NCBI GenBank assembly: GCA_903872035.1 | Contig: CAIQIZ010000018.1 | Location: 1 to 54,558, forward strand | Direction: 5' to 3' | DNA: 54,558 bases | From: an uncultured bacterium | GTDB taxonomy: Bacteria; Patescibacteriota; Minisyncoccia; Phycocordibacterales; PALSA-1337 | Part shown: positions 1 to 54,558 of the stretch, piece by piece | How positions within the stretch are numbered: position 1 is the first letter of the stretch | Layout of the letters: every line of letters begins with the position of its first letter | The notes under the pieces: model-generated | What the model saw: only the letters and a program-made list of their open reading frames with translations | The model's database searches: none | What the model was told of the DNA's origin: nothing | Position numbers and translations under genes: made by a program

Positions 1-192
1 ATTCAAGCCCTGGAACCCTTCTTCATCTTGGAAAATACTCTGTACGATGACGCACCAGAAAACCGGTCAATCGAACCTGAAAAGTGCGGCCTTACATATA
101 AGCAAAAAGAGGCAAACACCTCTTTAAGTCCCAGAGGGCGACCCTACCGGGAGTCGAACCCGGATTACAGCCTTGAGAAGGCCGTGTCCTAA
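1..192 (+). CDS. Partial ORF (3' end only) reading antisense through tRNA-Glu; possibly the C-terminal tail of a large serine recombinase
   Basis: Frame 1 is open from base 1 to TAA at 190-192 (IQALEPFFILENTLYDDAPENRSIEPEKCGL...). Family assignment is a weak recollected resemblance plus the position at a tRNA 3' end. Confidence 0.25.
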   Translation: MQALEPFFILENTLYDDAPENRSIEPEKCGLTYKQKEANTSLSPRGRPYRESNPDYSLEKAVS

Positions 193-210
193 CCATTAGA
201 CGATAGGGCC
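139..210 (-). tRNA. tRNA-Glu(CTC)
   Basis: Reverse complement GGCCCTATCGTCTAATGGTTAGGACACGGCCTTCTCAAGGCTGTAATCCGGGTTCGACTCCCGGTAGGGTCG folds as a cloverleaf, anticodon CTC, CCA not encoded. Confidence 0.95.
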
Positions 211-217
211 AATAATT

Positions 218-252
218 AATGACCAATGGTTAATGCCAGATGACCAATAACC
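218..252. repeat. Degenerate 7-bp tandem array (AATGACC family)
   Basis: AATGACC AATGGTT AATGCCA GATGACC AATAACC; a related array lies on the minus strand at 8288-8322. Confidence 0.75.
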
Positions 253-280
253 GGTGATCGATGAAACTATAACCCAAATT

Positions 281-1585
281 TTATTGCTTATCAAGCCACT
301 CCTTCTCCTGTCTCACCAGCAACTGACCGGCACGTTCAGGGTCGGCCATAAGTACCTTGACCACGCGCTCCATTCTCACAGATTGAGAACCTTTGATCAA
401 AATGATATCGCCAGGCTTAATAAGATCAATAACATGCTTGGCGGCTTCGTTGGATGAATCGAAAGCTTCAATGGAGTTGGAAGCTAGTCCATTTGCCACC
501 GCTTCATCGGCCGTAGCTCTGGATCTCTGGCCAACCGTTATGAGCCGCGAGACGATACCAGCGGCAGATTTTCCGATCTTGCGGTGCTCTTCGGCCGAGA
601 ATTTACCGAGCTCCATCATATCTCCGAGCATAGCGATCTTCTTTCCAGTCCCGCTCTCCATCCCCTTCAAAGTTGCGAGTGCTGCAACGGCCGCATCGGG
701 AGATGAATTGTAGGTATCATCTATGATCGTCGAACCGTTGATCCCTGGAATAATACTCATCCGTCCTTTTGGTGCTTCAAAGCCAGCTAACTTTCTAATG
801 ATGTCCTCGCTCTTCATCCCGCGAGCTCGTCCAACTGCGGCAGCCGCCAACAATGGATACTGATAAGTCTCGCCTATTACACCCAGAACCGCGATCTTAT
901 TCGACTGGCCATCAGATTCAATATTGAATGAAAATCCCGTAGTCACACCATTAACATAAGTCACCGTGTAATCAGACCCTTTGACGGTCGCGCTCGTCTT
1001 CAATGCATACGTTACGATTCGCGGATTCTTTACCTTGACTCTCTCGGCAATAGTCATAGTCTTCTCATCGTCAGCAAAAAGAACAATGGTCCCGCCAGAT
1101 TTCACTCCTTCGGCTAAAGACGCCTTCTCGTTGAATACTTCCCCCGGCGATTTGAAGAATTCCACATGCACCGGCAGACTGCTTATCTTGGTGATGACCG
1201 CAATATCTGGATGCAACCACTTGACTGTCTTCTTGATATCACCAGGATGGTCGGCTCCGATTTCCAAAATAAGACAATCAGGGTACTCATGTTCGCCAAC
1301 AATTAAATTTAAACCAGCACGGATATTGGAAAGCCACCCGGATAGATTGTGCCAAGCGTTAGGAACTCCGATGATTGTTAAAGGTAATCCTATCTCACTA
1401 TTCAAGCTCTTTTCACTCTTCCTCACATATTTACTTTGATCCTTGAGCACGCAGTAAATAGCGTCTTTGGTCGACGTTTTTCCCACGCTTCCAGTCACCG
1501 CCACGATAAACGGCTTGTATTTCTTTAGTATGAGCCGCGACTCAATCGTCAATATATAGATGAGGAGCTTCTTTAAGAAGATCAT
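281..1585 (-). CDS. murF: UDP-N-acetylmuramoyl-tripeptide--D-Ala-D-Ala ligase
   Basis: VTGSVGKTSTK P-loop, NSEIGLP, DDTYNSSP and LGDMMELG motifs; dcw context. Confidence 0.92.
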   Translation of the reverse strand: MIFLKKLLIYILTIESRLILKKYKPFIVAVTGSVGKTSTKDAIYCVLKDQSKYVRKSEKSLNSEIGLPLTIIGVPNAWHNLSGWLSNIRAGLNLIVGEHEYPDCLILEIGADHPGDIKKTVKWLHPDIAVITKISSLPVHVEFFKSPGEVFNEKASLAEGVKSGGTIVLFADDEKTMTIAERVKVKNPRIVTYALKTSATVKGSDYTVTYVNGVTTGFSFNIESDGQSNKIAVLGVIGETYQYPLLAAAAVGRARGMKSEDIIRKLAGFEAPKGRMSIIPGINGSTIIDDTYNSSPDAAVAALATLKGMESGTGKKIAMLGDMMELGKFSAEEHRKIGKSAAGIVSRLITVGQRSRATADEAVANGLASNSIEAFDSSNEAAKHVIDLIKPGDIILIKGSQSVRMERVVKVLMADPERAGQLLVRQEKEWLDKQ

Positions 1586-1645
1586 GTTTTAAGGATACCA
1601 GCTTCGTGGTCTTTTTGCTATTCGAGAGCAGAAAAATACACGAAG

Positions 1646-3466
1646 CTACCTATCTGGCGCAATATTGTAATAGCTTATAAGGAACTTTGTCAGCTGGCTG
1701 AAAGGATCAGTCAATGTCGCCGAAGCGTACTCCGCCCCTTTTGGATAGACTTGGTAAAGGAATACCAGGAACTTCGGATTGTAAGCTGGAAAATATCCGA
1801 AGAATGAGTGCAGATATCGATCCGGATAATATCCTCCATTCACCGGATCCGGGATCTGGGCAGTACCAGTTTTCGCGGCGACGCTGTAGTTCGGCGTGTA
1901 GATGTCCGGATGCGCCTTGGCAATGGTCCCATCGACGACTTTGACCAACATAGTAGTCACATCTGCAACTGTCTGTTTGGATAGCACCGGCCCCTTCTTG
2001 GGAAAATCGATGATCTTGGTCGTTCCATTGCCGTACTCGATAGACTTTGCCAAGTGCGGTGTAACTACATATCCGCCATTTGCTAGCACCGAAAGAGCTT
2101 GGACCATGTTCACAGGCGAAACGGCTATGCCCTGCCCATAAGCGGCCGTAGCGATGTTCACATCACGAGTATTCGAGCTCGGCTTCAGATTGCCCATTAT
2201 TCCGGTTGCCTCATTCGGCTCATCTATCCCCGTCTTCTGCCCCAAACCGAAGGAAGTGAAGTATTTATACAGAGTCCCCGGTCCAATATCATGTTCAGCC
2301 TTCAAAGCGATCGTCGCCGCTCCGATATTCAAAGACTGCGAAAGGATCTGTTGCATAGGGATCACGCCGCGTGCCTGTCCGTCGAAGTTGGAGATCTTCT
2401 TGCCATTCAGTGTCATTGTGCCAGTATCATCATATGTCGATCCTGGCTTTTCAACACCTGTCTCTAGAGCAGTCGCCATGGTGAGTGGTTTCATGATAGA
2501 TCCCATTTCATCTATATGTTCGACTAGAGGATCAGAAAATACACCGACATCCTTCACATTAGCAGTATTATTTGGATCATAAGTTGGCAACGAAGCCATA
2601 GCCACGATCTCCCCGGTACTCGGGTCGATGATTATCCCTCCAATCTCGCTAGCATGCCAAATCTTTTCTGTATCATTCAAGATCTTTTCCAGATATTTCT
2701 GCGTCGTAGGATCGATGCTGGTTATGACATCTCCTTCAGTCGAATCGTTCGAGCCAAAGACCGTATTCAATCCTCCAAAAAGTTGAGCGAAGATATTAGC
2801 TGATGAACTGACACCTGGACGACTGAGCACGCTTTCATAATATTTTTCCAGACCATAACGACCTGTCACCGATGAAGAACTGGCGTTCTCGCCTGTCAAA
2901 CCTATCACTTGGGCTGCCATGCTTCCTCCGGGATAGGTGCGCCAAGATTCAGGGGAAATATATAGTCCGGGCAATTGGATATTTCGTACAGCCTGGGCTT
3001 TATCATCCTGAACCTGATCAGCCACGATCTCATAATGATCGTTCGTCGCCAGTTGCATACTGACTATAGCTTCGGCGATATTATTCGGCGCCTTGTCGGC
3101 CACGACTTCGTAGTGTGATTTTGCCTTAGCGGCCTTGGCCATGAAGTCGTTTTGATTGAGTGGCAAATATTGTTTAAGCGCTCCATAGGCCTGACTCGCG
3201 TCGGTGAGCAAAGAAGGGTTCATAAAAATCACCGAGCCTCGACCCAAAGTAGCAGCAGCCAAACGCGTCCCATCTTTGGTTTGAAAATATATGGTTCCAC
3301 GATCGAACGATGCCACGTCTGGCCTTACATACTGTCTCTGAGCTTTCTGCGCATATGAATGGCCCTTGATGATCTCGGTATAATAGAGCGAACCTGCCAA
3401 AAAGACCGCTCCGATGATGATCAGAGCAAAGACATATCTTGTTCGCAAACGTTGTTTAGAGTTCAT
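1646..3466 (-). CDS. ftsI: Class B penicillin-binding protein (FtsI/PBP3)
   Basis: SIMK, SLN and KTG transpeptidase motifs with an N-terminal TM. Start moved to MNSKQRL at 3466, overlapping the upstream ftsL-like stop. Confidence 0.88.
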   Translation of the reverse strand: MNSKQRLRTRYVFALIIIGAVFLAGSLYYTEIIKGHSYAQKAQRQYVRPDVASFDRGTIYFQTKDGTRLAAATLGRGSVIFMNPSLLTDASQAYGALKQYLPLNQNDFMAKAAKAKSHYEVVADKAPNNIAEAIVSMQLATNDHYEIVADQVQDDKAQAVRNIQLPGLYISPESWRTYPGGSMAAQVIGLTGENASSSSVTGRYGLEKYYESVLSRPGVSSSANIFAQLFGGLNTVFGSNDSTEGDVITSIDPTTQKYLEKILNDTEKIWHASEIGGIIIDPSTGEIVAMASLPTYDPNNTANVKDVGVFSDPLVEHIDEMGSIMKPLTMATALETGVEKPGSTYDDTGTMTLNGKKISNFDGQARGVIPMQQILSQSLNIGAATIALKAEHDIGPGTLYKYFTSFGLGQKTGIDEPNEATGIMGNLKPSSNTRDVNIATAAYGQGIAVSPVNMVQALSVLANGGYVVTPHLAKSIEYGNGTTKIIDFPKKGPVLSKQTVADVTTMLVKVVDGTIAKAHPDIYTPNYSVAAKTGTAQIPDPVNGGYYPDRYLHSFFGYFPAYNPKFLVFLYQVYPKGAEYASATLTDPFSQLTKFLISYYNIAPDR

Positions 3467-3791
3467 GGCCCCGTGTGGCGACGCTACCCAATGGAGTCGT
3501 TCGGGAGATAAATGCGGATACTTGGCCTTGTTTGAAACCGTATGTTTGTAAAGCATCTGGACTGATCTTGCTAGCCATCTCCAAGTATTGTCCATCGAGT
3601 TTGTCGACAGAAGCGGTCAAATCCGCCGTCTGCCCTTGGATAGATTCCAAAGCCACAGTCCGAGAAATGACATGGTAGACATTCATGGCATAGAGAAACA
3701 GAGTGAATACGCAGATGAATATCAAGGCTGTGTTGATCTGGCGGCTGTACATCTCTACTACCGTGTATGTTTGTGCAATGGCTTTGGTCAT
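3456..3791 (-). CDS. FtsL-like single-pass cell division protein
   Basis: TM followed by a short coiled coil, located between rsmH and ftsI. Confidence 0.6.
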   Translation of the reverse strand: MTKAIAQTYTVVEMYSRQINTALIFICVFTLFLYAMNVYHVISRTVALESIQGQTADLTASVDKLDGQYLEMASKISPDALQTYGFKQGQVSAFISRTTPLGSVATRGHEL

Positions 3792-4825
3792 ATTTTTTCG
3801 ATTATTCTTAACTTGGCACTCCTCGATCTTGGATTCTCGGCGATCTCCTGCGTACTCGGAGTGATCGGCTTTTTTGTTAATATTTTTGCTCCTTTCGATG
3901 CTTGTTGTTTATTAAAATCTTTGACTATGCGATCTTCTAAACTATGAAATGAGATGACTGCCATACGCCCGCGCTGATTCAATCTTTCATATCCCTTGCT
4001 CAAACCCTCCTTGAGCGCATTCAACTCGTCGTTCACTGCGATCCTTAATGCTTGAAATGTCTTTGTGGCCGGATTGACTTTTCCTCTCCTGTAAAATGCC
4101 GGCACTGACGTCTTCACGATCTCCACAAGTTCAAATGTTGTCTCTATTTTCTTCTTTGCCCTGTATTCGACTATGCCTTTGGCAATGCGCCTAGCGAATC
4201 TCTCCTCACCGTATCCGAAAATGACATCTGCTATAACATCCTCTTCCCATCCATTGACGATCTCCTTTGCAGTGAACGCATACTTGCTCGGTTCCCCTAG
4301 CGTCATAAGCAGCGGTTCGTCTTTCTGAAATGTGAATCCCCTTCCAGAATTATCTAATTCGTCAGAAGAAATTCCCAAATCTAGAAGAATCATGTCTACC
4401 CCTTTGATTCCGTGCTGATCGAGAATTTGATCAAGGTTCCGGAAGCTTTCAACTTCGAGGATTAATTTTCCTTGTTCCTGCTTGCTCCCGTCTCCTCGCT
4501 CCTTAAGTGTTTCCCGCGCCCTCTCTATGGCCTGCGAATCCCTGTCGAGCCCGATAACATTCAAAGTCGTTCGCGTCTCAGCTTCGAATGCCCTCTTTAA
4601 CGCCAAAGCATGTCCTGCCCCACCAAGAGTTCCGTCCAAGTACCATTTGTTTGATTCGGAGCGAGAACCTTTGTCGGTGACGGCGCTGTGGGCCAGCGAG
4701 GAACCGACAAAGGTTCTCGCTCCCATCAATGCTTCAACTACTTCATGTAAAAGAACTGGTACGTGGATGCTATTTCCCGAACCAATGCTAGTTTCCGTGA
4801 CCTGTCGCTCGCCGGTATCTGCCAT
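3788..4825 (-). CDS. rsmH: 16S rRNA m4C1402 methyltransferase, carrying two in-frame insertions
   Basis: HVPVLLHEV, DGTLGGAGH, DLGISS, ATKTFQALRIAVNDEL, ISFHSLEDRIVK and NPRSRSAKLR motifs. Confidence 0.96.
   Translation of the reverse strand: MADTGERQVTETSIGSGNSIHVPVLLHEVVEALMGARTFVGSSLAHSAVTDKGSRSESNKWYLDGTLGGAGHALALKRAFEAETRTTLNVIGLDRDSQAIERARETLKERGDGSKQEQGKLILEVESFRNLDQILDQHGIKGVDMILLDLGISSDELDNSGRGFTFQKDEPLLMTLGEPSKYAFTAKEIVNGWEEDVIADVIFGYGEERFARRIAKGIVEYRAKKKIETTFELVEIVKTSVPAFYRRGKVNPATKTFQALRIAVNDELNALKEGLSKGYERLNQRGRMAVISFHSLEDRIVKDFNKQQASKGAKILTKKPITPSTQEIAENPRSRSAKLRIIEKI
4468..4502 (-). repeat. Degenerate 7-bp array inside rsmH (GGAGCA family)
   Basis: Minus strand GGAGCGA GGAGACG GGAGCAA GCAGGAA CAAGGAA, translated as ERGDGSKQEQG. 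Confidence 0.55.
4658..4723. repeat. Palindromic element, copy 1 (in frame inside rsmH)
   Basis: Perfect 21-bp inverted arms (4658-4678 / 4703-4723) around core CGCTG-TGGGC-CAGCG (4684-4698); 66 nt in total. Confidence 0.9.
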
Positions 4826-4829
4826 ACGC

Positions 4830-5270
4830 TTAGATCATCCCAGCCTGACCCAATTTCTCAGCCAGAGAGTCGGCTTTCCCTTCGACGTTCTTCTGGTAAG
4901 AATCCCAAGCCTCTTCATCCCAGAGCTCTGCCCTATCACGAACACCGACAAAGACGACTTTCGACTTCAAGTGCCCGCGCTCGCGCAAATGTTCCGGTAG
5001 AAGCATGCGGCCGACTGCATCAACCTCGACTTCAACAGCGCCTCCGAGGAGATATCTGTTGAAGCCGCGATTGTCCGCCTGCAGCATCGAGCTTTCATTC
5101 ACTGACAAACGCTCGGAGATCTTCTCCCACTGCTTCACCGTAAAGATGAAGAGGCAGGAATCGAGTCCGGGCGTAATAACCACCTTTTTGCCCATCTCCT
5201 GTCTGAATTTGGCAGGAAGGGAGAGGCGGTTCTTGTCATCGATAGTGTGTGTGAATTGTCCTATTAACAT
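4830..5270 (-). CDS. mraZ: Division/cell wall cluster transcriptional repressor MraZ
   Basis: MLIGQFTHTIDDKNRLSLPAKFR and DAVGRMLLP repeats; start moved to 5270. Confidence 0.95.
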   Translation of the reverse strand: MLIGQFTHTIDDKNRLSLPAKFRQEMGKKVVITPGLDSCLFIFTVKQWEKISERLSVNESSMLQADNRGFNRYLLGGAVEVEVDAVGRMLLPEHLRERGHLKSKVVFVGVRDRAELWDEEAWDSYQKNVEGKADSLAEKLGQAGMI

Positions 5271-5357
5271 AGAACTTGCCCGATTTACACATATGCCCGC
5301 GGGAATGATGGAGAGGTCCTTCTTCAATATTTAAAATAATGAGAAATATTTTCCTTA

Positions 5358-5410
5358 CCACTTCTTCCCACTTGGTGGTTATTTTACTCCACTTCCTCGG
5401 TAATACACAA
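5358..5410 (-). promoter_or_regulatory. mraZ promoter with AAGTGG repeats (MraZ boxes)
   Basis: Minus strand TTGTGT-N18-TAAAAT; AAGTGG at 5389-5394, 5368-5373 and 5358-5363, the last two 10 bp apart. Confidence 0.65.
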
Positions 5411-5420
5411 GTGCCAATTC

Positions 5421-5440
5421 AGTGGATAAGATGTGGATAG
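5421..5440. promoter_or_regulatory. Two DnaA-box-like 9-mers
   Basis: AGTGGATAA (5421-5429) and TGTGGATAG (5432-5440), each one mismatch from TGTGGATAA. Confidence 0.4.
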
Positions 5441-5451
5441 TAAAAATGTGG

Positions 5452-6209
5452 AGGTCAGACCTATCCGACCAGATATAGGTCTGACCTAAATCTTCATAGT
5501 TTATTGAGACTTTTTTTATCCATTTTTGAATTATTTTTGAGAGTTTCTTCATCTCCATCGTGTATGATTGAAAGCATATGATTCCAGATATCTATTATCA
5601 CGTCTATAATCGAGGCGCGCATAAAGCCGACATATTTCTCGACGGTTCTGATTACGTTCGCATGCTCAAGCTGCTATACATCGCCAATAATGATGCGCCT
5701 TTTATCATGGAGCAACTTCCTGATAATATATTTGGGGTAAAAAGAAATAGGATTCTCGTTGATATAGTCGCATACTGCTTGATGCCAAATCATATTCATA
5801 TAGTGCTCAAGAAACGGTTACAGATTGAATCTTCTGCTGTCGATTCAATTGCACGTTTTATTCACAAACTAGCCACTGGATATACTGTATATTTTAATAA
5901 TAAATACGGACATTCTGGCACCATTTGGCAGGGCTCATATAAAGAAAAGATTGTTTATGATGGGCTATATATCCAAACATTGATCAAATACGTGCATTTA
6001 AACCCTCGTAGTTTAATAAATCCAGATATGTCAAAACCATCATGCGATAAGAACGATGCGGAAACCAATGAATTCGTAATGAAATACGAATATTCCAGTA
6101 TCAAAGACTACAATGGGATCATTCGCCCTCAAAGATCTATACTGAACGTCTCAGAATTGCTTCCTTTTCAAGTAGGTTAAACCAAAATCATGCATTATAG
6201 GTCTGACCT
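5452..6209 (+). mobile_element. RAYT locus: HUH Y1 transposase flanked by REP-like palindromes
   Basis: AGGTCAGACCTAT-N10-ATAGGTCTGACCT at 5452-5487 and TATAGGTCTGACCT at 6196-6209 flank the transposase gene. Confidence 0.8.
5578..6180 (+). CDS. REP-associated tyrosine transposase (RAYT, IS200/IS605 Y1 superfamily)
   Basis: YHVYNRG, YCLMPNHIH (HUH), catalytic YVHLNP and YEYSS motifs. Confidence 0.9.
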   Translation: MIPDIYYHVYNRGAHKADIFLDGSDYVRMLKLLYIANNDAPFIMEQLPDNIFGVKRNRILVDIVAYCLMPNHIHIVLKKRLQIESSAVDSIARFIHKLATGYTVYFNNKYGHSGTIWQGSYKEKIVYDGLYIQTLIKYVHLNPRSLINPDMSKPSCDKNDAETNEFVMKYEYSSIKDYNGIIRPQRSILNVSELLPFQVG

Positions 6210-7685
6210 CTAAGATCTCTCTTTCATCAGCGGAAACATCGAAGTCTCCCGCATCGGCTTATTAGCCATGATGGCAAATAGACGTTCGCCAAAACCGTAT
6301 CCGCAAGTCGGCGGCATGCCATGTTCTAGCATCTCCACGAATTCCCAATCAGGCATCATAGCTTCGGTGTCTCCGGATTCAAGCAGCTTCTTTTGTGCCT
6401 CAAAACGACCTCGTTGATCGATCGGATCATTGAGTTCTGAGTAACCACGACCGACTTCACTGCCAGCGATAATGGGTTGGAACATCTGAACGATGGAATC
6501 ATCTCCTTTTACGCTCTTCGCCAAAGGCGCCACCAGGATCGGATGATTGATCAGGAAGGCTGGACCGGTGATGTTCTTGCGACAATGCTTCCAGAGCGTG
6601 TCTACCAACCTTTCCCTGTTCGTACCATCATAACTGATCTTCAGATGTTCGATCTTCTTCTTTATCTCTTCGTCTTTGGCAGTACGGATATCGATCCCTG
6701 TCTGCTTCTTGATCTCTTCGGAATAATCGATCTTCTTCCATTCGTCGGCTAAGTCAAAAGTGTGGTCCTTGTAGGTGAACTTGGTCATACCAAAGACTTC
6801 CGTGGCCAGACGACGATACATCTTGACTACTAGGTCCATCCCGTCTCTATAATCGGCATAACCCCAATAGAATTCTAAATTGGTGAATTCTTGCAAATGC
6901 TCCGGACTAGAACCTTCATTGCGGTATACCCTACCGATCTCAAATGTCTTTGGGAATCCCGCCGCCATGAGCCTTTTCTGCCATAGTTCCCCAACCGAAA
7001 TGCGTAAGTAAACATCCATGTCATAATCTTCGTGATGCGTTTTGAAAGGAGTAGCCTCGGCACCTCCCGTCGTCGTCTCCAATGTCGGCGTCTCAACTTC
7101 AAGGAACCCCTCTTCTTTCATGATCGTCCGGGTCACTTCCCAGAATTTGGCTTTTTTATAGAATAGTTCTCGTGCCTCCGGATCCATGATGAAATCCAGG
7201 TACCTCTTTCGCAATTTTTCATCTGGATCGGTCAATCCATGCCATTTTTCCGGCAAAGGTAAGAGTGATTTCGAAGCCATAGTCCAAGACTTGACTAGGA
7301 TGCTCTGCTCACCGCGCTGAGTGGTGAAGAATATTCCGCTGACACTGATGATGTCACCGATATCGACGGCTTCAGCCAATAATTTGAATGATTTTTCGTC
7401 GAGCGTATCTTTTTTTATAACAGCTTGAAAAGTTGCCGTTCCATCATCAAGTACCAGGAATAAGATTGCCCCTTGACCACGTATGGCCAAGATACGCCCA
7501 GTCAACGAGACTGGTTTTCCGGCCTTATCGCCACCTTTGCCTTCCTCGAATTCAGCGAATTTGGCACGAGCTTCCTTCAATGAAAAATCGCGCGGAACCT
7601 TGGCTGGGTATGTCTCCATACCGGCTTTACGCAGCAATTCTAATTTATTCAAACGTGTTGCTCTTAATTCTTCAAGCGAAGCCAT
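6210..7685 (-). CDS. lysS: Lysyl-tRNA synthetase (class II)
   Basis: OB-fold N-terminus, FEIGRVYRNEG motif 2, GYGFGERL motif 3. Confidence 0.96.
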   Translation of the reverse strand: MASLEELRATRLNKLELLRKAGMETYPAKVPRDFSLKEARAKFAEFEEGKGGDKAGKPVSLTGRILAIRGQGAILFLVLDDGTATFQAVIKKDTLDEKSFKLLAEAVDIGDIISVSGIFFTTQRGEQSILVKSWTMASKSLLPLPEKWHGLTDPDEKLRKRYLDFIMDPEARELFYKKAKFWEVTRTIMKEEGFLEVETPTLETTTGGAEATPFKTHHEDYDMDVYLRISVGELWQKRLMAAGFPKTFEIGRVYRNEGSSPEHLQEFTNLEFYWGYADYRDGMDLVVKMYRRLATEVFGMTKFTYKDHTFDLADEWKKIDYSEEIKKQTGIDIRTAKDEEIKKKIEHLKISYDGTNRERLVDTLWKHCRKNITGPAFLINHPILVAPLAKSVKGDDSIVQMFQPIIAGSEVGRGYSELNDPIDQRGRFEAQKKLLESGDTEAMMPDWEFVEMLEHGMPPTCGYGFGERLFAIMANKPMRETSMFPLMKERS

Positions 7686-7705
7686 GAATGGCAGACATTA
7701 TGCGA

Positions 7706-8173
7706 CTATTTGATAATGACCACAGTATACACCACTTTGCCTTTAGGAGTCTGCACTGTGACTTTATCGCCCATTTTGTGTCCGAGCAGCGTGGAGCCAA
7801 GCGGTGAGATATTGGAGATCTTTCCGTGCGTCATGTCTGTTTCCTCCGAACCGACGATGGTGTAAAGGTAAGATTTGTTGTCATTCTCTTTTTGCAAACG
7901 GAATGTCGAACCGATTGTGATGATCTCCGTGCTACCTTTTCCAGCAATGACCGCATTTTTCAAAAGCTGCTCCAGCCTGCCGATACGATCCTCGACTTCG
8001 GCTTGTTCCTCGCGAGCTTGGTGGTATTCAGCATTTTCAGTTAGATCTCCGAGTTTTTTGGCATATTCCAAATGCTCTGCGACTTCTTTGCGGCGCTCTA
8101 TCTTCAGGAACTCCAGTTCCTTCTGTAACTCCGCGAACTTTTCGTTTGTTAGATATTGGGAAGTAGTAGGCAT
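7706..8173 (-). CDS. greA: Transcription elongation factor GreA
   Basis: GDLTENAEY and ISNISPLGSTLLG motifs; TGTTATAGT extended -10 upstream. Confidence 0.95.
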   Translation of the reverse strand: MPTTSQYLTNEKFAELQKELEFLKIERRKEVAEHLEYAKKLGDLTENAEYHQAREEQAEVEDRIGRLEQLLKNAVIAGKGSTEIITIGSTFRLQKENDNKSYLYTIVGSEETDMTHGKISNISPLGSTLLGHKMGDKVTVQTPKGKVVYTVVIIK

Positions 8174-8287
8174 ATTGATGAAAAAAGGCTTAGATTGCTA
8201 AGGTGATGACGTGCACTACTATAACAAAAGTAATGATAAATGTCTATGACTAGGTAATGATTAATTAATAATACCTAATGTCCAATC

Positions 8288-8322
8288 ATCCATTAATCAT
8301 TAAACATTAACTATTGGTCATT
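8288..8322. repeat. Degenerate 7-bp array (AATGACC family, minus strand)
   Basis: Minus strand AATGACC AATAGTT AATGTTT AATGATT AATGGAT, right after the mrdA stop. Confidence 0.75.
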
Positions 8323-10088
8323 CACTTGAAATACTCCGGCGTATTCACACTCATCCAATCCAGCTGCTGTCTCATAGCGGCCGCGGCACCTATCAAGTTA
8401 TGGACTGAACCTTTCTCCAGCATCACGGCGAAAGCATACTTCGGGTTGTCATAGGGCCAGAAACCGGTGATCCAGGAGTTGACTCTATCCTTGGAAACGC
8501 CGAGCTCGGCTGTGCCGGACTTCCCTGCGACTTTCACATATGGAACGTTCAAAGCTACGCTGGTCCCTATCTGCGTACCAAGACGCATGCCTTCATGGAC
8601 GACGTCAAAATATTTCTTTGGCACATTGACGACGGATTCGATATGAGGCGGCTGTCCTTTGATCAAGCTCGGAGTGAGAACGGTGCCCTCATTGGCAATA
8701 GTCGCTGCACCACGAACGATCTGCAGAGGTGTCACTTGGAAACCATACTGACCGATGGATGTGTGATATGTATCCCCTAGGAACCACGCCTCTCCGAAAG
8801 TCTTCATCTTCCATTCTGGAGTAGGAATAGTACCGGCTCTACTCATTAGGAGAGACTCGCTACCATCCATGGTAGTCGTACCAAAACCGAACATGCGTAG
8901 ATACTTGTCGATGTTGGCGATCCCTAGACCTTTTTGATTCTTGTAACCACCACCGACAGTGTAGAAATAGGCATCGGATGACATAGCGATAGCGTGGCGC
9001 AAATCGAGCGCCCCCAAATCCTTCCAGTCCTTGAAGAGTGTGGTCTTGGTCGGATCATAGGGATTGGGAATGGAAATGGAACCAGTGGTCACGATGATCG
9101 TGCTCGGATCTATGACCCCTTCATTCTGGACGGCGATAGCCAGATAAGGCTTGATGATGGAACCTGGCGTGTAGAGACCGTCGACCGCCCGATCAAGGAA
9201 TGGCAAACCGGGATCGGAAAGAGCGGATCTGATAGCGGACTGGTTGGTTCTGTCAGACATGACCTGCGAATCGTATTCGGGGTAACTGGTCAGAGCTAGA
9301 AGTTCGCCAGTATGAACATCCATGATGACTCCAGCTCCCCCAGAAAATCCAACACGTGTGGCGATATCCCTGATATTGTTATATAGGGCTGATTGGACGC
9401 GACTGTCTATGGAAAGATCGATATTCTCTCCTTGAACCGCCGGTTTTACCACGTTTTCGGAGACGATCTTCCCGGCTGCGTCGACTTCGACCAGTCTCGA
9501 TCCGGCTGTACCCTGCAGAGCTTCGTTGAAATCCTTTTCCGCTCCGGCTATTCCTTCAAAATCCTCCTGGTAATAAAAACCGTTCTTATCTTTAGAAGGA
9601 TATTTAACGTAACCTAGCACATGAGCTAGACCGCTTGAAGTCGCGTATTCGCGACTCGCCACCATTTCTCCAACATTTAGAAGTTCACTTGAACTACTGG
9701 CATTCGTCCCTGGATTATTATCATTCGACACTGCTGGCGCATTCCATGCTAGGAGGAGCCCATTACGATCATAGATCACTCCACGGCCAGCGAAGAGGGG
9801 AACTGGACGCAATAGGTTATTCTCGCTCTTGACGCGAAAATCTCCACCATTGACGATCTGCATCTGCACCGCCTGAACGATGAAGATCACCGTGATGATG
9901 AGAAAGATGCCGATTATCGAATACAACGTCGCTCGGGAGATCGGCTTTTCCAAGCGTCCCTCGAATTGCGCCGTATCAAAGCATGGCAAATTACGAGAAT
10001 CGATGAGGATCTCATCAGGATTGATCTCGTGGTTCTTCCACTTTTTATCTTTTCTAGCGCGTAAAAGTCGCTTCCAGGATATAGGCAT
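8322..10088 (-). CDS. mrdA: Penicillin-binding protein 2
   Basis: SIIK, SSD and KSG motifs, N-terminal TM, downstream of mreBC. Confidence 0.9.
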   Translation of the reverse strand: MPISWKRLLRARKDKKWKNHEINPDEILIDSRNLPCFDTAQFEGRLEKPISRATLYSIIGIFLIITVIFIVQAVQMQIVNGGDFRVKSENNLLRPVPLFAGRGVIYDRNGLLLAWNAPAVSNDNNPGTNASSSSELLNVGEMVASREYATSSGLAHVLGYVKYPSKDKNGFYYQEDFEGIAGAEKDFNEALQGTAGSRLVEVDAAGKIVSENVVKPAVQGENIDLSIDSRVQSALYNNIRDIATRVGFSGGAGVIMDVHTGELLALTSYPEYDSQVMSDRTNQSAIRSALSDPGLPFLDRAVDGLYTPGSIIKPYLAIAVQNEGVIDPSTIIVTTGSISIPNPYDPTKTTLFKDWKDLGALDLRHAIAMSSDAYFYTVGGGYKNQKGLGIANIDKYLRMFGFGTTTMDGSESLLMSRAGTIPTPEWKMKTFGEAWFLGDTYHTSIGQYGFQVTPLQIVRGAATIANEGTVLTPSLIKGQPPHIESVVNVPKKYFDVVHEGMRLGTQIGTSVALNVPYVKVAGKSGTAELGVSKDRVNSWITGFWPYDNPKYAFAVMLEKGSVHNLIGAAAAMRQQLDWMSVNTPEYFK

Positions 10089-10109
10089 CCGTGCATTGTA
10101 TCTTCAAGT

Positions 10110-10356
10110 GAGGAATTATGGAAGCAAGTCATTCAACTCTGAGAGTCAGGGACTCGATGAGCTTGCAAATAATAAACACCTGTGTTATTACTGGTAATAG
10201 ATTTCGCTGTTCGTATAGGGTTAACATAGAGGCTTTGTTCGTAATGCAGTTCGAACAGCGGAGCGAATAGTTGGCTGCATTACCCTTCTGAGCGCTTGGG
10301 TGAACGCGTTTAAGCCTTGTCACCATGAGGGTCGAGTCAGTACTCGGCCCTTTTTT
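10110..10356 (+). ncRNA. Unassigned structured RNA candidate (ends approximate)
   Basis: 280-bp intergenic gap with several helices, an H-type pseudoknot (TGTTCG/CGAACA with TAATGCAG/CTGCATTA) and a plus-strand terminator at the end. Confidence 0.45.
10328..10356 (+). terminator. Intrinsic terminator, antisense to the mre/mrd genes
   Basis: AGGGTCGAGT-CAGT-ACTCGGCCCT followed by a T6 run. Confidence 0.7.
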
Positions 10357-10367
10357 CTTCCTCAAAT

Positions 10368-10634
10368 CTATCTCCTAACGATCTTTTTTGACCAAGCAAC
10401 CAGAATCAAACCAGTAACTGATACAATAATTCCTAAATATCCCCTATAACCAATTTCTGGAATCATCCCAAACAACGAATCGTATGCGATACCGGCTATG
10501 AATATTTCCACATAATACGGGAAAGACCAACAACCGATGAGTCCCAGTGGCAAAGCGATGAACCACCAGCCTTGGATCACTGCGAATGCGATGACAACAT
10601 CGACGATTATGCGGATTATAAATATGTTTTTCAT
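10368..10634 (-). CDS. Small membrane protein in the MreD position
   Basis: About 3 hydrophobic segments; start MKNIF at 10634 overlaps the mreC stop (TGATG). Confidence 0.65.
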   Translation of the reverse strand: MKNIFIIRIIVDVVIAFAVIQGWWFIALPLGLIGCWSFPYYVEIFIAGIAYDSLFGMIPEIGYRGYLGIIVSVTGLILVAWSKKIVRR

Positions 10635-11428
10635 CAGATCAATCTCATTCTCAGATCGACCAAAACCCAACGGAGCTCGAAAAGATTGACCGGCGGCGCG
10701 AAGAGGATAGTCTGGAATGTCTGCGCCGGATCAGCCAACACAGAAGTTACTACACCGAATGGCTTGGCATTCAAGGACGGTATGGTCACAAAATCACCTT
10801 GTGAGACTTTGATGTCTCGTGGCAATTCGGCTGAATATTGTCCACCGCCACGACCAACTGCAGTGGCTGATGAGTGACTAGGACCGATCAAGACTGAATA
10901 TGTTTCCCTAGGCGAAGAAAAAAGGTGCACCGTCGAGGTCTGACCCAATACCTGCGAGATCCGGCCAATAGGCACATCTCCGACAGCGTAGACATTATTT
11001 CCGACAGAAAATCCGGCGTCGTTGCCAGCGTCGATAATGAGTTCGTCATAGGCGGCCGATGGCGGATGTTTCAATACCGCTGCCAAGATATATGGCGTCG
11101 TCGAGGCCCGTCCCATCAAGGATTTCAGTTCCAAATTTTCCGTCTCGACCGATTTGATAGTATCCAAACGCACTTTCGCATCATCAAGCTCTCTTTGTAG
11201 ATATTGATTCTCCGCTAACAAACCCTCCGGCGTACGCATTGAGCCAAGCTGTAAAGCTAGCTGCGCTCTCCAGAAAGGCCTGACCAAGGTCGTCATGACT
11301 GCTGGGAAGAATGATGGCCGAAAGAATTGGGTGGCCCCTCCCAGCAAAAGAACGACGATAGTAATACCCACGACCACCCTTGCAGGTAAACTAACACGGC
11401 TTTTATGAACTTGAAGGTAAGTCATCAC
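10634..11428 (-). CDS. mreC: Rod shape-determining protein MreC
   Basis: TM, coiled coil (ENLELKSLMGR), IIDAG..G and PIGRI beta domain; follows mreB. Confidence 0.88.
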   Translation of the reverse strand: MMTYLQVHKSRVSLPARVVVGITIVVLLLGGATQFFRPSFFPAVMTTLVRPFWRAQLALQLGSMRTPEGLLAENQYLQRELDDAKVRLDTIKSVETENLELKSLMGRASTTPYILAAVLKHPPSAAYDELIIDAGNDAGFSVGNNVYAVGDVPIGRISQVLGQTSTVHLFSSPRETYSVLIGPSHSSATAVGRGGGQYSAELPRDIKVSQGDFVTIPSLNAKPFGVVTSVLADPAQTFQTILFAPPVNLFELRWVLVDLRMRLI

Positions 11429-12492
11429 TATTTGCTTGACGGCAGATCATCCTCGCTCTGCAAAAGAACGCTCTTATACTTTTCTATATCTTCAAGAATG
11501 ATGCCAGCTCCGCGAGCGATGGCGGTGATAGGGTCTTCGGCAACCGTAACTGGAAGCTGTAGGACTTCTGAGAGAAGATCCCTCAAACCTTTTATGAGCG
11601 CTCCGCCACCTACCAGATATATGCCACGCTTCATGATATCGGCCATGATCTCTGGTGGTGTCATTTCCAAAACCTCTCGCGTTGTCGCCACCAAGACTTC
11701 TATAGACTGTCCCATGGCTTCTCGAATATCAGAGTCAGTGATGACCACTTCGCGAGGAAGACCAGTGATAAGATCTCGACCACGGATAACTGTCTCCAAA
11801 GGTTCGGCTGGCACTACTGCTCCAACAGCGATCTTCACCTGTTCAGCTGTCGTCTCGCCTATCAAAATCTTAAATTCGTTGCGAATGTATGAAATGATGT
11901 CCTGATTGAATTTATCTCCAGCGATCTTCAAGCTCTTTGAGCGGACGATCCCACCTAAAGAAATAATGGCAATGTCTGTAGTACCTCCACCGATATCGAT
12001 GACCATGCTTCCAACTGGGTCGAATATCGGCAAACGAATTCCTATAGCACCAGCGATGGGTTGTTCGACTATATAAACTTCCCGCGCCCCGGCATTTTTT
12101 GTGGCATCGCGCACAGCCCTAACCTCCACATTTGTCACACCAGACGGAACACCGACGACCACTCGTGGACCGAGAAATCTTTTCGGCATATATTCATTGG
12201 CACGCCGCATCAGATATGAGAGCATCTCTTCCGTCACTTCAAAATCGGAAATTACCCCGTCAACTAAAGGCCTTACAGCCGTTATATGCGTCGGCGTCCT
12301 GCCAAGCATATCCTTAGCAGCCGTGCCAACAGCTACGACTTGGCCTGTCTTTTGATTTACGGCGACAACCGATGGCTCAGTAACGACTATACCCTTACCT
12401 CGCACGTATACGAGGGTGTTGGCAGTACCAAGGTCTATGCCGATTTCATTAGAAAATCGATTGAAAAGTTTGTCTTTAGCTTCCTTGAACAT
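11428..12492 (-). CDS. mreB: Rod shape-determining protein MreB
   Basis: IGIDLGTANT, DIGGGTT and LVGGGALIKGL motifs. Confidence 0.97.
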   Translation of the reverse strand: MFKEAKDKLFNRFSNEIGIDLGTANTLVYVRGKGIVVTEPSVVAVNQKTGQVVAVGTAAKDMLGRTPTHITAVRPLVDGVISDFEVTEEMLSYLMRRANEYMPKRFLGPRVVVGVPSGVTNVEVRAVRDATKNAGAREVYIVEQPIAGAIGIRLPIFDPVGSMVIDIGGGTTDIAIISLGGIVRSKSLKIAGDKFNQDIISYIRNEFKILIGETTAEQVKIAVGAVVPAEPLETVIRGRDLITGLPREVVITDSDIREAMGQSIEVLVATTREVLEMTPPEIMADIMKRGIYLVGGGALIKGLRDLLSEVLQLPVTVAEDPITAIARGAGIILEDIEKYKSVLLQSEDDLPSSK

Positions 12493-12530
12493 TGGTTGTA
12501 CCTTAACATATGGGGGATTAGAGATTCAAG

Positions 12531-12602
12531 GACGCATAGAAAGAATATACCGTCTTGCCGCTGGCCCACAGCGCTCAAACCGATATATTCTTTCTATGCG
12601 TC
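12531..12602. repeat. Palindromic element, copy 2 (intergenic, smc-mreB)
   Basis: Perfect 19-bp arms (12531-12549 / 12584-12602) around core CGCTG-GCCCA-CAGCG (12559-12573). Confidence 0.9.
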
Positions 12603-12613
12603 AATCAAAATTT

Positions 12614-14995
12614 CTATTTCGCCACCGCCACTGCTTCTTCGAAGGCGATCGAAAGCAGCTTGGAGGCGCCGTCAGAGCCCATGGTCACGCCATACAAGAC
12701 GCCGGCACGAGACATGGTCTCGCGGTTATGGGTGATGAGAATGAGTTGTGAGCGCTTGGAAAGATTTTCGATCATATCGCCATACTTCTTAGAATTGGCT
12801 TCGTCCAATGCCGCATCTGTTTCATCGAGAATGATGAATGGCGGCGGATTGACTTGAGAGACAGCAAATAGAAGCGCTATTGAAGTAAGGGCACGTTCGC
12901 CGCCGGAAAGCATCATGAGCCCTTTGACTTTCTTACGCGGCAAACTGATGTTGACATCGAGACCTTCTGGACCTTCTTCGACATTAGCAAATCCGAACCC
13001 AGAGTCGCTGAAATCTTCTCCGTCGCGTCGCTGGCCCACAGCGCCCGCGCCAGAGAAGATCTCATCGCCTCCAGAAAGTGCTTCGCTTAATTCTTCCCCG
13101 TCGCTCTTTTTTCTTCGCTTTGCTTCTCGGACCACTGTAAGTTCCGCTTTTCCGCCCCCAAACATCAGGGTAAAGAATTTTTGGAATTCGGTGTTAATTT
13201 TCAATATTCCGCTCTTGAATTCAAAATCAATTCGCTGATCCAACTCGGCGATCAGTTTGATGAGTTCGGCTTTGGCTTTTTCCAGATCCTCGAGCTCTTT
13301 CATGAGGAAGCTGTCGCGCTCCTCCGTTTCTTTGTATTCCTTCAAGACCTCTGCCCCACCGCTACCACCGGCATCTTCTAGGCGAATCTTATTCTTCTCT
13401 ATTTTTCTTCTGCGTTCTTCTTGGGCTGAACGTGAAGCAACGGCGCCGTCAGATCGCACTCCGGTTTGCCGCTGGCCCACAGCGCTCAAACCAGAGTGCG
13501 ATTCTCCGGCGCCTGTGACTTCGTTGTACTCCACCGCCTCTCTTCCTACGATTATTCCAGCCTCCCCAAGGTCATGTTTGAAGTTCTCCTCTTCATGAGC
13601 AAGCATATTCATGGCCGTCGTCAGATTGGCAACCACGTTCCGGATCTCATTCTGCCTAGCAATGATCTTGAAGACATCCTTTTCCGCTTCGCGGTTGGTG
13701 TCCTTCTCCTTCTCTATGGTCGACTTCAATTCCTCATATTCGCGGACGTATTTCAATTCATTTTCCACAGCACTCTTAAGTTTACTCTCGAATTCCGATC
13801 GCTCGCGTGAAAGAACCTCGATTTCCTTTTCCGCTTCGCTAATCAATGCCGAATCACTCACCGCTTTGTGGCGAGCAATAAATCCTCGTAAAGCTCCGAC
13901 AACTTCACTGAAAAGCTTTCTGACATCTTCTATCGTCCGCATCCCTTCTATAGATTGCACTACTTCCTCGACATCTTTCAAACGGACCATCTTCAATTCT
14001 TCATTTTTTATCCTAGCCTCTTCCTTCATAATGGCACGCCTATCAGCATTGATCTCGCCTTCAAGCCTTCCTAACTCGCGAGTAATAGAATCCTTCTCGC
14101 TCCGGCATTGCTTCAATCTCTCTTCAAGGGAAATGACCTTGTCACTCTTTGTGTCTTTATTCTTGGAATCAGTCAGGATCTTCTTTGCCTGTTCCAATTG
14201 ATGATCAAGCTCGGCTAATTCCTTTTTGGGCCCAGCAATCTCGGCTGACAGGCGCTGCTTTTCAGTCTGAATGTAAAACTCCTCAATGGCAAAATATTCT
14301 TTGTATAAAAGAATCAATTCTTTTCGGAGCTCTTCGGCCTTCTCAACTTTTTCAACTTGTTTTTTCAGGAAGCGAATATGTGGCGCGATCTCACGTCGGA
14401 GCGATTCTACCTGCTTCATATTCTCGTCGGTCCGCTCTAATTTCCGCAAGCTTTCCAATTTCTTCCATTGATAGATCTTCAAACCGAGCGCATCTTCTAT
14501 CATTTCCCTTCTTTCGCGAATAGAAGCCGAAAGAATGCGATCAGCTTCTCCTTGTGAAATGATATGATGCCCAGTTGCGCCGATATGTGCGCTAGCCAAA
14601 AGCTCCACGATGTCTTTCAAGCGGACTTGGCTACCATTCAATAAGTACTCATTGGAATTGTCGCGATGTACGACGCGCTCCAGAGAGACCTCGTCGAAAT
14701 CGATCGACGGGAACAATTTTTGGGAATTATCAAAAACAACTTTAACGCTAGCTCGATTGGCTCTGCCAGCTGACGAGGCAGATTCGCCGCCGCCATTCCA
14801 GATCATATCTTCACCTCTTTTACCGCGTAATGATTTGATTGATTGTTCGCCGAGCACAAAACGAAATGCTTCAGCTGTGTTGGACTTTCCTGAGCCATTG
14901 GGTCCAACAACGCCGGTTATAGCGCTGGTGAATTGTAGGCTGGCTTTCTTGGCAAATGATTTGAAGCCGGATAATTCCAGAGATTTGAGATACAT
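12614..14995 (-). CDS. smc: Short SMC-family ATPase (about 790 aa, no recognisable hinge)
   Basis: MYLKSLELSGFKSF start (moved to 14995), GPNGSGKSN Walker A, LSGGE signature, ILDETDAALD Walker B. Confidence 0.85.
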   Translation of the reverse strand: MYLKSLELSGFKSFAKKASLQFTSAITGVVGPNGSGKSNTAEAFRFVLGEQSIKSLRGKRGEDMIWNGGGESASSAGRANRASVKVVFDNSQKLFPSIDFDEVSLERVVHRDNSNEYLLNGSQVRLKDIVELLASAHIGATGHHIISQGEADRILSASIRERREMIEDALGLKIYQWKKLESLRKLERTDENMKQVESLRREIAPHIRFLKKQVEKVEKAEELRKELILLYKEYFAIEEFYIQTEKQRLSAEIAGPKKELAELDHQLEQAKKILTDSKNKDTKSDKVISLEERLKQCRSEKDSITRELGRLEGEINADRRAIMKEEARIKNEELKMVRLKDVEEVVQSIEGMRTIEDVRKLFSEVVGALRGFIARHKAVSDSALISEAEKEIEVLSRERSEFESKLKSAVENELKYVREYEELKSTIEKEKDTNREAEKDVFKIIARQNEIRNVVANLTTAMNMLAHEEENFKHDLGEAGIIVGREAVEYNEVTGAGESHSGLSAVGQRQTGVRSDGAVASRSAQEERRRKIEKNKIRLEDAGGSGGAEVLKEYKETEERDSFLMKELEDLEKAKAELIKLIAELDQRIDFEFKSGILKINTEFQKFFTLMFGGGKAELTVVREAKRRKKSDGEELSEALSGGDEIFSGAGAVGQRRDGEDFSDSGFGFANVEEGPEGLDVNISLPRKKVKGLMMLSGGERALTSIALLFAVSQVNPPPFIILDETDAALDEANSKKYGDMIENLSKRSQLILITHNRETMSRAGVLYGVTMGSDGASKLLSIAFEEAVAVAK
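13013..13060. repeat. Palindromic element, copy 3 (in frame inside smc)
   Basis: ATCTTCTC/GAGAAGAT outer arms, core at 13029-13043; translated as ...GAVGQRRD... Confidence 0.8.
13442..13513. repeat. Palindromic element, copy 4 (in frame inside smc)
   Basis: Nested arms GGCGCCG/CGGCGCC, ATCGCACTC/GAGTGCGAT and GGTTTG/CAAACC around the core at 13470-13484; 27 nt identical to copy 2. Confidence 0.88.
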
Positions 14996-15046
14996 GTTGA
15001 GGGAGGTGTGGGCACCTATGGAGAGGTGGCACCTCCATATTGTAAC

Positions 15047-15079
15047 AAAAAGTGGTGCAGCCTGCTTAGACTGCACCAC
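15047..15079 (-). terminator. Intrinsic terminator after the zinc-finger ORFan
   Basis: GTGGTGCAG/CTGCACCAC stem with a minus-strand T5 run. Confidence 0.6.
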
Positions 15080-15130
15080 CCGCGTGACCAGCGCATGTCG
15101 GACCAAATCAATGTTCTGTCGGACTCACAA

Positions 15131-15457
15131 TCAAGCAGTCACCAAAGACAAGAGTTTAAGCCAGGCTTTTTCAACCTTGGCGGCTTTTGCATCTTCCGCC
15201 GCCTTGATCGCCTTCATCCTGTCCAATTTGAGCCCACGACATATAGCCATGTGCTTTGCGTGATTTGTGATCCGGATCCTCCTGTAGCAGTGCCCGCAGG
15301 TTTCCATGAGTCTGGCGACCTCCGTTTTGGTCAATTGTATCTCGAAAGCTTTCTCAGCTTCAGGACAATACCCATTCTCATAAGACTGCCAGGCTCGTTC
15401 GATACGAGCACGGGCACGCCTCGACAAGGCCATGTTTCTTCCATAAATTCTTTTCAT
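15131..15457 (-). CDS. Hypothetical protein with a C2HC zinc-finger-like motif
   Basis: CGHC-x11-H-x3-C; own -10 (TATAGT) and terminator. Confidence 0.6.
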   Translation of the reverse strand: MKRIYGRNMALSRRARARIERAWQSYENGYCPEAEKAFEIQLTKTEVARLMETCGHCYRRIRITNHAKHMAICRGLKLDRMKAIKAAEDAKAAKVEKAWLKLLSLVTA

Positions 15458-15490
15458 ATCAAAAAAATCAGGTTCAAACCTAACTATACA

Positions 15491-16189
15491 CTACCACTTC
15501 TTTATCTCCAACGCCTTCTCGGCAGCTTTTTGTTCAGCCTCTTGCTTGGAAGCGCCAGTGCCGGTGGCAACTTGCACGTCGCCAAGGAAAACGGCCAGAG
15601 TGAACTGCTTGTTGTGATCTGGTCCGATCTCCTTCAGAGTCTTGTAGCTCGGCGTCTGACCGACTTTCTCTTGGGCTCTTTCCTGGAATCGGCTCTTGGA
15701 GTCCAACCAGCTCTTATTTTTGACGATCTCTTCTATGTCGATGACATTCAGGATATGATCGGAAATGAATTTAGCCGCAGCATCGTAACCCTGATCGAGA
15801 TAAACAGCGCCTATGACAGCCTCAACGGCATTGGCCAAGATGATAGATCGCGCTCGGCCGGTATCCTTGGCTTCGCCGCGCGACATTAGCATGTATTCAT
15901 TAAGGCCCATATGTTCGGCGACTTTGGTCAAACTAACGGTATTCACGATAGCTGAACGGAAGGCCGTCAATTCCCCTTCGGCTTTCTTGGGATATTTATT
16001 AAAAAGGAAGCTGGTCACGATCAATTCCAGAACCGCGTCTCCGAGAAATTCCAAACGCTCATTATGCTCCAGCCCAGAACCTCGGTTCTCGTTCAAATAA
16101 GACCGGTGCGTGCAGGCGGTCGTGAGAAGATTGATGTCGGTAAAATTTACACCGATATGCTTTGCGAATGTTTCAATATTTGATTTCAT
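15491..16189 (-). CDS. rnc: Ribonuclease III
   Basis: HNERLEFLGDAVLEL signature and C-terminal dsRBD. Confidence 0.97.
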   Translation of the reverse strand: MKSNIETFAKHIGVNFTDINLLTTACTHRSYLNENRGSGLEHNERLEFLGDAVLELIVTSFLFNKYPKKAEGELTAFRSAIVNTVSLTKVAEHMGLNEYMLMSRGEAKDTGRARSIILANAVEAVIGAVYLDQGYDAAAKFISDHILNVIDIEEIVKNKSWLDSKSRFQERAQEKVGQTPSYKTLKEIGPDHNKQFTLAVFLGDVQVATGTGASKQEAEQKAAEKALEIKKW

Positions 16190-16195
16190 ATTTTC

Positions 16196-17098
16196 TTAGC
16201 TCTCTTGCGATAGCATCGTAACCGCCTTGGTAACGATCGGTAGTATATCATTGTAGAAATTGAGCTCCAAAATGTCAGCCAACTTGAACCACTTGGCGTC
16301 ATCGAGACCAGGCTTCTTGGCCAACTGAAGATCACCGAATGGTGCCTCGGCCAAATAGTAGTGAACCTGCTTCCTGATCTTCCCTATCTCCGGATCATTG
16401 GCGATGTATTCATTGGTGCCGAGATCTGATTTGATCGTGACTTCGAGGCCAATCTCTTCTTTGACTTTGTTTATCGTACCAGTGTTCGGTTCTATTCCCT
16501 CTGGGATCTTGCCTTTGGAAAGCGTCCAATGCCCGAATATATCATGCACAAAGGCAAGGTACATGACATCTTCATGCTTGGAATAGACGACTGCACCACC
16601 CAGATGCTGGATCGGCATCTCGTCATAAGGGACTTCGGCCGGCTTCTTCTTTTTGGCGGGAGCGGTATCTTTGCCAGGTTCTCCCAGCTCCTTGTAGACA
16701 GCGCCCAATACCCCATTAACAAAACGGCCGGAGGTTTCACCACCGAACGTCTTGGCTAACTCGATAGCTTCATTGATGGCTACTTTGGCCGGCACTTCGG
16801 ACCTGTCGGAGAAAAGCAGTTCGTAGAGCCCGATACGGAGGACATTTCGGTCGACCGGCGAGATCTTGTCGATCGGCCAGTCGGGTGCGGCTTTCTCTAT
16901 GATCTGATTGAGGTCCTCTTTTTTGGCCAAGATCCCTTTCATCAATTCTTCGATGAACGAAACATCGCTCATGCCTGGAGCAAATTCTTTGACATTGCGG
17001 GCGATGATATCTTTTACCGTCGCATCATTGCGGCCATGGCAATCCCATTCGAAGAGAGATTGCAAAACGACTGATCTAGAGAGGTGTCGGTTGGCCAT
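16196..17098 (-). CDS. nusB: NusB fused to a C-terminal Nudix-fold domain
   Basis: RHLSRSVVLQSLFEWD, DRNVLRIGLYEL and FVNGVLG, followed by WTLSKGK...KEEIGL. Confidence 0.88.
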   Translation of the reverse strand: MANRHLSRSVVLQSLFEWDCHGRNDATVKDIIARNVKEFAPGMSDVSFIEELMKGILAKKEDLNQIIEKAAPDWPIDKISPVDRNVLRIGLYELLFSDRSEVPAKVAINEAIELAKTFGGETSGRFVNGVLGAVYKELGEPGKDTAPAKKKKPAEVPYDEMPIQHLGGAVVYSKHEDVMYLAFVHDIFGHWTLSKGKIPEGIEPNTGTINKVKEEIGLEVTIKSDLGTNEYIANDPEIGKIRKQVHYYLAEAPFGDLQLAKKPGLDDAKWFKLADILELNFYNDILPIVTKAVTMLSQES

Positions 17099-17133
17099 TT
17101 TAGTTAAAGAACATGGTGTTAATAATGAACACA

Positions 17134-17228
17134 GAATCTTGATTCAAGATTCATGATTCAAGATCTAAGAACAATCACGATGATGTTATTCTCAAATCTC
17201 GATTCTTGAACCGTAAACCGTTACCCTA
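17134..17228. repeat. Degenerate 7-bp arrays (GATTCAA family) between rpmF and nusB
   Basis: GAATCTT GATTCAA GATTCAT GATTCAA GATCTAA ... GATTCTT GAACCGT AAACCGT. Confidence 0.7.
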
Positions 17229-17231
17229 TGT

Positions 17232-17450
17232 TTACCTTGCAGCCGCTTTGGCCTTGGCCGCTTTTCGTGTAGCTTTGGCAGCCAAATCCAGAACTTTTCG
17301 TCCATTGTATGAACCACAGTTCATGCAAATGCGATGGCTCTGATGCAGAGCTCCGCAAGTGACGCACTTGGAAAAACGCATCGCTGTCAAAGCGTGATGC
17401 GATCTCCTGTTGTCCCGATGGGACCTTGTTCCGCGCATTCGATTTACCAT
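17232..17450 (-). CDS. rpmF: 50S ribosomal protein L32
   Basis: 72 aa, RRSHHAL with CxxC...CxxC; true start at 17450. Confidence 0.92.
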   Translation of the reverse strand: MVNRMRGTRSHRDNRRSHHALTAMRFSKCVTCGALHQSHRICMNCGSYNGRKVLDLAAKATRKAAKAKAAAR

Positions 17451-17528
17451 GTCGCTAGTATTGCACAATCTTTTGAGTTGTGCAATATCTGATTTTCTGT
17501 TATAAATTACACGCTTGCGTAACTGCTT

Positions 17529-17602
17529 GCGCCCATAGCTCAGTCTGGTAGAGCACTCGCCTCTTAAGCGATTGGTCGTTGGTTCGAATCCAACTGGGCG
17601 CA
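17529..17602 (+). tRNA. tRNA-Lys(CTT)
   Basis: GCGCCCATAGCTCAGTCTGGTAGAGCA...CTCTTAA...GGTTCGAATCCAACTGGGCGCA cloverleaf. Confidence 0.95.
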
Positions 17603-17688
17603 CCCGAACGGTTCTAAAAAATAAATAAAAACGCCACACAAGACGTATCCTGTGTGGTTCGATAAATAAGGCTGAAGATCTTGGCCTA

Positions 17689-18144
17689 CTAGGCAAGGCC
17701 GAGTCTCGATCTGATCGTCATCGATGGAAGGCTCGGCGGCTTCGGAGTCGGCAGTGCACCGCTGTGTCGCGCGTTATAGCTGGCGAGCGGATTTTGCTTC
17801 TCGATATATTGAGCGTCGCCAAGGCATTTGACTTCCATCGTTTCCGCCTCCGTGCTCAAACGGGCGGTGATGGACAATCCGATCGGATCGAACGCGACCA
17901 ATTCGAAGGCCGTGCTGAGCGAACTGCAAATGCTTTTTTGGATCCCGCGATTCCTGGTCAATTCCGCATAGGCCATTGCCAAGCGTTTACATATCGGCGT
18001 CGAGCCCTGCTCACTGGAAGTAAGAACTCCAACATTCGCAATCGACAATTTGAAGCCAGGGCCGATGTTTTGTGTGAGTGGCGGAAGAACCGCCGGCAGA
18101 GTTGATGTTTGAGGTTCAGTTAGTCTAGTTAATCTCTTTGCCAT
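17689..18144 (-). CDS. Hypothetical protein (ORFan between two tRNAs)
   Basis: 151 aa with an A-rich leader and upstream TTGACA-N18-TAATGT. Confidence 0.6.
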   Translation of the reverse strand: MAKRLTRLTEPQTSTLPAVLPPLTQNIGPGFKLSIANVGVLTSSEQGSTPICKRLAMAYAELTRNRGIQKSICSSLSTAFELVAFDPIGLSITARLSTEAETMEVKCLGDAQYIEKQNPLASYNARHSGALPTPKPPSLPSMTIRSRLGLA

Positions 18145-18263
18145 AATTTATTTAGTTGTTTAACCGTCCGCCCAATACATTACATCAAGACTGAGATAGG
18201 TGTCAACTCTCCATATTTGCCCACTTGTGTATATCCTTACGAGACCGTACAATTTGCCTGAGC

Positions 18264-18345
18264 GCCGGGGTGGCGAAATTGGTAGACGCGCTAGCCTTAG
18301 GAGCTAGTGGAGCAATCTATGGAGGTTCGAGTCCTCTCCCCGGCA
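18264..18345 (+). tRNA. tRNA-Leu(TAG)
   Basis: GCCGGGG/CCCCGGC acceptor stem, CT-TAG-GA loop, long variable arm, GGTTCGAGTCC T-arm. Confidence 0.95.
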
Positions 18346-18680
18346 CAATGATCCACGAGAAAGCCTGAATGGCTTTCGAGTGGAGTATCATTGTGACTGG
18401 GGAAGGACGAGAAAGCCGGAACGAGCGAGTCCAGCAGGACGAGCCGTGAGGCGGGGTCGCGACCGAGCGAGACTGGTCTCGCGAGAGTCGTGACCGAGTC
18501 CTCTCCCCGGCACAATGATCCACGAGAAAGCCTGAATGGCTTTCGAGTGGAGCATCACTGTGACTGGGGAAGGACGAGAAAGCCGGAACGAGCGAGTCCA
18601 GTAGGACGAGCCGTGAGGCGGGGTCGCGACCGAGTCCTCTCCCCGGCACAATGATCCATGAGGACGCCTAAATGGCGTCC
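18329..18680 (+). repeat. Tandem hairpin repeats beginning with the tRNA-Leu 3' end
   Basis: GAGTCCTCTCCCCGGCACAATGATCCA at 18329, 18496 and 18632; units of 167 and 136 bp, each folding back on itself. Confidence 0.92.
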
Positions 18681-18693
18681 GAATGCATAAGGA

Positions 18694-18722
18694 TTGACAA
18701 TCTTAGCAATTCGTGCTAGCCT
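18694..18722 (+). promoter_or_regulatory. Sigma70-type promoter
   Basis: TTGACA-N17-TAGCCT with extended TG. Confidence 0.65.
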
Positions 18723-18894
18723 TATTTCTGGAACCAGATACTCGACTATTGTGTCTACGCCAAAAGCGTTTACGCGACAGAAGAGCATTTGAAATAGCCA
18801 GAGCTTCGCTCTGCGCACGGTAATCACACCAGGCATCGATCGATGTCGTTCCAAACAACACGGAAAACAAACGGAAAAATGAAAGAATAAGAGA

Positions 18895-19770
18895 ATGAAC
18901 ACACAAGAAGCAGTAGTTGGAACAACAGTAGTCCCCGAGCCCGTTGCAACCGCAACAGCTCCGGACCAAAGCACGGCCACCGCAGTGGCCACCTCGACTT
19001 CCACCTCAACCCAGCCGGAAAAGCCCAGGGTGGAGGTCGTGGAAGAGTTCATCCGCCCCAAAAACATGACGGATGAGGCGCACAACTGGATGGTGAACCC
19101 GAACAGTATCGAGCTCGCCGGCGATGCACCCTACCGTTTCCTCGGATGGGATATTGTCGCGAGACTGAAGCTGATCAAGAAGTCTCCCCTCGCAATCGAG
19201 GATGTTAAATGTCTGGTAATGCCAGACGGGGACCAGGTGAAGTGCGACAGCACCAAGGGAATCTTCCAGCCGGTCAAATACTGGCCGCATGTCTCCCCGG
19301 AAACGGAGGCTGCCCTGAAGTCGGGCGCGACGATCGGGCAGATAACGCTGCCTGAGTACAATGGCGCATTCTTCGTTGATCACAACAAGCAGGAAGTCTT
19401 CGCTGTCTCCGGATGCAAGTTCGGCAAGTTCGGTAAGGACTTCTGCTACGGCAGTTGGCTTTACAAAGCTGCCGTAAAGCGGGCGCTTTCGCGCGTCATC
19501 GCACGTGGCGAGTCCTGGAACGAAACGCCAGAACGTGATCGGGTTCTTTGGGGCTTGGATTATCAAACGCAGTTGGATTTCCTCTCCCAAAGGAAGCAGG
19601 AGCGCCTAGTCCGCAAGGAACGGGAAGCGGCGCTCGACGAGCGCTTCGGCCTCAAGCCTCGTGGTGACCGCCGGAATGGTGGCCGCGACAGCGAACACGA
19701 GAACGGGCGTTACCGTGGCCAGCATAACAGCCGCTCCCAAGAGAAACGCAAGGTCTTCGCTGACCTATAA
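18895..19770 (+). CDS. Hypothetical protein (Thr/Ala-rich N-terminus, Arg-rich C-terminus)
   Basis: 291-aa ORF with its own promoter and terminator. Confidence 0.75.
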   Translation: MNTQEAVVGTTVVPEPVATATAPDQSTATAVATSTSTSTQPEKPRVEVVEEFIRPKNMTDEAHNWMVNPNSIELAGDAPYRFLGWDIVARLKLIKKSPLAIEDVKCLVMPDGDQVKCDSTKGIFQPVKYWPHVSPETEAALKSGATIGQITLPEYNGAFFVDHNKQEVFAVSGCKFGKFGKDFCYGSWLYKAAVKRALSRVIARGESWNETPERDRVLWGLDYQTQLDFLSQRKQERLVRKEREAALDERFGLKPRGDRRNGGRDSEHENGRYRGQHNSRSQEKRKVFADL

Positions 19771-19805
19771 GCAAAGCAGCGAAACGGCTTTAAGCCGAAT
19801 CAATC

Positions 19806-19855
19806 ACCCCATCAGCAATGATGGGGTTGACTTTTTATACAGAATGATATATAAT
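19806..19855 (+). terminator. Terminator overlapping the -35 of the next promoter
   Basis: ACCCCATC/GATGGGGT stem plus T run; TTGACT(19827)-N17-TATAAT(19850). Confidence 0.75.
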
Positions 19856-19941
19856 ACGTGATAGTCCGTTTTACGAATGAAATATAGTTGAAAACAAGGG
19901 CCGCAAGCGATTGCGGCCACAACCAAAGAAAGAGCTAGAAA

Positions 19942-21666
19942 ATGAATGCATTAGTGTTGAAAGGTTTGAAACAGTTAGGCGATTGGTCCGTAGGATGGGA
20001 TCCTACGCCTGAGGCAACGGGCTACGGGCGTCGATATTTCGACTCCCAAGGCAACGACTTCGGGCCGGCCAAGTTCGGCCCGGATACGAATCTAAACATG
20101 GCGGCCCTCAAGGGAAACCCAGGCGAGTATTTCATGCTCGTCGTCCCGATGAAGGACGCTGAGCAGGGCAAACCGTCAGCTGCGAAGCTGACGGTAACAC
20201 CGGAGAAAATCGCAACCTTCGAAATCTTGAGCGAGGCCGAAGCGGCCGAACTCAAGATGGCGGATGAAGCTCCCGCGAGCCCGCCGCCAACGAATCAACC
20301 GGCACCGACCGTGCCTCCCGCGACTCAGCCTCCGACGACGTCACCCGCTAATACGGGAACGCCGACAGTGGTAAATCAACCGCAACCGACCAATCAGGGT
20401 CCCGCGGCTCCTACTGCGACACAGCCTCCGACGACGCAGCCCAATGTGGGAACTACGGCGCCGGCACCTACGAATCCGCCTCAGGCACAAACTCCTCCGG
20501 CACCAGCCACTCCCCCATTAGGAAGTGACTTGAATGCTTTCATGCGAAAGTTGCATGACATGCACCTGACGATGGGCGACGGGCTCGGCGTAGTGGCAAC
20601 TGTTGCCAATAACGTCGGGGCACAGGTCGTTACTGGCCTGAACACCTTGAACACGAGCATGACCACCGGTCATGCCCAAATTCTCGACGCGATCAGGCAA
20701 ATCAGGCCGTCGGCTCCTACTCAGGGAACACCGGCACCGACCGTGCCTCCCGCGACTCAGCCTCCGACCGCGCCGCCAATCAATCAGCCTCCGACCAATC
20801 AGGGACAGCCTACGGGAAATCAACCGCCGGCCGACCGGAAGGGTTGGGTGTACTGGATTGTAATTGGTGTACTAGCGGCGTTAGCACTGGCAGCACTTGC
20901 ATTTTGGGGGTATCCATACCTCTCGAAGCACCTGCCGCATACGGCACCAGATATTACGGCCAACACAACAAATGGTTCGACTGGGAATGCTCTTCCCATC
21001 CCGAGTGGGTTCAGTCCGGTAATATCGAACAACAGTAATTGTAATATTCAGGTGGTTAGCTGCTCAGGCGGCACACCACCGAATATTACGATCACGCCGG
21101 TATTGCCGATGAATCCGCCACCTTCAACGGTCGTGACGACTCCGGCACCGAACGTGTACGTGAACATAACGAACACGTATATGTACCCGACACTTCCGAC
21201 GATGCAACCGCAAGCATCGGAAGCGCCTGCAGCACAACAAGCACCTACAGCACAAGCACCGACGCCGCCAGCGCCAACACAAGCACAAACCACTTCGAAC
21301 TGGGCACCGCAGTCATCTGCAGAGCAAGTTCCGTGGCTTGAGAACCTTCCAGCATCTCAGGGCGAACTGGTAGTCAATGGACCTCGCCCTGAAGCCAATG
21401 GCGACTGGTGCAGCGGCTACTATATCGGATCAAGCGGAAGGTGGTACTGGACGGACACTCAAGGTGTCTTCCATCCCTTCCGAACCAATCATCGCCGCGA
21501 AGAGCTCGGCTACGGACAGTGCCGACAGCCTGAGGTACGGAGAGTGGAAACACGGACGAAGCAGGTAAATCTGATCGTCTGGAAAAGCAGGACTGAGGTG
21601 AGGAGAGAATCTCCGCCTCAACCTTGTCCTCCTCCCCGCTGCGCACCCTACGGCTACAGACCGTAA
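19942..21666 (+). CDS. Pro/Thr/Gln-rich single-pass membrane protein
   Basis: 574 aa; PT-rich repeats with a 39-bp exact duplicate (20298-20336 = 20730-20768); central TM WVYWIVIGVLAALALAALAFW. Confidence 0.8.
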   Translation: MNALVLKGLKQLGDWSVGWDPTPEATGYGRRYFDSQGNDFGPAKFGPDTNLNMAALKGNPGEYFMLVVPMKDAEQGKPSAAKLTVTPEKIATFEILSEAEAAELKMADEAPASPPPTNQPAPTVPPATQPPTTSPANTGTPTVVNQPQPTNQGPAAPTATQPPTTQPNVGTTAPAPTNPPQAQTPPAPATPPLGSDLNAFMRKLHDMHLTMGDGLGVVATVANNVGAQVVTGLNTLNTSMTTGHAQILDAIRQIRPSAPTQGTPAPTVPPATQPPTAPPINQPPTNQGQPTGNQPPADRKGWVYWIVIGVLAALALAALAFWGYPYLSKHLPHTAPDITANTTNGSTGNALPIPSGFSPVISNNSNCNIQVVSCSGGTPPNITITPVLPMNPPPSTVVTTPAPNVYVNITNTYMYPTLPTMQPQASEAPAAQQAPTAQAPTPPAPTQAQTTSNWAPQSSAEQVPWLENLPASQGELVVNGPRPEANGDWCSGYYIGSSGRWYWTDTQGVFHPFRTNHRREELGYGQCRQPEVRRVETRTKQVNLIVWKSRTEVRRESPPQPCPPPRCAPYGYRP

Positions 21667-21686
21667 TGAACATTGGACAGTTTCAC

Positions 21687-21722
21687 AGGTTCCCAGCAAC
21701 GCGTTGTTGCTGGGGCCTTTTC
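21687..21722 (+). terminator. Intrinsic terminator
   Basis: CCCAGCAAC/GTTGCTGGG stem plus T5. Confidence 0.75.
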
Positions 21723-21781
21723 TTATACATAAGTGCTGCAAATGCTAGAAAATTGGCCGTATAGTCACATTTGACAACCTA

Positions 21782-21810
21782 TTGACTTTTGTTCCCTAAT
21801 GTGCTAAACT
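21782..21810 (+). promoter_or_regulatory. Sigma70-type promoter
   Basis: TTGACT-N17-TAAACT with extended TG. Confidence 0.65.
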
Positions 21811-21920
21811 TTACTCAGAACGTGATTCTTCGTTAAGAGTGCACGTTGTCAATTTCATAATAAGAAACAATAAAACCAGGGCTTCCCTACCGGGCGGTCC
21901 TACAAAATGAAGGAAACAGC

Positions 21921-23072
21921 ATGAGAGCAAGTGATCAGATAAAGTCGGCCATTACGGATATTCTAAGAATCCCCGTTTGGCTGGTAACCAAAATTTGGAT
22001 GTTACCAGGGTCGTTGCTAAGCCAAGTTGGCCTAGCACAAAACCGGATTACCGGAACGATCGGGTTCACCTATACTGTCATGATCGCTGGAGGGACCTTC
22101 CTCCTCGTCACTGGCAATATGGAAACCGGGTTCGCAGGTGTCATCCTAGCATCCTTAGCCGTCATCGGCATCACCAAAGGGCTAAAAACCTTTGACCCTC
22201 CCACGGAGGGAATCCTCATGATCTGGAATCGGATCCTGACGGACAAAAAAGGAAACACATCGACCGTTAAAGGTACGACCCTCTTGGCCAACTTCTGGCC
22301 ATTTCTGATCAATGCGAGACCGGTGGACATGACTCGCAAAGAATGGAAATTCGAAATGAAGATTCAATCAGAAAGAGTCGTGCTGCCGAGCGGTCAGGTA
22401 CTACCGTCCATTCCAGTCAAGGGTGTCATCGAGATGACAGCTTTCCCGCTTCGGACAAAAATGATGGATTACATCGCATCCGGCGGACTGGATAACATAT
22501 ACAAGGATATGGGCAAGATCCCATATCAAGTCGTTCAGGCTGCTGTCACAGAACATAAGTTGTCCTACATGGACATGGCTCAATACAGCACAAAACTGGC
22601 AGAGCTTGTCGACGATCACCTGAACGGAACAGCGACGTCCGATGGATGCTTCAAGGAGAAGCGATACGGAGTAGAAACTAGTAATGTTAGAGCCGACTTC
22701 CCTATTCCACCCGAGATCGAGAAGACTATGATCGAATCCGCCAGCGTCATATACGAAAATGATGCTCGGAAGGAAGAGTATAAGGGAGACATCGAGGCTA
22801 TCACCCAGTTCAAAGCACTGGGGCTAGACCCTGAGAAAGCGTCTAACGCTTACTCTGAAGCTCGCCTTATACGAGACGGTCTCGTACATCGCGTACAAGT
22901 CGAAGGTAAGGGTACCTCCATCGGAGGCGCCATTATCTTACGGGACATGCAAGTCTTCCCTGGTGGAAACCAGGGTGGACAAAACCAAGGTCGAGGCGGT
23001 CGACGAAATCGGCGCCAAAACCGGCAAGGTCAAGGTCAGCAAGATCAAGATCAAAGCCAAAACCAAACGTAA
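21921..23072 (+). CDS. Membrane protein with a probable divergent SPFH/band-7 domain
   Basis: N-terminal TMs, then a G-x-LM-x-W-x-R...P-F-L-I...VDM pattern, a helical region and a Gln/Arg/Gly-rich tail. Confidence 0.55.
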   Translation: MRASDQIKSAITDILRIPVWLVTKIWMLPGSLLSQVGLAQNRITGTIGFTYTVMIAGGTFLLVTGNMETGFAGVILASLAVIGITKGLKTFDPPTEGILMIWNRILTDKKGNTSTVKGTTLLANFWPFLINARPVDMTRKEWKFEMKIQSERVVLPSGQVLPSIPVKGVIEMTAFPLRTKMMDYIASGGLDNIYKDMGKIPYQVVQAAVTEHKLSYMDMAQYSTKLAELVDDHLNGTATSDGCFKEKRYGVETSNVRADFPIPPEIEKTMIESASVIYENDARKEEYKGDIEAITQFKALGLDPEKASNAYSEARLIRDGLVHRVQVEGKGTSIGGAIILRDMQVFPGGNQGGQNQGRGGRRNRRQNRQGQGQQDQDQSQNQT

Positions 23073-23102
23073 CAACAGAAAACAATAGAAAGAAATACCC
23101 TT

Positions 23103-23609
23103 ATGGCAGAAAAGACAGAGAAGTCAGAGAAGTCGACGGAATCAAAAGAATACTCGCCGTTCAAGATAATCATGGTTCTAGTGCTTGCCTTTGTGGCGAT
23201 CCACATCTACCGCAACCGGGCCAGCTTACAAGCAGGTCCGGAGGAGCACGTAGGGAGCCAAGCGCAACAGCAACCACAACCCCTACCAACGTTCGAACAT
23301 CCGGCGTACATCCGGATAACGACAGAGGGTTGGGACCAGGCAATACCTGTTCCCAATCTCGGAAGACGGGTAGAGGCTCGTATAGTAACGCGAGGCATCT
23401 GGTGGCAAGTGCGTCCAGACATGGACGACAGTAGGGCCTCAAAGCCTCTCCCGCCGATCCCAGATGGTCCGACTCATATCGTATACCAAGCGCCACCTGG
23501 AGGAGGCTCACAAGTCCAGCAATGGAGGGTCTGGCCAACGCAGGGAGCACCGACCGAGGGTCAGGTCATGTACTGGTACACAAACAACGTGACGATAGTG
23601 TCACGGTAG
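23103..23609 (+). CDS. Single-pass membrane protein, hypothetical
   Basis: TM near the N-terminus and a Trp-rich beta-like C-terminal domain; co-oriented with the SPFH-like gene. Confidence 0.7.
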   Translation: MAEKTEKSEKSTESKEYSPFKIIMVLVLAFVAIHIYRNRASLQAGPEEHVGSQAQQQPQPLPTFEHPAYIRITTEGWDQAIPVPNLGRRVEARIVTRGIWWQVRPDMDDSRASKPLPPIPDGPTHIVYQAPPGGGSQVQQWRVWPTQGAPTEGQVMYWYTNNVTIVSR

Positions 23610-23626
23610 CACAAACAGAACGCAAC

Positions 23627-23666
23627 AGGCCGCAGGGATCTCAAATCCCCGCGGCCTTTATTTTTT
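23627..23666 (+). terminator. Intrinsic terminator
   Basis: AGGCCGC-A-GGGAT-CTCAA-ATCCC-CGCGGCCT followed by T runs. Confidence 0.65.
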
Positions 23667-23698
23667 ACCCGAAACTGAGCGATAATTCACTTATCCTA

Positions 23699-23998
23699 CT
23701 ATTTGAAAGCACCACCTACAGTACCGGAGATCAGATATATTATCCCCCAAGCCGATACCATGATGAACATACCGATCGAACCCCAAAGGATACTTAACTT
23801 GCCTGAAGATCTAGCCTCTTCATCCGAACCATTCAAGACCATCCTTAGCACTCCGTAGACGAATACCAGAAGGGCTACACCGAACATGAGCTCGACTATA
23901 GGATAGACTATTCCTTTAAGGACCGGATTGATAGCGTTTCCAAAAGCAGTCATATCCACTGCCGCGTGCGCGGTCGGTATAAGTTCGAACACTGACAT
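23699..23998 (-). CDS. VirB2/TrbC-like pilin
   Basis: Two TMs; SILWGSIGMFIMVSAWGII motif. Confidence 0.8.
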   Translation of the reverse strand: MSVFELIPTAHAAVDMTAFGNAINPVLKGIVYPIVELMFGVALLVFVYGVLRMVLNGSDEEARSSGKLSILWGSIGMFIMVSAWGIIYLISGTVGGAFK

Positions 23999-24010
23999 GT
24001 GATTGCGGTC

Positions 24011-24412
24011 CTAGTTAACTGTTGGAGGAGTACCAGGGATGTTGTTGCCAGGCATGCCACCAGTCGTCGTATTGTTTCCAAAGTTAGGCAAAGGCTGCTG
24101 TGTAGCCGTTGTGCTGAAAGTATTGGTGAGGATATTGACCAAGCCCCAGATGGAGACGATAACGAACAAACCGACGATACCCCAAAGGATATTCATACCG
24201 GCCTTCGATCTTCCCTCTTCACCGGAACCCTTGATGACGTAGATCACCGTATTCCAGACGATGAATATGACAGCCAAAGCGACCAAGAGATAGACGACGA
24301 CGTTGCCGATGCTAGACAGTTTGGTCGACAGCGAATTGACATCTACGACTTTAGTTTGGGCGAATGCAACGGACGGAGCGACTAATGCTATAAAAGCGAT
24401 GATTTTTTTCAT
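24011..24412 (-). CDS. VirB2/TrbC-like pilin
   Basis: Signal peptide (AFA-Q), two TMs, ILWGIVGLFVIVSIWGLVNIL. Confidence 0.85.
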   Translation of the reverse strand: MKKIIAFIALVAPSVAFAQTKVVDVNSLSTKLSSIGNVVVYLLVALAVIFIVWNTVIYVIKGSGEEGRSKAGMNILWGIVGLFVIVSIWGLVNILTNTFSTTATQQPLPNFGNNTTTGGMPGNNIPGTPPTVN

Positions 24413-24503
24413 ATTTATGATTAATATTAATATTCTATTATAACCAAATCATTATACCTCATCGATAAACAAGGACAAAACCGATACTTGTGGATATGTT
24501 TGG

Positions 24504-24860
24504 CTAGTTATGGTTGATAAAATTGGCATTAGGGAAACCGTTAGTATTGGTTGGCGTTGTGTAATCCGTGGCAAAGGTGTTGAGTAGGATGTTTACCAAG
24601 CCCCAAATGGACACGATTATGGCCAAACCGACGATACCCCACATTATCCTCATACCAGCTTCCCTTCTACCTTCACCAGAGTCTCCCATCATGATGTATT
24701 GCACCGTCGCCCAAACGATATAGACGACTGCCAATGCTACCAACAAATAAACGACCACGTTGCCTATGCTGGCGATCCGATCGACTAAGTCGTTAGCATT
24801 ATCGATCTGCGACAATGGTCCGGTTTGGGCCTGTGCTATGGAATATAGGATATTGGTCAT
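24504..24860 (-). CDS. VirB2/TrbC-like pilin
   Basis: IMWGIVGLAIIVSIWGLVNIL; close paralog of 24011-24412. Confidence 0.85.
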   Translation of the reverse strand: MTNILYSIAQAQTGPLSQIDNANDLVDRIASIGNVVVYLLVALAVVYIVWATVQYIMMGDSGEGRREAGMRIMWGIVGLAIIVSIWGLVNILLNTFATDYTTPTNTNGFPNANFINHN

Positions 24861-24883
24861 ATTAATGATTGATTATCTAAATA

Positions 24884-25243
24884 TTATTGCGGAAAAATGT
24901 TGGAGAAGCTCGTCCACGTACCGGCCGAATTCTGGCCTAAATCAAAAGTAGACATAAGGATATTGACGATCCCCCATAAGGAAAAGATCACAAAGAATCC
25001 GATCACGCTCCACATGACGTACTGGCCTCCTTCGCTACGTCCCTTCTCGCTCGGTCGCATGAAATATTGGATGACATACCAGACGAACATGACGACAGCC
25101 AGACCCATCAAGAGATCCAGAGCGTCGTTAATATATATAGCGGCTGTTCCGACCAGGTCATGCAAAGTCTTGGAGCTCGCGGCAAAAGCGACGAATGGCA
25201 TGAAGGTCGAGCTCGCGACAAGTAGCTGGCTGATTTTTTTCAT
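24884..25243 (-). CDS. VirB2/TrbC-like pilin
   Basis: Signal peptide; VMWSVIGFFVIFSLWGIVNIL. Confidence 0.85.
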   Translation of the reverse strand: MKKISQLLVASSTFMPFVAFAASSKTLHDLVGTAAIYINDALDLLMGLAVVMFVWYVIQYFMRPSEKGRSEGGQYVMWSVIGFFVIFSLWGIVNILMSTFDLGQNSAGTWTSFSNIFPQ

Positions 25244-25310
25244 GTTTGATGATTTGTTAATGAATATTTTGCGTAAATTCCTAATTGCCTAAATCCTAAC
25301 CTCCTAGTCC

Positions 25311-26123
25311 CTAATTTCCTCCCGAATTAGCGCTCCTAGCCTGTTGAATGACATTTTGATTGACCGCGCCGGTAGATGCCAAAGTATTGATCACTACATC
25401 TACAATGACTCTGGCTCCGATCACGATAGCGATACCGACTACCAACCACAGAAACCTCTCATGGAGTTCTTTGATCTTAGTCGAATTACCCATGGCGGTG
25501 ATGTACTGGAAACCGGTGAATATAATCATGAGGACAGCGAATAAGATGACGATGTAGGCAAAAATCTGCACGAAATTCTGCACTAATTGTCCGATAGAGT
25601 TTATGCCGCCTCCATTTAGCGGATTTGTCAGTCTATTGACGCCCCCATTGCTAGAATTTGATCCGTTCCCTGTTGAACCGCTTGCAGGAGAGCCGTTCCC
25701 AGTAGATCCGGAGGCAGGAGAGCCATTACCGGTACTTCCGGTGTTACTTCCCCACCAGGTACTGTTGGAATTAGCATTGGAATTGGCGCCGCTTGCCCCA
25801 GATGTACCGCTATTTCCGGCATTGCTGGGGGCATTACCTGAACTCGCAGCTGTTCCCGCCGAAACATTGCTACTAGTGAGACATGATTGATTATCGCTAG
25901 TAACTCCGTAAGGACAGCAGTCACCTGCAGCATCTACAGTCCCATTACAAAAACCTCCAAATGTATATCCGGAATTCCCCGAGTTGTTTTGATCCGGAGG
26001 AGCATCCAAACTTTGAGCATATACAGTCACATTTGTCTTGTATAAGGCCGCGATCATTAATATGAGCACGGACACCGATACTATCAACTGCATTCTATAT
26101 CTTTGTTGTATATTTGCATTCAT
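25311..26123 (-). CDS. Pilin-like protein with a Gly/Ser/Asn-rich repeat extension
   Basis: Cys-containing N-domain, GSTGNGSPAS repeats, LTNPL followed by a two-TM pilin domain. Confidence 0.8.
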   Translation of the reverse strand: MNANIQQRYRMQLIVSVSVLILMIAALYKTNVTVYAQSLDAPPDQNNSGNSGYTFGGFCNGTVDAAGDCCPYGVTSDNQSCLTSSNVSAGTAASSGNAPSNAGNSGTSGASGANSNANSNSTWWGSNTGSTGNGSPASGSTGNGSPASGSTGNGSNSSNGGVNRLTNPLNGGGINSIGQLVQNFVQIFAYIVILFAVLMIIFTGFQYITAMGNSTKIKELHERFLWLVVGIAIVIGARVIVDVVINTLASTGAVNQNVIQQARSANSGGN

Positions 26124-26133
26124 GATCTTATTA

Positions 26134-26667
26134 CTAACTTCCTAAAAGGTAACTGAATCCGGAATTTTGGCCGGTCAGCCAGCTCAATATCTGATAAACG
26201 ATGAACCAGGCTGTAAGCATTATTATAAACCCAATGAACAGTTTCCAAAATATGTCTTTGGCTTTGTTGATGTTGGCTTCCTTACCAGAGATATATAGGA
26301 ATCCCGCATAACAAAAACCGGCGATAGCCACCAGAACTCCAGCGATGATGGCGATGTTGATGAAGTGCTGGATCTGCATCATCGCACCGTTGAAGTCGCA
26401 GGGTATATATCCTTGTGGGTTCGTTTTTGTCTCGATTTGTTGGCCGTTCCATGTCATTTTGATTGGAGTGGTCAGATGTGAAAGATCTGGCCCATCGCAT
26501 ATCATCAACCTGAATCCGCTGCTATTTATATTCTCTGAATCCGCTGGGGGCGTCGCAGCTTGAGCTTGAGCGATGATCGGGGCCAATGAATACAGGCAAC
26601 TGAATATCGCTAGGCACACCAACATTGGCGCGAGCAATTTTCTGAATTTTAATGTATCGGTAATCAT
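26134..26667 (-). CDS. VirB2/TrbC-like pilin with a Cys-bridged N-terminal loop
   Basis: LMICDG...IPCDF, two TMs, FIIMLTAWFIVYQI. Confidence 0.8.
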   Translation of the reverse strand: MITDTLKFRKLLAPMLVCLAIFSCLYSLAPIIAQAQAATPPADSENINSSGFRLMICDGPDLSHLTTPIKMTWNGQQIETKTNPQGYIPCDFNGAMMQIQHFINIAIIAGVLVAIAGFCYAGFLYISGKEANINKAKDIFWKLFIGFIIMLTAWFIVYQILSWLTGQNSGFSYLLGS

Positions 26668-26687
26668 TTAGATGTTCGCATCTCGTG

Positions 26688-26729
26688 TTTTCTCATTCTC
26701 CTTACTTCTTGCTCCGTGCTCCCTGCTTC
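26688..26729. repeat. Degenerate 7-bp array (GGAGCA family)
   Basis: Minus strand GAAGCAG GGAGCAC GGAGCAA GAAGTAA GGAGAAT GAGAAAA. Confidence 0.7.
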
Positions 26730-26732
26730 TTA

Positions 26733-28016
26733 TTATTGCACTGCCTGCTTTAGGATGACATCGTACTTGCTCCCTGCATCTTGAACCGCCTGAAAAGCCG
26801 TTTTTTGACCGCTGGTAAAGGAACTGACCATATCGCTCATTACTTGCTTGGACTTCAACGGATCAGCGTCGATCCAGGTTGAGGCAGTCAAAGCGGCCCT
26901 ATTGAAATTGGTGATGTACGGATCGGTCGAGCCTTGGTCCAGACTGCTAAGCACAGAAGGTAAATACATGGCGGTCGACAAAATAGGGAGATTGGTCGGT
27001 GAAGTCAAGATGGAAATGATCTGGTAGACAGCATTGGCGTTGGACGATGTCCGAACAATAGATAATCCATGCATTCGAGCATAAGAAGTCGCCCGTCCTC
27101 CTGTTTTGTACTGCGGCAAAGGCGCCACGTCAAAATTCAAGTTGGGATTTTTGGCGCGGATATCCTTGATCTCCGAAGCGAATCCAAAATATGTCGCCAA
27201 AGTGCCGGAAAGAAAAGCTATCTTGTCATCAGGCATGGCGCGATTCCAGGAATAATTGACATTTGAAGGATCAGCGAACTGACCAAAGAATTGCAAGGTT
27301 GACTCTGAGCTAGCTTGTGCCGCTACCAAAGTGCTGGCCGGTAGACCTCCGCTTATAGCGGTTATTGGATTGCCGGATTGCAGGAGCAATGTCCCAAATA
27401 ACTCCCTAGCATTCACGATATTATTGAAAGTTCCCATAGCTACCGCACTCTTCGAGATCGTGCCATTTTGATCCTTGACCGTCAGGATATTACCAAGCGC
27501 TGTAAAATCGCCCCAATTCTTTGGATAAGTCGTCTGTCCAGCAGCATTGAATACGTCACGATTCCAATACATGACTAATGGATCAACGGTGAATGGTATG
27601 GCTAAGGTCCCATTGCTTGAAAGATAGATGTTCGCTTCTTGGATATATGAATCATAGAATGTCCGCTGCGAAAGGGCTGAATACGGTATCGATATCAGCT
27701 TATCTTGATGCGGCAAGATCATGTCAGCCGTGATCAGTATGGCATCTGGACCAGTACCACGGGCCAAGGCGGCCACAAAATCCTGCGAAAACTTGTCCGG
27801 GCTTTCCTGGACATATTTAATAGTCAAAGGTTGAGCCAGCGTATTGTTTATCTTAGCGACATATTGATTGAACGTATCAGACGAAAATGTTCCCCAAATG
27901 GTTATTGACGGTAACGCACTGCTAGACGTGCTGCCTTTGAATGTAGCAAAAGCTACGACTCCGCCTATGATGGCCAGAATGAATATTCCGAGTGTGATTA
28001 TTTGAAATTTAGACAT
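26733..28016 (-). CDS. Extracellular solute-binding protein (sugar ABC SBP family)
   Basis: N-terminal anchor, ITIWG, ALARGTGPD, MYWNRDVF and FDVAPLPQ motifs. Confidence 0.85.
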   Translation of the reverse strand: MSKFQIITLGIFILAIIGGVVAFATFKGSTSSSALPSITIWGTFSSDTFNQYVAKINNTLAQPLTIKYVQESPDKFSQDFVAALARGTGPDAILITADMILPHQDKLISIPYSALSQRTFYDSYIQEANIYLSSNGTLAIPFTVDPLVMYWNRDVFNAAGQTTYPKNWGDFTALGNILTVKDQNGTISKSAVAMGTFNNIVNARELFGTLLLQSGNPITAISGGLPASTLVAAQASSESTLQFFGQFADPSNVNYSWNRAMPDDKIAFLSGTLATYFGFASEIKDIRAKNPNLNFDVAPLPQYKTGGRATSYARMHGLSIVRTSSNANAVYQIISILTSPTNLPILSTAMYLPSVLSSLDQGSTDPYITNFNRAALTASTWIDADPLKSKQVMSDMVSSFTSGQKTAFQAVQDAGSKYDVILKQAVQ

Positions 28017-28017
28017 A

Positions 28018-28533
28018 TTATCTGACTAAAACTATTCCATAATGGTGATCCCCTGCCCCAAATGATTGATCGACTTTGAATCCGTTCTTTTCGAATAAAG
28101 CGCGAGCTTGCATTTCGGAGACGATCGTCTTGGGGCTCAAAGGTGTGACACCGCTCCAGTCCACCACAAGAACCTTACCGCCTGGCTTCAAGATCCTCTT
28201 TATTTCCAAAACAAAATCATCTAGCTTGGCGATCTGGAAAAGGACATTTGAAGCGATGACGCGATCAGCCAGAGATTCCTTTACCTTGGTACCACCGATC
28301 TTCTCGGCATTTCCCCAAATAACTTCGATATTATGCAGCCCCTGCGAGGCGCCAACTGAACGCAGACGTTCCAGAAGATCTTTCTGGACATCGACCGCGT
28401 AAACTCTGCCGCTGCTACCAACTTTCTTGGCGGCTTCAATGGAATAGAAGCCCGAACCGGCTCCCAAATCGACGACTTTCATGCCGTCGTTCAAGCCGAG
28501 CTTGGCGAGATTCGTGGCTGGGTCGGAGAACAT
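28018..28533 (-). CDS. Class I SAM-dependent methyltransferase
   Basis: VVDLGAGSG, VYAVDVQ and ILKPGG motifs. Confidence 0.9.
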   Translation of the reverse strand: MFSDPATNLAKLGLNDGMKVVDLGAGSGFYSIEAAKKVGSSGRVYAVDVQKDLLERLRSVGASQGLHNIEVIWGNAEKIGGTKVKESLADRVIASNVLFQIAKLDDFVLEIKRILKPGGKVLVVDWSGVTPLSPKTIVSEMQARALFEKNGFKVDQSFGAGDHHYGIVLVR

Positions 28534-28609
28534 GGTGGCTTAATTGTACCACGTTGAAAATACACAAAATATCGATAGTTGGGGACAATTATCTGTTTAG
28601 ATCGAATCC

Positions 28610-29032
28610 TCAGCAAGCTTCCCGCTGGATATCCCTAAGAGCGATATCGCTTCGAACCGCTTTGAATTCTCGCGCTGTCATACCAGCCAAATCATCGATA
28701 TCGCTAGAAAGTAGATCGACCTTATTGGAGAGACTATCAAACCTATTAGAGAGACTATCAAATCTCTCTGTTACACTATTAATATGACCATCGAGCTTAC
28801 TCTCAACCCCGTCTATCCGAGCACCTAGCTTGCTTTCGACGCCGTCTATTCGAGCACCTAACTTACTCTCAACACCATCTATACGGTTATATACCTTCGT
28901 CTCTAAACCATCGATCCGATTTCCGAGCGTCTTTTCAACACCATCCAGCCGCCCTTCGACTCTTGCGAAACCCTTGACGACAATGCTACGAATCGTTTTT
29001 AAGTGACCGTTCAAAACTTTGCTGGTAACCAT
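28610..29032 (-). CDS. Coiled-coil tandem-repeat protein
   Basis: 11-aa repeats (LGARIDGVESK) followed by 7-aa repeats (RFDSLSN). Confidence 0.75.
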   Translation of the reverse strand: MVTSKVLNGHLKTIRSIVVKGFARVEGRLDGVEKTLGNRIDGLETKVYNRIDGVESKLGARIDGVESKLGARIDGVESKLDGHINSVTERFDSLSNRFDSLSNKVDLLSSDIDDLAGMTAREFKAVRSDIALRDIQREAC

Positions 29033-29185
29033 AATTTATAAGATTAGTGCTAGTAATCATCTTACACTCGCGCCTGAAATAGAGAGAAAAGCGCAAGAAC
29101 AATAAATAATTTACTAATTATAGCGCTAATAATAAATAGCACAAGATTCCATTGCGCCAATATACATTTTCTAATTAATTTTGCC

Positions 29186-31660
29186 CTACAAACAAATCAA
29201 ACTGGCCAACTGATCTCCATCTCGGAGTTTCATGACACGGACACCTTGAGTCGAGCGGCCGAGGCTTGGTATTTCTTTGAGATCTACGCGGATGACCTGA
29301 GATTTCTTGGACATGGCCACGATTTCTTCGACTTCGTCGGTGACGACTTTGGCGGCCATGAGGTCACCGGTCTTCCCTGTTATATTCATAGTCATGACTC
29401 CTGAACCGCCACGGTTCTGCGTCTTGTATTCAGAAAGCTTTGTTTTCTTGCCGTAGCCATTGGCACTCATGACGAAAAGGGCCGGATTCTTGGCATCTTT
29501 GGAAACGACGTCGGCGGAAATGACTGCATCGCCCTTGCCTGTCTTTATGACGCGCACGCCGGCCGCATTCCTGCCCATCTCTCTGACATCTGATTCTTTG
29601 AAACGGATAGATTGCCCATCCTTCGTGGCGATGACGATCTCGTCAGACTTGGAAATAAATGAAGCGGAGATCAATTCATCGCCAGCATCCAGACCTATCG
29701 CGATCAAACCAGAGCGTCTGACATCTTTGAAATGTGCGGCCGAAGTCTTCTTGCCTGTGCCATTCTTGGTTACCATCATCAGGCTCAATCCTTCAGCTTC
29801 TTTCTTATTCTTAGGCATAGGCAAAATAGAAGTGACACGCTCACCTTCAGCTAGTGAAAGGAAGTTCATGATAGATTTGCCTTTGGTGGCGCGCTTACCT
29901 TCAGGAATGTCATACATCTTTATCTGATAAGCCTTGCCCTTGTCAGAGAAGAACAAAAGGTCGTTGTGCGTGGTCGCGAATATGAGATGGGAGATGAAAT
30001 CCTCCTCCTTTGTATCCAAATCAACTACACCGACTCCACCGCGTTTCTGCTTGCGGTATTCATCTGGATCGGTTCTCTTTATATATCCGCCTTTGGTGAG
30101 AACTAGCACGGATTCTTCGTCAGCTATGAGATCTTCCGGATTGAAATCTTTGACGCCATGTTTGACTATCTTTGTACGACGATCGTCTCCATACTTTGCT
30201 TTTATATCGGTGAGTTCGGTCTTTATGAGGGTGCGGACTTTCTTGTCGCTGCCAAGGATGCCTTTCAATTCTTCTATCAAAGCTTGGACTTCTTTGAGTT
30301 CATCTAGGATCTTCTTGCGTTCAAGGCCGGCCAATTTCTGCAAACGCATCTCCAAAATAGCCGTAGCCTGAAGATCACTGAACTTGAATTTCTTCATGAG
30401 GCCAGCGTGAGCAGTAGCGACATCGGCAGCAGCACGAATCAAAGTGATGATCTCATCTATATGATCGAGAGCTTTCTTCAAACCGAGCAGGATATGCTCG
30501 CGGGCTTCTGCGGCATCAAGGTCGAACTTAGTCCGACGACGGATGACTTCTATACGATGTGTTATAAATTCCTCCAAAATAGACTTCAAAGAAAGCGTTT
30601 GTGGTACACCATGGACCAGAGCCACTGTGTTGACATGGAAAGTCTCTTCCAACTGGGTGTGCTTGTAGATGAGGTTGAGGACCTTCTCCGGATACGAGCC
30701 TTGCTTCAAGTCGATAGCGATGCGCATCTCCTTATCTGATTCATCGCGCAAGCCCTTCACGCCTTCGATGACTTTCTCGCGCACCAAGTCAGCGATCTTG
30801 ATGATGAGCTCGTTCTTGTTCACGCGGAACGGGATGGAAGAGATGATGATCTGGAATTGGCCTTTCTTGTCCTCTACTATCTCAGCTTCTCCGCGAACGG
30901 TTATGCCACCACGGCCGGTAGTATAGGCATGATGAATATCTTTTTCGCCGTAAATGACGGCGCCCAAAGGAAAATCTGGACCTTTGATGAATTGGAAAAG
31001 GTCATCTGTGGCAGCGTCTGGATTGTCGATAAGATATGTCGTGGCATCTACGACTTCGCGCAAGTTGTGCGGGGCAATGTTCGTGGCCATACCGACAGCG
31101 ATACCGAGCGTTCCATTCAGGAGCAAATTCGGCACAGATGTCGGCAGAACAGTAGGTTCCTTCTTCGTACCATCGTAGTTCGGTCGAAAATCTACTGTGT
31201 TCTTTTCTATATCACGGAGCAGCTCGCTTGAGATGCGAGACATCTTGGCTTCGGTATAACGCATAGCGGCTGGTGGGTCACCATCGACAGTACCGAAGTT
31301 ACCTTGGCCATGGACCAGCGGGTAACGCATTGTAAAAGGTTGAGCCATTTTGACCATAGTGTCGTAAATGGCGACGTCACCGTGAGGGTGGTAGCTTCCC
31401 ATCGTATCTCCAACCACGACTGCTGATTTGCGGAACTTGGCGGAAGCCGTCAGACCCTTTTCATGCATTGCGTAGAGGATGCGGCGATGAACCGGTTTGA
31501 GTCCGTCACGGACGTCAGGCAGAGCACGATCTGTGATGACAGACATTGCGTAGTCCAAAAAAGACTCGCGCATCTCTGTGGATATGTTGCGCACTACGAT
31601 ACCTTCACCAGCTGGCCGGATGGGTTCCAATGTTTCAGTTGTATCAGGTTTCTTGGCCAT
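29186..31660 (-). CDS. gyrA: DNA gyrase subunit A
   Basis: HPHGD, catalytic AAMRYTE, GyrA-box QKRGGVG and a beta-pinwheel CTD. Confidence 0.96.
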
Positions 31661-31850
31661 TGAAATTCGCCTTGCGGCGACGGTAGTTTATGGAACAAGG
31701 AAGGTAGAGACATCCGCTATTCGTCACGCCTGTCTCCCTCTCTCATGTTCCACCCTCCTTGTAACTCAATTCTAGCAAAAAATTGGGTGACTCGCACCTT
31801 GACATGAGCTGACTGTAATGTCTCCATTTGCTTGCAAATCTATGGACCTC

Positions 31851-32150
31851 CTACTTGTTCCCAGGCAAGATCTCTACGCTAGAATAGGTGACTTTCTTGG
31901 CGCCGAAGATCAATTCTTTGACGTCATTGAACAACGAACTTACGCTGGCGACCATTGATTGTGCTGGAGTACCAGCATCGCCTACTGCGGCTGTAATCGC
32001 GTTATGCGCGGAGAAATTGAATGATGAAAATGAACCCAACCAAAATGCGAATATGACAGCAGTCAGACCGAGAGAGCTCCAAAAGGCATACCTCTTGCGG
32101 ATATGCTCCGGTTTTGCGCGCATCGATTCGAGTCGTTCGATGAATGTCAT
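31851..32150 (-). CDS. Small single-pass membrane protein, hypothetical
   Basis: KPEHIRKRYAFW followed by a TM; TACAAT-N6-ATG upstream. Confidence 0.7.
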   Translation of the reverse strand: MTFIERLESMRAKPEHIRKRYAFWSSLGLTAVIFAFWLGSFSSFNFSAHNAITAAVGDAGTPAQSMVASVSSLFNDVKELIFGAKKVTYSSVEILPGNK

Positions 32151-32162
32151 GACTCAATTGTA

Positions 32163-32810
32163 CTATTCTTTTTCAAGCACAACAACCTCCGCATCCTTCC
32201 CTTCCAGATCTTTTTTCTTCAAAGTCAGCTTACCTTCCGGCTTGGGATTCTCGCCAGCTTCTTTTAGAAAAGCTTTCAAAGCATCCTTACTCCCCAGATC
32301 GCCATAATGAATAGGGATAATGAGCTTAGGACCTATAGAAACAGCTAGCTTGTAGGCTTGGGCTGGATTCAAAACGCCATTTCCACCGATAGGCACAAAT
32401 AGAATATCGACATCCTCGATCCCTTCATCCGTCTCTTTTGGTAATTCGGGAGTATTAACGGCTCCAAGGAAGCAGATATTCATTCCTTCAAGAGCGACCG
32501 TAAATATTGTATTGATCCGTGCATCATTGCTAGGAGTTTGACCATCGTAGTTCGACTGCGAAGCTAAACCCTTGATGAATACCCCCTTTACTTCATATTC
32601 GCCAGGACCAGAAATAACAAAAGGTTTCTTCTCTCCAAATGAGACTTGATCGACGCCATTCATATCTGGATGATTGAGGCTAGAAAGAACGATGTCGGCC
32701 CCGAACTTAGCGGTTTTGAGGTCGGAATCTTTGGAAACCGGATTGAATGCCAGAATTGTGTCGCCGAACTGCGCTTTGACGAATTCCCCGCCGAGGTAGG
32801 TTATGATCAT
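32163..32810 (-). CDS. MBL-fold protein with a degenerate metal motif
   Basis: MIITYLG, ADIVLSSLNHPDMN, ISGPGEYEVKG, DILFVPIGG and IPIHY motifs. Confidence 0.8.
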   Translation of the reverse strand: MIITYLGGEFVKAQFGDTILAFNPVSKDSDLKTAKFGADIVLSSLNHPDMNGVDQVSFGEKKPFVISGPGEYEVKGVFIKGLASQSNYDGQTPSNDARINTIFTVALEGMNICFLGAVNTPELPKETDEGIEDVDILFVPIGGNGVLNPAQAYKLAVSIGPKLIIPIHYGDLGSKDALKAFLKEAGENPKPEGKLTLKKKDLEGKDAEVVVLEKE

Positions 32811-32945
32811 GATGAGAATACTGTAGCAAAAATTTTTGGCGTATGCCAGTAATTCACAATCAATTAATGAGACGGGTAATTCCGGGTCAATTTGAGTAAA
32901 TTCAAAGAAATTTTGAGTTGGGGGGTATTACTTATCGAATGAACA

Positions 32946-33087
32946 CACTTTAGTTGACTAAAGTCAGATCTCTCAAAAAACGTCTCAAAAGAATCATCTG
33001 CGACTTTAGTTGACTAAAGTGCGCTCCGGCGAAACAGACTACCCCCCGGCTCGCGATTGTGAAAGTGGCGGATTTTCCGCCACTTTC
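32946..33087. repeat. REP-like palindrome cluster upstream of rpsA
   Basis: ACTTTAGT-TG-ACTAAAGT at 32947-32964 and 33003-33020; GAAAGTGGCGGA-TTT-TCCGCCACTTTC at 33061-33087. Confidence 0.8.
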
Positions 33088-33233
33088 GAACTTCATAGAC
33101 AAATCGGCCAAAATACTATAGTATGAGCCAAATCAGTTGTTCGTAAATTAGCAACTTCGCGTAATCCCGCAATTTTGGCCCAGGTATAAGCTCGGCCGTA
33201 TTATTAATTAAAAAGCGGAACGCGTTAACAGAA

Positions 33234-34565
33234 ATGTTCAAGAAATTAAGAGAAACGCTTACAGGACACAAAGAAGAGCAAGAAGTAAAGAGTAAGGAGC
33301 AAACAGAAGTCGAAAACACTCAAACAACGCCTAAAAGCGCTGCAGTTTCAACGGCGAAGGCTGATCCTATCGCAACAAGCACACAGAGCGATGCTCCAGT
33401 AAAGAAGGCCGCCAAGGCGGTAGCAGAAAGAAAGCCGAGAACCTTCTCGGACCCGTCTTTGCCGCCCAAGGAAAAGGAGATGGTACTGACCGACGAGCAG
33501 AAAGCTAGCCCGATGGGTAAGCTTATCCTGACCATGAAGAATCCTCCGATAATCGGAGATTTGGTAGAAGGCCCAGTCATCACCGTCGAAAAATCATCTG
33601 TTTATGTCGATCTGGCTCCTTTTGGAACCGGTATCATCTACGGTCGTGAATTCATGATCGCCCGCGATGTCATCAAGAAGATCAACGTCGGTGATGTCAT
33701 CGCCGCCAAGATCGTCGACACTTCGCACAAGGAAGGATATTACGAGCTATCACTTAAGGAAGCTCGCCAGGCTCTCATTTGGAATGAGGCTGAAGTCGCC
33801 ATCAAAGAAAAGAAGGTCTTAGACCTTCCGGTCAAGGAAGCCAACAAGGGCGGACTCCTCATCGAATGGCAAGGCATCATCGGATTCCTACCAGCTTCAC
33901 AACTCAAGGCTGAGCACTATCCGCGCATCACTGATGGCGATAAAGATAAGATCCTGGATGAATTGAAGAAGTTGGTCGGCACACGTCTAAATGTAGCTAT
34001 CATCACGGCCGATCCAAAGGAAGGCAAGCTCATCTTCTCGGAAAAGGGTTCTGAAACCAAGGAGAAGGAGAAGATCGTCAGCAAGTATGAGATCGGAGAT
34101 GAAGTCGATGGAACAGTCACAGGAGTCGTCGATTTCGGCATCTTCGTCAAGCTGGAAGAAGGTTTGGAGGGATTGGTCCATATCTCCGAGATCGATTGGG
34201 GTCTAGTAGATGATCCTCGCAACTTCGTCAAGGTCGGCCAAAAGATCAAGGCCAAGATCATCGAGATCAAAGATGGCAAGATTTCCCTATCACTGAAACA
34301 ATTGAAACAGAATCCTTGGGTCGATGCTTCCAAGAAGTATTCCAAAGATATGTCTGTTACCGGAGTCATCATCAAGTTCAACAAGCATGGTGCCCTAGCT
34401 TCCATCGAGGAAGGTGTGGCCGGCTTGGTCCATGTCTCCGAATTCGGTTCTGAAGAAAAGCTCCGCAAAACCCTCGAGTTAGGCAAGACTTACGACTTCA
34501 AGATCAGCCTCTTCGATCCCAAGGAACAGAAGATGGCGCTCACTTATACCGGAGTTAAGAATTAA
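33234..34565 (+). CDS. rpsA: 30S ribosomal protein S1 (four S1 domains, low-complexity N-terminus)
   Basis: Repeated S1 motifs (GFLPASQL, VVDFGIFV, GLVHISEI, GLVHVSEF). Confidence 0.85.
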   Translation: MFKKLRETLTGHKEEQEVKSKEQTEVENTQTTPKSAAVSTAKADPIATSTQSDAPVKKAAKAVAERKPRTFSDPSLPPKEKEMVLTDEQKASPMGKLILTMKNPPIIGDLVEGPVITVEKSSVYVDLAPFGTGIIYGREFMIARDVIKKINVGDVIAAKIVDTSHKEGYYELSLKEARQALIWNEAEVAIKEKKVLDLPVKEANKGGLLIEWQGIIGFLPASQLKAEHYPRITDGDKDKILDELKKLVGTRLNVAIITADPKEGKLIFSEKGSETKEKEKIVSKYEIGDEVDGTVTGVVDFGIFVKLEEGLEGLVHISEIDWGLVDDPRNFVKVGQKIKAKIIEIKDGKISLSLKQLKQNPWVDASKKYSKDMSVTGVIIKFNKHGALASIEEGVAGLVHVSEFGSEEKLRKTLELGKTYDFKISLFDPKEQKMALTYTGVKN

Positions 34566-36044
34566 TTAGTACATCTTCACTGCCGCCAGTTTATCCCCGT
34601 TTCCAACCGTTCCAGTAAAAGATGTGCAGAGCGTACCAGGGCATACATTACTTGCCACTGGATTGGTACCATATATAACAGTTGTCCCCAAAGCGATGAC
34701 TCCATCAGCATCTTTTCCTGCCACAGATTGCAGTGCCAGAGCTTCATCAAAAGTCGCCGGACGATAACCCATTCGAAGAAGCCTGGCTATAGGAACATCC
34801 GGAAACAAAAGATCAGGTATATCGGTAAACTGGAAAATAGTCACAACTACCTGCTTTTTCCCTTTGGGAGAATTAGCCAGTCCAGATCGCGAAAAAGCCG
34901 ATTGACCATAATTGACGGTAACATTGTACGAAGCGGCATTAAAGCCGGATGATTTTTCAGCGGCGGTTGTTGTGTAACTGAAACCTAGATTGGACCAATC
35001 AATATTATTATTGGATCTGGCTTGGGGATCATGTGCCTTTCGATAAGCTTGCAAACCTGAGGTAATATCGCTGTAACTAGCCACCAGTTTGGCTCTTTGA
35101 ACATATTTCGTGTATTGATCGTTGTTCACAGATGTTGGTGGATTGACCGCCGTACCATACTTATTGATACTATCCAATATGGATTGGTCTTTTACTGCAG
35201 AAAACGAAGCATTCCTTTCATACTTGAAGTTCATCCATTCCCCATCGGGATTTTTTAAATAATTGTTCACCTGTTGACTATTCAAACCAACATACTGACC
35301 GCCTGAGTTATCGATCTTTCCGACATTCAAAAGCGGAGCTACGGATACTGGCACGACTGCAGGCGCGGTCACCACAACTGTCGGCGTAGTTTGTGGCAAC
35401 GGACTAGGAGCAGAGCTAGGGTTAACACCGCTCGACGCGCAGTTAGTTCCAAGGTAATCGGAGTAAGCAGAACTTCCACAATTGAGCTGACCGATTTGCT
35501 GGTTAAGCAAACCGGAATTATCGGTCGGAACACATGTATATCCTGTCGGACAAACCGGAGCGGTTGTTTGAGAGATCGGGACGCAATTGAATCCGACCGG
35601 ACATTGCACAGACCCGGTTGTGGCAACCGTACCGCTTCCGCTTGCAGAACCAGATCCGGTCGTGCCAATTGAAGCTGTTGTAGCACAGCCATAAATGCTA
35701 TTCATCTTGGTCCTGGTGTAATCACCAAAATATCCGTTACCGGAAGTCATGCCATTAGGAGCCAGAATTGCTGACGAATACTTTTCCTGGAATGTGGTGA
35801 TGGCTTTGGCGACTGTGTCATTGTAGGAGGTAAGCACCACTCCGGTGCTCCAGAGGCCTTCGTTTACCAGATCTGCTTTGAGAGCGGCGGCTTCGGCGGA
35901 AGTCAAAGATGAGCCAACTTTGTGGTTCGCGGTAAAAGTGTAGCAGGATGAAGCGGCTTGAGCGCTTTTGGTCAACACGACACTCAAAGCCGACAAGACT
36001 AATACGGTCAGCGGAATGGCTAATGTGATAAGTGATTTTTTCAT
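34566..36044 (-). CDS. Secreted/surface protein with a peptidoglycan-binding-like domain and CPxGYxC repeats
   Basis: Signal peptide, TAKAITTFQEKY...GYFGDYTRTKMN pattern, CPVGFNCVP/CPTGYTCVP. Confidence 0.75.
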   Translation of the reverse strand: MKKSLITLAIPLTVLVLSALSVVLTKSAQAASSCYTFTANHKVGSSLTSAEAAALKADLVNEGLWSTGVVLTSYNDTVAKAITTFQEKYSSAILAPNGMTSGNGYFGDYTRTKMNSIYGCATTASIGTTGSGSASGSGTVATTGSVQCPVGFNCVPISQTTAPVCPTGYTCVPTDNSGLLNQQIGQLNCGSSAYSDYLGTNCASSGVNPSSAPSPLPQTTPTVVVTAPAVVPVSVAPLLNVGKIDNSGGQYVGLNSQQVNNYLKNPDGEWMNFKYERNASFSAVKDQSILDSINKYGTAVNPPTSVNNDQYTKYVQRAKLVASYSDITSGLQAYRKAHDPQARSNNNIDWSNLGFSYTTTAAEKSSGFNAASYNVTVNYGQSAFSRSGLANSPKGKKQVVVTIFQFTDIPDLLFPDVPIARLLRMGYRPATFDEALALQSVAGKDADGVIALGTTVIYGTNPVASNVCPGTLCTSFTGTVGNGDKLAAVKMY

Positions 36045-36104
36045 TGATTTCTATAAATTATTAAAGAGAAACTAAATATTCCAAAGATACTAGAAGTATT
36101 ATCC

Positions 36105-36122
36105 CACACACACACACACACA
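36105..36122. repeat. (CA)9 microsatellite in a promoter spacer
   Basis: Nine CA units. Minus strand: TTGCTC, a 20-nt spacer containing the tract, then GATAAT with extended TG. Confidence 0.8.
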
Positions 36123-36209
36123 AGAGCAAAGTGGCGTAAACTGGGGATAGTATAAAAAGACACATCGCCATTTGTGACAATGCCGTCGTATTTATGCTAT
36201 ATTACACTT

Positions 36210-36560
36210 ATGACAAAGCCGCTTATCATCGCTTTCGGCTCACGAGTCAAAGGTCGGGCTACGGATAAGTCAGACCACGATTTTGGCGTGCTCAATGAAA
36301 AACCGCTTTCTCTTTCAGATAGGGTAGATATCGGAGAATTTATCGCGAAGAAACTCGATATAAATGAAGACAAGATTGATCTCGTTGATCTTCGATCGGC
36401 TTCTCCGCTTCTCAAGTTTGAAGTCGCACGTGACGGCAAACTCATTGACGGAGACTATGTCAGCTTTATCCGATTCAAAGTCCGAGCGTTCAAGGAGTAT
36501 GTCGATACAGCCAAATTCCGTCGTCTACGCGAGAAAGTAATGTCCAATAAATATGCTTAA
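36210..36560 (+). CDS. Minimal nucleotidyltransferase (MntA-type antitoxin)
   Basis: GS-x10-DxD (FGSRVKGRATDKSDHD) and IDLVDL; start moved to 36210 (TGCTATATT-N6-ATG). Confidence 0.88.
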   Translation: MTKPLIIAFGSRVKGRATDKSDHDFGVLNEKPLSLSDRVDIGEFIAKKLDINEDKIDLVDLRSASPLLKFEVARDGKLIDGDYVSFIRFKVRAFKEYVDTAKFRRLREKVMSNKYA

Positions 36561-36682
36561 CAACCTCATTCAAAAAAAAGGAGGATAATTTCATTTTCTA
36601 CAAATCAGCAAAAGTATTCGTCCCGCTCTATGAACAATATATTAGATCGATTCAGAAACACATGAATGGTAATGTAAAATAG
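36553..36682 (+). pseudogene. Internally deleted, frameshifted HEPN/HepT-like toxin remnant
   Basis: ATG overlaps the MNT stop. MLNNLIQKK, an A8 run, then EDNFIFYKSAKVFVPLYEQYIRSIQKHM in the next frame; no R-x4-6-H motif. Confidence 0.55.
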
Positions 36683-36775
36683 TTTTCTCCGGGATTTTGG
36701 TTGACGACAATTTCAATCTGCACCTATTGCAATCATCATCAACTCCAATCAATATTGATTTGAATCAAATTCAAT

Positions 36776-37372
36776 TTAGCTCGCGTTGTAAATACTCATC
36801 GCCTTCTCTCTGTTTTCTTTGACGATGACTTCGATCGCTTCAAAGGCCTTCTTCGAGACCTTCTTCAAGGCCTTCAATTCCTCATCTTTGAATGGTCCAA
36901 GAATGAATTTTTCGATCTTCTCGTCGCCATGAATGGGTTTGGCGTTTCCTTTGGCATTCTCCGGAGCCGTGCCGATCCGCAAGCGTAAGAAACCTTCAGT
37001 CTTGACCGCTTTGATGACTGATTCCAATCCATTGTGACCACCTGAACTTCTATTGAAAGCGACCTTCATTCGTCCCAACGGCAACGCGAAATCATCGTAA
37101 ATCACGATCAATTTTTCGGCGGCTTTCTTGCTTCTGACCAATTGACCGACGGTCTTTCCGGAAAGATTCATGAAAGTATCAGGCGCGATCATAATCATCT
37201 TTTCCCTGCCTATCTTCCCCTCTGAAACATCGGCATTTATTTTCTTATTGAATTTGAAATCATCGGCGCCAAGCTCTTTGCGTACATGCTCCAAGACCAT
37301 CCGTCCAGTGTTGTGACGAGTGTCTACATATTCTTCTCCCGGGTTCCCCAGACCGACGATGATGTATGGCAT
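36776..37372 (-). CDS. pth: Peptidyl-tRNA hydrolase
   Basis: IVGLGNPG..Y..TRHN, TFMNLSG and GGHNGL motifs; start moved to 37372. Confidence 0.96.
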   Translation of the reverse strand: MPYIIVGLGNPGEEYVDTRHNTGRMVLEHVRKELGADDFKFNKKINADVSEGKIGREKMIMIAPDTFMNLSGKTVGQLVRSKKAAEKLIVIYDDFALPLGRMKVAFNRSSGGHNGLESVIKAVKTEGFLRLRIGTAPENAKGNAKPIHGDEKIEKFILGPFKDEELKALKKVSKKAFEAIEVIVKENREKAMSIYNAS

Positions 37373-37414
37373 ATTGGTGGTGTAAAAGATACCATAAGTA
37401 TCGTCAACGTGCAC

Positions 37415-37939
37415 TTAAAAATATCCAAAGAAATGGAAGGCAAAAATTATAAAGATAATGGCCACTACAATCCACACACTAAAAAATGAAATGATTATCC
37501 TCTTCATCCACTTACCAGCGTTATCGTATCCCGTTCCAATATCAGTTTGCTTAAGAGGAAGAAATTTAAACGAGAGATTATTTGTGTTCGAAATACCCAC
37601 CAGTTCATTGTATAGATTAGACCCATTATCACTTAGTACATAAACTCCTGTCGGTACAGTTTTATCATTATGGTGAATTCGAACCGAACCCATTTCTTTT
37701 ATATATTCAAAAGATTCGATTGAAATGTAAGGGAGGGTGTAAACCTTATCTGTAAAAACCGACAACCTGTCTGGATAAAATACTATTTTTCCGAATGGAT
37801 ATTGAGAGAAATCCAAACCATCATCTCCAGGAAAACTCAAAAAGTGATTACTATTAAATATTTGACCCTGATAAATATGGTCGAGATTATTGGGAGATAT
37901 AACTACACCTATCTTTTTTTCTAGTATTGCTTGTTCCAT
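37415..37939 (-). CDS. Hypothetical protein with a C-terminal TM
   Basis: 174-aa ORF, visibly AT-richer than its neighbours. Confidence 0.65.
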   Translation of the reverse strand: MEQAILEKKIGVVISPNNLDHIYQGQIFNSNHFLSFPGDDGLDFSQYPFGKIVFYPDRLSVFTDKVYTLPYISIESFEYIKEMGSVRIHHNDKTVPTGVYVLSDNGSNLYNELVGISNTNNLSFKFLPLKQTDIGTGYDNAGKWMKRIIISFFSVWIVVAIIFIIFAFHFFGYF

Positions 37940-37957
37940 ATCTGTAATACCCTAACA

Positions 37958-38536
37958 TTAGAAACCTGAACATGTCTCTATTAATACCGATGAATGGTCA
38001 TCGAATTGCCTATACAAACCTGTAGAATGCTTACCCCACGGCTTACCACCGTCACTGTCTGTAGATATGAATATCTTATGTGCTTTACTAACTGTCGCGG
38101 CGCACGTCTTCTCAACTTCTGCGCCAAATGTTTGGCCTAAATTAATCGCTCCTCCCATTTCAAATTTTTTATCTAAAACAGTTCCCGTCTTTATTACATC
38201 AAGGCAGCTTTGCTTGAACTCATTGTTATGCGACCCAGTGTCTTTGCTAGGTGTCATTGGTATTTTTTCGCAGATAGAAGCATCGTTATTATATATCGCA
38301 ACTAGGCTTGCGCAGCCAGGCAACATAAAATCACCGGCACTTCCACATGTCTTATCAAATGAAATATCTCCTGACACAGCCGTTTGCATCGGAACGTCTT
38401 GGCTCACAGCTAGTGAAGTAGGTGACGCAGTTCGATTGCTTTTTGAATAATAGAAGTATATACCTCCACCTATTACCAATAAAACAACAAATACCACTAA
38501 TAATTGTGCAACAAAACCTCTATTAGATTTATTCAT
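37958..38536 (-). CDS. Hypothetical membrane-anchored Cys-containing protein (prepilin-like RG|F leader)
   Basis: MNKSNRGFVAQLLVVFVVLLVIGGG; start moved to 38536 (TATAAT upstream). Confidence 0.7.
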   Translation of the reverse strand: MNKSNRGFVAQLLVVFVVLLVIGGGIYFYYSKSNRTASPTSLAVSQDVPMQTAVSGDISFDKTCGSAGDFMLPGCASLVAIYNNDASICEKIPMTPSKDTGSHNNEFKQSCLDVIKTGTVLDKKFEMGGAINLGQTFGAEVEKTCAATVSKAHKIFISTDSDGGKPWGKHSTGLYRQFDDHSSVLIETCSGF

Positions 38537-38703
38537 GATGGAATTATTATACCTCACCGACTATTGAAAAAGAATCAAACCTGTGGACAAGAATAGATCG
38601 TGATGAATATATTTCTCGTCTAATATAGCCCGAGGACACGTAATTCAATTCCAATTCAAAAAAATTTGCTTTAATCGTTTTTTTGCGCTATATTATCGGA
38701 ATT

Positions 38704-39300
38704 ATGGAGCCTGATAACGCAGAAATCAAACCAGAATCTAGCTCCTTCGGTAAGTCAGTATGGGAATGGGTCAAGGTCATCATCATCGCCTTGGCCATCT
38801 CTCTCCCTGTCCGTTTCTTCATCGCCGAACCATTCGTGGTCAATGGCGCGTCAATGGATCCGACCTTCGCCACTGGCCAATTTTTGATCGTCGATCGCCT
38901 GACTTATCGATTGGAATCGCCAAAACGTGGCGATGTCATCGTCTTTGAATACCCAGAAAATCCAAGTGTTTACTACATAAAACGGATCATTGGCTTACCG
39001 ACTGAAACGGTGAATCTAAAAGACGGTATCGTCTCTATCACAACCGCTAGCACGACGACAACCGCTCCACAAACTACGACATTGAACGAACCTTACATCG
39101 CAGATATTCACGCATCTCATGACACATTCCACGTAGTTCTCGGTAAGTCAGAATATTTCGTCATGGGAGACAATCGCGCCCAGAGCTCCGACTCGCGCGT
39201 TTGGGGACCGCTCGATACGCGCTTCATCATCGGTCGTCCGATCGTCAGGCTTTTCCCTTTGAATACTCTCTCCATATTGCCGGGCAAGGAGAACCAATAA
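38704..39300 (+). CDS. lepB: Signal peptidase I
   Basis: GASMDPT (Ser), YYIKRIIG (Lys) and VMGDNRAQSSDSR motifs. Confidence 0.95.
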   Translation: MEPDNAEIKPESSSFGKSVWEWVKVIIIALAISLPVRFFIAEPFVVNGASMDPTFATGQFLIVDRLTYRLESPKRGDVIVFEYPENPSVYYIKRIIGLPTETVNLKDGIVSITTASTTTTAPQTTTLNEPYIADIHASHDTFHVVLGKSEYFVMGDNRAQSSDSRVWGPLDTRFIIGRPIVRLFPLNTLSILPGKENQ

Positions 39301-39304
39301 TAAA

Positions 39305-40573
39305 ATGGACGACAACAGATCAAAATCAGCCAACTCGAAATACATCGCCTACGATCACTTAGACAAGATCGGCGAGGTGGCCGTCTATTATGGATTTACC
39401 CCGAGCAAGAGCCCCGTCGTAACCAAAGAAGACCTCGTCGCCGCCAAGGACATCATGGAGGGAGATTACGTGGACGACAATACAGAGGAACATGGACATT
39501 TACCTCTTCATGTCGAAGAGAAGATCGCCCTCATCAGGACTTATGAAGAGGCTCACATGCATCTTTTGCCTCAGCCTGTGCTTCTATATTTCAAGGATCC
39601 TTGCAAGAATAAGTTGAAGAAGTGCCAAACTCGTTACGCAGACCTGGAGATCATGGGTCTTTCTGGCTCTATCGCTGAAGCCACACTCATTCAGGCCGCT
39701 CGAGCCATGCTCTCGCTCGAGGGATACGACAATACTCTAGTGGAGATCAATTCTATAGGCGACAAGGATTCGGCTACACGATTCGTCCGCGAACTCACCT
39801 CCTATTATCGAGCCAACCTCAATGAGATGACGCCTGAATGCCGTCAGCTACTGAAGGACGACCCGTTCGAGCTGCTCGCTTCGCACGATGAATCTTGCAA
39901 AGCATTAAATGCTGGTGCTCCGCGCGCCCTCGATTTCCTTTCTGAAGATAGCCGGCACCATCTGGAAGAAGTCCTTGAATATCTGGAGACCCTGAAGATA
40001 CCCTATGCCCTGAATAACGGCCTACTCGGAAATCGTAAATATTGTACCGAAACCATCTTCACTATCGTCAACGCTGGCGGAGTCGATCTGGTCCCAGGCA
40101 AACAGATCCAAACTGAAAAGAAATCGGCTCATCAGCAGATTCTGGCCGTCGGTGTCCGTTACAATGGACTGTCCAAGCGTCTAGGAATGAAGCGTGATAT
40201 CCAAGGAGTCGGTATTTCCATTTTAGTGAAGAAGAGCAGGAACGGCTTACGTAAGCCCGTGAGCAAACTCAAACGTCCGATCGCCTCCTTCGTACAGCTC
40301 GGCCTGGAATCAAAATTATTATCACTGGAGATCATCGAGCGTCTCCGCCAAGCCAAGATCCCTCTATATCTATCCTTGGCCAAAGATCGCCTCGGCGCTC
40401 AAGTCTCCTGCGTAGAAAGATTCCATACTCCCTACGTCATCGTCATGGGCAAAAAAGAAGCCGTCGAGCGCACAGCCATCGTCCGCCGGAATGATACTCA
40501 CGCCCAAGACATCATTCCACTAGAAGACTTGCCTGAGTATATGAAGAAGATAGAGAAGGGATTGAACCGATAA
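39305..40573 (+). CDS. Histidyl-tRNA-synthetase-like protein with degenerate catalytic motifs
   Basis: HisRS layout (VYYGF, IEINSIGD, GVRYNGL, GVGISI, C-terminal anticodon-binding domain); motif 2 and RGLDYY are not recognisable. Confidence 0.75.
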   Translation: MDDNRSKSANSKYIAYDHLDKIGEVAVYYGFTPSKSPVVTKEDLVAAKDIMEGDYVDDNTEEHGHLPLHVEEKIALIRTYEEAHMHLLPQPVLLYFKDPCKNKLKKCQTRYADLEIMGLSGSIAEATLIQAARAMLSLEGYDNTLVEINSIGDKDSATRFVRELTSYYRANLNEMTPECRQLLKDDPFELLASHDESCKALNAGAPRALDFLSEDSRHHLEEVLEYLETLKIPYALNNGLLGNRKYCTETIFTIVNAGGVDLVPGKQIQTEKKSAHQQILAVGVRYNGLSKRLGMKRDIQGVGISILVKKSRNGLRKPVSKLKRPIASFVQLGLESKLLSLEIIERLRQAKIPLYLSLAKDRLGAQVSCVERFHTPYVIVMGKKEAVERTAIVRRNDTHAQDIIPLEDLPEYMKKIEKGLNR

Positions 40574-40627
40574 ATTCTAAATTCGAATATCGAAATCCTA
40601 AACAAATCAGAAATTAGAAATCACAAA
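40572..40627. repeat. Degenerate 7-bp array (AAATTCG family)
   Basis: AAATTCT AAATTCG AATATCG AAATCCT...; inverted partner at 41452-41523. Confidence 0.8.
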
Positions 40628-40992
40628 CCAGAAGATGACTTCTGGAGAATGGATCCGAAGATTTTCATTAACTCCGTAGCCTCTTGAATAAGCGGACTCT
40701 TTAAGAGCGACCCGTCTCTAGAATTTGTCTCCACTAATTCGAGCCAATATAAGCTCTCCTTCGCTTCTTTCTTCGATATCTTGATCCTCATAAGAAAATC
40801 TTTCTTTCCAAGTGATTCATTGGCTTCGATGTAATTCGCGCCGATTGATGCAGAAGATCTGATTAATTGGCTCGTGTACTGCATATTTGATATCGTTCTG
40901 GGCAAGCTTTTAACAAAATCCCGAATCTCTTTGGAGAATTCTAGAGTTCGCTTTTCGAGGTCATAGGTTGGTTTGATAATATGACTAGTCAT
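40621..40992 (-). CDS. Four-helix-bundle protein (IVS/Avd-like family)
   Basis: DLEKRT..FS, QLIRSSASIGANYIEA and KEAKESLYWLEL motifs. Confidence 0.92.
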   Translation of the reverse strand: MTSHIIKPTYDLEKRTLEFSKEIRDFVKSLPRTISNMQYTSQLIRSSASIGANYIEANESLGKKDFLMRIKISKKEAKESLYWLELVETNSRDGSLLKSPLIQEATELMKIFGSILQKSSSGL

Positions 40993-41014
40993 GAATGAAC
41001 TGATTATAAACTAA

Positions 41015-41416
41015 TTAATCTGACAAAACAGGTAGGTGTAAAATTATGTGCCTGTGGCTCTTATAAAATTCAATCGGTAATCGCGAATTATCAGATTTGA
41101 CTTCTCTAGAGAGACGCTCGAATTCAGGAGCAATTCTGCAAACAATTTCCTTGAAATCTCCTTTCAATTGAGAAGTAGCATATAAGCCACCACTAATCGT
41201 CTTGATTGGCAGGCTATAGACATTCTCGTCCTGACCCTCTTCAATTTTCACACAAGCACAGTATTCACAAGTCACCGAATCATATGTCGCATAAAACTTG
41301 TACCCTTTTAAAGGAACAATCTCTTCAAGTCGCTTGAAGGCATCTGATTGACTCGGATTCCCAATCGAGCTTGTAAAGGCAACTTTTATCGGTTCAAGAT
41401 TTACTACTGCAACCAT
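41015..41416 (-). CDS. GyrI-like small-molecule-binding domain protein
   Basis: YCACV, ISGGLYA and RLPIEFY pattern. Confidence 0.7.
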   Translation of the reverse strand: MVAVVNLEPIKVAFTSSIGNPSQSDAFKRLEEIVPLKGYKFYATYDSVTCEYCACVKIEEGQDENVYSLPIKTISGGLYATSQLKGDFKEIVCRIAPEFERLSREVKSDNSRLPIEFYKSHRHIILHLPVLSD

Positions 41417-41451
41417 GCGTAAATGCTATCAGGTTAGCCTTTAATTGTCAT

Positions 41452-41523
41452 TTCAAATTTGTATCGAATTTCGATATTCTGATTTCGTGCTTCTTTAGTA
41501 TTTCGATATTCGTATTTCGTATT
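41452..41523. repeat. Degenerate 7-bp array (AAATTCG family, inverted)
   Basis: The reverse complement of 41494-41511 matches 40585-40602 at 17 of 18 nt. Confidence 0.8.
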
Positions 41524-41570
41524 TTCTCCGAATATTGCAGATATAATAGAAATATGGTAAGTTGAACACC

Positions 41571-41819
41571 ATGATCAATGTAGAAGTAACTAGGAATCCC
41601 GGAGAGAACGCTATGGGCGTAGTGCGCCGTTTTAGCCGTAAAGTCCAAGGCTCTGGCATCATTCCGCGCGTAAGAAGCCTCCGTTCCAGTGGCCGCGTCC
41701 AATCGCATTACAAGGTCAAACAACGAGCCTTGACGCTCATCAAGCGCCGAGAAGATATGGCTGAGCTCATAAAGCTAGGCAAGGCTCCTATAAAACCGGA
41801 ACGCGGCGGACACAAATAG
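41571..41819 (+). CDS. rpsU: Divergent 30S ribosomal protein S21-like protein
   Basis: MINVEV....EN...VRRFSRKVQGSG basic small protein next to ybeY. Confidence 0.6.
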   Translation: MINVEVTRNPGENAMGVVRRFSRKVQGSGIIPRVRSLRSSGRVQSHYKVKQRALTLIKRREDMAELIKLGKAPIKPERGGHK

Positions 41820-41830
41820 AATCGCGGGAA

Positions 41831-42211
41831 ATGGCTACATTCTCCCTAGTGAATGAGATCAAATCGAAACTGCCTTCGATTGATTTTCATTCAATGAAAA
41901 CCGCCGTTCTCGGTACCAAATATGATCTGTCACTGATCATCGTCGAAACAGCTCGGATGAAGAAACTGAATACGATCTACCGCGACAAGGAAACGGCTAC
42001 CGATATCCTAAGTTTTCCTCTTACTGAAACTGAGGGCGAAATATATATATCGCCAGATCAGGCGAAGATCGAAGCAAAGAAGTTTGGACGCCCATACGAG
42101 AATTTCTTGGCTTTTCTCTTTATCCACGGATGTGTCCATTTGAAAGGATACGACCATGGGAGTACAATGGAACGTATCGAACAAAAGATTCGCGACAAAT
42201 TCAAAATTTGA
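41831..42211 (+). CDS. ybeY: rRNA maturation RNase YbeY
   Basis: YRDK..ATDILSF and HGCVHLKGYDH motifs. Confidence 0.93.
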   Translation: MATFSLVNEIKSKLPSIDFHSMKTAVLGTKYDLSLIIVETARMKKLNTIYRDKETATDILSFPLTETEGEIYISPDQAKIEAKKFGRPYENFLAFLFIHGCVHLKGYDHGSTMERIEQKIRDKFKI

Positions 42212-42224
42212 GGCGTTAGTTGCA

Positions 42225-42302
42225 AGTTGAAAAGTTATAAAGTTCATAAAGTCTAAACTTGATAAACTTTCTAACTTGATAAACTTTCTAACTTTATAAC
42301 TT
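42225..42302. repeat. AAAGTT/AACTTT 8-9-bp array with inverted halves
   Basis: 13-bp inverted repeat 42232-42244 / 42290-42302; 17-bp tandem at 42256-42289. Confidence 0.75.
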
Positions 42303-42306
42303 ATTC

Positions 42307-43488
42307 ATGGCACGAAATATAATAACAGGAATTGACGTCGGCAGTTACTACATAAAGGTAGTCATCGCCACAACCAAAGAAAAGACCGAGCGCGGCTTGC
42401 CGAAGATCATCGGCGCCGCCATGACCGAGTCACGCGGGCTGCGACACGGCTATGTGACGAACCTACGAGATGTGGCTGATTCTATCAAGAGAGCCGTGGC
42501 CAGTGCCGAGGAAAAAGCCGGGATCAAAGTCAAAAAAGCCTTCGTCGGCATATCAGGTATCGGTTTATCAGCTACAACAGTCTCCAGTTTCGTAATGACT
42601 TCCCGGGCCGATGCAGAGATCACTGCTCTCGACTTGGCCAAGCTCCATGAGCAAGCCGAGAAAGACCTACCTCCAGCCATTTCCGCCAACCGCCGGACAA
42701 TATTTGATATACCTTTGCAATATAAGATCGATGGTTTCCCCTCTCTGGGCTCTCCTGAAGGAATGAAAGGAAACAAATTAGAGAAGAAGACTCTGTTTGT
42801 CACCTGCCTAGACCATCATGTGGCCGACCTTGTGAGCGCCGTAAACGATGCCGGGATCGAAGTAGAAGATATCATGGCCGCTCCGATCGCTGCTGGCTTC
42901 GTCACCCTTTCCAAATCTCAAAAAGTCGCTGGTTGTGTCTTGGCTAACATTGGAGCTGAGACTGTTTCCATTACCGTCTTCGAAAACAATATTCCTATAT
43001 CTCTGGAAGTCTTCCCTATCGGTTCTACCGACATCACCAATGACATCGCCCTAGGTCTCAAGGTTCCCTTGGAAGAAGCTGAGCAGATCAAGATCGGAGC
43101 TATCACTGGCAGCTCTTATCCCCGCAAGAAGCTGGAAGAGATCGTCAGTGCCCGCCTTTCAGATATATTTGAACTGATCGAATCCCATTTAAAGAAAATC
43201 AACCGTAACGGCCTATTACCCGCCGGCATCGTCATCACTGGTGGCGGTTCTGGTCTAAGTTCTATAGACGATATCGCCAAGGTCGCCCTCAAGCTTCCGT
43301 CACGTATCGGCAACATAGGCGTCTTGGACGGCAAGAGCTCATTTAAAGATGCTACTTGGGCGGTGGCTTACGGACTATGTATCTGGGGAGCACATGCTGA
43401 TGAAGGACCAGAGATAGACAATTCCCTACGATTCGTCAAACAAGCTTCGAAAGCCGTGACTAGGTGGTTCAAGCAATTCTTACCCTAA
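42307..43488 (+). CDS. ftsA: Cell division protein FtsA
   Basis: GIDVGS, NIGAETVS, ITNDIALGL and VITGGGS motifs. Confidence 0.93.
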   Translation: MARNIITGIDVGSYYIKVVIATTKEKTERGLPKIIGAAMTESRGLRHGYVTNLRDVADSIKRAVASAEEKAGIKVKKAFVGISGIGLSATTVSSFVMTSRADAEITALDLAKLHEQAEKDLPPAISANRRTIFDIPLQYKIDGFPSLGSPEGMKGNKLEKKTLFVTCLDHHVADLVSAVNDAGIEVEDIMAAPIAAGFVTLSKSQKVAGCVLANIGAETVSITVFENNIPISLEVFPIGSTDITNDIALGLKVPLEEAEQIKIGAITGSSYPRKKLEEIVSARLSDIFELIESHLKKINRNGLLPAGIVITGGGSGLSSIDDIAKVALKLPSRIGNIGVLDGKSSFKDATWAVAYGLCIWGAHADEGPEIDNSLRFVKQASKAVTRWFKQFLP

Positions 43489-43491
43489 TCC

Positions 43492-44052
43492 ATGGTTCTC
43501 CCCGGACATTTGGCAGGTGGATATCTAGCAACCACAGCGTTGCTCCTTTTGACTCATAGCTCGCTTCCAACATCACAGATGACTGCTTTACTCATCATTG
43601 GAACCTTGGCTGGCGAATTACCGGACATAGACTTGATCCCGTTCTACTTGGCGAACCTCCGAAACTCACCCAATGTTCACAGTCACCGGACATATTTCAC
43701 ACACGCGCCAGCTTTCTGGTTGATTGTCTCACTTGTAATAGCTGCGGCCGGTTTGATATTCAAATCGTCATTCGTTGAATATCTCGGCCTCGTCATTCTG
43801 GCAGGAACCTGGTCTCACCTCATCTTGGATTCGATCGAGGACGGCGTCATGTGGCTATGGCCTTTTACAAAGCGCTGCTTCGCCTTGGGAAAGGTCACCG
43901 GCTTCGATCCAAAGGAATATGGCGGCCCAGATCGTGCCGGTTCGATAAAGTTTCACCTTAAATTCATCTATAAAGTCTATATGCGCGAGCGCGTGTCGTT
44001 CTATATAGAGATTGTAATTACAGTCATCGCATTGCTTTTGATACTAAAATAG
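43492..44052 (+). CDS. Membrane metal-dependent hydrolase (YdjM-like)
   Basis: GH, LPDID, HRTYFTH and SHLILD motifs. Confidence 0.8.
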   Translation: MVLPGHLAGGYLATTALLLLTHSSLPTSQMTALLIIGTLAGELPDIDLIPFYLANLRNSPNVHSHRTYFTHAPAFWLIVSLVIAAAGLIFKSSFVEYLGLVILAGTWSHLILDSIEDGVMWLWPFTKRCFALGKVTGFDPKEYGGPDRAGSIKFHLKFIYKVYMRERVSFYIEIVITVIALLLILK

Positions 44053-44063
44053 AAACTCACCCA

Positions 44064-44780
44064 ATGAACTTTCAAGGGCAAAATTCTACAGATGCTTTCC
44101 ATGGAAAAAGCCAAAGCAAAGCTATGCAGTCGCTTTACAAAGATTCAGTTCCCCTGTTTGCACAAATAATCAGAAATAATCTAAAGCCCAGCAAATATAC
44201 GCTAGTTGATTTCGGCGGCCATAAAGGCGAGCTGGTATCAGAACTTTTGTCCGCATTGCCGGAGTATGAATTTGATTCGACTATTATCGATAAGGGCGAG
44301 GGAATGGAAGCGGGAGTAAATGCTAAAAAGATTGTCGGAGATATCATCAACAACAGCCTACCAGATAAGAGTGCAGATCTGGTTCTTTTGAGATATGTGC
44401 TCCCTTGGGATGCCTATGAAAATCAGAAGCTCATATTGAATGAGGTAAAAAGGGTTTGTAAGACCATAGCCATAATCCAGCACCAAGGAGCACCTAGCGA
44501 TAATCCGAAACCATTACAGGAGGCGTCCTTGCGGCTATGGAGCGGACTTGTACCGACATTAAAAAGAGATCATGGTTATTTCACTGAAGCGACTAAGATA
44601 GAAAAATGGATGCAGGAGTTGGGCATGAATTTCGAGAAAGTCGAAGAAAAATACGTGGAAACCTTGTCTGAAATGTTCACCGAAAAGTTCCATCTAAATG
44701 CGCAGGAAGCAGCAGCAACTAAAGATATTCTGAAGGGATGTGACGGAATATCAATAACTACTTGGATTATTCACGCCTAA
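44064..44780 (+). CDS. Class I SAM-dependent methyltransferase
   Basis: VDFGGHKG motif I and DLVLLRYVL. Confidence 0.75.
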   Translation: MNFQGQNSTDAFHGKSQSKAMQSLYKDSVPLFAQIIRNNLKPSKYTLVDFGGHKGELVSELLSALPEYEFDSTIIDKGEGMEAGVNAKKIVGDIINNSLPDKSADLVLLRYVLPWDAYENQKLILNEVKRVCKTIAIIQHQGAPSDNPKPLQEASLRLWSGLVPTLKRDHGYFTEATKIEKWMQELGMNFEKVEEKYVETLSEMFTEKFHLNAQEAAATKDILKGCDGISITTWIIHA

Positions 44781-44796
44781 TTACAACTAAACTATC

Positions 44797-44822
44797 GGGG
44801 AACTTGCCCAACTCCCCTTTTT
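44797..44822 (+). terminator. Intrinsic terminator
   Basis: GGGGA/TCCCC stem plus T run. Confidence 0.5.
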
Positions 44823-44966
44823 GATTTGTACTTAAATCGAGCTTTTACCTCTGCTTGTATTCAAAACCTCCTGTGGTAATATAACCACCAAAGCCCTGCA
44901 CACAAGTACGTCGGTCTGCGATAGTCCCGACTTTTAGATTTTTAATCTTTAACTTTTACTTTTTCA

Positions 44967-46214
44967 ATGCCCAACATCACTCCCGATATCGAAGCTTTCG
45001 CTCGCATCAAAGTCCTTGGTGTGGGCGGTTCCGGCATGAACGCGGTCAACCACATGATCTTGAGCAAGGTCCGCGGCGTGGACTTCATGGCCATCAACAC
45101 CGATTCACAGGATCTTCATCGATCCCAGGCCAAGAAGCGCATCAATATCGGCAAGAATCTGACTCGCGGCCTAGGAACTGGCATGAACCCAGATCTCGGA
45201 CGTCGCGCTGTCGAAGAGAACAAAGAGGAGATCCAGGAAGCAGTGAAAGGTGCCGACATGGTCTTCGTCACTTGTGGACTTGGAGGTGGCACCGGTAGCG
45301 GCGCTAGCCCAACCGTGGCTCGCACTGCCAAAGAGCTCGGCTGTCTCACCGTGGCCGTCGTCACCAAGCCTTTCTATTTCGAAGGACGCCAACGTTCACG
45401 AATAGCCGAAGCGGCTCTTGAGGACCTGCGCAAGGAAGTCGATGCTATCATCGTCATCCCCAACGATCGCTTGCTCGCTGCTATCAATAAAGAGACCACC
45501 GTCAAGAATGCTTTCGCCATGTGCGATGAGATACTACGCCAAGCTGTCGAAGGTATATCAGACCTCATAACCACACCCGGTCTCATCAACATAGACTTCG
45601 CTGATATCCGAACCGTCATGGAAAATGCTGGTTCTGCGCTCATGGGCATCGGATCGGCCTCCGGAGAGAACCGTGCTATAGAAGCGGCCAAGAACGCTAT
45701 CAATTCCCCACTTTTGGATGTTTCAATTGCCGGTGCCAAAGGTGTGCTCTTCTCCATTGCTGGAGGCGAAGACTTAACAATGTTCGAGATCCAAGACGCC
45801 GCCAAAGTCATCACCGAGTCCATCGACCCCGAAGCCAAGATCATCTTTGGTACAGTCAAAGACGACAAGCTCAAGAAAAATGAGATCAAGATCACTGTTA
45901 TCGCCACCGGTTTTCCCGAGGGCGTCTCCGCTGCGGCTTCCCGCCCGACCACACCTGGTATATCTACTACTCCACAACGGGCTTCCCCGGCACAGCAAGC
46001 CGAATCAGCCATCGCCGCCATGATGCGTGGTAGCCCCAAAGAAAAAGACAAAGAACGAGGCAAGATCTACAATGCGCCGCTGGAACCGCGCCGTGAACCG
46101 ACTTTGGTTGAACAACCCAAATCTGTCGATATCAAAAAGCCTGAGACTACCAAAGACGACGACGATGATTGGGGTGCTATACCGGCTTTTCTACGGAGGA
46201 GTAAGTTGAAGTAA
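44967..46214 (+). CDS. ftsZ: Cell division protein FtsZ
   Basis: [22 protein letters not shown] and a C-terminal IPAFLRR core. Confidence 0.98.
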
Positions 46215-46235
46215 TTAAGAACGACTTTCATGAAT

Positions 46236-46268
46236 CAAAAGACCCGCAGCGGCTTGCCTGCGGGTTGT
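46236..46268. terminator. Hairpin between convergent ftsZ and an ORFan
   Basis: ACCCGCAG/CTGCGGGT stem with an A run on the left. Confidence 0.55.
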
Positions 46269-46280
46269 GTGCGTAAAGCC

Positions 46281-47297
46281 TTACGATTTTAGCAATCTCT
46301 CTGCTTCTGCTCTAAGCAGAGCTGATTGCTTTTCAAGCTGTTTTGCCTGTGCTAGGCGGCTTTGTTCTTCAGCCTTCGTCTTCAGAATCCGTCGAAATTT
46401 CTCGCTACGAAGACGCTCCTGGTGACGGATCCCATAGATGACGAGAACTTCCGCCGCCGCCGATTTCGCATAGACTGCCTCTCGGATATTTCTCGGCGAC
46501 CGGTGTTCAGTTTCCCAATGATTGGTCAGGCTTGGTAATTGGTATTCCTTATCGAGAGCAATTTCCTTCAGTTTACCAAGCGATGCGGAGTCAAATACGA
46601 CTTCTACTCGCTGTTGACTTAACAACCACTGAAGTGTCCCCAGCCATGTAAGTATCTCGATGAATTTGGGACGATACGAGATCAAGCGTCTTTGGATTGT
46701 ATCGTCCTGACTTCCAAAGCTTTGCTCGCAAAAGTTTTCAAACTCCCAACCCTGCTTGGAAAAGTCCTTCAGGAACTGCAGGACGACCGGCTGATCAGAG
46801 TCTCTTTCAGAAGGTCTGCGATTGCAGTTCTTGACACAATCGCTATCACCTGAAAGGAAGAAGTCAAATAGAGACGAGCATATCCCCTCATCTTCAAGTG
46901 CCCACCACCACAGGTACGAGACTTTCCCGTATCGGTCCGTTTGTCGCTTGAAGAACTTGGCACAAAGCACCGACATAGCCTTCTTTGCGATCATTAGGCG
47001 TTGGCCGGCTGCTTCGCGTTTGTTTTCGTCCCAAGAATCTTCGCGCTCAGCCGCCAGTCGAAATCTGTACTCGCTGTCGCAATAGCCGTCGGCTATTTCA
47101 AGCAGGAACGGAACGCCCTTTTGTCGAGACCAGCAATGGTCGCTGATCATCAAGGTGTGAAGAAGCCCCAGTCGTTCTTCCGTAGACTGCTGTTTATCCC
47201 AACGTTTTTTCCACTCGTCGAATGACCCGATCGTTGTTGGAATATAGGATAGGAGCGGATGGGCCTTCTTCGTCTTTTCTCTTGTCTTTCTTTTCAT
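46281..47297 (-). CDS. Hypothetical protein with a coiled-coil C-terminus
   Basis: 338-aa ORF; no recognised motif. Confidence 0.7.
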   Translation of the reverse strand: MKRKTREKTKKAHPLLSYIPTTIGSFDEWKKRWDKQQSTEERLGLLHTLMISDHCWSRQKGVPFLLEIADGYCDSEYRFRLAAEREDSWDENKREAAGQRLMIAKKAMSVLCAKFFKRQTDRYGKVSYLWWWALEDEGICSSLFDFFLSGDSDCVKNCNRRPSERDSDQPVVLQFLKDFSKQGWEFENFCEQSFGSQDDTIQRRLISYRPKFIEILTWLGTLQWLLSQQRVEVVFDSASLGKLKEIALDKEYQLPSLTNHWETEHRSPRNIREAVYAKSAAAEVLVIYGIRHQERLRSEKFRRILKTKAEEQSRLAQAKQLEKQSALLRAEAERLLKS

Positions 47298-47429
47298 AAT
47301 TCTACTCTACCTTTCTAACATTGCCCCAGTTACTCGAGGCGTTATTTGATTTTGGAGATCTAACTCCATCATTAAAACTACTCTTAGGATAATTTTTGTC
47401 AATCGCGCAATCTATGATAAACTCCAACT

Positions 47430-48389
47430 ATGACCTACGACCTTGCAATCATCGGCGGTGGACCAGCCGGCGCGGCGGCGGCAGTTTATGCAGCGCGCAA
47501 ACAATTACGCACCGTTCTCATAACCAAAGACTGGCTAGGCCAAAGCAATGTCTCCGAAAAGATCGAGAATTGGATAGGCACCGTGGCTATCTCCGGACTG
47601 GATCTTTCCAAGAATTTGGAGGCTCACGCCAAGGCTTACGGTAAGGACATTGTTGATTTCAAAGACGGAGAAGCGGTTATTGAAGTAAAGAAGCAGGAAG
47701 GAGGAAGGAGGAAGGAGGAAGGAGGATCGCTTTTCACCGTCAAAACCGATAAAGGATTTTATGAAGCTAAGTCGATTCTGATAACCTCAGGTAGCCGTCG
47801 ACGTAAAATGGACGTACCTGGAGCTGCCAAATACGAAAACAAAGGCATTATTTACTGCGCCACTTGCGACGGGCCACTATATTCCGATCAAGACGTGGTT
47901 GTGGTCGGCGGCGGTAATGCTGGCTTTGAAGCAGCCGCTCAGCTCATGGCTTATTGTAAAAGCGTAACACTCCTGAGCCGCAGTGATTACCGAGCTGATC
48001 AAACAACAGTTGATGCTGTTTCAAAGAATCCAAAAGTTAAATTGATTCCCTTCGCAGTTCCAAAAGAAGTCAGGGGCGATAAATTCGTCACTTCATTGAT
48101 TTACACTGATACAAAAACAAAGAAGGACATTGAATTGAAAGTAACTGGAATCTTCATAGAAATTGGATCTATTCCAAATACCGACTTTCTTAAAGGTCTG
48201 GTCGCATTGGATGAGTTCAATCGAGTCCCTATCAATGCCAAGAATCAACGCGCCACATTAATAGGCGGCGGTGAAGGCGTTTGGGCCGCCGGAGACGTGA
48301 CTGACGGGCTTTTCCACCAGAACAACATTGCTGCCGGTGATGCTGTCAAAGCTATTGAAGATATATATTTGTGGGTGAAAGCGAAATAG
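47430..48389 (+). CDS. trxB: Thioredoxin-disulfide reductase family flavoprotein
   Basis: IIGGGPAG, CATCD, VGGGNAG and AAGDVTD motifs. Confidence 0.88.
   Translation: MTYDLAIIGGGPAGAAAAVYAARKQLRTVLITKDWLGQSNVSEKIENWIGTVAISGLDLSKNLEAHAKAYGKDIVDFKDGEAVIEVKKQEGGRRKEEGGSLFTVKTDKGFYEAKSILITSGSRRRKMDVPGAAKYENKGIIYCATCDGPLYSDQDVVVVGGGNAGFEAAAQLMAYCKSVTLLSRSDYRADQTTVDAVSKNPKVKLIPFAVPKEVRGDKFVTSLIYTDTKTKKDIELKVTGIFIEIGSIPNTDFLKGLVALDEFNRVPINAKNQRATLIGGGEGVWAAGDVTDGLFHQNNIAAGDAVKAIEDIYLWVKAK
47690..47724 (+). repeat. GAAGCAG(GAAGGAG)4 heptamer tract inside trxB
   Basis: Four perfect 7-bp units at 47697-47724. Confidence 0.85.
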
Positions 48390-48402
48390 ATACAAATTCC
48401 TA

Positions 48403-48432
48403 TTGACTTTTCGAGACTTGCGGTGATAAACT
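48403..48432 (+). promoter_or_regulatory. Sigma70-type promoter with no downstream ORF
   Basis: TTGACT-N18-TAAACT with extended TG. Confidence 0.6.
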
Positions 48433-48438
48433 TTCAAT

Positions 48439-48513
48439 GAAGAAGACTTTCGGCCGAGGCCATGTGCGCCACGCAAGTGGAAATGCAGCCTCACATAGCG
48501 GAGGGTCTTTTTC
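48439..48513 (+). ncRNA. Candidate ~75-nt hairpin sRNA
   Basis: 13-bp closing stem (48439-48451 / 48501-48513), GAGGC/GCCTC helix, CCAC-GCAA-GTGG GNRA tip. Confidence 0.5.
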
Positions 48514-48522
48514 GTTTAAGAT

Positions 48523-48933
48523 TCAATCCTGTGGAAATACTGATATAAATGCCCGATTGCCTTTCCTCGTATTTTGCTTAACTTGAACATAGAATCTATT
48601 TCCACTCGGAGAGATTCCGCCGAAACGATAGAGAATTTCCGACCTTTTAGCCGGATTTACTTTCACCTCTGGATCAATCTTTGAGTTTCTTAAGAGGTCT
48701 AAAGCACAAGGATAATACTTTAGTCTTCTCAATCTATCTCGCCAGTTCTTGGTCCATAAATCGCTCCAATAATAATCCAGAAATATCTTCTGCCCACCAA
48801 AATAGACAGACCGAATGTATGGACGTCTTTTGGTTCGACTCCGAATGTGTTCATAAATGAGACGAGCCTTCGGATACACCTCCGAGTATTTGGAGCCTGA
48901 TATTGGATCGACTTTGGTTCGATAGTAATTCAT
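48523..48933 (-). CDS. Basic hypothetical protein, possibly a RelE/PBECR-like nuclease fold
   Basis: 136 aa, Arg/Lys/Tyr-rich, ending FYVQVKQ..RKG...FISVFP; start overlaps the upstream stop (ATGA). Confidence 0.6.
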   Translation of the reverse strand: MNYYRTKVDPISGSKYSEVYPKARLIYEHIRSRTKRRPYIRSVYFGGQKIFLDYYWSDLWTKNWRDRLRRLKYYPCALDLLRNSKIDPEVKVNPAKRSEILYRFGGISPSGNRFYVQVKQNTRKGNRAFISVFPQD

Positions 48934-49274
48934 ATTGAAATAGATCGTGAATCCTGAAAGCTCACGCGGTTACTGTTCGCATTCACCCTGATATTCAAGT
49001 TCCCTTTTAAATCATTCGCAACTTGAGCATCACACCCGAATTCAGATAACTTAACGTGACCATTCAGAAAGTAATCTTTGGCAGCCATGAGCGAAACAGA
49101 ATCGAGACAGGCATCGGCATTCAATCGCGCTTGGATTCGCAACTCGCGCCTATATGACATATCGGCATATGCCGCAGCTGCTGACATCGTCGCCAAGGAA
49201 AAAGCCAATGTACCAGTAGCCAACAAAACAAGGGCAATAAGTGCCATAAAGCCATGATTGTTTTTCCTTTTCAT
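48930..49274 (-). CDS. Minor pilin / PilX-like protein
   Basis: MKRKNNHG|FMALIALVLL prepilin-like leader and a Cys pair. Confidence 0.7.
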   Translation of the reverse strand: MKRKNNHGFMALIALVLLATGTLAFSLATMSAAAAYADMSYRRELRIQARLNADACLDSVSLMAAKDYFLNGHVKLSEFGCDAQVANDLKGNLNIRVNANSNRVSFQDSRSISI

Positions 49275-49423
49275 TGGTTTACTTCGTCCATTAATTGCAG
49301 ATCTCCAAAGTGGACTCCATAGGCATATTGAATGAAGCCGGCCAACAGAAAAGAAAGAAGCGTGCTGTAAAGCAGGACTTCTATCAAGGTTATGCCAAAA
49401 TTATTGATTGAACGTGATCTCAT
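49271..49423 (-). CDS. 50-aa type IV prepilin-like microprotein (absent from the ORF track)
   Basis: MRSRSINNFG|ITLIEVLLYSTLLSFLLAGFIQYAYGVHFGDLQLMDEVNQ; Glu5 present; stop overlaps the next ATG. Confidence 0.75.
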   Translation of the reverse strand: MRSRSINNFGITLIEVLLYSTLLSFLLAGFIQYAYGVHFGDLQLMDEVNQ

Positions 49424-50723
49424 AAATGTAAGGACTGCCATGTGCCAAGATGTATATCTTGTCGTTGTCGCATGCCATTGATTGTGGAGCGACTGGTAAC
49501 GAATATGATGATGTTGCGAGGGAATTCAAATTGACAGTGAGCGATCTGTCGTAAATCTGAAATTCCTTACCAGTTTGTCTGGTGGCTAGGAATATATGAA
49601 AACGGTCCGAAAGCACACCATAAACCCCACCAGGAACATCTATCGATACGGGATTCGCTAAAGTCGTCGATGAAGTCGTCGCCCATGTAAACGCTTCATG
49701 ATCTAATGTTACGTTGTAACCACCGGACGTTCGGCCGTAATCCAAAGAGTTCTCAAACATTGAAATGACCTTCCCTTCCTGTCTTTGCCAACCGGTCGGA
49801 ATGAATTGATTGGCAAGAGTTGGGTGCAATGGATCTTCAACACTTAAGATTCGCAGCTGGTACATATCAGCTGAAGCCACGTATGCTAGGCCGCCATTCA
49901 CATAAATATCATTGACAATGCTTCCTATTTCAAAACCGCCCAACTTCATCGGAAGTGACGGATTGGAAACATCTATGGCATTAAATTCATCCCCATCCCA
50001 TTTGGTCGTACCTAGGTATATACGATTGCGATTATAAAAAATAGAATTAGCTAGAGCCGGCGTGGCCGTGGCGTATGGCAAAGGCAATTTGAATTTCTTT
50101 TCCAAAACTAAACTAGAAAGGCTATCCATCCGAATCACCTGAAGCTGCCCGGCCGTACTAGGAGCAGCGGCATAAATCCTTTTGCCAGCTATAGAGAATG
50201 CGGATATTCCAGGGCCGGTATCGATTGAAGACAAAACCGTCGGATTATTCACATCGAGAATATTGAATACTATCAAATCAGGATCAGAAGCCGTTGCAGA
50301 ATCGGCTGAAACATAAACAACACCATTCCTGACTTCCAAATGAGTCAACGGCAATGATGAACTTATCGGTAGATGAATAGCCGTTATCGTCGGCGCCTTG
50401 CTCCCATCTATAAAATCGACGGAACATAATGGTGTCCCTGCCGCATCGTCCAGATTTCCATACGACAGTGCGGACACTTTGTTGTATTGCAATCCGCCAG
50501 GAACGGTCATTGTTTGTTCTAGCCGTTCATTACCATACGGCTGTTGGACTTCAGTGAATTCGCCCACTTCGTATTTATCCATCAATTGATTCCTGCCGCT
50601 GGCGTATGTGAATATATCGTGCGCCCCTTGAGATGATTCGGATATAATGCCCACGAATAGAATTGCCAAAGACAAGGCGACTAGAATATCGATCAGAATT
50701 ATGCCTTTCTTATGATCGTCCAT
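49401..50723 (-). CDS. Pilin-like N-terminus fused to an LVIVD-repeat beta-propeller
   Basis: KKG|IILIDILVAL leader; repeats such as LIVFNILD, FNAIDVS and LRILSV. Confidence 0.75.
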   Translation of the reverse strand: MDDHKKGIILIDILVALSLAILFVGIISESSQGAHDIFTYASGRNQLMDKYEVGEFTEVQQPYGNERLEQTMTVPGGLQYNKVSALSYGNLDDAAGTPLCSVDFIDGSKAPTITAIHLPISSSLPLTHLEVRNGVVYVSADSATASDPDLIVFNILDVNNPTVLSSIDTGPGISAFSIAGKRIYAAAPSTAGQLQVIRMDSLSSLVLEKKFKLPLPYATATPALANSIFYNRNRIYLGTTKWDGDEFNAIDVSNPSLPMKLGGFEIGSIVNDIYVNGGLAYVASADMYQLRILSVEDPLHPTLANQFIPTGWQRQEGKVISMFENSLDYGRTSGGYNVTLDHEAFTWATTSSTTLANPVSIDVPGGVYGVLSDRFHIFLATRQTGKEFQIYDRSLTVNLNSLATSSYSLPVAPQSMACDNDKIYILAHGSPYIYEITFNQ

Positions 50724-50736
50724 GATCTATTTCCAA

Positions 50737-51795
50737 TCAATGCTGTTGCAATGCTCGCGAAAGGTCATATATCGGCATCATTATAGAAAGAGCAATGGAA
50801 CCAACTACCAACCCCATTCCAGCCATCATGACAGGCTCGATAAGAGACGTCAGTCGTTTTAAAGAATGTTCGATTTCACGATCTACAATCGCGGCAGCAC
50901 GGACCATCGAAGCACCCAATGTTCCGGAGACTTCACCGGCATTGATGAGAGGCGCCACATAGGACGGCATTTGCGGAATATTGAAGATAGACCCAATTGA
51001 TGCCCCGCGATCCACAACAGAGATATTTGACTCCAGCCTATTCCTTAATGGAATGAACGAAATCGTACGGACGGTATTTACATATGCTTTACCGATCGAT
51101 ACTCCCGATTCGAGCAAGGCACCGCATGAACGCAGAAATACTGCCAGGAAATATGAGAATGTAAGATGACCGATCAGAGGCGTCCGAAATAGAAGCTCCT
51201 GAGCGATCGACTTGAATATCGTTGTCCTAGCATATAGCAGTGAAATAGCCACGGATATCGTTACAGTTGTCGCAAGAAGATATAAGCCGTAACGCATTAA
51301 CGATTCAGAGACGAACATGACCATGCGCGTCAAGAACGGTAATTGGACGTGAAGACTTTTAAGCATGGGAATGATCTGTGGCATGACACCGCGGACCAAG
51401 CCGATAGTCAAGAGACCAGCAAAAATACCGATAACAACCGGATATGTCATAGCGGACGTGCATTTCTTCATAAGCTCGTCTTCCCGTTCCATTAGAGATC
51501 TGGCAACATTCAAGGATTGGGCTAAAGATCCCGACGAGTCACCATGTTCGATCAGACCGGCTATCGTTTTTGATAGACCAACCGACTCAGTCAGAGCTTT
51601 TGACAGACTAGCGCCCGCTTCAACCGATTTCAATGCGCGTTGAATAGCATCTTTCTGTCTAACGGTTATTCCTCCAGAAGAAATCTGAAGCGCCCGATTG
51701 ATAGTCACGCCAGCAGACACATATAGTTCCAGCCTTTCCAGAAGGAGAATGATATTCTTGCGACGCCATTTATTGTGATTGATTCTAATACGCAT
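50737..51795 (-). CDS. Type IV pilus/T2SS platform protein (PilC/GspF family)
   Basis: SAGVTI..AL, GDSSGSL, AMTYPVVI, GEVSGTL and LIEPVMM motifs; start moved to 51795. Confidence 0.9.
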   Translation of the reverse strand: MRIRINHNKWRRKNIILLLERLELYVSAGVTINRALQISSGGITVRQKDAIQRALKSVEAGASLSKALTESVGLSKTIAGLIEHGDSSGSLAQSLNVARSLMEREDELMKKCTSAMTYPVVIGIFAGLLTIGLVRGVMPQIIPMLKSLHVQLPFLTRMVMFVSESLMRYGLYLLATTVTISVAISLLYARTTIFKSIAQELLFRTPLIGHLTFSYFLAVFLRSCGALLESGVSIGKAYVNTVRTISFIPLRNRLESNISVVDRGASIGSIFNIPQMPSYVAPLINAGEVSGTLGASMVRAAAIVDREIEHSLKRLTSLIEPVMMAGMGLVVGSIALSIMMPIYDLSRALQQH

Positions 51796-51812
51796 TGATA
51801 TATTTAAGCTTA

Positions 51813-52934
51813 TTACGTGTTCAACACTCTCATAACCTCCTCCCTTGTCGTAATGCCCCAATCGACCTTTTCTGAACCATCTTCAGAAATTGGATGAAAT
51901 CCTTGAGAAAGAGCGTAGTCGGTGCAGACTGATAGCGGTTGCTTCGAAGCGATGAGGTCCCGAAGACCGGGATCTATCTCGCACGTCTCAGCTATTACCG
52001 AGCGACTGATGTATCCGGAAAGTCGGCAACCGTCACATCCTTCGCCAAAGCATTCACGGCAGATCGTGCGGATCAGACGTTGTGCGACAACCAGCTTGAG
52101 AGTCGAAGCTAACAGGTAATGATCTATTCCCATATCTATGAGTCGTGGAATGGTTTCCAAAGCTGAATTTGTGTGAAGCGTCGAGAGCACCAGATGTCCA
52201 GTCAGAGCGGTATGAATCGCCACCGACGCTGTCTCCGCATCACGAATCTCACCGACCATAATAACGTCCGGATCTTGCCTCAAAGCGGCACGTAAGCCGC
52301 TGGCAAACGTGACCCCATGAGTGTGTCGGATATGTACTTGACGGACGCCGGTGATCTCATATTCAACAGGATCTTCAAGAGTGATGATCGAGAGCGGCTC
52401 GCGGGCTTTTTCTGCAAGACATGCGTGGAGAGTGGTCGTCTTGCCTGAACCGGTCGGACCAGTCACCAGAATAAGGCCATGATTGCATCGCAATGCGGCG
52501 GCTATAGCTCGGACATGATCAGGGGTAAAGCCGAGCTTAGCGAAGGAAATGTCACGATTAGTATGAACTGGTAAAATGCGCATGACGGCGTTCTCTCCAT
52601 AATAGGTCGGCATGAATGAAATGCGCACATTATACGAATCGCCACTGACTTCGGTTCTCCAACGCCCATCTTGCGGCACAGCGTGAAGGTCAGTCCTGGC
52701 ACCGGATAGTATCTTCAGACGCGCTATCATTTCTTCATGCAAGCGTCTTGGCAACGTGCCCACTTCGCCTATCTGTCCATCAACACGTAAACGTATGATA
52801 ATGTCATCGGCCCTAGGATCGATATGGATATCAGAAGCCCTTTCCTTGGTGGCAAAATCCAAGATCGAGTCAATGGCCGAAACCGCCGTTGTGGTATCGA
52901 TGCTTTCCCTGAATTGGTCTGAATTTCCTTTCAT
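51813..52934 (-). CDS. Type IV pilus/T2SS assembly ATPase (PilB/GspE family), short form
   Basis: ASDIHIDP, PQDGR, GPTGSGKTT, LRQDPDVIMVGEIRD, GHLVLSTLH and a tetra-Cys motif. Confidence 0.93.
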   Translation of the reverse strand: MKGNSDQFRESIDTTTAVSAIDSILDFATKERASDIHIDPRADDIIIRLRVDGQIGEVGTLPRRLHEEMIARLKILSGARTDLHAVPQDGRWRTEVSGDSYNVRISFMPTYYGENAVMRILPVHTNRDISFAKLGFTPDHVRAIAAALRCNHGLILVTGPTGSGKTTTLHACLAEKAREPLSIITLEDPVEYEITGVRQVHIRHTHGVTFASGLRAALRQDPDVIMVGEIRDAETASVAIHTALTGHLVLSTLHTNSALETIPRLIDMGIDHYLLASTLKLVVAQRLIRTICRECFGEGCDGCRLSGYISRSVIAETCEIDPGLRDLIASKQPLSVCTDYALSQGFHPISEDGSEKVDWGITTREEVMRVLNT

Positions 52935-53072
52935 ATGATGATCGTATCAAAGACAAATGAAGAATCCATAAATTTAGTCTCAAAAAGCAATAAAAAAAGG
53001 TTCAAAAAACAATGAAGCTTTTCCAAAATGTCTGACCTTATGGAGTTAACAAGCATCAGTACATTATGTAAA

Positions 53073-53098
53073 AGAGCCGGAAGTTAACTTCCGGCTCT
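53073..53098. repeat. Perfect 26-bp palindrome (terminator or REP-like)
   Basis: AGAGCCGGAAGTT/AACTTCCGGCTCT, no loop. Confidence 0.75.
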
Positions 53099-53115
53099 GT
53101 GTAAAGAACAGCTAA

Positions 53116-54267
53116 TCAAACCGTGACTAGCAGCGGTTTGGTACATGCAATCTCGGCATTCGAGTATTGCCTGTCGTCCGTGACATTCCTGAGAACGCGA
53201 ATGAATGGTGGCAACTCCAACTCCGGAGTCTGATCGGAGCGTTCCGCTTCCATGAGCGCAAGCCCAGGTCGCGGTTCTTCGAAAAGGTCTATCTCAAAGA
53301 ATTGCTCCCTCCAAAAGAAACAGATGCGGCGCTTTTTCACCGTCATCTTCTCTGGATTACGGAGAGTGAGAAGAGTATTGTATTCGCGCTCGGAGATCAT
53401 CTTTTCCTCTTCCGCGCGGACGCCGGAACTAATCTTCCGCTTGATCGTATAGTAGTAGGAGGTGCTGTTTCCGTCGCTTCGCGCGCGCACCCTCCGTTCT
53501 TCGTCGGCTTTAGGAGACACCAGATAGTCCTGGATGATCCAGCTCTCAGTCCATTTGACTGGAATGGTAGTCGGGTCGAGCGCTTCGATCAGGAATTTGT
53601 CTTCCTTCTCAAGAGGTACAGGATCGCCGAGGATCGCACAAACCTCGCAGAACAAGCGGTGGAGCTTGCCTTCGAAGCCTGTCGAGTTATCGATCACTCG
53701 TGGATGTTGATGCCTTGTCCATGCGAAAAGCGTCTTTTCGTCGAGCAACCGCGCCTCTTCGGGAGTCTCATGACGCGCTTCGTTGTTGGCGATCGTGTAA
53801 AACTCTTCAGCGCCGAGAGCTGCAGTCCGGAGATGAATGACCGCATGGTAACGCTCATCACATAGTTGCCTATGCGTGAACCCCAGGCGTTCAAGCAGTT
53901 CTCCATATGCTTCCGGCCCAATGTAGGCTTCTCCATCCATAGCTCCACGATCGCAGAGTACGACAACCTTCCGGCCATTGTCTCTGTAGCGTTTAGCGAT
54001 GGAAAGGATACGATCCTCCTGAGACAAACTGTCTTGCAATATCTCTTCCTGGAATTCCGCCCAGGATAGCTCACCAGGTGCCATTCCGGCAGTTATCAGC
54101 TTGGTAGCCGATTCCGGCGAGATGACAACCTTGTAACCGCGATCGGAGAGCATCCGATTGAGACGAGCCAAACCAGTGGTTTTACCACTGCAAGGTCCGC
54201 CTGTGATAACGACTATCGTTATTCCATCCCCAAGATCAAGGATAGTGTACGGTTTAGCGCTTTTCAT
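53116..54267 (-). CDS. P-loop NMP-kinase-like (AAA_28) domain fused to a CYTH domain
   Basis: ITGGPCSGKTT, LCDRGAMDG and VIDNST, then I.QDYL..ERRVRAR, FEIDLF and LALMEAE. Confidence 0.85.
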   Translation of the reverse strand: MKSAKPYTILDLGDGITIVVITGGPCSGKTTGLARLNRMLSDRGYKVVISPESATKLITAGMAPGELSWAEFQEEILQDSLSQEDRILSIAKRYRDNGRKVVVLCDRGAMDGEAYIGPEAYGELLERLGFTHRQLCDERYHAVIHLRTAALGAEEFYTIANNEARHETPEEARLLDEKTLFAWTRHQHPRVIDNSTGFEGKLHRLFCEVCAILGDPVPLEKEDKFLIEALDPTTIPVKWTESWIIQDYLVSPKADEERRVRARSDGNSTSYYYTIKRKISSGVRAEEEKMISEREYNTLLTLRNPEKMTVKKRRICFFWREQFFEIDLFEEPRPGLALMEAERSDQTPELELPPFIRVLRNVTDDRQYSNAEIACTKPLLVTV

Positions 54268-54381
54268 AATCTATTTCTATATCGTTCGCCCCTAGGGGCA
54301 TTTTATGTTGAATTTCAATGACCGGGAAATTTTGCAATCCTATAGCCACTTATCTCGTACTATACGGCTTGCTTCTTACGT

Positions 54382-54410
54382 ATTTTAGCATGTTGACAGT
54401 GCATTGTCAA
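54382..54410 (-). promoter_or_regulatory. Sigma70 promoter containing a TTGACA-N6-TGTCAA palindrome
   Basis: Minus strand TTGACA-N17-TAAAAT with extended TG; the palindrome spans 54393-54410. Confidence 0.7.
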
Positions 54411-54558
54411 GGCGTCATGCTTGAATTCTAGCCTGAAGCACAACACCTCCCTAGCGTAGAATAGCGGTATACCATTACCAGCCATTAACGCTAAGGAGAT
54501 GTCGCATACACAATTTAACAGAGATACTAGGATCGAGCTAGCGATTCTTTTGAATGCC

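Follow-up and report, generated by a model that had tools for sequence, protein, structure and literature searches.

The rsmH gene in the window (the whole 54,558-nt stretch of DNA analysed here) carries an in-frame hairpin with long perfect arms, and the 15-nt core at the tip of that hairpin, CGCTGGCCCACAGCG, recurs elsewhere in the window between arms that differ from copy to copy. This raises the question of what kind of repeat keeps its centre constant while its stem changes, and of how such a repeat comes to lie in frame within protein-coding genes. The copies in the window, termed C1 to C4, and their host genes are as follows.

3788-4825, minus strand: rsmH, host of C1; Pfam Methyltransf_5 in strain loci
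4658-4723, minus strand: C1, 66-nt hairpin with perfect 21-bp arms, core at 4684-4698, in frame in rsmH
12531-12602, plus strand: C2, 72-nt hairpin, core at 12559-12573, CGTC tag at 12551-12554
12614-14995, minus strand: smc-like gene, 793 aa from MYLKSLEL, host of C3 and C4
13002-13071, plus strand: C3, hairpin of about 70 nt, in frame in smc, core at 13029-13043, CGTC tag at 13021-13024
13442-13513, plus strand: C4, 72-nt hairpin (24 codons), in frame in smc, core at 13470-13484

A conserved unit at the tips of hairpins

The 66-nt hairpin in rsmH and its perfect 21-bp arms were confirmed, as were the further cores reported in the preliminary description. The core occurs exactly four times in the window, at 4684 on the minus strand and at 12559, 13029 and 13470 on the plus strand, compared with no match in 100 dinucleotide shuffles even with one mismatch allowed; no degenerate copy was found in the window at up to three mismatches. 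All four cores sit at the apices of hairpins 66-72 nt long, with DNA folding z-scores of -9.8, -9.5, -4.2 and -8.0. A search for additional copies, as had been proposed, yielded a fifth, in tsaD on contig L193 of the same organism, which is a CPR bacterium of Paceibacteria type. About 67 kb of its DNA thus contain five copies of the repeat (hereafter family B). The core is identical (15/15) across all five, two of which are older than the split from the sister species.

It had been suggested that identity lies in a small core loop. The alignment revealed instead that a complete small REP hairpin, including a tag and a tail, is conserved over about 35 nt. From 5' to 3' this unit consists of yCCGnY, four nucleotides of inner stem, CGCTG-GCCCA-CAGCG, the other half of the inner stem and rYCrr. 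In the consensus fold of this alignment, 19 of the 28 pairs have changed on both sides. Four of the five copies are oriented alike relative to transcription.

An artefact of assembly or amplification (a fold-back chimera, for instance) is suggested by the palindromic form and by nothing more, and its likelihood is negligible. The same sequence is present in many independent public assemblies (ENA, JGI, NCBI and Logan) from many samples, so the window hairpins are not an artefact of assembly; furthermore, the reading frames are intact and another species has an orthologous copy. The organism is abundant in many public samples, and the family-B copies are present in every strain above 99% identity.

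Wider searches returned little else. Among at least 120 matches listed in a metagenome scan with YCGCTGGCCCACAGCGCY, 119 were chance matches in high-GC contigs and L193 was the sole real one. A scan of genome contigs with the 20-mer GCCGCTGGCCCACAGCGCTC gave only four chance matches, in Actinomycetes and Deinococcota, and a scan of viral contigs gave eight, none of them in a hairpin. Covariance model R1 found nothing beyond the known members in 2.1 Mb of related CPR loci, and Rfam 15 run over the window returned three tRNAs only, with no family-B match at the gathering score. Leftward extension of the window entered a strain-variable serine-recombinase island without family-B copies; the right end of the window is a common contig break.

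Insertion sites and reading frames

The arms of C1, GGAGCGAGAACCTTTGTCGGT and ACCGACAAAGGTTCTCGCTCC, enclose 24 nt containing CGCTGTGGGCCAGCG, which corresponds to CGCTGGCCCACAGCG when read on the gene (minus) strand. The hairpin amounts to 22 codons with the translation GARTFVGSSLAHSAVTDKGSRS, the gene-strand reading being GARTFVG-SSLAHSAV-TDKGSRS. Its deletion in silico joins VVEALM to ESNKWYLDGTLG and leaves 12 residues from VLLHE to LDGT, where about 40 more distant relatives have 13, in keeping with the earlier statement that removal restores nearly the usual RsmH spacing. C2 is intergenic: smc stops at 12614 and mreB starts at 12492, and the hairpin falls within the 121 nt that separate them. 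C3 occupies the SMC head-domain loop ahead of LSGGE and reads GDEIFSG-AGAVGQRR-DGEDFSD, and C4 is translated as GAGESHSG-LSAVGQRQ-TGVRSDGA with GGCGCC at both ends. Three of the four window copies (rsmH, smc twice) are therefore translated in frame, as had been noted, and the tsaD copy is in frame as well. Two strains compared over 4.6 kb differ by a single SNP, at position 13513, the end of C4. A public smc variant is truncated by one additional G in the core loop.

Age of the copies

The closest comparison is with a sister species whose SMC is 81% identical. The sister has neither of the smc copies nor the smc-mreB intergenic copy, its smc-mreB spacer being only 24 nt long and hairpin-free, and these empty sites support the proposal that the family-B elements are insertions. 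The orthologue of C1 is a hairpin at 19521-19586 of sister locus L201 with a decayed core (CGCTG-ATCGA-CAGCG), and the sister tsaD has a hairpin at the same site, again with a decayed core (TGGAGCCAGCGAAGCG vs TGGGCCAGCGGCAAAGCG). The rsmH and tsaD copies are older than the sister split; C2, C3 and C4 are younger.

At C4 the sister and a second outgroup share a clean 24-residue gap (P0002 and P0003 are short-looped), whereas at C3 the gap in the sister spans only one arm and the core. Further outgroups (P0011/L297 and P0004/L298) have neither hairpin nor core at C3 or C4. Resemblances to outgroup peptides (GGEGFSG, ATGQR) were considered for polarising these two sites and set aside as indistinguishable from low-complexity coincidence.

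Outer arms

That every copy has different outer arms was borne out statistically: over the outer 16-19 bp, similarity between copies is no higher than in shuffles (p=0.33 and 0.52), and homology between the arms of different copies was rejected on this ground. When the window, L193 and the sister loci were searched for other sequence from which the arms could derive, only self matches were obtained. With five independent copies sampled from about 10% of a genome, subfamilies with common arms may nevertheless exist.

The gene-downstream arm of C3 aligns with native sister sequence (15 of 19 positions identical, p=0.0006) and continues into the flank, while the upstream arm gives p=0.14. On this alignment, one arm of C3 is native host sequence and the other an inverted copy of it, which points to arm growth by template switching. 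For C2, neither arm is present in the spacer of any relative. The rsmH arms differ between the species by two compensatory pair changes and by four unpaired changes, the latter all on the sister side, and in the window they are perfect (21/21) although the copy is older than the species split. Because of these compensatory changes and the perfect arms of an old copy, the arms appear to have been kept complementary or re-made. At C4, both outgroups being short-looped, parsimony would make the whole 72-nt hairpin, both arms included, new, which argues against regeneration of the arms from the target. The earlier idea that the arms are regenerated thus finds direct support at C3 only and is contradicted at C4. 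Symmetric indels in the tsaD arms between window and sister were dropped from consideration, since the MAFFT alignment was shifted and unreliable.

A Y1 transposase gene and its flanking palindromes

The spread of REP/REPIN elements by HUH (RAYT) enzymes had been mentioned in the preliminary description, and one gene of this type is present in the window together with palindromes of another kind (family A).

5452-5487, unstranded: family-A doublet, AGGTCAGACCT / AGGTCTGACCT, 91 nt upstream of the Y1 gene
5578-6180, plus strand: Y1 (HUH) transposase-like gene, RAYT type, with motifs YHVYNRG, HIH and YVHLNP
6199-6209, unstranded: third family-A palindrome, starting 19 nt past the Y1 stop codon

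The Y1 gene occurs once in the window, is divergent from mraZ and shows conserved synteny in the sister and two other relatives. Its product scores 31.4 bits against Pfam PF01797 (cut-off 23) and 38.4 bits against NCBIfam REP_Tyr_transpos, under the cut-off of 80, and a PDB sequence search with it returned no match. No other transposase gene was found in the window. Family A brackets the gene (5452, 5477 and 6199) in a REPtron-like layout. In both species the flanks carry AGGTCnGACCT / AGGTTTAACCT, not family B, and the sister gene is flanked by a covarying family-A version, GGGAGGTTTAACCTAACG. A family-A motif with a GTAG/GTAT tag was also found in L193, downstream of tsaD. The nearest family-B copy is 855 nt from the Y1 gene, past mraZ and inside rsmH. 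The suggested enzyme link stands in so far as a RAYT-like gene lies 0.85 kb away, but a transposase gene flanked by the core was not found in these loci. As family A, not family B, brackets the Y1 gene in both species, movement of family B by this gene is a candidate link only and is unproven.

Comparison with known repeats

REP-type repeats, also as in-frame insertions within genes, are already known, and family B is a variant of such repeats in which the outer arms differ at every site. It had been described as unassignable; its architecture is, in part, comparable to that of the CGTC-tagged REPs, the match being one of described architecture and not of consensus sequences. According to Di Nocera, De Gregorio & Rocco (2013; PMC3733652), a CGTC REP has a stem of 8-9 bp with A/T pairs at the first two positions, an unpaired tag (CGTC, or else TGTC/CCTC) directly beside one end of this stem, a loop of 4-5 nt and a 3-nt tail near CCA. 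Like these, family B is a short palindromic unit of the 20-40 bp class (about 35 nt) that is repeated (five copies). At the tag position CGTC is exact in two of the five copies (C2 and C3), with CGGT in C4 and C1 and CGCT in L193, and the 5-nt loop GCCCA is present in all. The stem is about 9 bp long. Its first pairs are T-A in C2, C4 and L193, which have TTG(C)CGCTG/CAGCG(CT)CAA, though bulged, whereas these positions are GCG/CGC in C3 and unpaired in C1. The tail is ACCAG in C4, GCCAG in C3, ACCGA in C2 and C1, and ATCGG in L193.

CGTC REPs are described as having many in-frame intragenic copies, a precedent for those of family B, and as being without a dedicated transposase (Di Nocera et al., PMC3733652); family-B copies likewise lie in frame inside genes, with no transposase gene flanked by the repeat. 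CGTC REPs are mostly head-to-head dimers (PMC3733652), while all five family-B units are singletons at the tip of a longer, locus-specific hairpin. The phyla listed in that paper do not include CPR, to which the host of family B belongs, and RPE-4 and RPE-6 are classed there as CGTC REPs (PMC3733652). In the literature searched, no description of REP-type repeats in Patescibacteria/CPR was found, the single paper that mentions both being unrelated.

The Rickettsia palindromic elements (RPEs) reportedly treated by Ogata et al. in 2000 are said to lie in frame in conserved protein genes. Family-B palindromes (rsmH, smc twice, tsaD) are similarly translated as extra loops. The RPE consensus is, however, constant over its full length, and that of family B only over the central 35 nt or so. 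REPIN-RAYT systems are said to have been described by Nunvar et al. in 2010, besides Bertels and Rainey in 2011. Like those systems (PMC3116915), the present loci combine a single-copy, vertically inherited Y1/HUH homologue with short palindromic repeats that are lineage-specific, expanding in one lineage and decaying in its sister; unlike them, the RAYT-like gene is flanked by AGGTCnGACCT and not by family B as its cognate repeat. The layout is also inverted. In a REPIN two inverted REPs form the stem and the tip is variable, whereas in family B the REP is the constant tip and the stems are locus-specific.

Unlike MITEs, family B has terminal sequences that differ in every copy, and the only repeated end that could be a target duplication, GGCGCC at C4, is ambiguous, the hexamer itself being palindromic. 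Template switching between inverted repeats is known to homogenise and expand arms and to invert spacers, and one replication event can create, lengthen or re-perfect a hairpin stem and mimic compensatory changes (PMC8794818, PMC8604942, PMC13100816). C3, with one native arm and one inverted copy of it, resembles such mutations, as does the old rsmH copy with its perfect arms; the described cases start from chance local inverted repeats, whereas the seed in family B would be a mobile REP unit repeated across the genome.

Origin of the hairpins

We somewhat favour the reading that family B is a small non-autonomous palindromic repeat of REP type, moved as a hairpin by an HUH/Y1 enzyme, whose arms grow by template switching. 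The unit would be moved as a single-stranded hairpin, and the RAYT-like gene at 5578-6180 is the sole candidate for the enzyme in 75 kb. Once landed, the short perfect inverted repeat may seed intrastrand template switching during replication, which would copy adjacent host sequence in inverted form, lengthen the arms outward and later re-homogenise them. Such a process would produce self-complementary arms that are unrelated between copies, and perfect arms in an old copy.

The main competitor is a MITE-like element in which each 66-72-nt hairpin was inserted whole, its arms being donor-derived and shared by subfamilies in the unsampled 90% of the genome. The clean gain of 24 codons at C4 against two outgroups, with GGCGCC ends resembling a 6-bp target duplication, fits this well, as do the C2 arms missing from every relative's spacer and the rsmH and tsaD gains of a full hairpin length over the canonical loops. 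Insertion of whole hairpins is nevertheless improbable in view of five copies with five unrelated arm pairs, no arm of which is matched twice in 75 kb of the same genome; the C3 arm is native sequence running on into the flank, and the covariance model detected no other members across 2.1 Mb of DNA from related CPR loci. Alternatively, a unit of about 35 nt may enter or overwrite the single-stranded tip of hairpins already present, the arms then being older than the core. Single-stranded DNA is the substrate of HUH enzymes, the sister shares the rsmH and tsaD hairpins but with different apex sequences, and other palindromes occupy the same loops in other lineages (L004, L013, L002 and L219). 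Yet the sister apices are recognisably decayed cores, for which descent with decay suffices, and the sister is hairpin-free at C2 and C4 with one arm only at C3, which makes this order of events quite unlikely.

Selection by the host for the structure itself, with the 20-27-bp mRNA stems serving as RNase III or decay signals or the core as a protein-binding site, deserves about as little credence as targeting of hairpin tips. The intact core of all five copies, two predating the species split, the compensatory changes that maintain pairing and the common orientation of four of the five copies would be expected of it, but in the sister the cores have decayed and three copies are missing while the genes are kept. 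Moreover, no Rfam match was obtained and the insertion sites are in unrelated genes. Selection at the RNA level was rejected, as the bias of arm mismatches towards G-U in the sense transcript (8 vs 3) is not significant.

Variable loops as sites of palindromic insertion

In rsmH the loop in question measures 13 aa in distant relatives, whereas close relatives have 14-36 aa. In tsaD it measures 12 aa in 59 of 72 relatives and up to 51 aa in the others, several of these being palindromic. Copies persist only where 15-24 additional in-frame residues are tolerated, that is, in variable surface loops of RsmH, SMC and TsaD, and these loops are clade-wide hot spots for palindromic insertions. A more general possibility, which we put forward tentatively and consider doubtful, is that the mobile REP is a palindrome seed from which template switching, or snap-back priming from an HUH 3'-end, builds and refreshes a locus-specific hairpin, recurrently yielding translated loops of 15-25 residues in essential proteins (rsmH, smc, tsaD). 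If true, such a process would make the same loops palindromic hot spots across the clade.

Should the arms be templated by the target, family B would join HUH/REP mobile DNA with template-switch mutagenesis, usually treated as separate fields, and would offer a concrete route to new surface loops in essential proteins of small-genome bacteria. On a practical level, family-B hairpins break or frameshift assemblies and gene calls. They also serve as lineage markers, since one species has them and its sister has decayed copies or none.

Hairpin copies and the conserved unit

The organism is a member of the Patescibacteria (CPR) of the Paceibacteria/Taylorbacteria type, its nearest RsmH relatives among GTDB species representatives being 66% identical, and the genes carrying the hairpins belong to a local dcw-type cluster.

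Genes of the dcw-type cluster and hairpin copies C1-C4 (each with the core CGCTGGCCCACAGCG, an exact 15-mer, at its apex)
murE/F-like, PBP and ftsL-like genes: also in the cluster
3788-4825, minus strand: rsmH, host of C1
4658-4723: hairpin C1, in rsmH; core at 4684, minus strand; ssDNA folding z = -9.8
4830-5327, minus strand: mraZ
5578-6180, plus strand: divergent 200-aa ORF
aspS, greA, PBP2, mreD-like and mreC genes: also in the cluster
11428-12492: mreB
12531-12602: hairpin C2, in the smc-mreB spacer; core at 12559, plus strand; z = -9.5
12614-14995: SMC-like gene, host of C3 and C4, followed by rnc and nusB
13002-13071: hairpin C3, in smc; core at 13029, plus strand; z = -4.2
13442-13513: hairpin C4, in smc; core at 13470, plus strand; z = -8.0

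The 66-nt hairpin of the preliminary description is real, reading on the plus strand at 4658-4723 as GGAGCGAGAACCTTTGTCGGT-GACGG-CGCTGTGGGCCAGCG-AGGA-ACCGACAAAGGTTCTCGCTCC with perfect arms of 21 bp. Its core was found exactly at the three other positions that had been claimed (12559, 13029 and 13470), was matched in none of 100 dinucleotide-preserving shuffles, and has no additional copy in the window at up to three mismatches. Translation of three of the four copies was also borne out by in-frame readings in rsmH (GARTFVGSSLAHSAVTDKGSRS) and, for C3 and C4, in smc (GDEIFSGAGAVGQRRDGEDFSD and GAGESHSGLSAVGQRQTGVRSDGA). An Rfam search of the window returned only three tRNAs and no match to the hairpins.

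An assembly artefact was considered and is excluded, since identical hairpin sequences recur across numerous independent assemblies (ENA, JGI, NCBI and Logan) and a strain contig (L216) differs from the window at only one position in 4,600 nt. That difference, at 13513, falls on the base at the outer end of the C4 hairpin, where it turns Gly into Cys, and the opposite arm carries no compensating change. A public smc variant of 543 aa (P0127) ends in ..GLSAVGPAANRSAI*, which fits one extra G in the core-loop run of C4 (13476-13478, GGG/CCC) leading to a frameshift and a truncated SMC; the extra G could be a sequencing error or a genuine slippage variant.

A metagenome scan with the core gave mostly chance matches in high-GC contigs, with one composition-matched contig among the matches listed. 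This 12.9-kb contig of the same organism (L193) carries a fifth copy, a 68-nt hairpin at 2782-2849 lying in frame in tsaD and translated as ..SERVSDLSAVGQRQSGNTFRLR... A 77% identical protein of a third organism (P0131, known here from protein alone) has ..SDLSAVGQRQGGNIFRLR.. at the matching place of TsaD. Alignment of the five copies and the rsmH copy of a sister species defined a conserved unit some 35 nt long, yCCGnY-(TTGC/GCGT/TCCT)-CGCTGGCCCACAGCG-(CTCAA/CCCGC/CCGTC)-rYCrr, whose consensus fold has 28 pairs, 19 of them keeping their pairing through changes on both sides. The outer arms (16-19 bp) of the five copies resemble each other at the level of shuffled sequences (p = 0.33 and 0.52), and no second match to them was found in the DNA searched of the organism and its sister. 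Within the limits of a sample of only five copies, this bears out the idea of a fixed core whose arms are interchangeable, the core being larger than the 15 nt proposed.

Comparison with the sister species

The sister species, represented by loci L201-L204, L209/L210 and L217 and including GCA_003170325.1 ('Taylorbacteria fen_1323'), shares 81% identity with the window in SMC protein and 75% in smc DNA, with unchanged gene order. Its rsmH bears a hairpin at the orthologous site (L201 19521-19586) with homologous arms and the 5-bp core stem retained, the loop being ATCGA as against GCCCA in the window. Between these arms two pairs have changed on both sides (A-T to C-G; T-A to C-G), and the four one-sided changes are all mismatches in the sister, the window arms being 21/21 perfect. 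At the tsaD site the sister has a longer hairpin with the centre ..TGGAGCCAGCGAAGCG.., compared with ..TGGGCCAGCGGCAAAGCG.. in the window's organism, which looks like a decayed and partly deleted core.

The other sites agree with the proposal that the hairpins are insertions, as the sister lacks all three copies. At C4 a short loop, a clean 24-residue gap, is found both in the sister and in a second outgroup (protein P0003), and GGCGCC, occurring once in the sister, is present at both hairpin ends in the window. The smc-mreB spacer holding C2 is 121 nt long in the window but 24 nt in the sister, where nothing of either C2 arm is seen. At C3, 51 nt (net 15 codons) are absent from the sister. 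Both smc copies are present in every strain with over 99% identity to the window. This REP-type unit (REP, short palindromic repeat) is repeated at no fewer than five sites, with lineage-specific gain and with decay in the sister. Site-by-site presence and absence show that the family, here called family B, is old at rsmH and tsaD, expanded in the window's lineage after the split and is decaying in the sister.

The rsmH, tsaD and smc sites are permissive loops in which in-frame additions survive, and the arms that family B carries there are locus-specific and self-complementary. The rsmH loop (VLLHE to LDGT) has 13 residues in about 40 distant relatives and 14-36 in closer ones, in several of which (L004, L013, L002 and L003) it is occupied by other palindromes. 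The tsaD loop (GGHTEL to GQT) has 12 residues in 59 of 72 relatives and up to 51 in others, some of the long loops being strongly hairpin-forming, and both smc sites are loops of variable length and low conservation. In L004, another Paceibacteria MAG, a palindrome resembling a separate repeat, family A (CCAAGGTCGGACCTTGG; 10050-10101 and 18339-18395), lies twice in frame in the RsmH loop, and a different repeat family has therefore reached the same loop in another lineage. The 51-residue TsaD loop of a further relative (L219 2920-3072) forms a very stable hairpin (-32 kcal/mol) of unrelated sequence, further evidence that this loop is a palindrome hot spot.

The Y1 transposase-like gene

The ORF at 5578-6180 encodes a Y1/HUH protein with the motifs YHVYNRG, LMPNHIHI, WQGSY and YVHLNP, scoring 31.4 bits against Pfam PF01797 (cut-off 23) and 38.4 bits against the NCBIfam 'REP-associated tyrosine transposase', under the model cut-off of 80; a PDB sequence search with the protein gave no match. 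It is single-copy and the only transposase-like gene in the window; its syntenic counterparts between aspS and mraZ are 65% identical in the sister and about 50% in two other relatives.

Family-A palindromes beside the Y1 gene
5452 and 5477: AGGTCAGACCT and AGGTCTGACCT (doublet 5452-5487), 91 nt upstream
6199-6209: AGGTCTGACCT, 19 nt downstream

Family A is built on the palindrome AGGTCnGACCT, and no other exact match to it lies in the window. The palindrome also occurs three times downstream of tsaD on L193 (2082-2190, GTAG/GTAT tag), and the sister's Y1 gene has GGGAGGTTTAACCTAACG doublets on both sides (L201 18024-18067 and 18776-18822), a form of the palindrome with a compensatory stem change (AGGTT-T-AACCT). 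The tags seen are GTAG, GTAT and GTGG. Family A and the Y1 gene are a classical arrangement of a RAYT (the Y1/HUH transposase of REPs) with its own REP, in a CPR genome. A search for a transposase gene flanked by the family-B core had been suggested; the window's Y1 gene is bracketed by family A instead. The suggested link of family B to an HUH/RAYT enzyme remains plausible in kind, as HUH enzymes act on single-stranded hairpins, but is unsupported by the arrangement, because no family-B copy flanks the gene and the nearest is 855 nt away, inside rsmH.

Origin of the arms

The best single evidence on arm origin is C3. When its DNA is aligned with that of the sister, the gap spans the gene-upstream arm, inner stem and core; the gene-downstream arm, GAAGATTTCAGCGACTCTG, aligns ungapped with GAGGATTTGAGAGACGCTG, native sequence at the syntenic position of the sister. 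Identity is 15/19, equal to background, the alignment runs on into the flank, and scores against shuffled arms gave p = 0.0006 downstream and 0.14 upstream. One arm at C3 is thus native and the other is its inverted copy. At rsmH pairing has been maintained, and an old copy with perfect arms, two double changes and single changes all on the sister's side fits re-copying of one arm from the other. Template switching during replication at inverted repeats is known to homogenise and lengthen arms and can invert the spacer (PMC8794818; PMC8604942; PMC13100816).

At least partial templating of the arms from the target is a serious, if tentative, possibility. Against it, arrival of all 72 nt together is the most parsimonious reading of C4, given two outgroups with a short loop, and neither C2 arm occurs in any relative; the loops of rsmH and tsaD vary too much to be polarised. 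Insertion of whole hairpins, with arms from a donor or of obscure origin, seems unlikely. Insertion of units into pre-existing hairpins is more doubtful again, as the apices in the sister can be recognised as decayed forms of the core.

In the mechanism that seems most likely, the unit would be mobilised as ssDNA by an HUH enzyme, which may be the RAYT-like protein encoded nearby or another; the unit's short perfect inverted repeat would then nucleate intrastrand template switching, copying the flank in inverted form and later refreshing the stem. In a more speculative variant, by analogy with rolling-hairpin replication, an HUH-joined unit at a nascent 3' end might snap back and prime on its own strand.

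Relation to known repeat families

Two super-families of REPs, one tagged GTAG and the other CGTC, were distinguished by Di Nocera et al. (2013; PMC3733652). According to that study, CGTC REPs carry a CGTC-like tag that is unpaired, a stem of 8-9 bp whose first pairs are A/T, a loop of 4-5 nt and a tail close to CCA; they can be intragenic, mostly form head-to-head dimers and 'apparently lack a dedicated transposase'; Rickettsia palindromic elements RPE-4 and RPE-6 were equated with them, and dozens of in-frame REPs, e.g., in Opitutus terrae, are given in the supplement. In-frame REP and RPE insertions, like RAYT/REP systems, are established. A literature search found no report of either in Patescibacteria.

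Compared by architecture, family B partially matches the CGTC REPs, with an exact CGTC in C2 and C3, a TTG..CAA stem in three copies, a 5-nt loop and a tail with CCA or CCG. Three copies have a degenerate tag, however, and family B also departs from the CGTC REPs in its bulged stem and in consisting of singletons. Family A resembles REPs of the GTAG type. In a REPIN the stem is made of two REPs and the variable part is the tip; family B is reversed, with a single REP at the tip of a long hairpin that has a locus-specific stem. The claim of an unassignable family gives way to this partial match with CGTC-REP architecture. What is unusual here is the constant tip with a variable stem, together with the hint of target-templated arms, both absent from the REP literature compared.

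Other observations

Beyond position 1 of the window, just past a tRNA (139-210), an island with genes for a serine recombinase, an HTH protein and a PD-(D/E)XK protein is found in some strains (L213 11394-21192); it varies by strain (L214 differs), and no family-B hairpin was found in it. Six small tandem genes at about 23700-26630 (L307 15036-17962) have T4SS-pilin/TrbC-like Pfam matches. A 20-nt palindrome, ACTTTAGTTGACTAAAGT, occurs twice at 32946-33021, at a spacing of 36 nt, between divergent genes at 32163-32810 (minus) and 33234-34565 (plus); the two copies resemble paired operator sites. Directly upstream of the ORF at 42307-43488 is an imperfect inverted repeat rich in AAGTT, with 29-nt arms (42224-42302). 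Within mraZ, an imperfect inverted repeat of 18-20 nt keeps its position in three lineages (window 5021-5073; L006 9756-9808; L022 7470-7522).

Follow-up and report, generated by a model that had tools for sequence, protein, structure and literature searches.

Patescibacteria (CPR) have small genomes that are thought to be poor in repeats, and in a literature search we found no description of intragenic palindromic repeats in these bacteria. An smc-like gene of one uncultured member of the group, for a protein of chromosome condensation, carries two in-frame hairpins with a common core, which raises the question of whether these are native parts of the protein or inserted sequences and, if they were inserted, which part of them is copied. 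The window analyzed here, that is the whole stretch of DNA, has a length of 54,558 nt. An exact 16-nt tip, CGCTGGCCCACAGCGC, is common to four hairpins in the window (chance expectation 0.07). The exact 15-mer CGCTGGCCCACAGCG occurs 4 times, compared to 0.07 occurrences expected from shuffled sequences, none of 100 shuffles reaching 4, and in every window copy it forms the tip of a long hairpin. Folding as single-stranded DNA gave -17.7 to -34.6 kcal/mol for these hairpins, with z-scores between -4.1 and -9.9. The hairpins (copies A to D) and their host genes are the following:

3788-4825, minus strand: rsmH (MraW methyltransferase; PF01795, E = 2.9e-95), host of copy A
4658-4723, minus strand: hairpin copy A, 66 nt, 21-bp perfect stem, in frame in rsmH
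12531-12602, plus strand: hairpin copy B, 72 nt, 19-bp perfect basal stem, in the smc-mreB spacer
12614-14995, minus strand: smc-like gene, 793 aa, Pfam SMC_N/AAA domains, no hinge domain
13002-13071, plus strand: hairpin copy C, tip at 13029-13043, imperfect 22-26-nt arms, in frame in smc
13442-13513, plus strand: hairpin copy D, 72 nt, 27-nt arms, tip at 13470-13484, in frame in smc
4684-4698, minus strand, and 12559, 13029 and 13470, plus strand: positions of the exact 15-mer

Copies C and D are read antisense to the tip in one shared reading frame, which gives AVGQR in both, and copy A is read in sense as LAHSA. ORF translation and the 15-mer search thus bear out what an initial annotation of this DNA had proposed, namely two in-frame smc hairpins with a shared core, both translated as AVGQR and oriented opposite to the rsmH copy. 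The encoded segments are GGDEIFSGAGAVGQRRD for copy C, GAGESHSGLSAVGQRQTGVRSDGA for copy D and GARTFVGSSLAHSAVTDKGSRS for copy A. Of five open frames, all four antisense intragenic copies use one and the same. The lengths of 48 and 72 nt previously assigned to the smc hairpins hold for copy D, which measures 72 nt and has GGCGCC at either end. Copy C is not a clean 48-nt unit: its imperfect arms reach 13002/13006-13067/13071, and the two copies have unlike basal stems and unlike helices beneath the tip. That all four lengths are divisible by three, as had been noted at first, reflects survivorship, as would be the case for any insertion in a gene that stays intact, and is no trait of the element; copy B is intergenic. 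Copy B lies 12 nt past the smc stop codon and has 27 nt of its apex in common with copy D. A role as terminator was rejected for this copy, since neither a T-run nor a terminator-like tail or site follows the hairpin.

The repeat is not confined to the window. At least 4 other contigs of equal depth repeat the 34-35 nt centre of copy D with no more than 1 mismatch and different flanks each time, and sequencing depth at the tip is 6.4x the baseline. In one genome at least 5 copies have centres that are 97-100% identical over 34 nt and outer stems that are unrelated. On related freshwater metagenome contigs three further genes contain the tip in frame, namely tsaD, a gene for a 950-aa ATPase and one for a methyltransferase. 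Altogether the apex is known from the four copies of the window, from three on related contigs and from at least 4 additional contigs of this organism, and we estimate about 6-10 copies per genome. A 1.3-kb region was recovered with 98-100% of its sampled words in six independent freshwater/lake metagenome runs as well as in an ENA contig, which shows that the hairpins are not an assembly artefact; none of the RNA runs contained the region. Among species-representative genomes a scan with the tip 15-mer was swamped by chance matches in high-GC genomes. A 22-mer and two degenerate patterns gave no match in Patescibacteria among 185,579 such genomes, so that the tip family is absent from the GTDB representatives. 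A concatenated 63-aa peptide query found no match at E <= 10 among 5.8 billion proteins. The idea that the stems are phage-matching guides was dropped, as the tip and two perfect stems had no exact match in IMG/VR.

Three of the four window copies are located within 911 nt (P = 0.003), and two other same-depth contigs contain paired tips at distances of 530 and 650 nt. These observations together indicate that the clustering is real. Of the local hopping suggested initially, the clustering is therefore well founded; transposition may be its cause. A likeness of the apex to CRISPR repeats (GTTTG...CAAAC) was rejected on account of the spacings of 441-470 nt and the location of copies within genes.

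We compared the locus to that of the closest relative (protein P0002, DNA L121), which has 84% identity at the protein and 75% at the nucleotide level. The relative has neither smc hairpin and no hairpin in the spacer, which is 24 nt long there and 121 nt here, and it does possess the rsmH hairpin. As both smc hairpins are absent from it, we regard them as lineage-specific insertions; this and the different stems of copies C and D support the earlier view that the two insertions were independent. Alignment of smc with relatives, the check that had been recommended, places empty sites at both the protein and the DNA level. The net gain relative to the closest relative amounts to 72 nt for copy D and 51 nt for copy C. 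Copy A is older, given that the closest relative has an orthologous copy (L121 19521-19586) with a diverged loop; the hairpin was absent from 78 other rsmH loci. In the contigs of six metagenome runs, which drop rare variants, no polymorphic empty site was found.

Two origins that need no mobile element have to be weighed against these data. The peptides could be native to SMC, both smc loops varying naturally and having many Gly, Ser and acidic residues, or the hairpins could have formed on the spot by template switching, a process able to create hairpins de novo (PMC8794818). However, the empty sites refute a native origin, and conservation of the peptides in distant SMC proteins is not observed, none of 23 homologues containing them. 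Formation on the spot is contradicted by the apex, of which 16-35 nt are identical in at least 10 unrelated contexts; such identity cannot arise independently. We consider either origin extremely improbable.

The ends of the insertions differ between the two copies. At copy D the empty site of the relative has a single GGCGCC, which is doubled here in the manner of a 6-bp target-site duplication. At copy C the inserted block comprises 13022-13072 (51 nt) and consists of the apex and an inverted copy of the neighboring arm, with a junction that is ambiguous over 4 nt (GGAG). The other arm, 13006-13022, aligns to native codons of the relative. It matches an adjacent native motif (13084-13100) at 14 of 17 positions, and apart from the partner arm this motif is the sole match with at most 3 mismatches in 54 kb. 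As judged by these alignments, one arm of copy C is native coding sequence. The arms of copy D resemble the flank or the native sequence of the relative only marginally (p = 0.015 to 0.88). Since the whole 72 nt were gained and the similarity of arm and flank is not significant, we did not rely on a native arm at copy D. No target-site duplication is evident at the hairpin ends of copies A and B. A TTGAT target motif as for ISDra2 was found in 5 of 16 flanks, in three of the five at 6-7 nt from the hairpin; this is not significant when the 1,024 pentamers and the choice of positions are allowed for.

The smc-like ORF is intact despite both insertions. Sites C and D are the most length-variable columns in an alignment of 24 SMC sequences and are predicted to be non-helical with pLDDT below 50. 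Copy D corresponds to residues about 493-516, a disordered loop where the coiled coil is predicted to break at its apex. Copy C had likewise been assigned to a coiled-coil break; in the predicted structure its site is an acidic disordered linker in the C-terminal head region outside this break. Other lineages carry unrelated palindromic repeats in these smc loops, for instance at site D of L355, where another CGTC-type REP is present as a head-to-head pair, and the loops of rsmH and tsaD also take up differing palindromic repeats across lineages. The structure predictions and the alignment thus describe the host loops as tolerant, disordered and hypervariable sites in an otherwise highly conserved protein, in agreement with the permissive loops proposed at first. 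The smc insertions are tolerated passengers and not functional SMC sequence. Copies persist because the loops are disordered, the length is a multiple of three bases and the frame is free of stops, giving a small polar peptide, SGLSAVGQRQTG.

The conserved part of the element is an apex of 34-35 nt. It comprises a CGTC-like tag, a 9-10 bp stem with a 1x2 internal loop and a CCA-like tail; the top helix with its 5-nt loop reads CGCTG-GCCCA-CAGCG. Below the apex about 17 further bp are paired in every copy with a sequence specific to each locus. In a tip-anchored, gap-free register of 8 copies, 168 of 200 cells at positions 2-26 were paired, compared to 67-89 of 200 in shifted registers, and stem positions 10-18 showed 3-4 pair types; these statistics are thin, resting on only about 8 fully readable copies. 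The methyltransferase copy (L164) has a compensated top helix, CGCCG...CGGCG. In three of the 8 copies (B, C and L164b) the CGTC tag is exact and in the same register; it reads CGGT in D and CGCT in L162 and L164a, and in A CGTC is located on the other side of the tip. The 5-nt loop is present in all copies, TT..AA in B, D, L162 and L164a but not in C and L164b, and the CCA tail in C and D but not in B and L162. The outer arms are entirely different between copies and include no conserved terminal inverted repeats. Each hairpin has one apex unit, and the arms beneath it are unique sequence with no inverted REP pair. The element thus combines a conserved apex with variable paired stems.

We read the smc hairpins as two separate insertions, specific to this lineage, of a palindromic repeat that is non-autonomous and has a low copy number, with the apex copied locally and the stem rebuilt at the target, and we put the probability of this reading at roughly 0.6. 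Alternatively, the entire hairpin of 66-72 nt could be transposed by a transposase reading the apex only, after which old arms would drift and pairing would be kept by arm-to-arm correction (quasipalindrome template switching). The elements vary rather little in length, 6 of 8 copies having about 25-27 paired positions, and GGCGCC at both ends of copy D but once at the empty site would suit such a process. Copy A and the L164 methyltransferase copy, which lies in another gene of another organism, have similar stems, which indicates that some stems move together with the tip. The compared species are 25% diverged at the nucleotide level, time enough for drift, the orthologous rsmH copy kept its stem over that divergence, and template switching is known to maintain perfect stems (PMC8794818). 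Against this stands that copy C gained only 51 nt with one native arm, and that neutral drift cannot randomize 17 bp and spare the adjoining 35 nt unless all copies are selected. In the orthologous rsmH pair the tip and the stem are each about 80% identical; the tip has diverged as fast as the stem and is therefore not intrinsically protected. Transposition of the whole element is in our view unlikely.

Hairpins recognized by proteins usually have a conserved loop and free stems. The apex could thus be a functional structured motif, a site for binding or processing by a host protein on RNA or single-stranded DNA that is selected at each locus. The conserved loop and top helix, the covarying stems and the compensated top helix in L164 agree with this, as does the location of all copies in transcribed housekeeping regions (smc, rsmH, tsaD) or directly past a stop codon. 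In tsaD the peptide DLSAVGQRQ is kept in a relative at 77% protein identity. Conversely, Rfam covariance models applied to the whole window detected three tRNAs only and no hairpin, and a terminator-like tail is missing. Close relatives that have these genes lack the family, as do the Patescibacteria among the species representatives, and the rsmH copy of the sister species has lost the loop sequence. Relative to the direction of transcription the copies lie either way round, an argument against an RNA motif, and their clustering and placement in disordered loops look like survivorship of insertions. We therefore consider selection for such a motif improbable, even more so than transposition of the entire hairpin.

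The window also contains a candidate for an enzyme acting in trans:

5578-6180, plus strand: RAYT-like HUH Y1 transposase gene (PF01797, E = 2.3e-7, above the Pfam cut-off)

The protein has an HIH motif and a YVHLNP motif. It scores 38 bits against the NCBIfam model REP_Tyr_transpos (cut-off 80) and has no sequence match in the PDB. The gene is single-copy, vertically inherited and syntenic in relatives, and is also present in the relative that has no young hairpin copies. It is located 7 kb from the smc hairpins. Its flanks contain the palindrome ATAGGTCTGACC at 5453-5464, 5475-5486 and 6197-6208 and no copy of the tip family, the nearest being 855 nt off within rsmH. Because the flanking palindrome is of a different type (AGGTCNGACCT), a role of the gene in hairpin spread is unproven.

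According to the reading we prefer, insertion with a rebuilt stem, new copies would form near old ones via a single-stranded DNA hairpin at the replication fork. Only the apex would be copied faithfully, probably as the recognition site of an HUH-type enzyme for which the RAYT-like protein is a candidate. The basal stem would be rebuilt at the target by fold-back copying of adjacent target sequence or, alternatively, by template switching for which partial homology to the donor stem serves as a guide. In its strictest form, in which the 35-nt REP-like apex is the sole heritable part of the element and the stem is built from each target at the fork, this is a tentative proposal, which we rate as doubtful. 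It would account for locus-specific paired stems, for gains of the apex plus one arm and for new copies within about 0.5 kb of older ones; copy D with its net gain of the full 72 nt is at odds with a single native arm. If true, insertion would proceed in a way that has yet to be described for REPs, MITEs or IS200/IS605 elements, and new peptide loops would be written time and again into essential proteins encoded by reduced genomes.

In this clade SMC-like proteins, RsmH and TsaD have one or two loops each that repeatedly take up different palindromic repeat families. Such insertions explain much of the length variation of these proteins and are a source of new surface peptides, and they will confuse gene callers, alignments and structure prediction.

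Palindromic repeats within genes occur in Rickettsia and in a few further bacteria. Among known systems the Rickettsia palindromic elements (RPE), reportedly described by Ogata et al. in 2000, share the in-frame mode of insertion. RPE are alike in their selfish insertion into unrelated housekeeping genes, at fold-compatible sites and with a repeat-encoded peptide (review PMC10969869). They differ in having about 100-150 bp, conservation over the full length and dozens of copies in Rickettsia, whereas the insertions here have 51-72 nt and the apex alone is conserved. Judged from size and host only, membership in the RPE family is unlikely. Classical MITEs (for instance Correia, ERIC, Nezha) resemble our element in being small, in forming hairpins, in lacking autonomy and in their ability to form in-frame fusions with ORFs, but they have conserved terminal inverted repeats and variable centres, the reverse of the element described here. 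Template-switch mutations (PMC8794818, PMC8604942) resemble it in the inverted copy beside its source, the perfect stems and the local action. Alone they leave the shared 35-nt apex unexplained, and a repeat unit would have to be copied in addition.

By analogy the apex looks like a CGTC-tagged REP unit. Such REPs consist of a CGTC tag, for which variants are allowed, an 8-9 bp stem starting with two A-T pairs, a 4-5 nt loop and a CCA tail (PMC3733652). CGTC- and GTAG-tagged REPs (Di Nocera et al. 2013, PMC3733652) agree with our element in the short palindromic unit and the 5-nt loop and, for some of the copies, in the tag (CGTC exact in B, C and L164b), the 9-bp stem with two A-T pairs and the CCA tail. 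Intragenic REPs are known, often in genes for DNA maintenance or RNA modification and sometimes twice in one ORF, a dedicated flanking transposase is likewise missing for the CGTC type, and RPE-4 and RPE-6 are themselves CGTC REPs (PMC3733652). Described REPs are surrounded by unrelated flanks or form head-to-head dimers, while here a single unit sits atop a longer hairpin with a locus-specific lower part of about 17 bp; further differences are the low copy number, the varying tag (CGGT, CGCT), the new loop and stem sequence and the host in the Patescibacteria. The REPIN/RAYT system (REPtron; PMC3337134, PMC8266576) offers a parallel in hairpin repeats accompanied by a single-copy, vertically inherited HUH Y1 gene and, for some RAYTs, in the recognition of specific loop positions (PMC8266576), but the RAYT-like gene here is flanked by another palindrome and we see neither an inverted REP pair nor GTAG. 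How REPs disseminate is still unsolved (PMC8266576), and the conserved apex, locus-specific stems and tight clustering make this question testable in a simple low-copy system. Compared to known in-frame repeat insertions, the conservation of the hairpin tip alone is unusual. Overall the insertions belong to a mostly ordinary class of event, of which they represent a real new architectural variant in a new phylum.

The 54.6-kb window contains four occurrences of the 15-mer CGCTGGCCCACAGCG, against 0.07 expected by chance (shuffled sequences), which excludes independent origin on the spot. By itself it forms a mini-hairpin (CGCTG / GCCCA / CAGCG), and in all four cases it is the tip of a long hairpin:

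4658-4723, tip at 4684 (minus): copy A, within rsmH, perfect stem of 21 bp
12531-12602, tip at 12559 (plus): copy B, smc-mreB spacer, perfect basal stem of 19 bp
about 13002-13071, tip at 13029 (plus): copy C, within smc, arms imperfect
13442-13513, tip at 13470 (plus): copy D, within smc, arms of 27 nt with 81% complementarity
12614-14995, minus strand: smc-like ORF, intact, containing C and D

Folded as single-strand DNA, these hairpins reach -17.7 to -34.6 kcal/mol (z-scores -4.1 to -9.9). The region is no assembly artefact, since it was found at 98-100% of sampled words in six independent freshwater/lake metagenome runs and an ENA contig is identical to it.

The initial annotation had described two independent in-frame hairpin insertions in smc, oriented oppositely to the rsmH copy. 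This observation is real and its interpretation largely right. C and D are read antisense in one common frame (..AVGQR..), whereas A is read in sense orientation (..LAHSA..); B lies in the spacer ahead of mreB, 12 nt beyond the smc stop codon. Homologues of the SMC-like protein number in the thousands within Patescibacteria (Paceibacterota, Parcubacteria, Taylorbacteria) and mostly measure 750-770 aa; Pfam detects the protein's SMC_N/AAA domains but no hinge domain. None of the 23 homologues in our alignment carries AVGQR peptides, which excludes native SMC sequence as their source. Both hairpins are missing from the closest relative (protein P0002 on contig L121; 84% protein identity, 75% nucleotide identity in smc). 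The net gain is 72 nt at site D, where GGCGCC borders the hairpin on either side vs a single GGCGCC in L121, and 51 nt at site C (13022-13072); the smc-mreB spacer measures 121 nt in the window vs 24 nt in L121. Hairpin A, on the other hand, has an orthologue in L121 (19521-19586) whose stem and tip are each about 80% identical to those of the window. We found hairpin A in none of about 80 further rsmH loci of related genomes, and the tip family in neither genome of the next relatives (P0003 and P0004). Judged from this orthologue, the empty C and D sites and the short spacer, A is old and B, C and D are younger than the split from the L121 lineage.

The proposal that the hairpins survive in permissive protein loops was borne out. 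The insertion points of C and D are the two most length-variable regions of the 24-sequence SMC alignment. In an AlphaFold2 model built from the alignment (moderate, mean pLDDT 63, long helices confident) insert D occupies residues of about 493-516 within 483-521, the sole non-helical low-confidence stretch between helices 383-482 and 522-612. In the antiparallel coiled coil this stretch is predicted to form the apex, the usual place of the hinge. Insert C (about 641-660) lies within an acidic disordered linker (640-681) before a head-domain strand. The suggested location in Gly/Ser-rich breaks of the coiled coil therefore applies to D but not to C. Other lineages carry different inserts at exactly these places: in the DNA of the SMC homologue P0069 (contig L355) another CGTC-type REP occupies site D as a head-to-head pair (CGTCCCTGCGAAGGCAGGGATCCAG, spacer, inverted copy) that encodes the peptides PAKAGIQ / LDPRLRG. 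The C-site loop of the same gene encodes EGAVGRGQGAYEV...STLHPTPS from inverted G-rich and C-rich segments and appears to hold a palindromic insert as well. The loops in rsmH and tsaD are short and "empty" in most relatives and contain unrelated palindromic inserts in several; rsmH of L169 has TCCAAGGTCGGACCTTGGA in two copies and tsaD of L352 a different hairpin of 90 nt. Two SMC homologues of about 1,340 aa (P0051, P0103) contain intein and homing-endonuclease domains (PF14528, PF14890), thus the smc-like gene hosts inteins too in some lineages.

When contigs of four metagenome runs were compared with the region, four or more other contigs of equal depth contained the centre of D (13458-13492, 34-35 nt) with no more than one mismatch. 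These contigs differ in their flanks, and assembly breaks are frequent there. Depth at the D-centre bin was 6.4x baseline, which suggests about six D-type copies per genome; the A-type tip plus stem is single-copy. Scanning the metagenomes with a 22-mer gave three genuine loci, all in related organisms (46-50% GC): one in tsaD (peptide SDLSAVGQRQSGN), one in the gene of a 950-aa ATPase (SDLSAVGQRQSGT) and one in a class-I methyltransferase gene, where the copy is read in sense and its top helix is compensated (CGCCG..CGGCG); the latter two are on contig L164. The ATPase may be part of a system similar to that at 24504-26667 of the window, where four small ORFs in a row match PF18895, a type IV secretion system pilin family (TrbC/VirB2-like). 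All four antisense intragenic copies use one common frame. Five of six frames are open in the repeat centre, and the frame in use, yielding SGLSAVGQRQTG, is the only one free of Cys, Trp, Phe and Pro. The tip family had no match among 185,579 species-representative genomes or in IMG/VR.

Three of the four window copies fall within 911 nt (P = 0.003 under random placement) and have one common orientation. In the same organism, two tips each were found on two other contigs; one pair shares its orientation at a distance of 530 nt, and the other has opposed orientations at about 650 nt. From the window cluster and these pairs we infer that the family generates its new copies locally. Of the local hopping proposed initially, the clustering is thus confirmed, with transposition as its presumed cause.

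Eight copies were aligned gap-free on the tip, the right arm being displaced by one base, which corresponds to a conserved 1x2 internal loop. At positions 2-26, 168 of 200 cells are paired, vs 67-89 of 200 in shifted registers. Since the sequence is conserved up to position 9 only, with 3-4 pair types per column beyond it, the conserved module comprises about 35 nt: (C)CG-N-Y / TTGC / C / CGCTG-GCCCA-CAGCG / CY / (G)CAA / ACC(A). In seven of the eight copies it is surrounded by an extra paired stem of about 17 bp with locus-specific sequence. Such covariation around a conserved loop would fit a functional RNA or DNA motif; however, the distribution is narrow, the loop is lost at the orthologous rsmH site (GGCCCA in the window, GATCGA in L121), either orientation relative to transcription is in use, and there is neither an Rfam match nor a terminator tail. 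Transposition of the whole element followed by stem drift cannot explain near-identical 35-nt centres beside unrelated stems in one genome.

At C, the arm 13006-13022 (DGEDFSD) aligns with native SEDLRD codons of L121 at 20 of 30 positions. It is paralogous to the conserved motif next to it, 13084-13100 (14 of 17 matches), which is its sole match in the window at up to 3 mismatches, partner arm aside, and the tandem motif is present in L121 without any hairpin. Together with the 51-nt gain this shows that one arm of C is native and that the inserted block consists of the apex and the adjoining native arm copied in inverted form. For A a native arm is suggestive only: hairpin-free relatives have GKG.. 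or ..GRT.. codons similar to either arm. At D the native-arm model was rejected, the full 72 nt being gained and GGCGCC duplicated; similarities between D arms and flanks were not significant. The A-type stem GCGAGA.CCTTTG.CG recurs in two organisms, in a different gene each time, indicating that stems can be heritable at least in part. Local, homology-guided copying of the repeat, in which the apex would be copied faithfully and the stem derive partly from target and partly from donor, would reconcile the native arm at C, the full gain at D and the recurring A-type stems.

One gene in the window encodes a candidate enzyme:

5578-6180: Y1 HUH transposase homologue (Pfam PF01797, E = 2.3e-7)

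It contains HIH and YVHLNP motifs and scores 38 bits against the NCBIfam REP-associated tyrosine transposase model, under the cut-off of 80. Its position between aspS and mraZ is syntenic in L121, L187 and L171, a pattern typical of domesticated RAYTs. The gene is flanked by a different palindrome, ATAGGTCTGACC, in three copies (an inverted pair upstream, 5449-5490, and a single copy downstream, 6197-6208), a layout resembling a REPtron. In other genomes the related palindromes AGGTCNGACCT or CCGAGGTGCAACCTCGG adjoin the Y1 gene or sit within rsmH (e.g. L169 3047-3104), and the palindromes spreading there are relatives of ATAGGTCTGACC. Because the flanking palindrome differs and young tip-family copies are missing from the sister species L121 although it has the gene, the Y1 enzyme as mover of the tip hairpins is only a lead. 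Some RAYTs read loop bases (PMC8266576), and such an enzyme would fit the conserved apex.

Further features of the window are:

18264-23609: tRNA gene (18264-18345) with its 3' end repeated inverted (18326-18413), beside four ORFs without Pfam match (GC 0.51-0.55 vs about 0.46; AT skew +0.15 to +0.21); possibly an integrated element or surface-protein gene block
18649-18688: 40 nt with 87.5% identity to L162 4305-4344, outside any shared gene; may be another short shared repeat
21035-21095, within ORF 19942-21666: hairpin (17-bp stem, 27-nt loop) without relation to the tip family; perhaps a further palindrome within a gene
32915-33052: intergenic pair of ACTTTAGTTGACTAAAGT motifs about 60 nt apart, each with a 7-bp inverted repeat centred on TTGA; over 97 nt the pair shares 79% identity with intergenic L164 4465-4556, where the flanking genes are different; perhaps an operator or promoter common to both, or a further small repeat family

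CGTC-tagged REPs have a terminal CGTC, a stem of 8-9 bp with A-T as first two pairs, a loop of 4-5 nt and a 3-nt tail near CCA (Di Nocera et al. 2013, PMC3733652). They include Rickettsia RPE-4 and RPE-6, occur within ORFs, at times two per ORF and many of these for DNA maintenance or RNA modification, and have no dedicated flanking transposase (PMC3733652). By its sequence the conserved module looks like a REP unit of this type, with an exact CGTC in B, C and one L164 copy (L164b) and variants in the others. It differs in the locus-specific paired stem, none being described in PMC3733652. Palindromic repeats inserted in frame into tolerant protein loops are a known class of event. New here are the host phylum and the architecture: one REP-like apex on paired stems that are specific to each locus, copies tightly clustered over short distances, and flanks that lack a cognate transposase.

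Follow-up and report, generated by a model that had tools for sequence, protein, structure and literature searches.

The tandem 178-bp repeats behind the tyrT gene of Escherichia coli were discovered over four decades ago, and the rtT RNA has been known since 1991. To our knowledge, rtT has no accepted function, the E. coli RtT repeats are found at one locus only, and the tyrT repeats have been regarded as an enterobacterial oddity. The literature describes the mode of action of rtT as unknown. One repeat unit of the tyrT operon encodes the RNA, according to a passage in PMC3318445 that cites Bösl and Kersten (1991), and mobilome sequencing under stress found raised coverage at the rtT region (bioRxiv 10.1101/2024.07.17.603846).

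The E. coli K-12 repeats contain more than a copy of the tRNA end. Every 178-nt repeat of tyrT-tyrV, as well as the tyrT-tyrV spacer, includes GGGGAAGGATGAGAAGCTTCGA, a 22-nt inverted copy (86%) of the T-arm and four acceptor bases of tRNA-Tyr that lies 64-67 nt past the tRNA end. This arm is followed by a GC-rich tail with a GCAG-loop hairpin and then by an 18-19-nt copy of the tRNA end. Four E. coli units match the Rfam family RtT (RF00391) with 133-137 bits, and within one unit the RefSeq record annotates a 'small RNA RttR' together with the tpr peptide. The consensus structure of RF00391 closes with a stem between arm and copy (GGGGAAGG.A with U.CCUUCCCC), and Rfam classes RtT as 'Cis-reg'.

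The locus described here lies in a chromosomal window (the whole 54,558-nt stretch of DNA that was analyzed) from an uncultured Patescibacteria (CPR) bacterium in lake water. Reads of the region occur in lake and freshwater metagenome runs. Genes recognized in the window with Pfam scans include smc, rnc, a nusB-NUDIX fusion, rpmF, mreBC, gyrA, ftsAZ, and a run of PF18895 pilins. By NusB, the nearest named relatives are MAGs labeled 'Patescibacteria group' or 'Candidatus Paceibacterota'. The tRNA-Leu(TAG) gene does not encode CCA; its discriminator A is position 18345 and the +1 C is position 18346. It is followed by an array of two units and a bit, the latter consisting of a third sense copy of the tRNA end and a diverged hairpin (Table 1). 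Each unit comprises a hairpin (hp), a 21-nt antisense arm, a GC-rich tail, and the next copy of the tRNA end.

Table 1. Features of the tRNA-Leu(TAG) locus and its downstream array, in window positions.
Feature	Position	Strand	Description
tRNA-Lys(CTT)	17528-17605	+	tRNA prediction
tRNA-Leu(TAG)	18264-18346	+	ARAGORN; Rfam 18264-18345, 59 bits
Sense copy S1 (CGAGTCCTCTCCCCGGCAC)	18328-18346	+	tRNA's own T-loop 3' part, T-stem 3' strand, acceptor 3' strand, discriminator, +1
Hairpin hp1	18347-18392	+	AATGAT..CGAG-AAAGCC-TGAAT-GGCTTT-CGAG..ATCATT; CGAG/CGAG tandem G·A internal loop
Antisense arm 1 (GTGACTGGGGAAGGACGAGAA)	18393-18413	+	Imperfect reverse complement of tRNA 3' half; terminal GAGAA opposite T-loop
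Tail 1	18414-18494	+	AGCCGGA motif, Ha 18421-18447, motif GAGGCGGGG, Hb 18455-18495
Sense copy S2	18495-18513	+	Direct repeat of tRNA 3' end
Hairpin hp2	18514-18559	+	As hp1 except two T-to-C differences, 18553 and 18558
Antisense arm 2	18560-18580	+	Identical to arm 1
Tail 2	18581-18630	+	Ha 18588-18614, loop AGTA; Hb truncated by 31-nt deletion
Sense copy S3	18631-18649	+	Repeat of tRNA 3' end
Diverged solo hairpin hp' (GGACGCC-TAAAT-GGCGTCC)	18650-18696	+	Continues into native trailer CATAAGG..TTGACA

A preliminary description of this DNA had reported three copies of the last 17 nt of the tRNA with 10 trailer nt, followed in the first two units by a hairpin, an imperfect inverted copy, and a GC-rich tail, and after the third copy by a hairpin with different arms. 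All of these elements were recovered. The sequence GAGTCCTCTCCCCGGCACAATGATCC has exact copies at 18329, 18496, and 18632 (0 matches in 100 shuffles), and the full exact repeat is the 28-nt CGAGTCCTCTCCCCGGCACAATGATCCA (CGAGTCC...GATCCA) at 18328-18355, 18495-18522, and 18631-18658, with 0 expected by chance. It spans T-loop C56 to the discriminator plus the 10 trailer nt. The inverted copy, ATCATTGTGACTGGGGAAGGAC, is 82% complementary to each of the three sense copies. The core hairpin GAAAGCC-TGAAT-GGCTTTC starts at 18359 and 18526, and its counterpart after the third copy starts at 18662; the arms of hp' differ from those of hp1 by two compensatory double changes, and 3' of hp' there is neither an antisense arm nor a tail. 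Unit 1 (167 nt) and unit 2 (136 nt) are 98% identical, with 31 nt at 18464-18494 extra in unit 1 and bordered by GTCG(C/T)GAC-CGAG repeats. Tandem Repeats Finder (TRF) gave a period of 167, 1.8 copies, and 97% matches. The last base of Hb in tail 1 is also the first C of S2. No tRNA was found inside the units with ARAGORN, and the only Rfam tRNA match in 18200-18900 was the gene itself. All six reading frames across the units are broken or of low complexity, with no conserved peptide evident, and there are no promoter-like or terminator-like sites between tRNA-Leu and 19806.

The array shares its layout with the E. coli repeats. In both, a tRNA gene is followed immediately, on its own strand, by tandem units, and an 18-19-nt copy of the tRNA 3' end, beginning in the T-loop, terminates each unit. 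The unit measures 178 nt in E. coli and 136 or 167 nt in the window. Both carry an imperfect antisense copy of the T-stem and acceptor, 86% in E. coli and 82% in the window, with GAGAA opposite the T-loop, and both have a GC-rich, CGAGCG-rich tail with a tetraloop hairpin. The closing stem between arm and copy is also common to both, as judged by minimum free energy (MFE) folds of the window units and of units from three relatives (L026, L027, and L028). The preliminary description had likened the locus to tyrT for the repeated tRNA end alone; the inverted arm of the E. coli repeats makes that analogy stronger than was claimed. GAGAA takes the place of TCGAA in E. coli, in the window, in two relatives (L025 and L028), and at two of the further tRNA loci described below (loci 2 and 3). 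A 15-mer, GGGGAAGGA(C/T)GAGAA, is common to E. coli and the window at nearly the same unit offset, but most of this match is attributable to the similarity of the T-stem and acceptor sequences of the two tRNAs.

The two systems also differ. The window units are in Patescibacteria, behind a tRNA-Leu gene in which CCA is not encoded. Where E. coli has a spacer, the window units have a well-defined hairpin whose loop reads T(A/G)AAT, and the arm covers the whole acceptor and beyond, whereas the E. coli arm covers the whole T-arm plus 4 acceptor nt. No RF00391 match to the window was found at the gathering score (45 bits), and none at E values up to 10 in 18200-18900, where Rfam at that threshold returned the tRNA and two chance matches only. 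Because RF00391 does not match the window, we call the units RtT-like by design rather than members of the family. A kinship with RtT would rest on layout, not on a sequence test.

Several lines of evidence suggest that the units are shaped by base pairing. Positions 18326-18413 (88 nt) fold as one hairpin (-54.9 kcal/mol, z = -9.9), which makes the earlier idea that the trailer could compete with cloverleaf folding thermodynamically plausible. The whole array stretch had a folding z of -12.5 relative to shuffles. For the unit RNAs of the window and of L026, L027, and L028, the MFE fold consists of hp plus a stem between arm and following copy (P1) that surrounds the two tail hairpins, Ha and Hb. 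Covariation in Ha and Hb (32 pairs) was evaluated in an alignment of seven unit sequences from five lineages. Of the alignment cells, 91.7% were paired, versus 81% in shuffles and 35-46% when the partners were slid. Compensatory changes were present in 13 of the 32 pairs versus 5.3 in shuffles, and none of 500 shuffles reached 13. Read data from other lakes revealed further examples, in which GTCC/GGAC is replaced by GCAT/ATGC or GCAC/GTGC and A18421G occurs with T18447C. G·U pairs outnumbered A·C pairs 12 to 3, and this excess indicates the tRNA strand.

Strand specificity is also evident in the motif CGAG, which occurs 17 times on the + strand in 18347-18649 (303 nt; 1.1-2.4 expected), compared with one CTCG. 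The arrangement CGAG-stem-loop-stem-CGAG is common to hp, Ha, and Hb and would form symmetric tandem G·A loops. Such modules are found nowhere else in the window, and L028 keeps them while the intervening stems change. The GAGAA of the arm, opposite the T-loop CGAG, is accounted for by this CGAG:CGAG geometry. These patterns suggest that the selected entity is a single strand, most likely RNA.

The copy does not vary in the tRNA-Leu set, which leaves no room for covariation in P1 there. RNAalifold favors a different partner for the copy, the tail GCCGG (with CCGGC) and GAGG (with CCTC), in pairs that never vary and are therefore uninformative. We considered whether, given these pairs, a degenerate 5' half of tRNA-Leu can be recognized in the tail. 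This reading is unsupported: the pairs are invariant, and the sequences with which the tail begins at locus 2 (GGCGG) and locus 3 (GACGG) do not track their tRNAs.

Unlike the E. coli repeats, the window family stands behind several tRNAs: four tRNA 3' ends in the same lake samples, three of the loci at genome depth. In Logan contigs, the same hairpin or tail was found behind three tRNA 3' ends other than that of tRNA-Leu, two of them at the depth of this genome. Locus 2, on an 8,312-nt contig of X5 (depth 72.5 versus 65-79 for the window flanks), reads ...GGAGTTCGAATCTCTTAGGGC, the same hairpin (2 mismatches), and GTGAGCCATATGAGATGAGAAC..., the last of which is a 17/22 reverse complement of its own tRNA end. 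Locus 3 reads ...GAGGTTCGATTCCTCGATCGCCCG, the hairpin, and GTGCGTGGAGGTAGAGGAAGAGAAAGACGG; its depth of about 4 suggests that it probably comes from another, less abundant organism. Locus 4, on a 4,782-nt contig of X5 at depth 89, reads ...GGAGCATCATTGCGCGATGGGTGATGAT, the tail, and ATCTCACCCCGTCCGCAATTGAT...; this tail aligns to 18409-18497 with 12 mismatches, and the tRNA whose 3' end comes after it is a different one again.

At each of the three further loci, ATCATTG leads into an imperfect reverse complement of the 3' end of the tRNA present there. When the reverse complement of each of the four tRNA ends was scored against each arm, the diagonal values were 10, 12, 9, and 7 and the off-diagonal values were 4-7. 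The diagonal is the highest entry of every row and column, and each arm fits its own tRNA best. The preliminary description had asked whether the arm follows the local tRNA at other loci, and this matrix answers that it does. The borders of the arm are conserved at all loci: one is ATCATTG(T/C)G and the other is GAGAA(A/C)G.CGG. The tail, which was likewise to be sought at other tRNA genes, is present at locus 4 and, with different arms, in a further lineage (L029).

L029 is an IMG/VR contig with neighbor genes of cellular type. It has two tandem units with the same tail motifs, and because its arm (GGCGTAGGGATTTGAA) and its terminal copy (CAAATCCCTCCCC) both differ from those of tRNA-Leu, arm and copy have changed together. 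A scan of GTDB genomes with the junction of tail and tRNA-Leu copy as the query yielded six Patescibacteria MAG loci. Four of these (L023, L026, L027, and L028) have one complete unit each behind tRNA-Leu(TAG). Another, L025, has a single unit cut at the contig end, and its tRNA would lie upstream of that end. At a further locus, L024, an insert of 930 nt separates tRNA-Leu from a lone 3' copy. Homologous units also occur in genomes at only about 84% NusB identity. The hairpin is GAAGGCC-TAAAT-GGCCTTC in L028, another sequence in L026, and almost missing in L027. The arm is 20/21 perfect in L027 and is split in L026 by a hairpin inserted between the acceptor and T-stem complements. Tail motifs kept among the GTDB relatives are GAAAGCCGGA, GCGAGGCGGGGTCGCG, and GTGAC. 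Low-depth contigs from other lakes (X7-X9 and X20) have tail and copy with different native trailers right after ...GGCAC, and X20 and X9 also hold arm-less variants at low depth.

Other relatives have no units. Trailers of tRNA-Leu(TAG) are plain in L015 and L019-L021, and no units were found at tRNA-Lys or tRNA-Leu in six relatives selected by NusB. L007, from another species, starts within tRNA-Leu and reads ...GGCAC directly followed by AATTCGAGAGC...CATATAAGG...TTGACT-17-TATAAT. It has neither units nor P1. These plain trailers indicate that the units are an addition in some lineages. Among 17 tRNA genes compared, direct (20/22) and inverted downstream copies were present only at the window tRNA-Leu, against a background of 11-14/22. 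Scans for the hairpin gave no match in the genome contig collection and a single chance match, within a gene (L005), in metagenome contigs. Viral contigs gave no match for the hairpin, the tail start, or the junction of tail and tRNA-Leu. The pattern GAAAGCCGGA-N(15-45)-GCGAGGCGGGGT was run on viral contigs only. A relaxed tail pattern gave three matches (L030-L032), all of them by chance in GC-rich genes.

A 5.3-kb block of higher GC content follows the units, and the possibility that it is an island delivered with them was considered and is rejected as stated. The three window genes at 19942-23609 are syntenic beside the pilin cluster in L006 and L007, and because in L007 this block follows tRNA-Leu without any unit, these higher-GC genes are not cargo of the units. 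Only the 291-aa gene (18895-19770) is missing from the block in L007. Its product has 53 remote relatives and no match in Pfam, PHROG, PADLOC, or PDB.

The reading that we favor, with moderate confidence, is that the units are RtT-like structured RNAs that are co-transcribed with the tRNA and probably excised by tRNA-end processing, in an array that is resized by unequal recombination. The tRNA-Leu promoter would produce a read-through transcript comprising the tRNA, two units, and hp', as suggested by the lack of a terminator-like site before 19806. In this transcript each arm would pair with the following copy of the tRNA end to form P1, a helix that would mimic the stacked acceptor and T-stem and end at the discriminator. 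P1 would enclose Ha and Hb, with hp located on its 5' side, and the tandem G·A loops that flank the stems of the three hairpins would probably serve as a protein-binding unit. Each unit ends like a tRNA, and therefore enzymes that cut after a CCA-less discriminator should cut at each copy. By analogy with the E. coli rtT/RttR RNA, cleavage may release free tRNA and discrete RNAs of 136 or 167 nt. Alternatively, the arm may pair with the 3' half of the tRNA itself (S1-hp-arm) and, as long as the tRNA has not been released, compete with cloverleaf folding. Unequal recombination between direct repeats of 28 to 140 nt could account for growth and shrinkage of the array. The family has spread to several tRNA genes, with arm and 3' copy matched to each. 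The proposed processing would resemble mascRNA and tRNA punctuation, in that a helix that mimics the acceptor and T-arm would recruit tRNA-end processing to a longer transcript. The window units differ in having no full cloverleaf. An RNA function leaves unexplained both the 100% identity of the 3' copy to the tRNA and the colonization of new tRNA loci.

The main rival to this reading takes the units for a miniature integrative element of DNA, or for the fused ends of such an element, inserted in the T-loop region of tRNA genes by a site-specific recombinase encoded elsewhere. On insertion, the element would supply a new 3' end and displace the original one downstream, with tandem units arising from repeated integration, and sense copy, hairpin, and antisense arm would together form a folded single-strand site like CTXphi attP or integron attC. 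This explanation is possible, although we consider it doubtful. The direct repeat extends from the T-loop to a point slightly beyond the tRNA end, and a block of this extent is reportedly the usual identity block of tRNA-targeting integrases (Williams 2002). The order of copy, loop, inverted copy, body, and copy is what integration of a folded strand would be expected to give. The units are patchy among relatives and their copy number varies among populations. In addition, tRNA 3' ends are break points between strains of the clade. L003 (ENA) is 100% identical to the window over 10196-18346 and then has no DNA similarity; the pilin, solute-binding, and methyltransferase homologues past its tRNA are 50-74% identical in amino acids to those at window positions 23711-28467. 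L013 departs from L012 at the tRNA 3' end in the same manner and has a large serine recombinase element directly after tRNA-Lys. The insert between tRNA-Leu and the lone copy in L024 is also in accord with integration.

The array nevertheless lacks other signs of an integrative element. The search for recombinases (Pfam for the larger open reading frames of the window, PHROGs and PADLOC for those flanking the array) returned only a Y1_Tnp-like gene at 5578-6180, 12 kb from the array. Its own flanking hairpins (ATAGGTCTGACC) are unrelated to the units. A duplex circle of 136 bp would be implausibly small, and no viral contig has the hairpin, or the tail joined to a tRNA-Leu 3' copy. No clean pair of empty and filled sites was found: L003 and some X5 reads have no units, but there the whole sequence past the tRNA has been exchanged, and L007, also without units, is from another species. 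Arms that match four or more tRNAs would need a separate explanation, and as far as we know the E. coli RtT repeats occupy a single locus. The G·U bias, strand-specific CGAG, and tandem G·A loops suit RNA better than DNA. The preliminary description had proposed a tRNA-targeted, non-autonomous element able to make an inverted copy of the target. With no nearby recombinase, no terminal inverted repeats, and no clean empty and filled pair, that proposal is not supported, and compensatory changes, the excess of G·U over A·C, and strand-specific CGAG point first to a structured RNA. The structured-RNA and integrative-element readings are not mutually exclusive.

Like integrative elements of tRNA genes, the array has a direct repeat from T-loop to end, an intact tRNA, tandem units, and strain differences exactly at the tRNA end, but the window has no recombinase gene for it, the unit is only 136-167 bp, and the interior is conserved through base pairing rather than sequence. 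CTXphi attP and integron attC also have an imperfect inverted pair around a variable loop, conserve structure while sequence varies, and can occur in arrays. They differ in that the window lacks an integron integrase or Xer/dif context and the target differs at each locus. REP/REPIN sequences with RAYTs are likewise small palindromic repeats, and the Y1_Tnp-like gene with its hairpins recalls them, but those hairpins are not the units, and REPs do not copy adjacent tRNA ends. The ends of the unit, AATGATCC... and ...GTCGTGAC, are not inverted repeats and the duplication is 19-28 nt, which does not fit a MITE. Nor do the units resemble a type III toxin-antitoxin array: they are 136-167 nt long, and the 291-aa protein downstream has no match in PADLOC, Pfam, or PDB.

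It is quite unlikely that the array acts as a cis switch, in which pairing of the arm with the 3' half of the tRNA (S1-hp-arm) sets tRNA-Leu output or the transcript end and later copies act as decoys that free the tRNA. The stability of the 88-nt hairpin noted above would fit such a switch, as would the Rfam class of RtT. The last two A residues of the arm pair with T54 and T55, partners that are present in the real tRNA and not in the copies, and the E. coli arm pairs also with the 5' strand of the T-stem, again present in the real tRNA only. However, the cloverleaf is transcribed ahead of the arm and should fold first, and a switch would leave the conserved, covarying tail and the exact 3' copy unexplained.

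It is less likely still that the tRNA trailer was duplicated in tandem, through slippage or unequal crossing-over, as a neutral change that has no function. The 98% identity of units 1 and 2 and the repeats flanking the 31-nt indel are consistent with it, but slippage accounts for copy number and not for the unit itself. Homologous units at other tRNAs and in genomes at about 84% NusB identity, with compensatory changes, mean that sequence comparison already contradicts this explanation, both by covariation and by multilocus distribution.

An assembly artefact is barely credible: the repeats are shorter than a read pair and the contigs of relatives L006 and L007 break near the locus, but the same junctions recur in two JGI assemblies and among unitigs from several independent runs. 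The two JGI contigs, from different samples, are 100% identical to the window over a 12.9-kb stretch that takes in the array. In X1, X3, and X4, unitigs of 195-197 nt match 18328-18524, with the junction of units 1 and 2, at 0 mismatches, and in X6 a 164-nt unitig matches 18495-18658, with the junction of unit 2 and the third copy, at 0 mismatches. As far as short reads can show, the array is not an assembly artefact. X5 and X6 have the 136-nt unit type only, indicating that the 31-nt segment, and probably copy number, vary among populations. X5 also holds a strain in which the tRNA is directly followed by TGAAAAAATAAAAATCGCAC..., an ordinary terminator. RNA runs contained just 4-6% of the words of the region.

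The array is a real, non-random feature, a set of RtT-like, tRNA-linked repeats in a phylum distant from E. coli and behind several tRNAs. The presence of the RtT layout in Patescibacteria, at several tRNAs and with compensatory changes in the tail, suggests that the design is selected and recurrent and not an accident. A bolder proposal, which we hold only tentatively and think rather unlikely, is that RtT-like modules are a class that spans phyla. In such modules, a replaceable antisense 'guide' and a sense copy, both derived from the adjoining tRNA gene, would be re-templated via an RNA or single-stranded DNA intermediate as the modules colonize new tRNA genes, and the released RNA would pair in antisense with the T-arm and acceptor 3' strand of its cognate tRNA. 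If this is true, E. coli rtT would be the one member that chance brought to notice in the 1980s.

The natural variants described here are available for sorting out which parts of the module matter. They also suggest a survey for sense and antisense copies downstream of every tRNA gene. E. coli rttR may offer a tractable model for a module of uncultured bacteria.

The window and L003, a contig from a related strain, part ways exactly at the end of tRNA-Leu. When L003 (1-4752) was compared with the window (18347-28500), the side upstream of the tRNA, which carries nusB, was 100% identical through the final base of tRNA-Leu. Beyond that base, the pilin, solute-binding, and methyltransferase genes were found in L003 only as distant versions (50 to 74% amino acid identity), and window positions 18347-23700 were missing. 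Either a chimeric assembly of the contig or a recombination event at this tRNA may account for the break. Both the window-type and the L003-type forms are present in the lake/freshwater metagenome run X5.

The genes downstream of the RtT-like tandem repeats that follow tRNA-Leu (the tRNA units) are listed with other features in the table. The relative L007 lacks the 291-aa protein, for which Pfam, PHROGs, PADLOC, and PDB gave no match. Its 53 remote relatives (25 to 40% identity) have in common with it motifs that include E-A..W, DG....C, FQPV.Y, YGGAF, and SPL. No family matches were found for the three genes that follow, which have a GC content of 0.51 to 0.60 versus ca. 0.46 in the flanks. 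Their products include a Pro/Thr/Gln-rich membrane protein and another with a Gly/Gln/Arg-rich tail. These genes are syntenic in the relatives L006 and L007, adjoining the pilin cluster, and the pilin-like genes diverge strongly between strains.

Features of the window and of compared contigs
Feature	Sequence	Position	Strand
Y1_Tnp (IS200-like) protein, 200 aa (PF01797, E = 2e-7)	window	5578-6180	+
ATAGGTCTGACC, three copies	window	5453-5486 and 6197-6208	
154-aa ORF with L32 domain (residues 88-136)	window	17232-17696	-
291-aa protein, C terminus Arg/Gly-rich	window	18895-19770	+
Three genes, same strand, 574/383/168 aa	window	19942-23609	+
Six small genes in a row, PF18895/TrbC-type pilin-like proteins	window	23699-26667	-
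"23S rRNA intervening sequence protein" family member, 123 aa (PF05635)	window	40621-40992	-
Element immediately 3' of tRNA-Lys, ca. 2 kb (also in L014)	L013	99-2197	
One 269-aa ORF in the insert	L024	568-1377	-
tRNA 3'-end copy, single	L024	518-538	
GC-rich hairpins 3' of tRNA-Lys, ca. 100 nt	L026	2431-2540	

Two of the ATAGGTCTGACC copies form a hairpin immediately 5' of the Y1_Tnp gene, and the third lies immediately 3' of it, a layout similar to that of REP-associated (RAYT-type) transposases. The sequence of these hairpins has no relation to the tRNA units. Elsewhere in the window, the L32 ORF and tRNA-Lys overlap on opposite strands; the true rpmF is probably just the final 60 to 70 codons or so of this ORF. 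The PF05635 gene is not within any rRNA gene of the window.

The tRNA-Lys element of the relatives L013 and L014 (NusB identity, 91%) carries the gene for a large serine recombinase of 616 aa, with Resolvase, Recombinase, and Zn_ribbon_recom domains, and has inverted repeats of 206 nt with 90% identity. At its borders, GCAC is followed by AATTTCGCAG and, at the far end, CTGCGAAATT is followed by GTGCC. L012 and L008 lack this element and are 99.9 to 100% identical as far as the tRNA end.

In L024, a Patescibacteria MAG locus, a 930-nt insert lies behind tRNA-Leu(TAG), followed by GTGAC, the tRNA 3'-end copy, and then a panD-like gene. The 269-aa ORF of the insert had no Pfam match. The tRNA-Lys trailer of L026, another such locus, consists of the hairpins CTCCCCGGC-TAATC-GCCGGGGAG and GCCTGCAC...GTGCAGGC. 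This trailer contains no obvious tRNA-end copy. It could be another type of tRNA-linked structured trailer.
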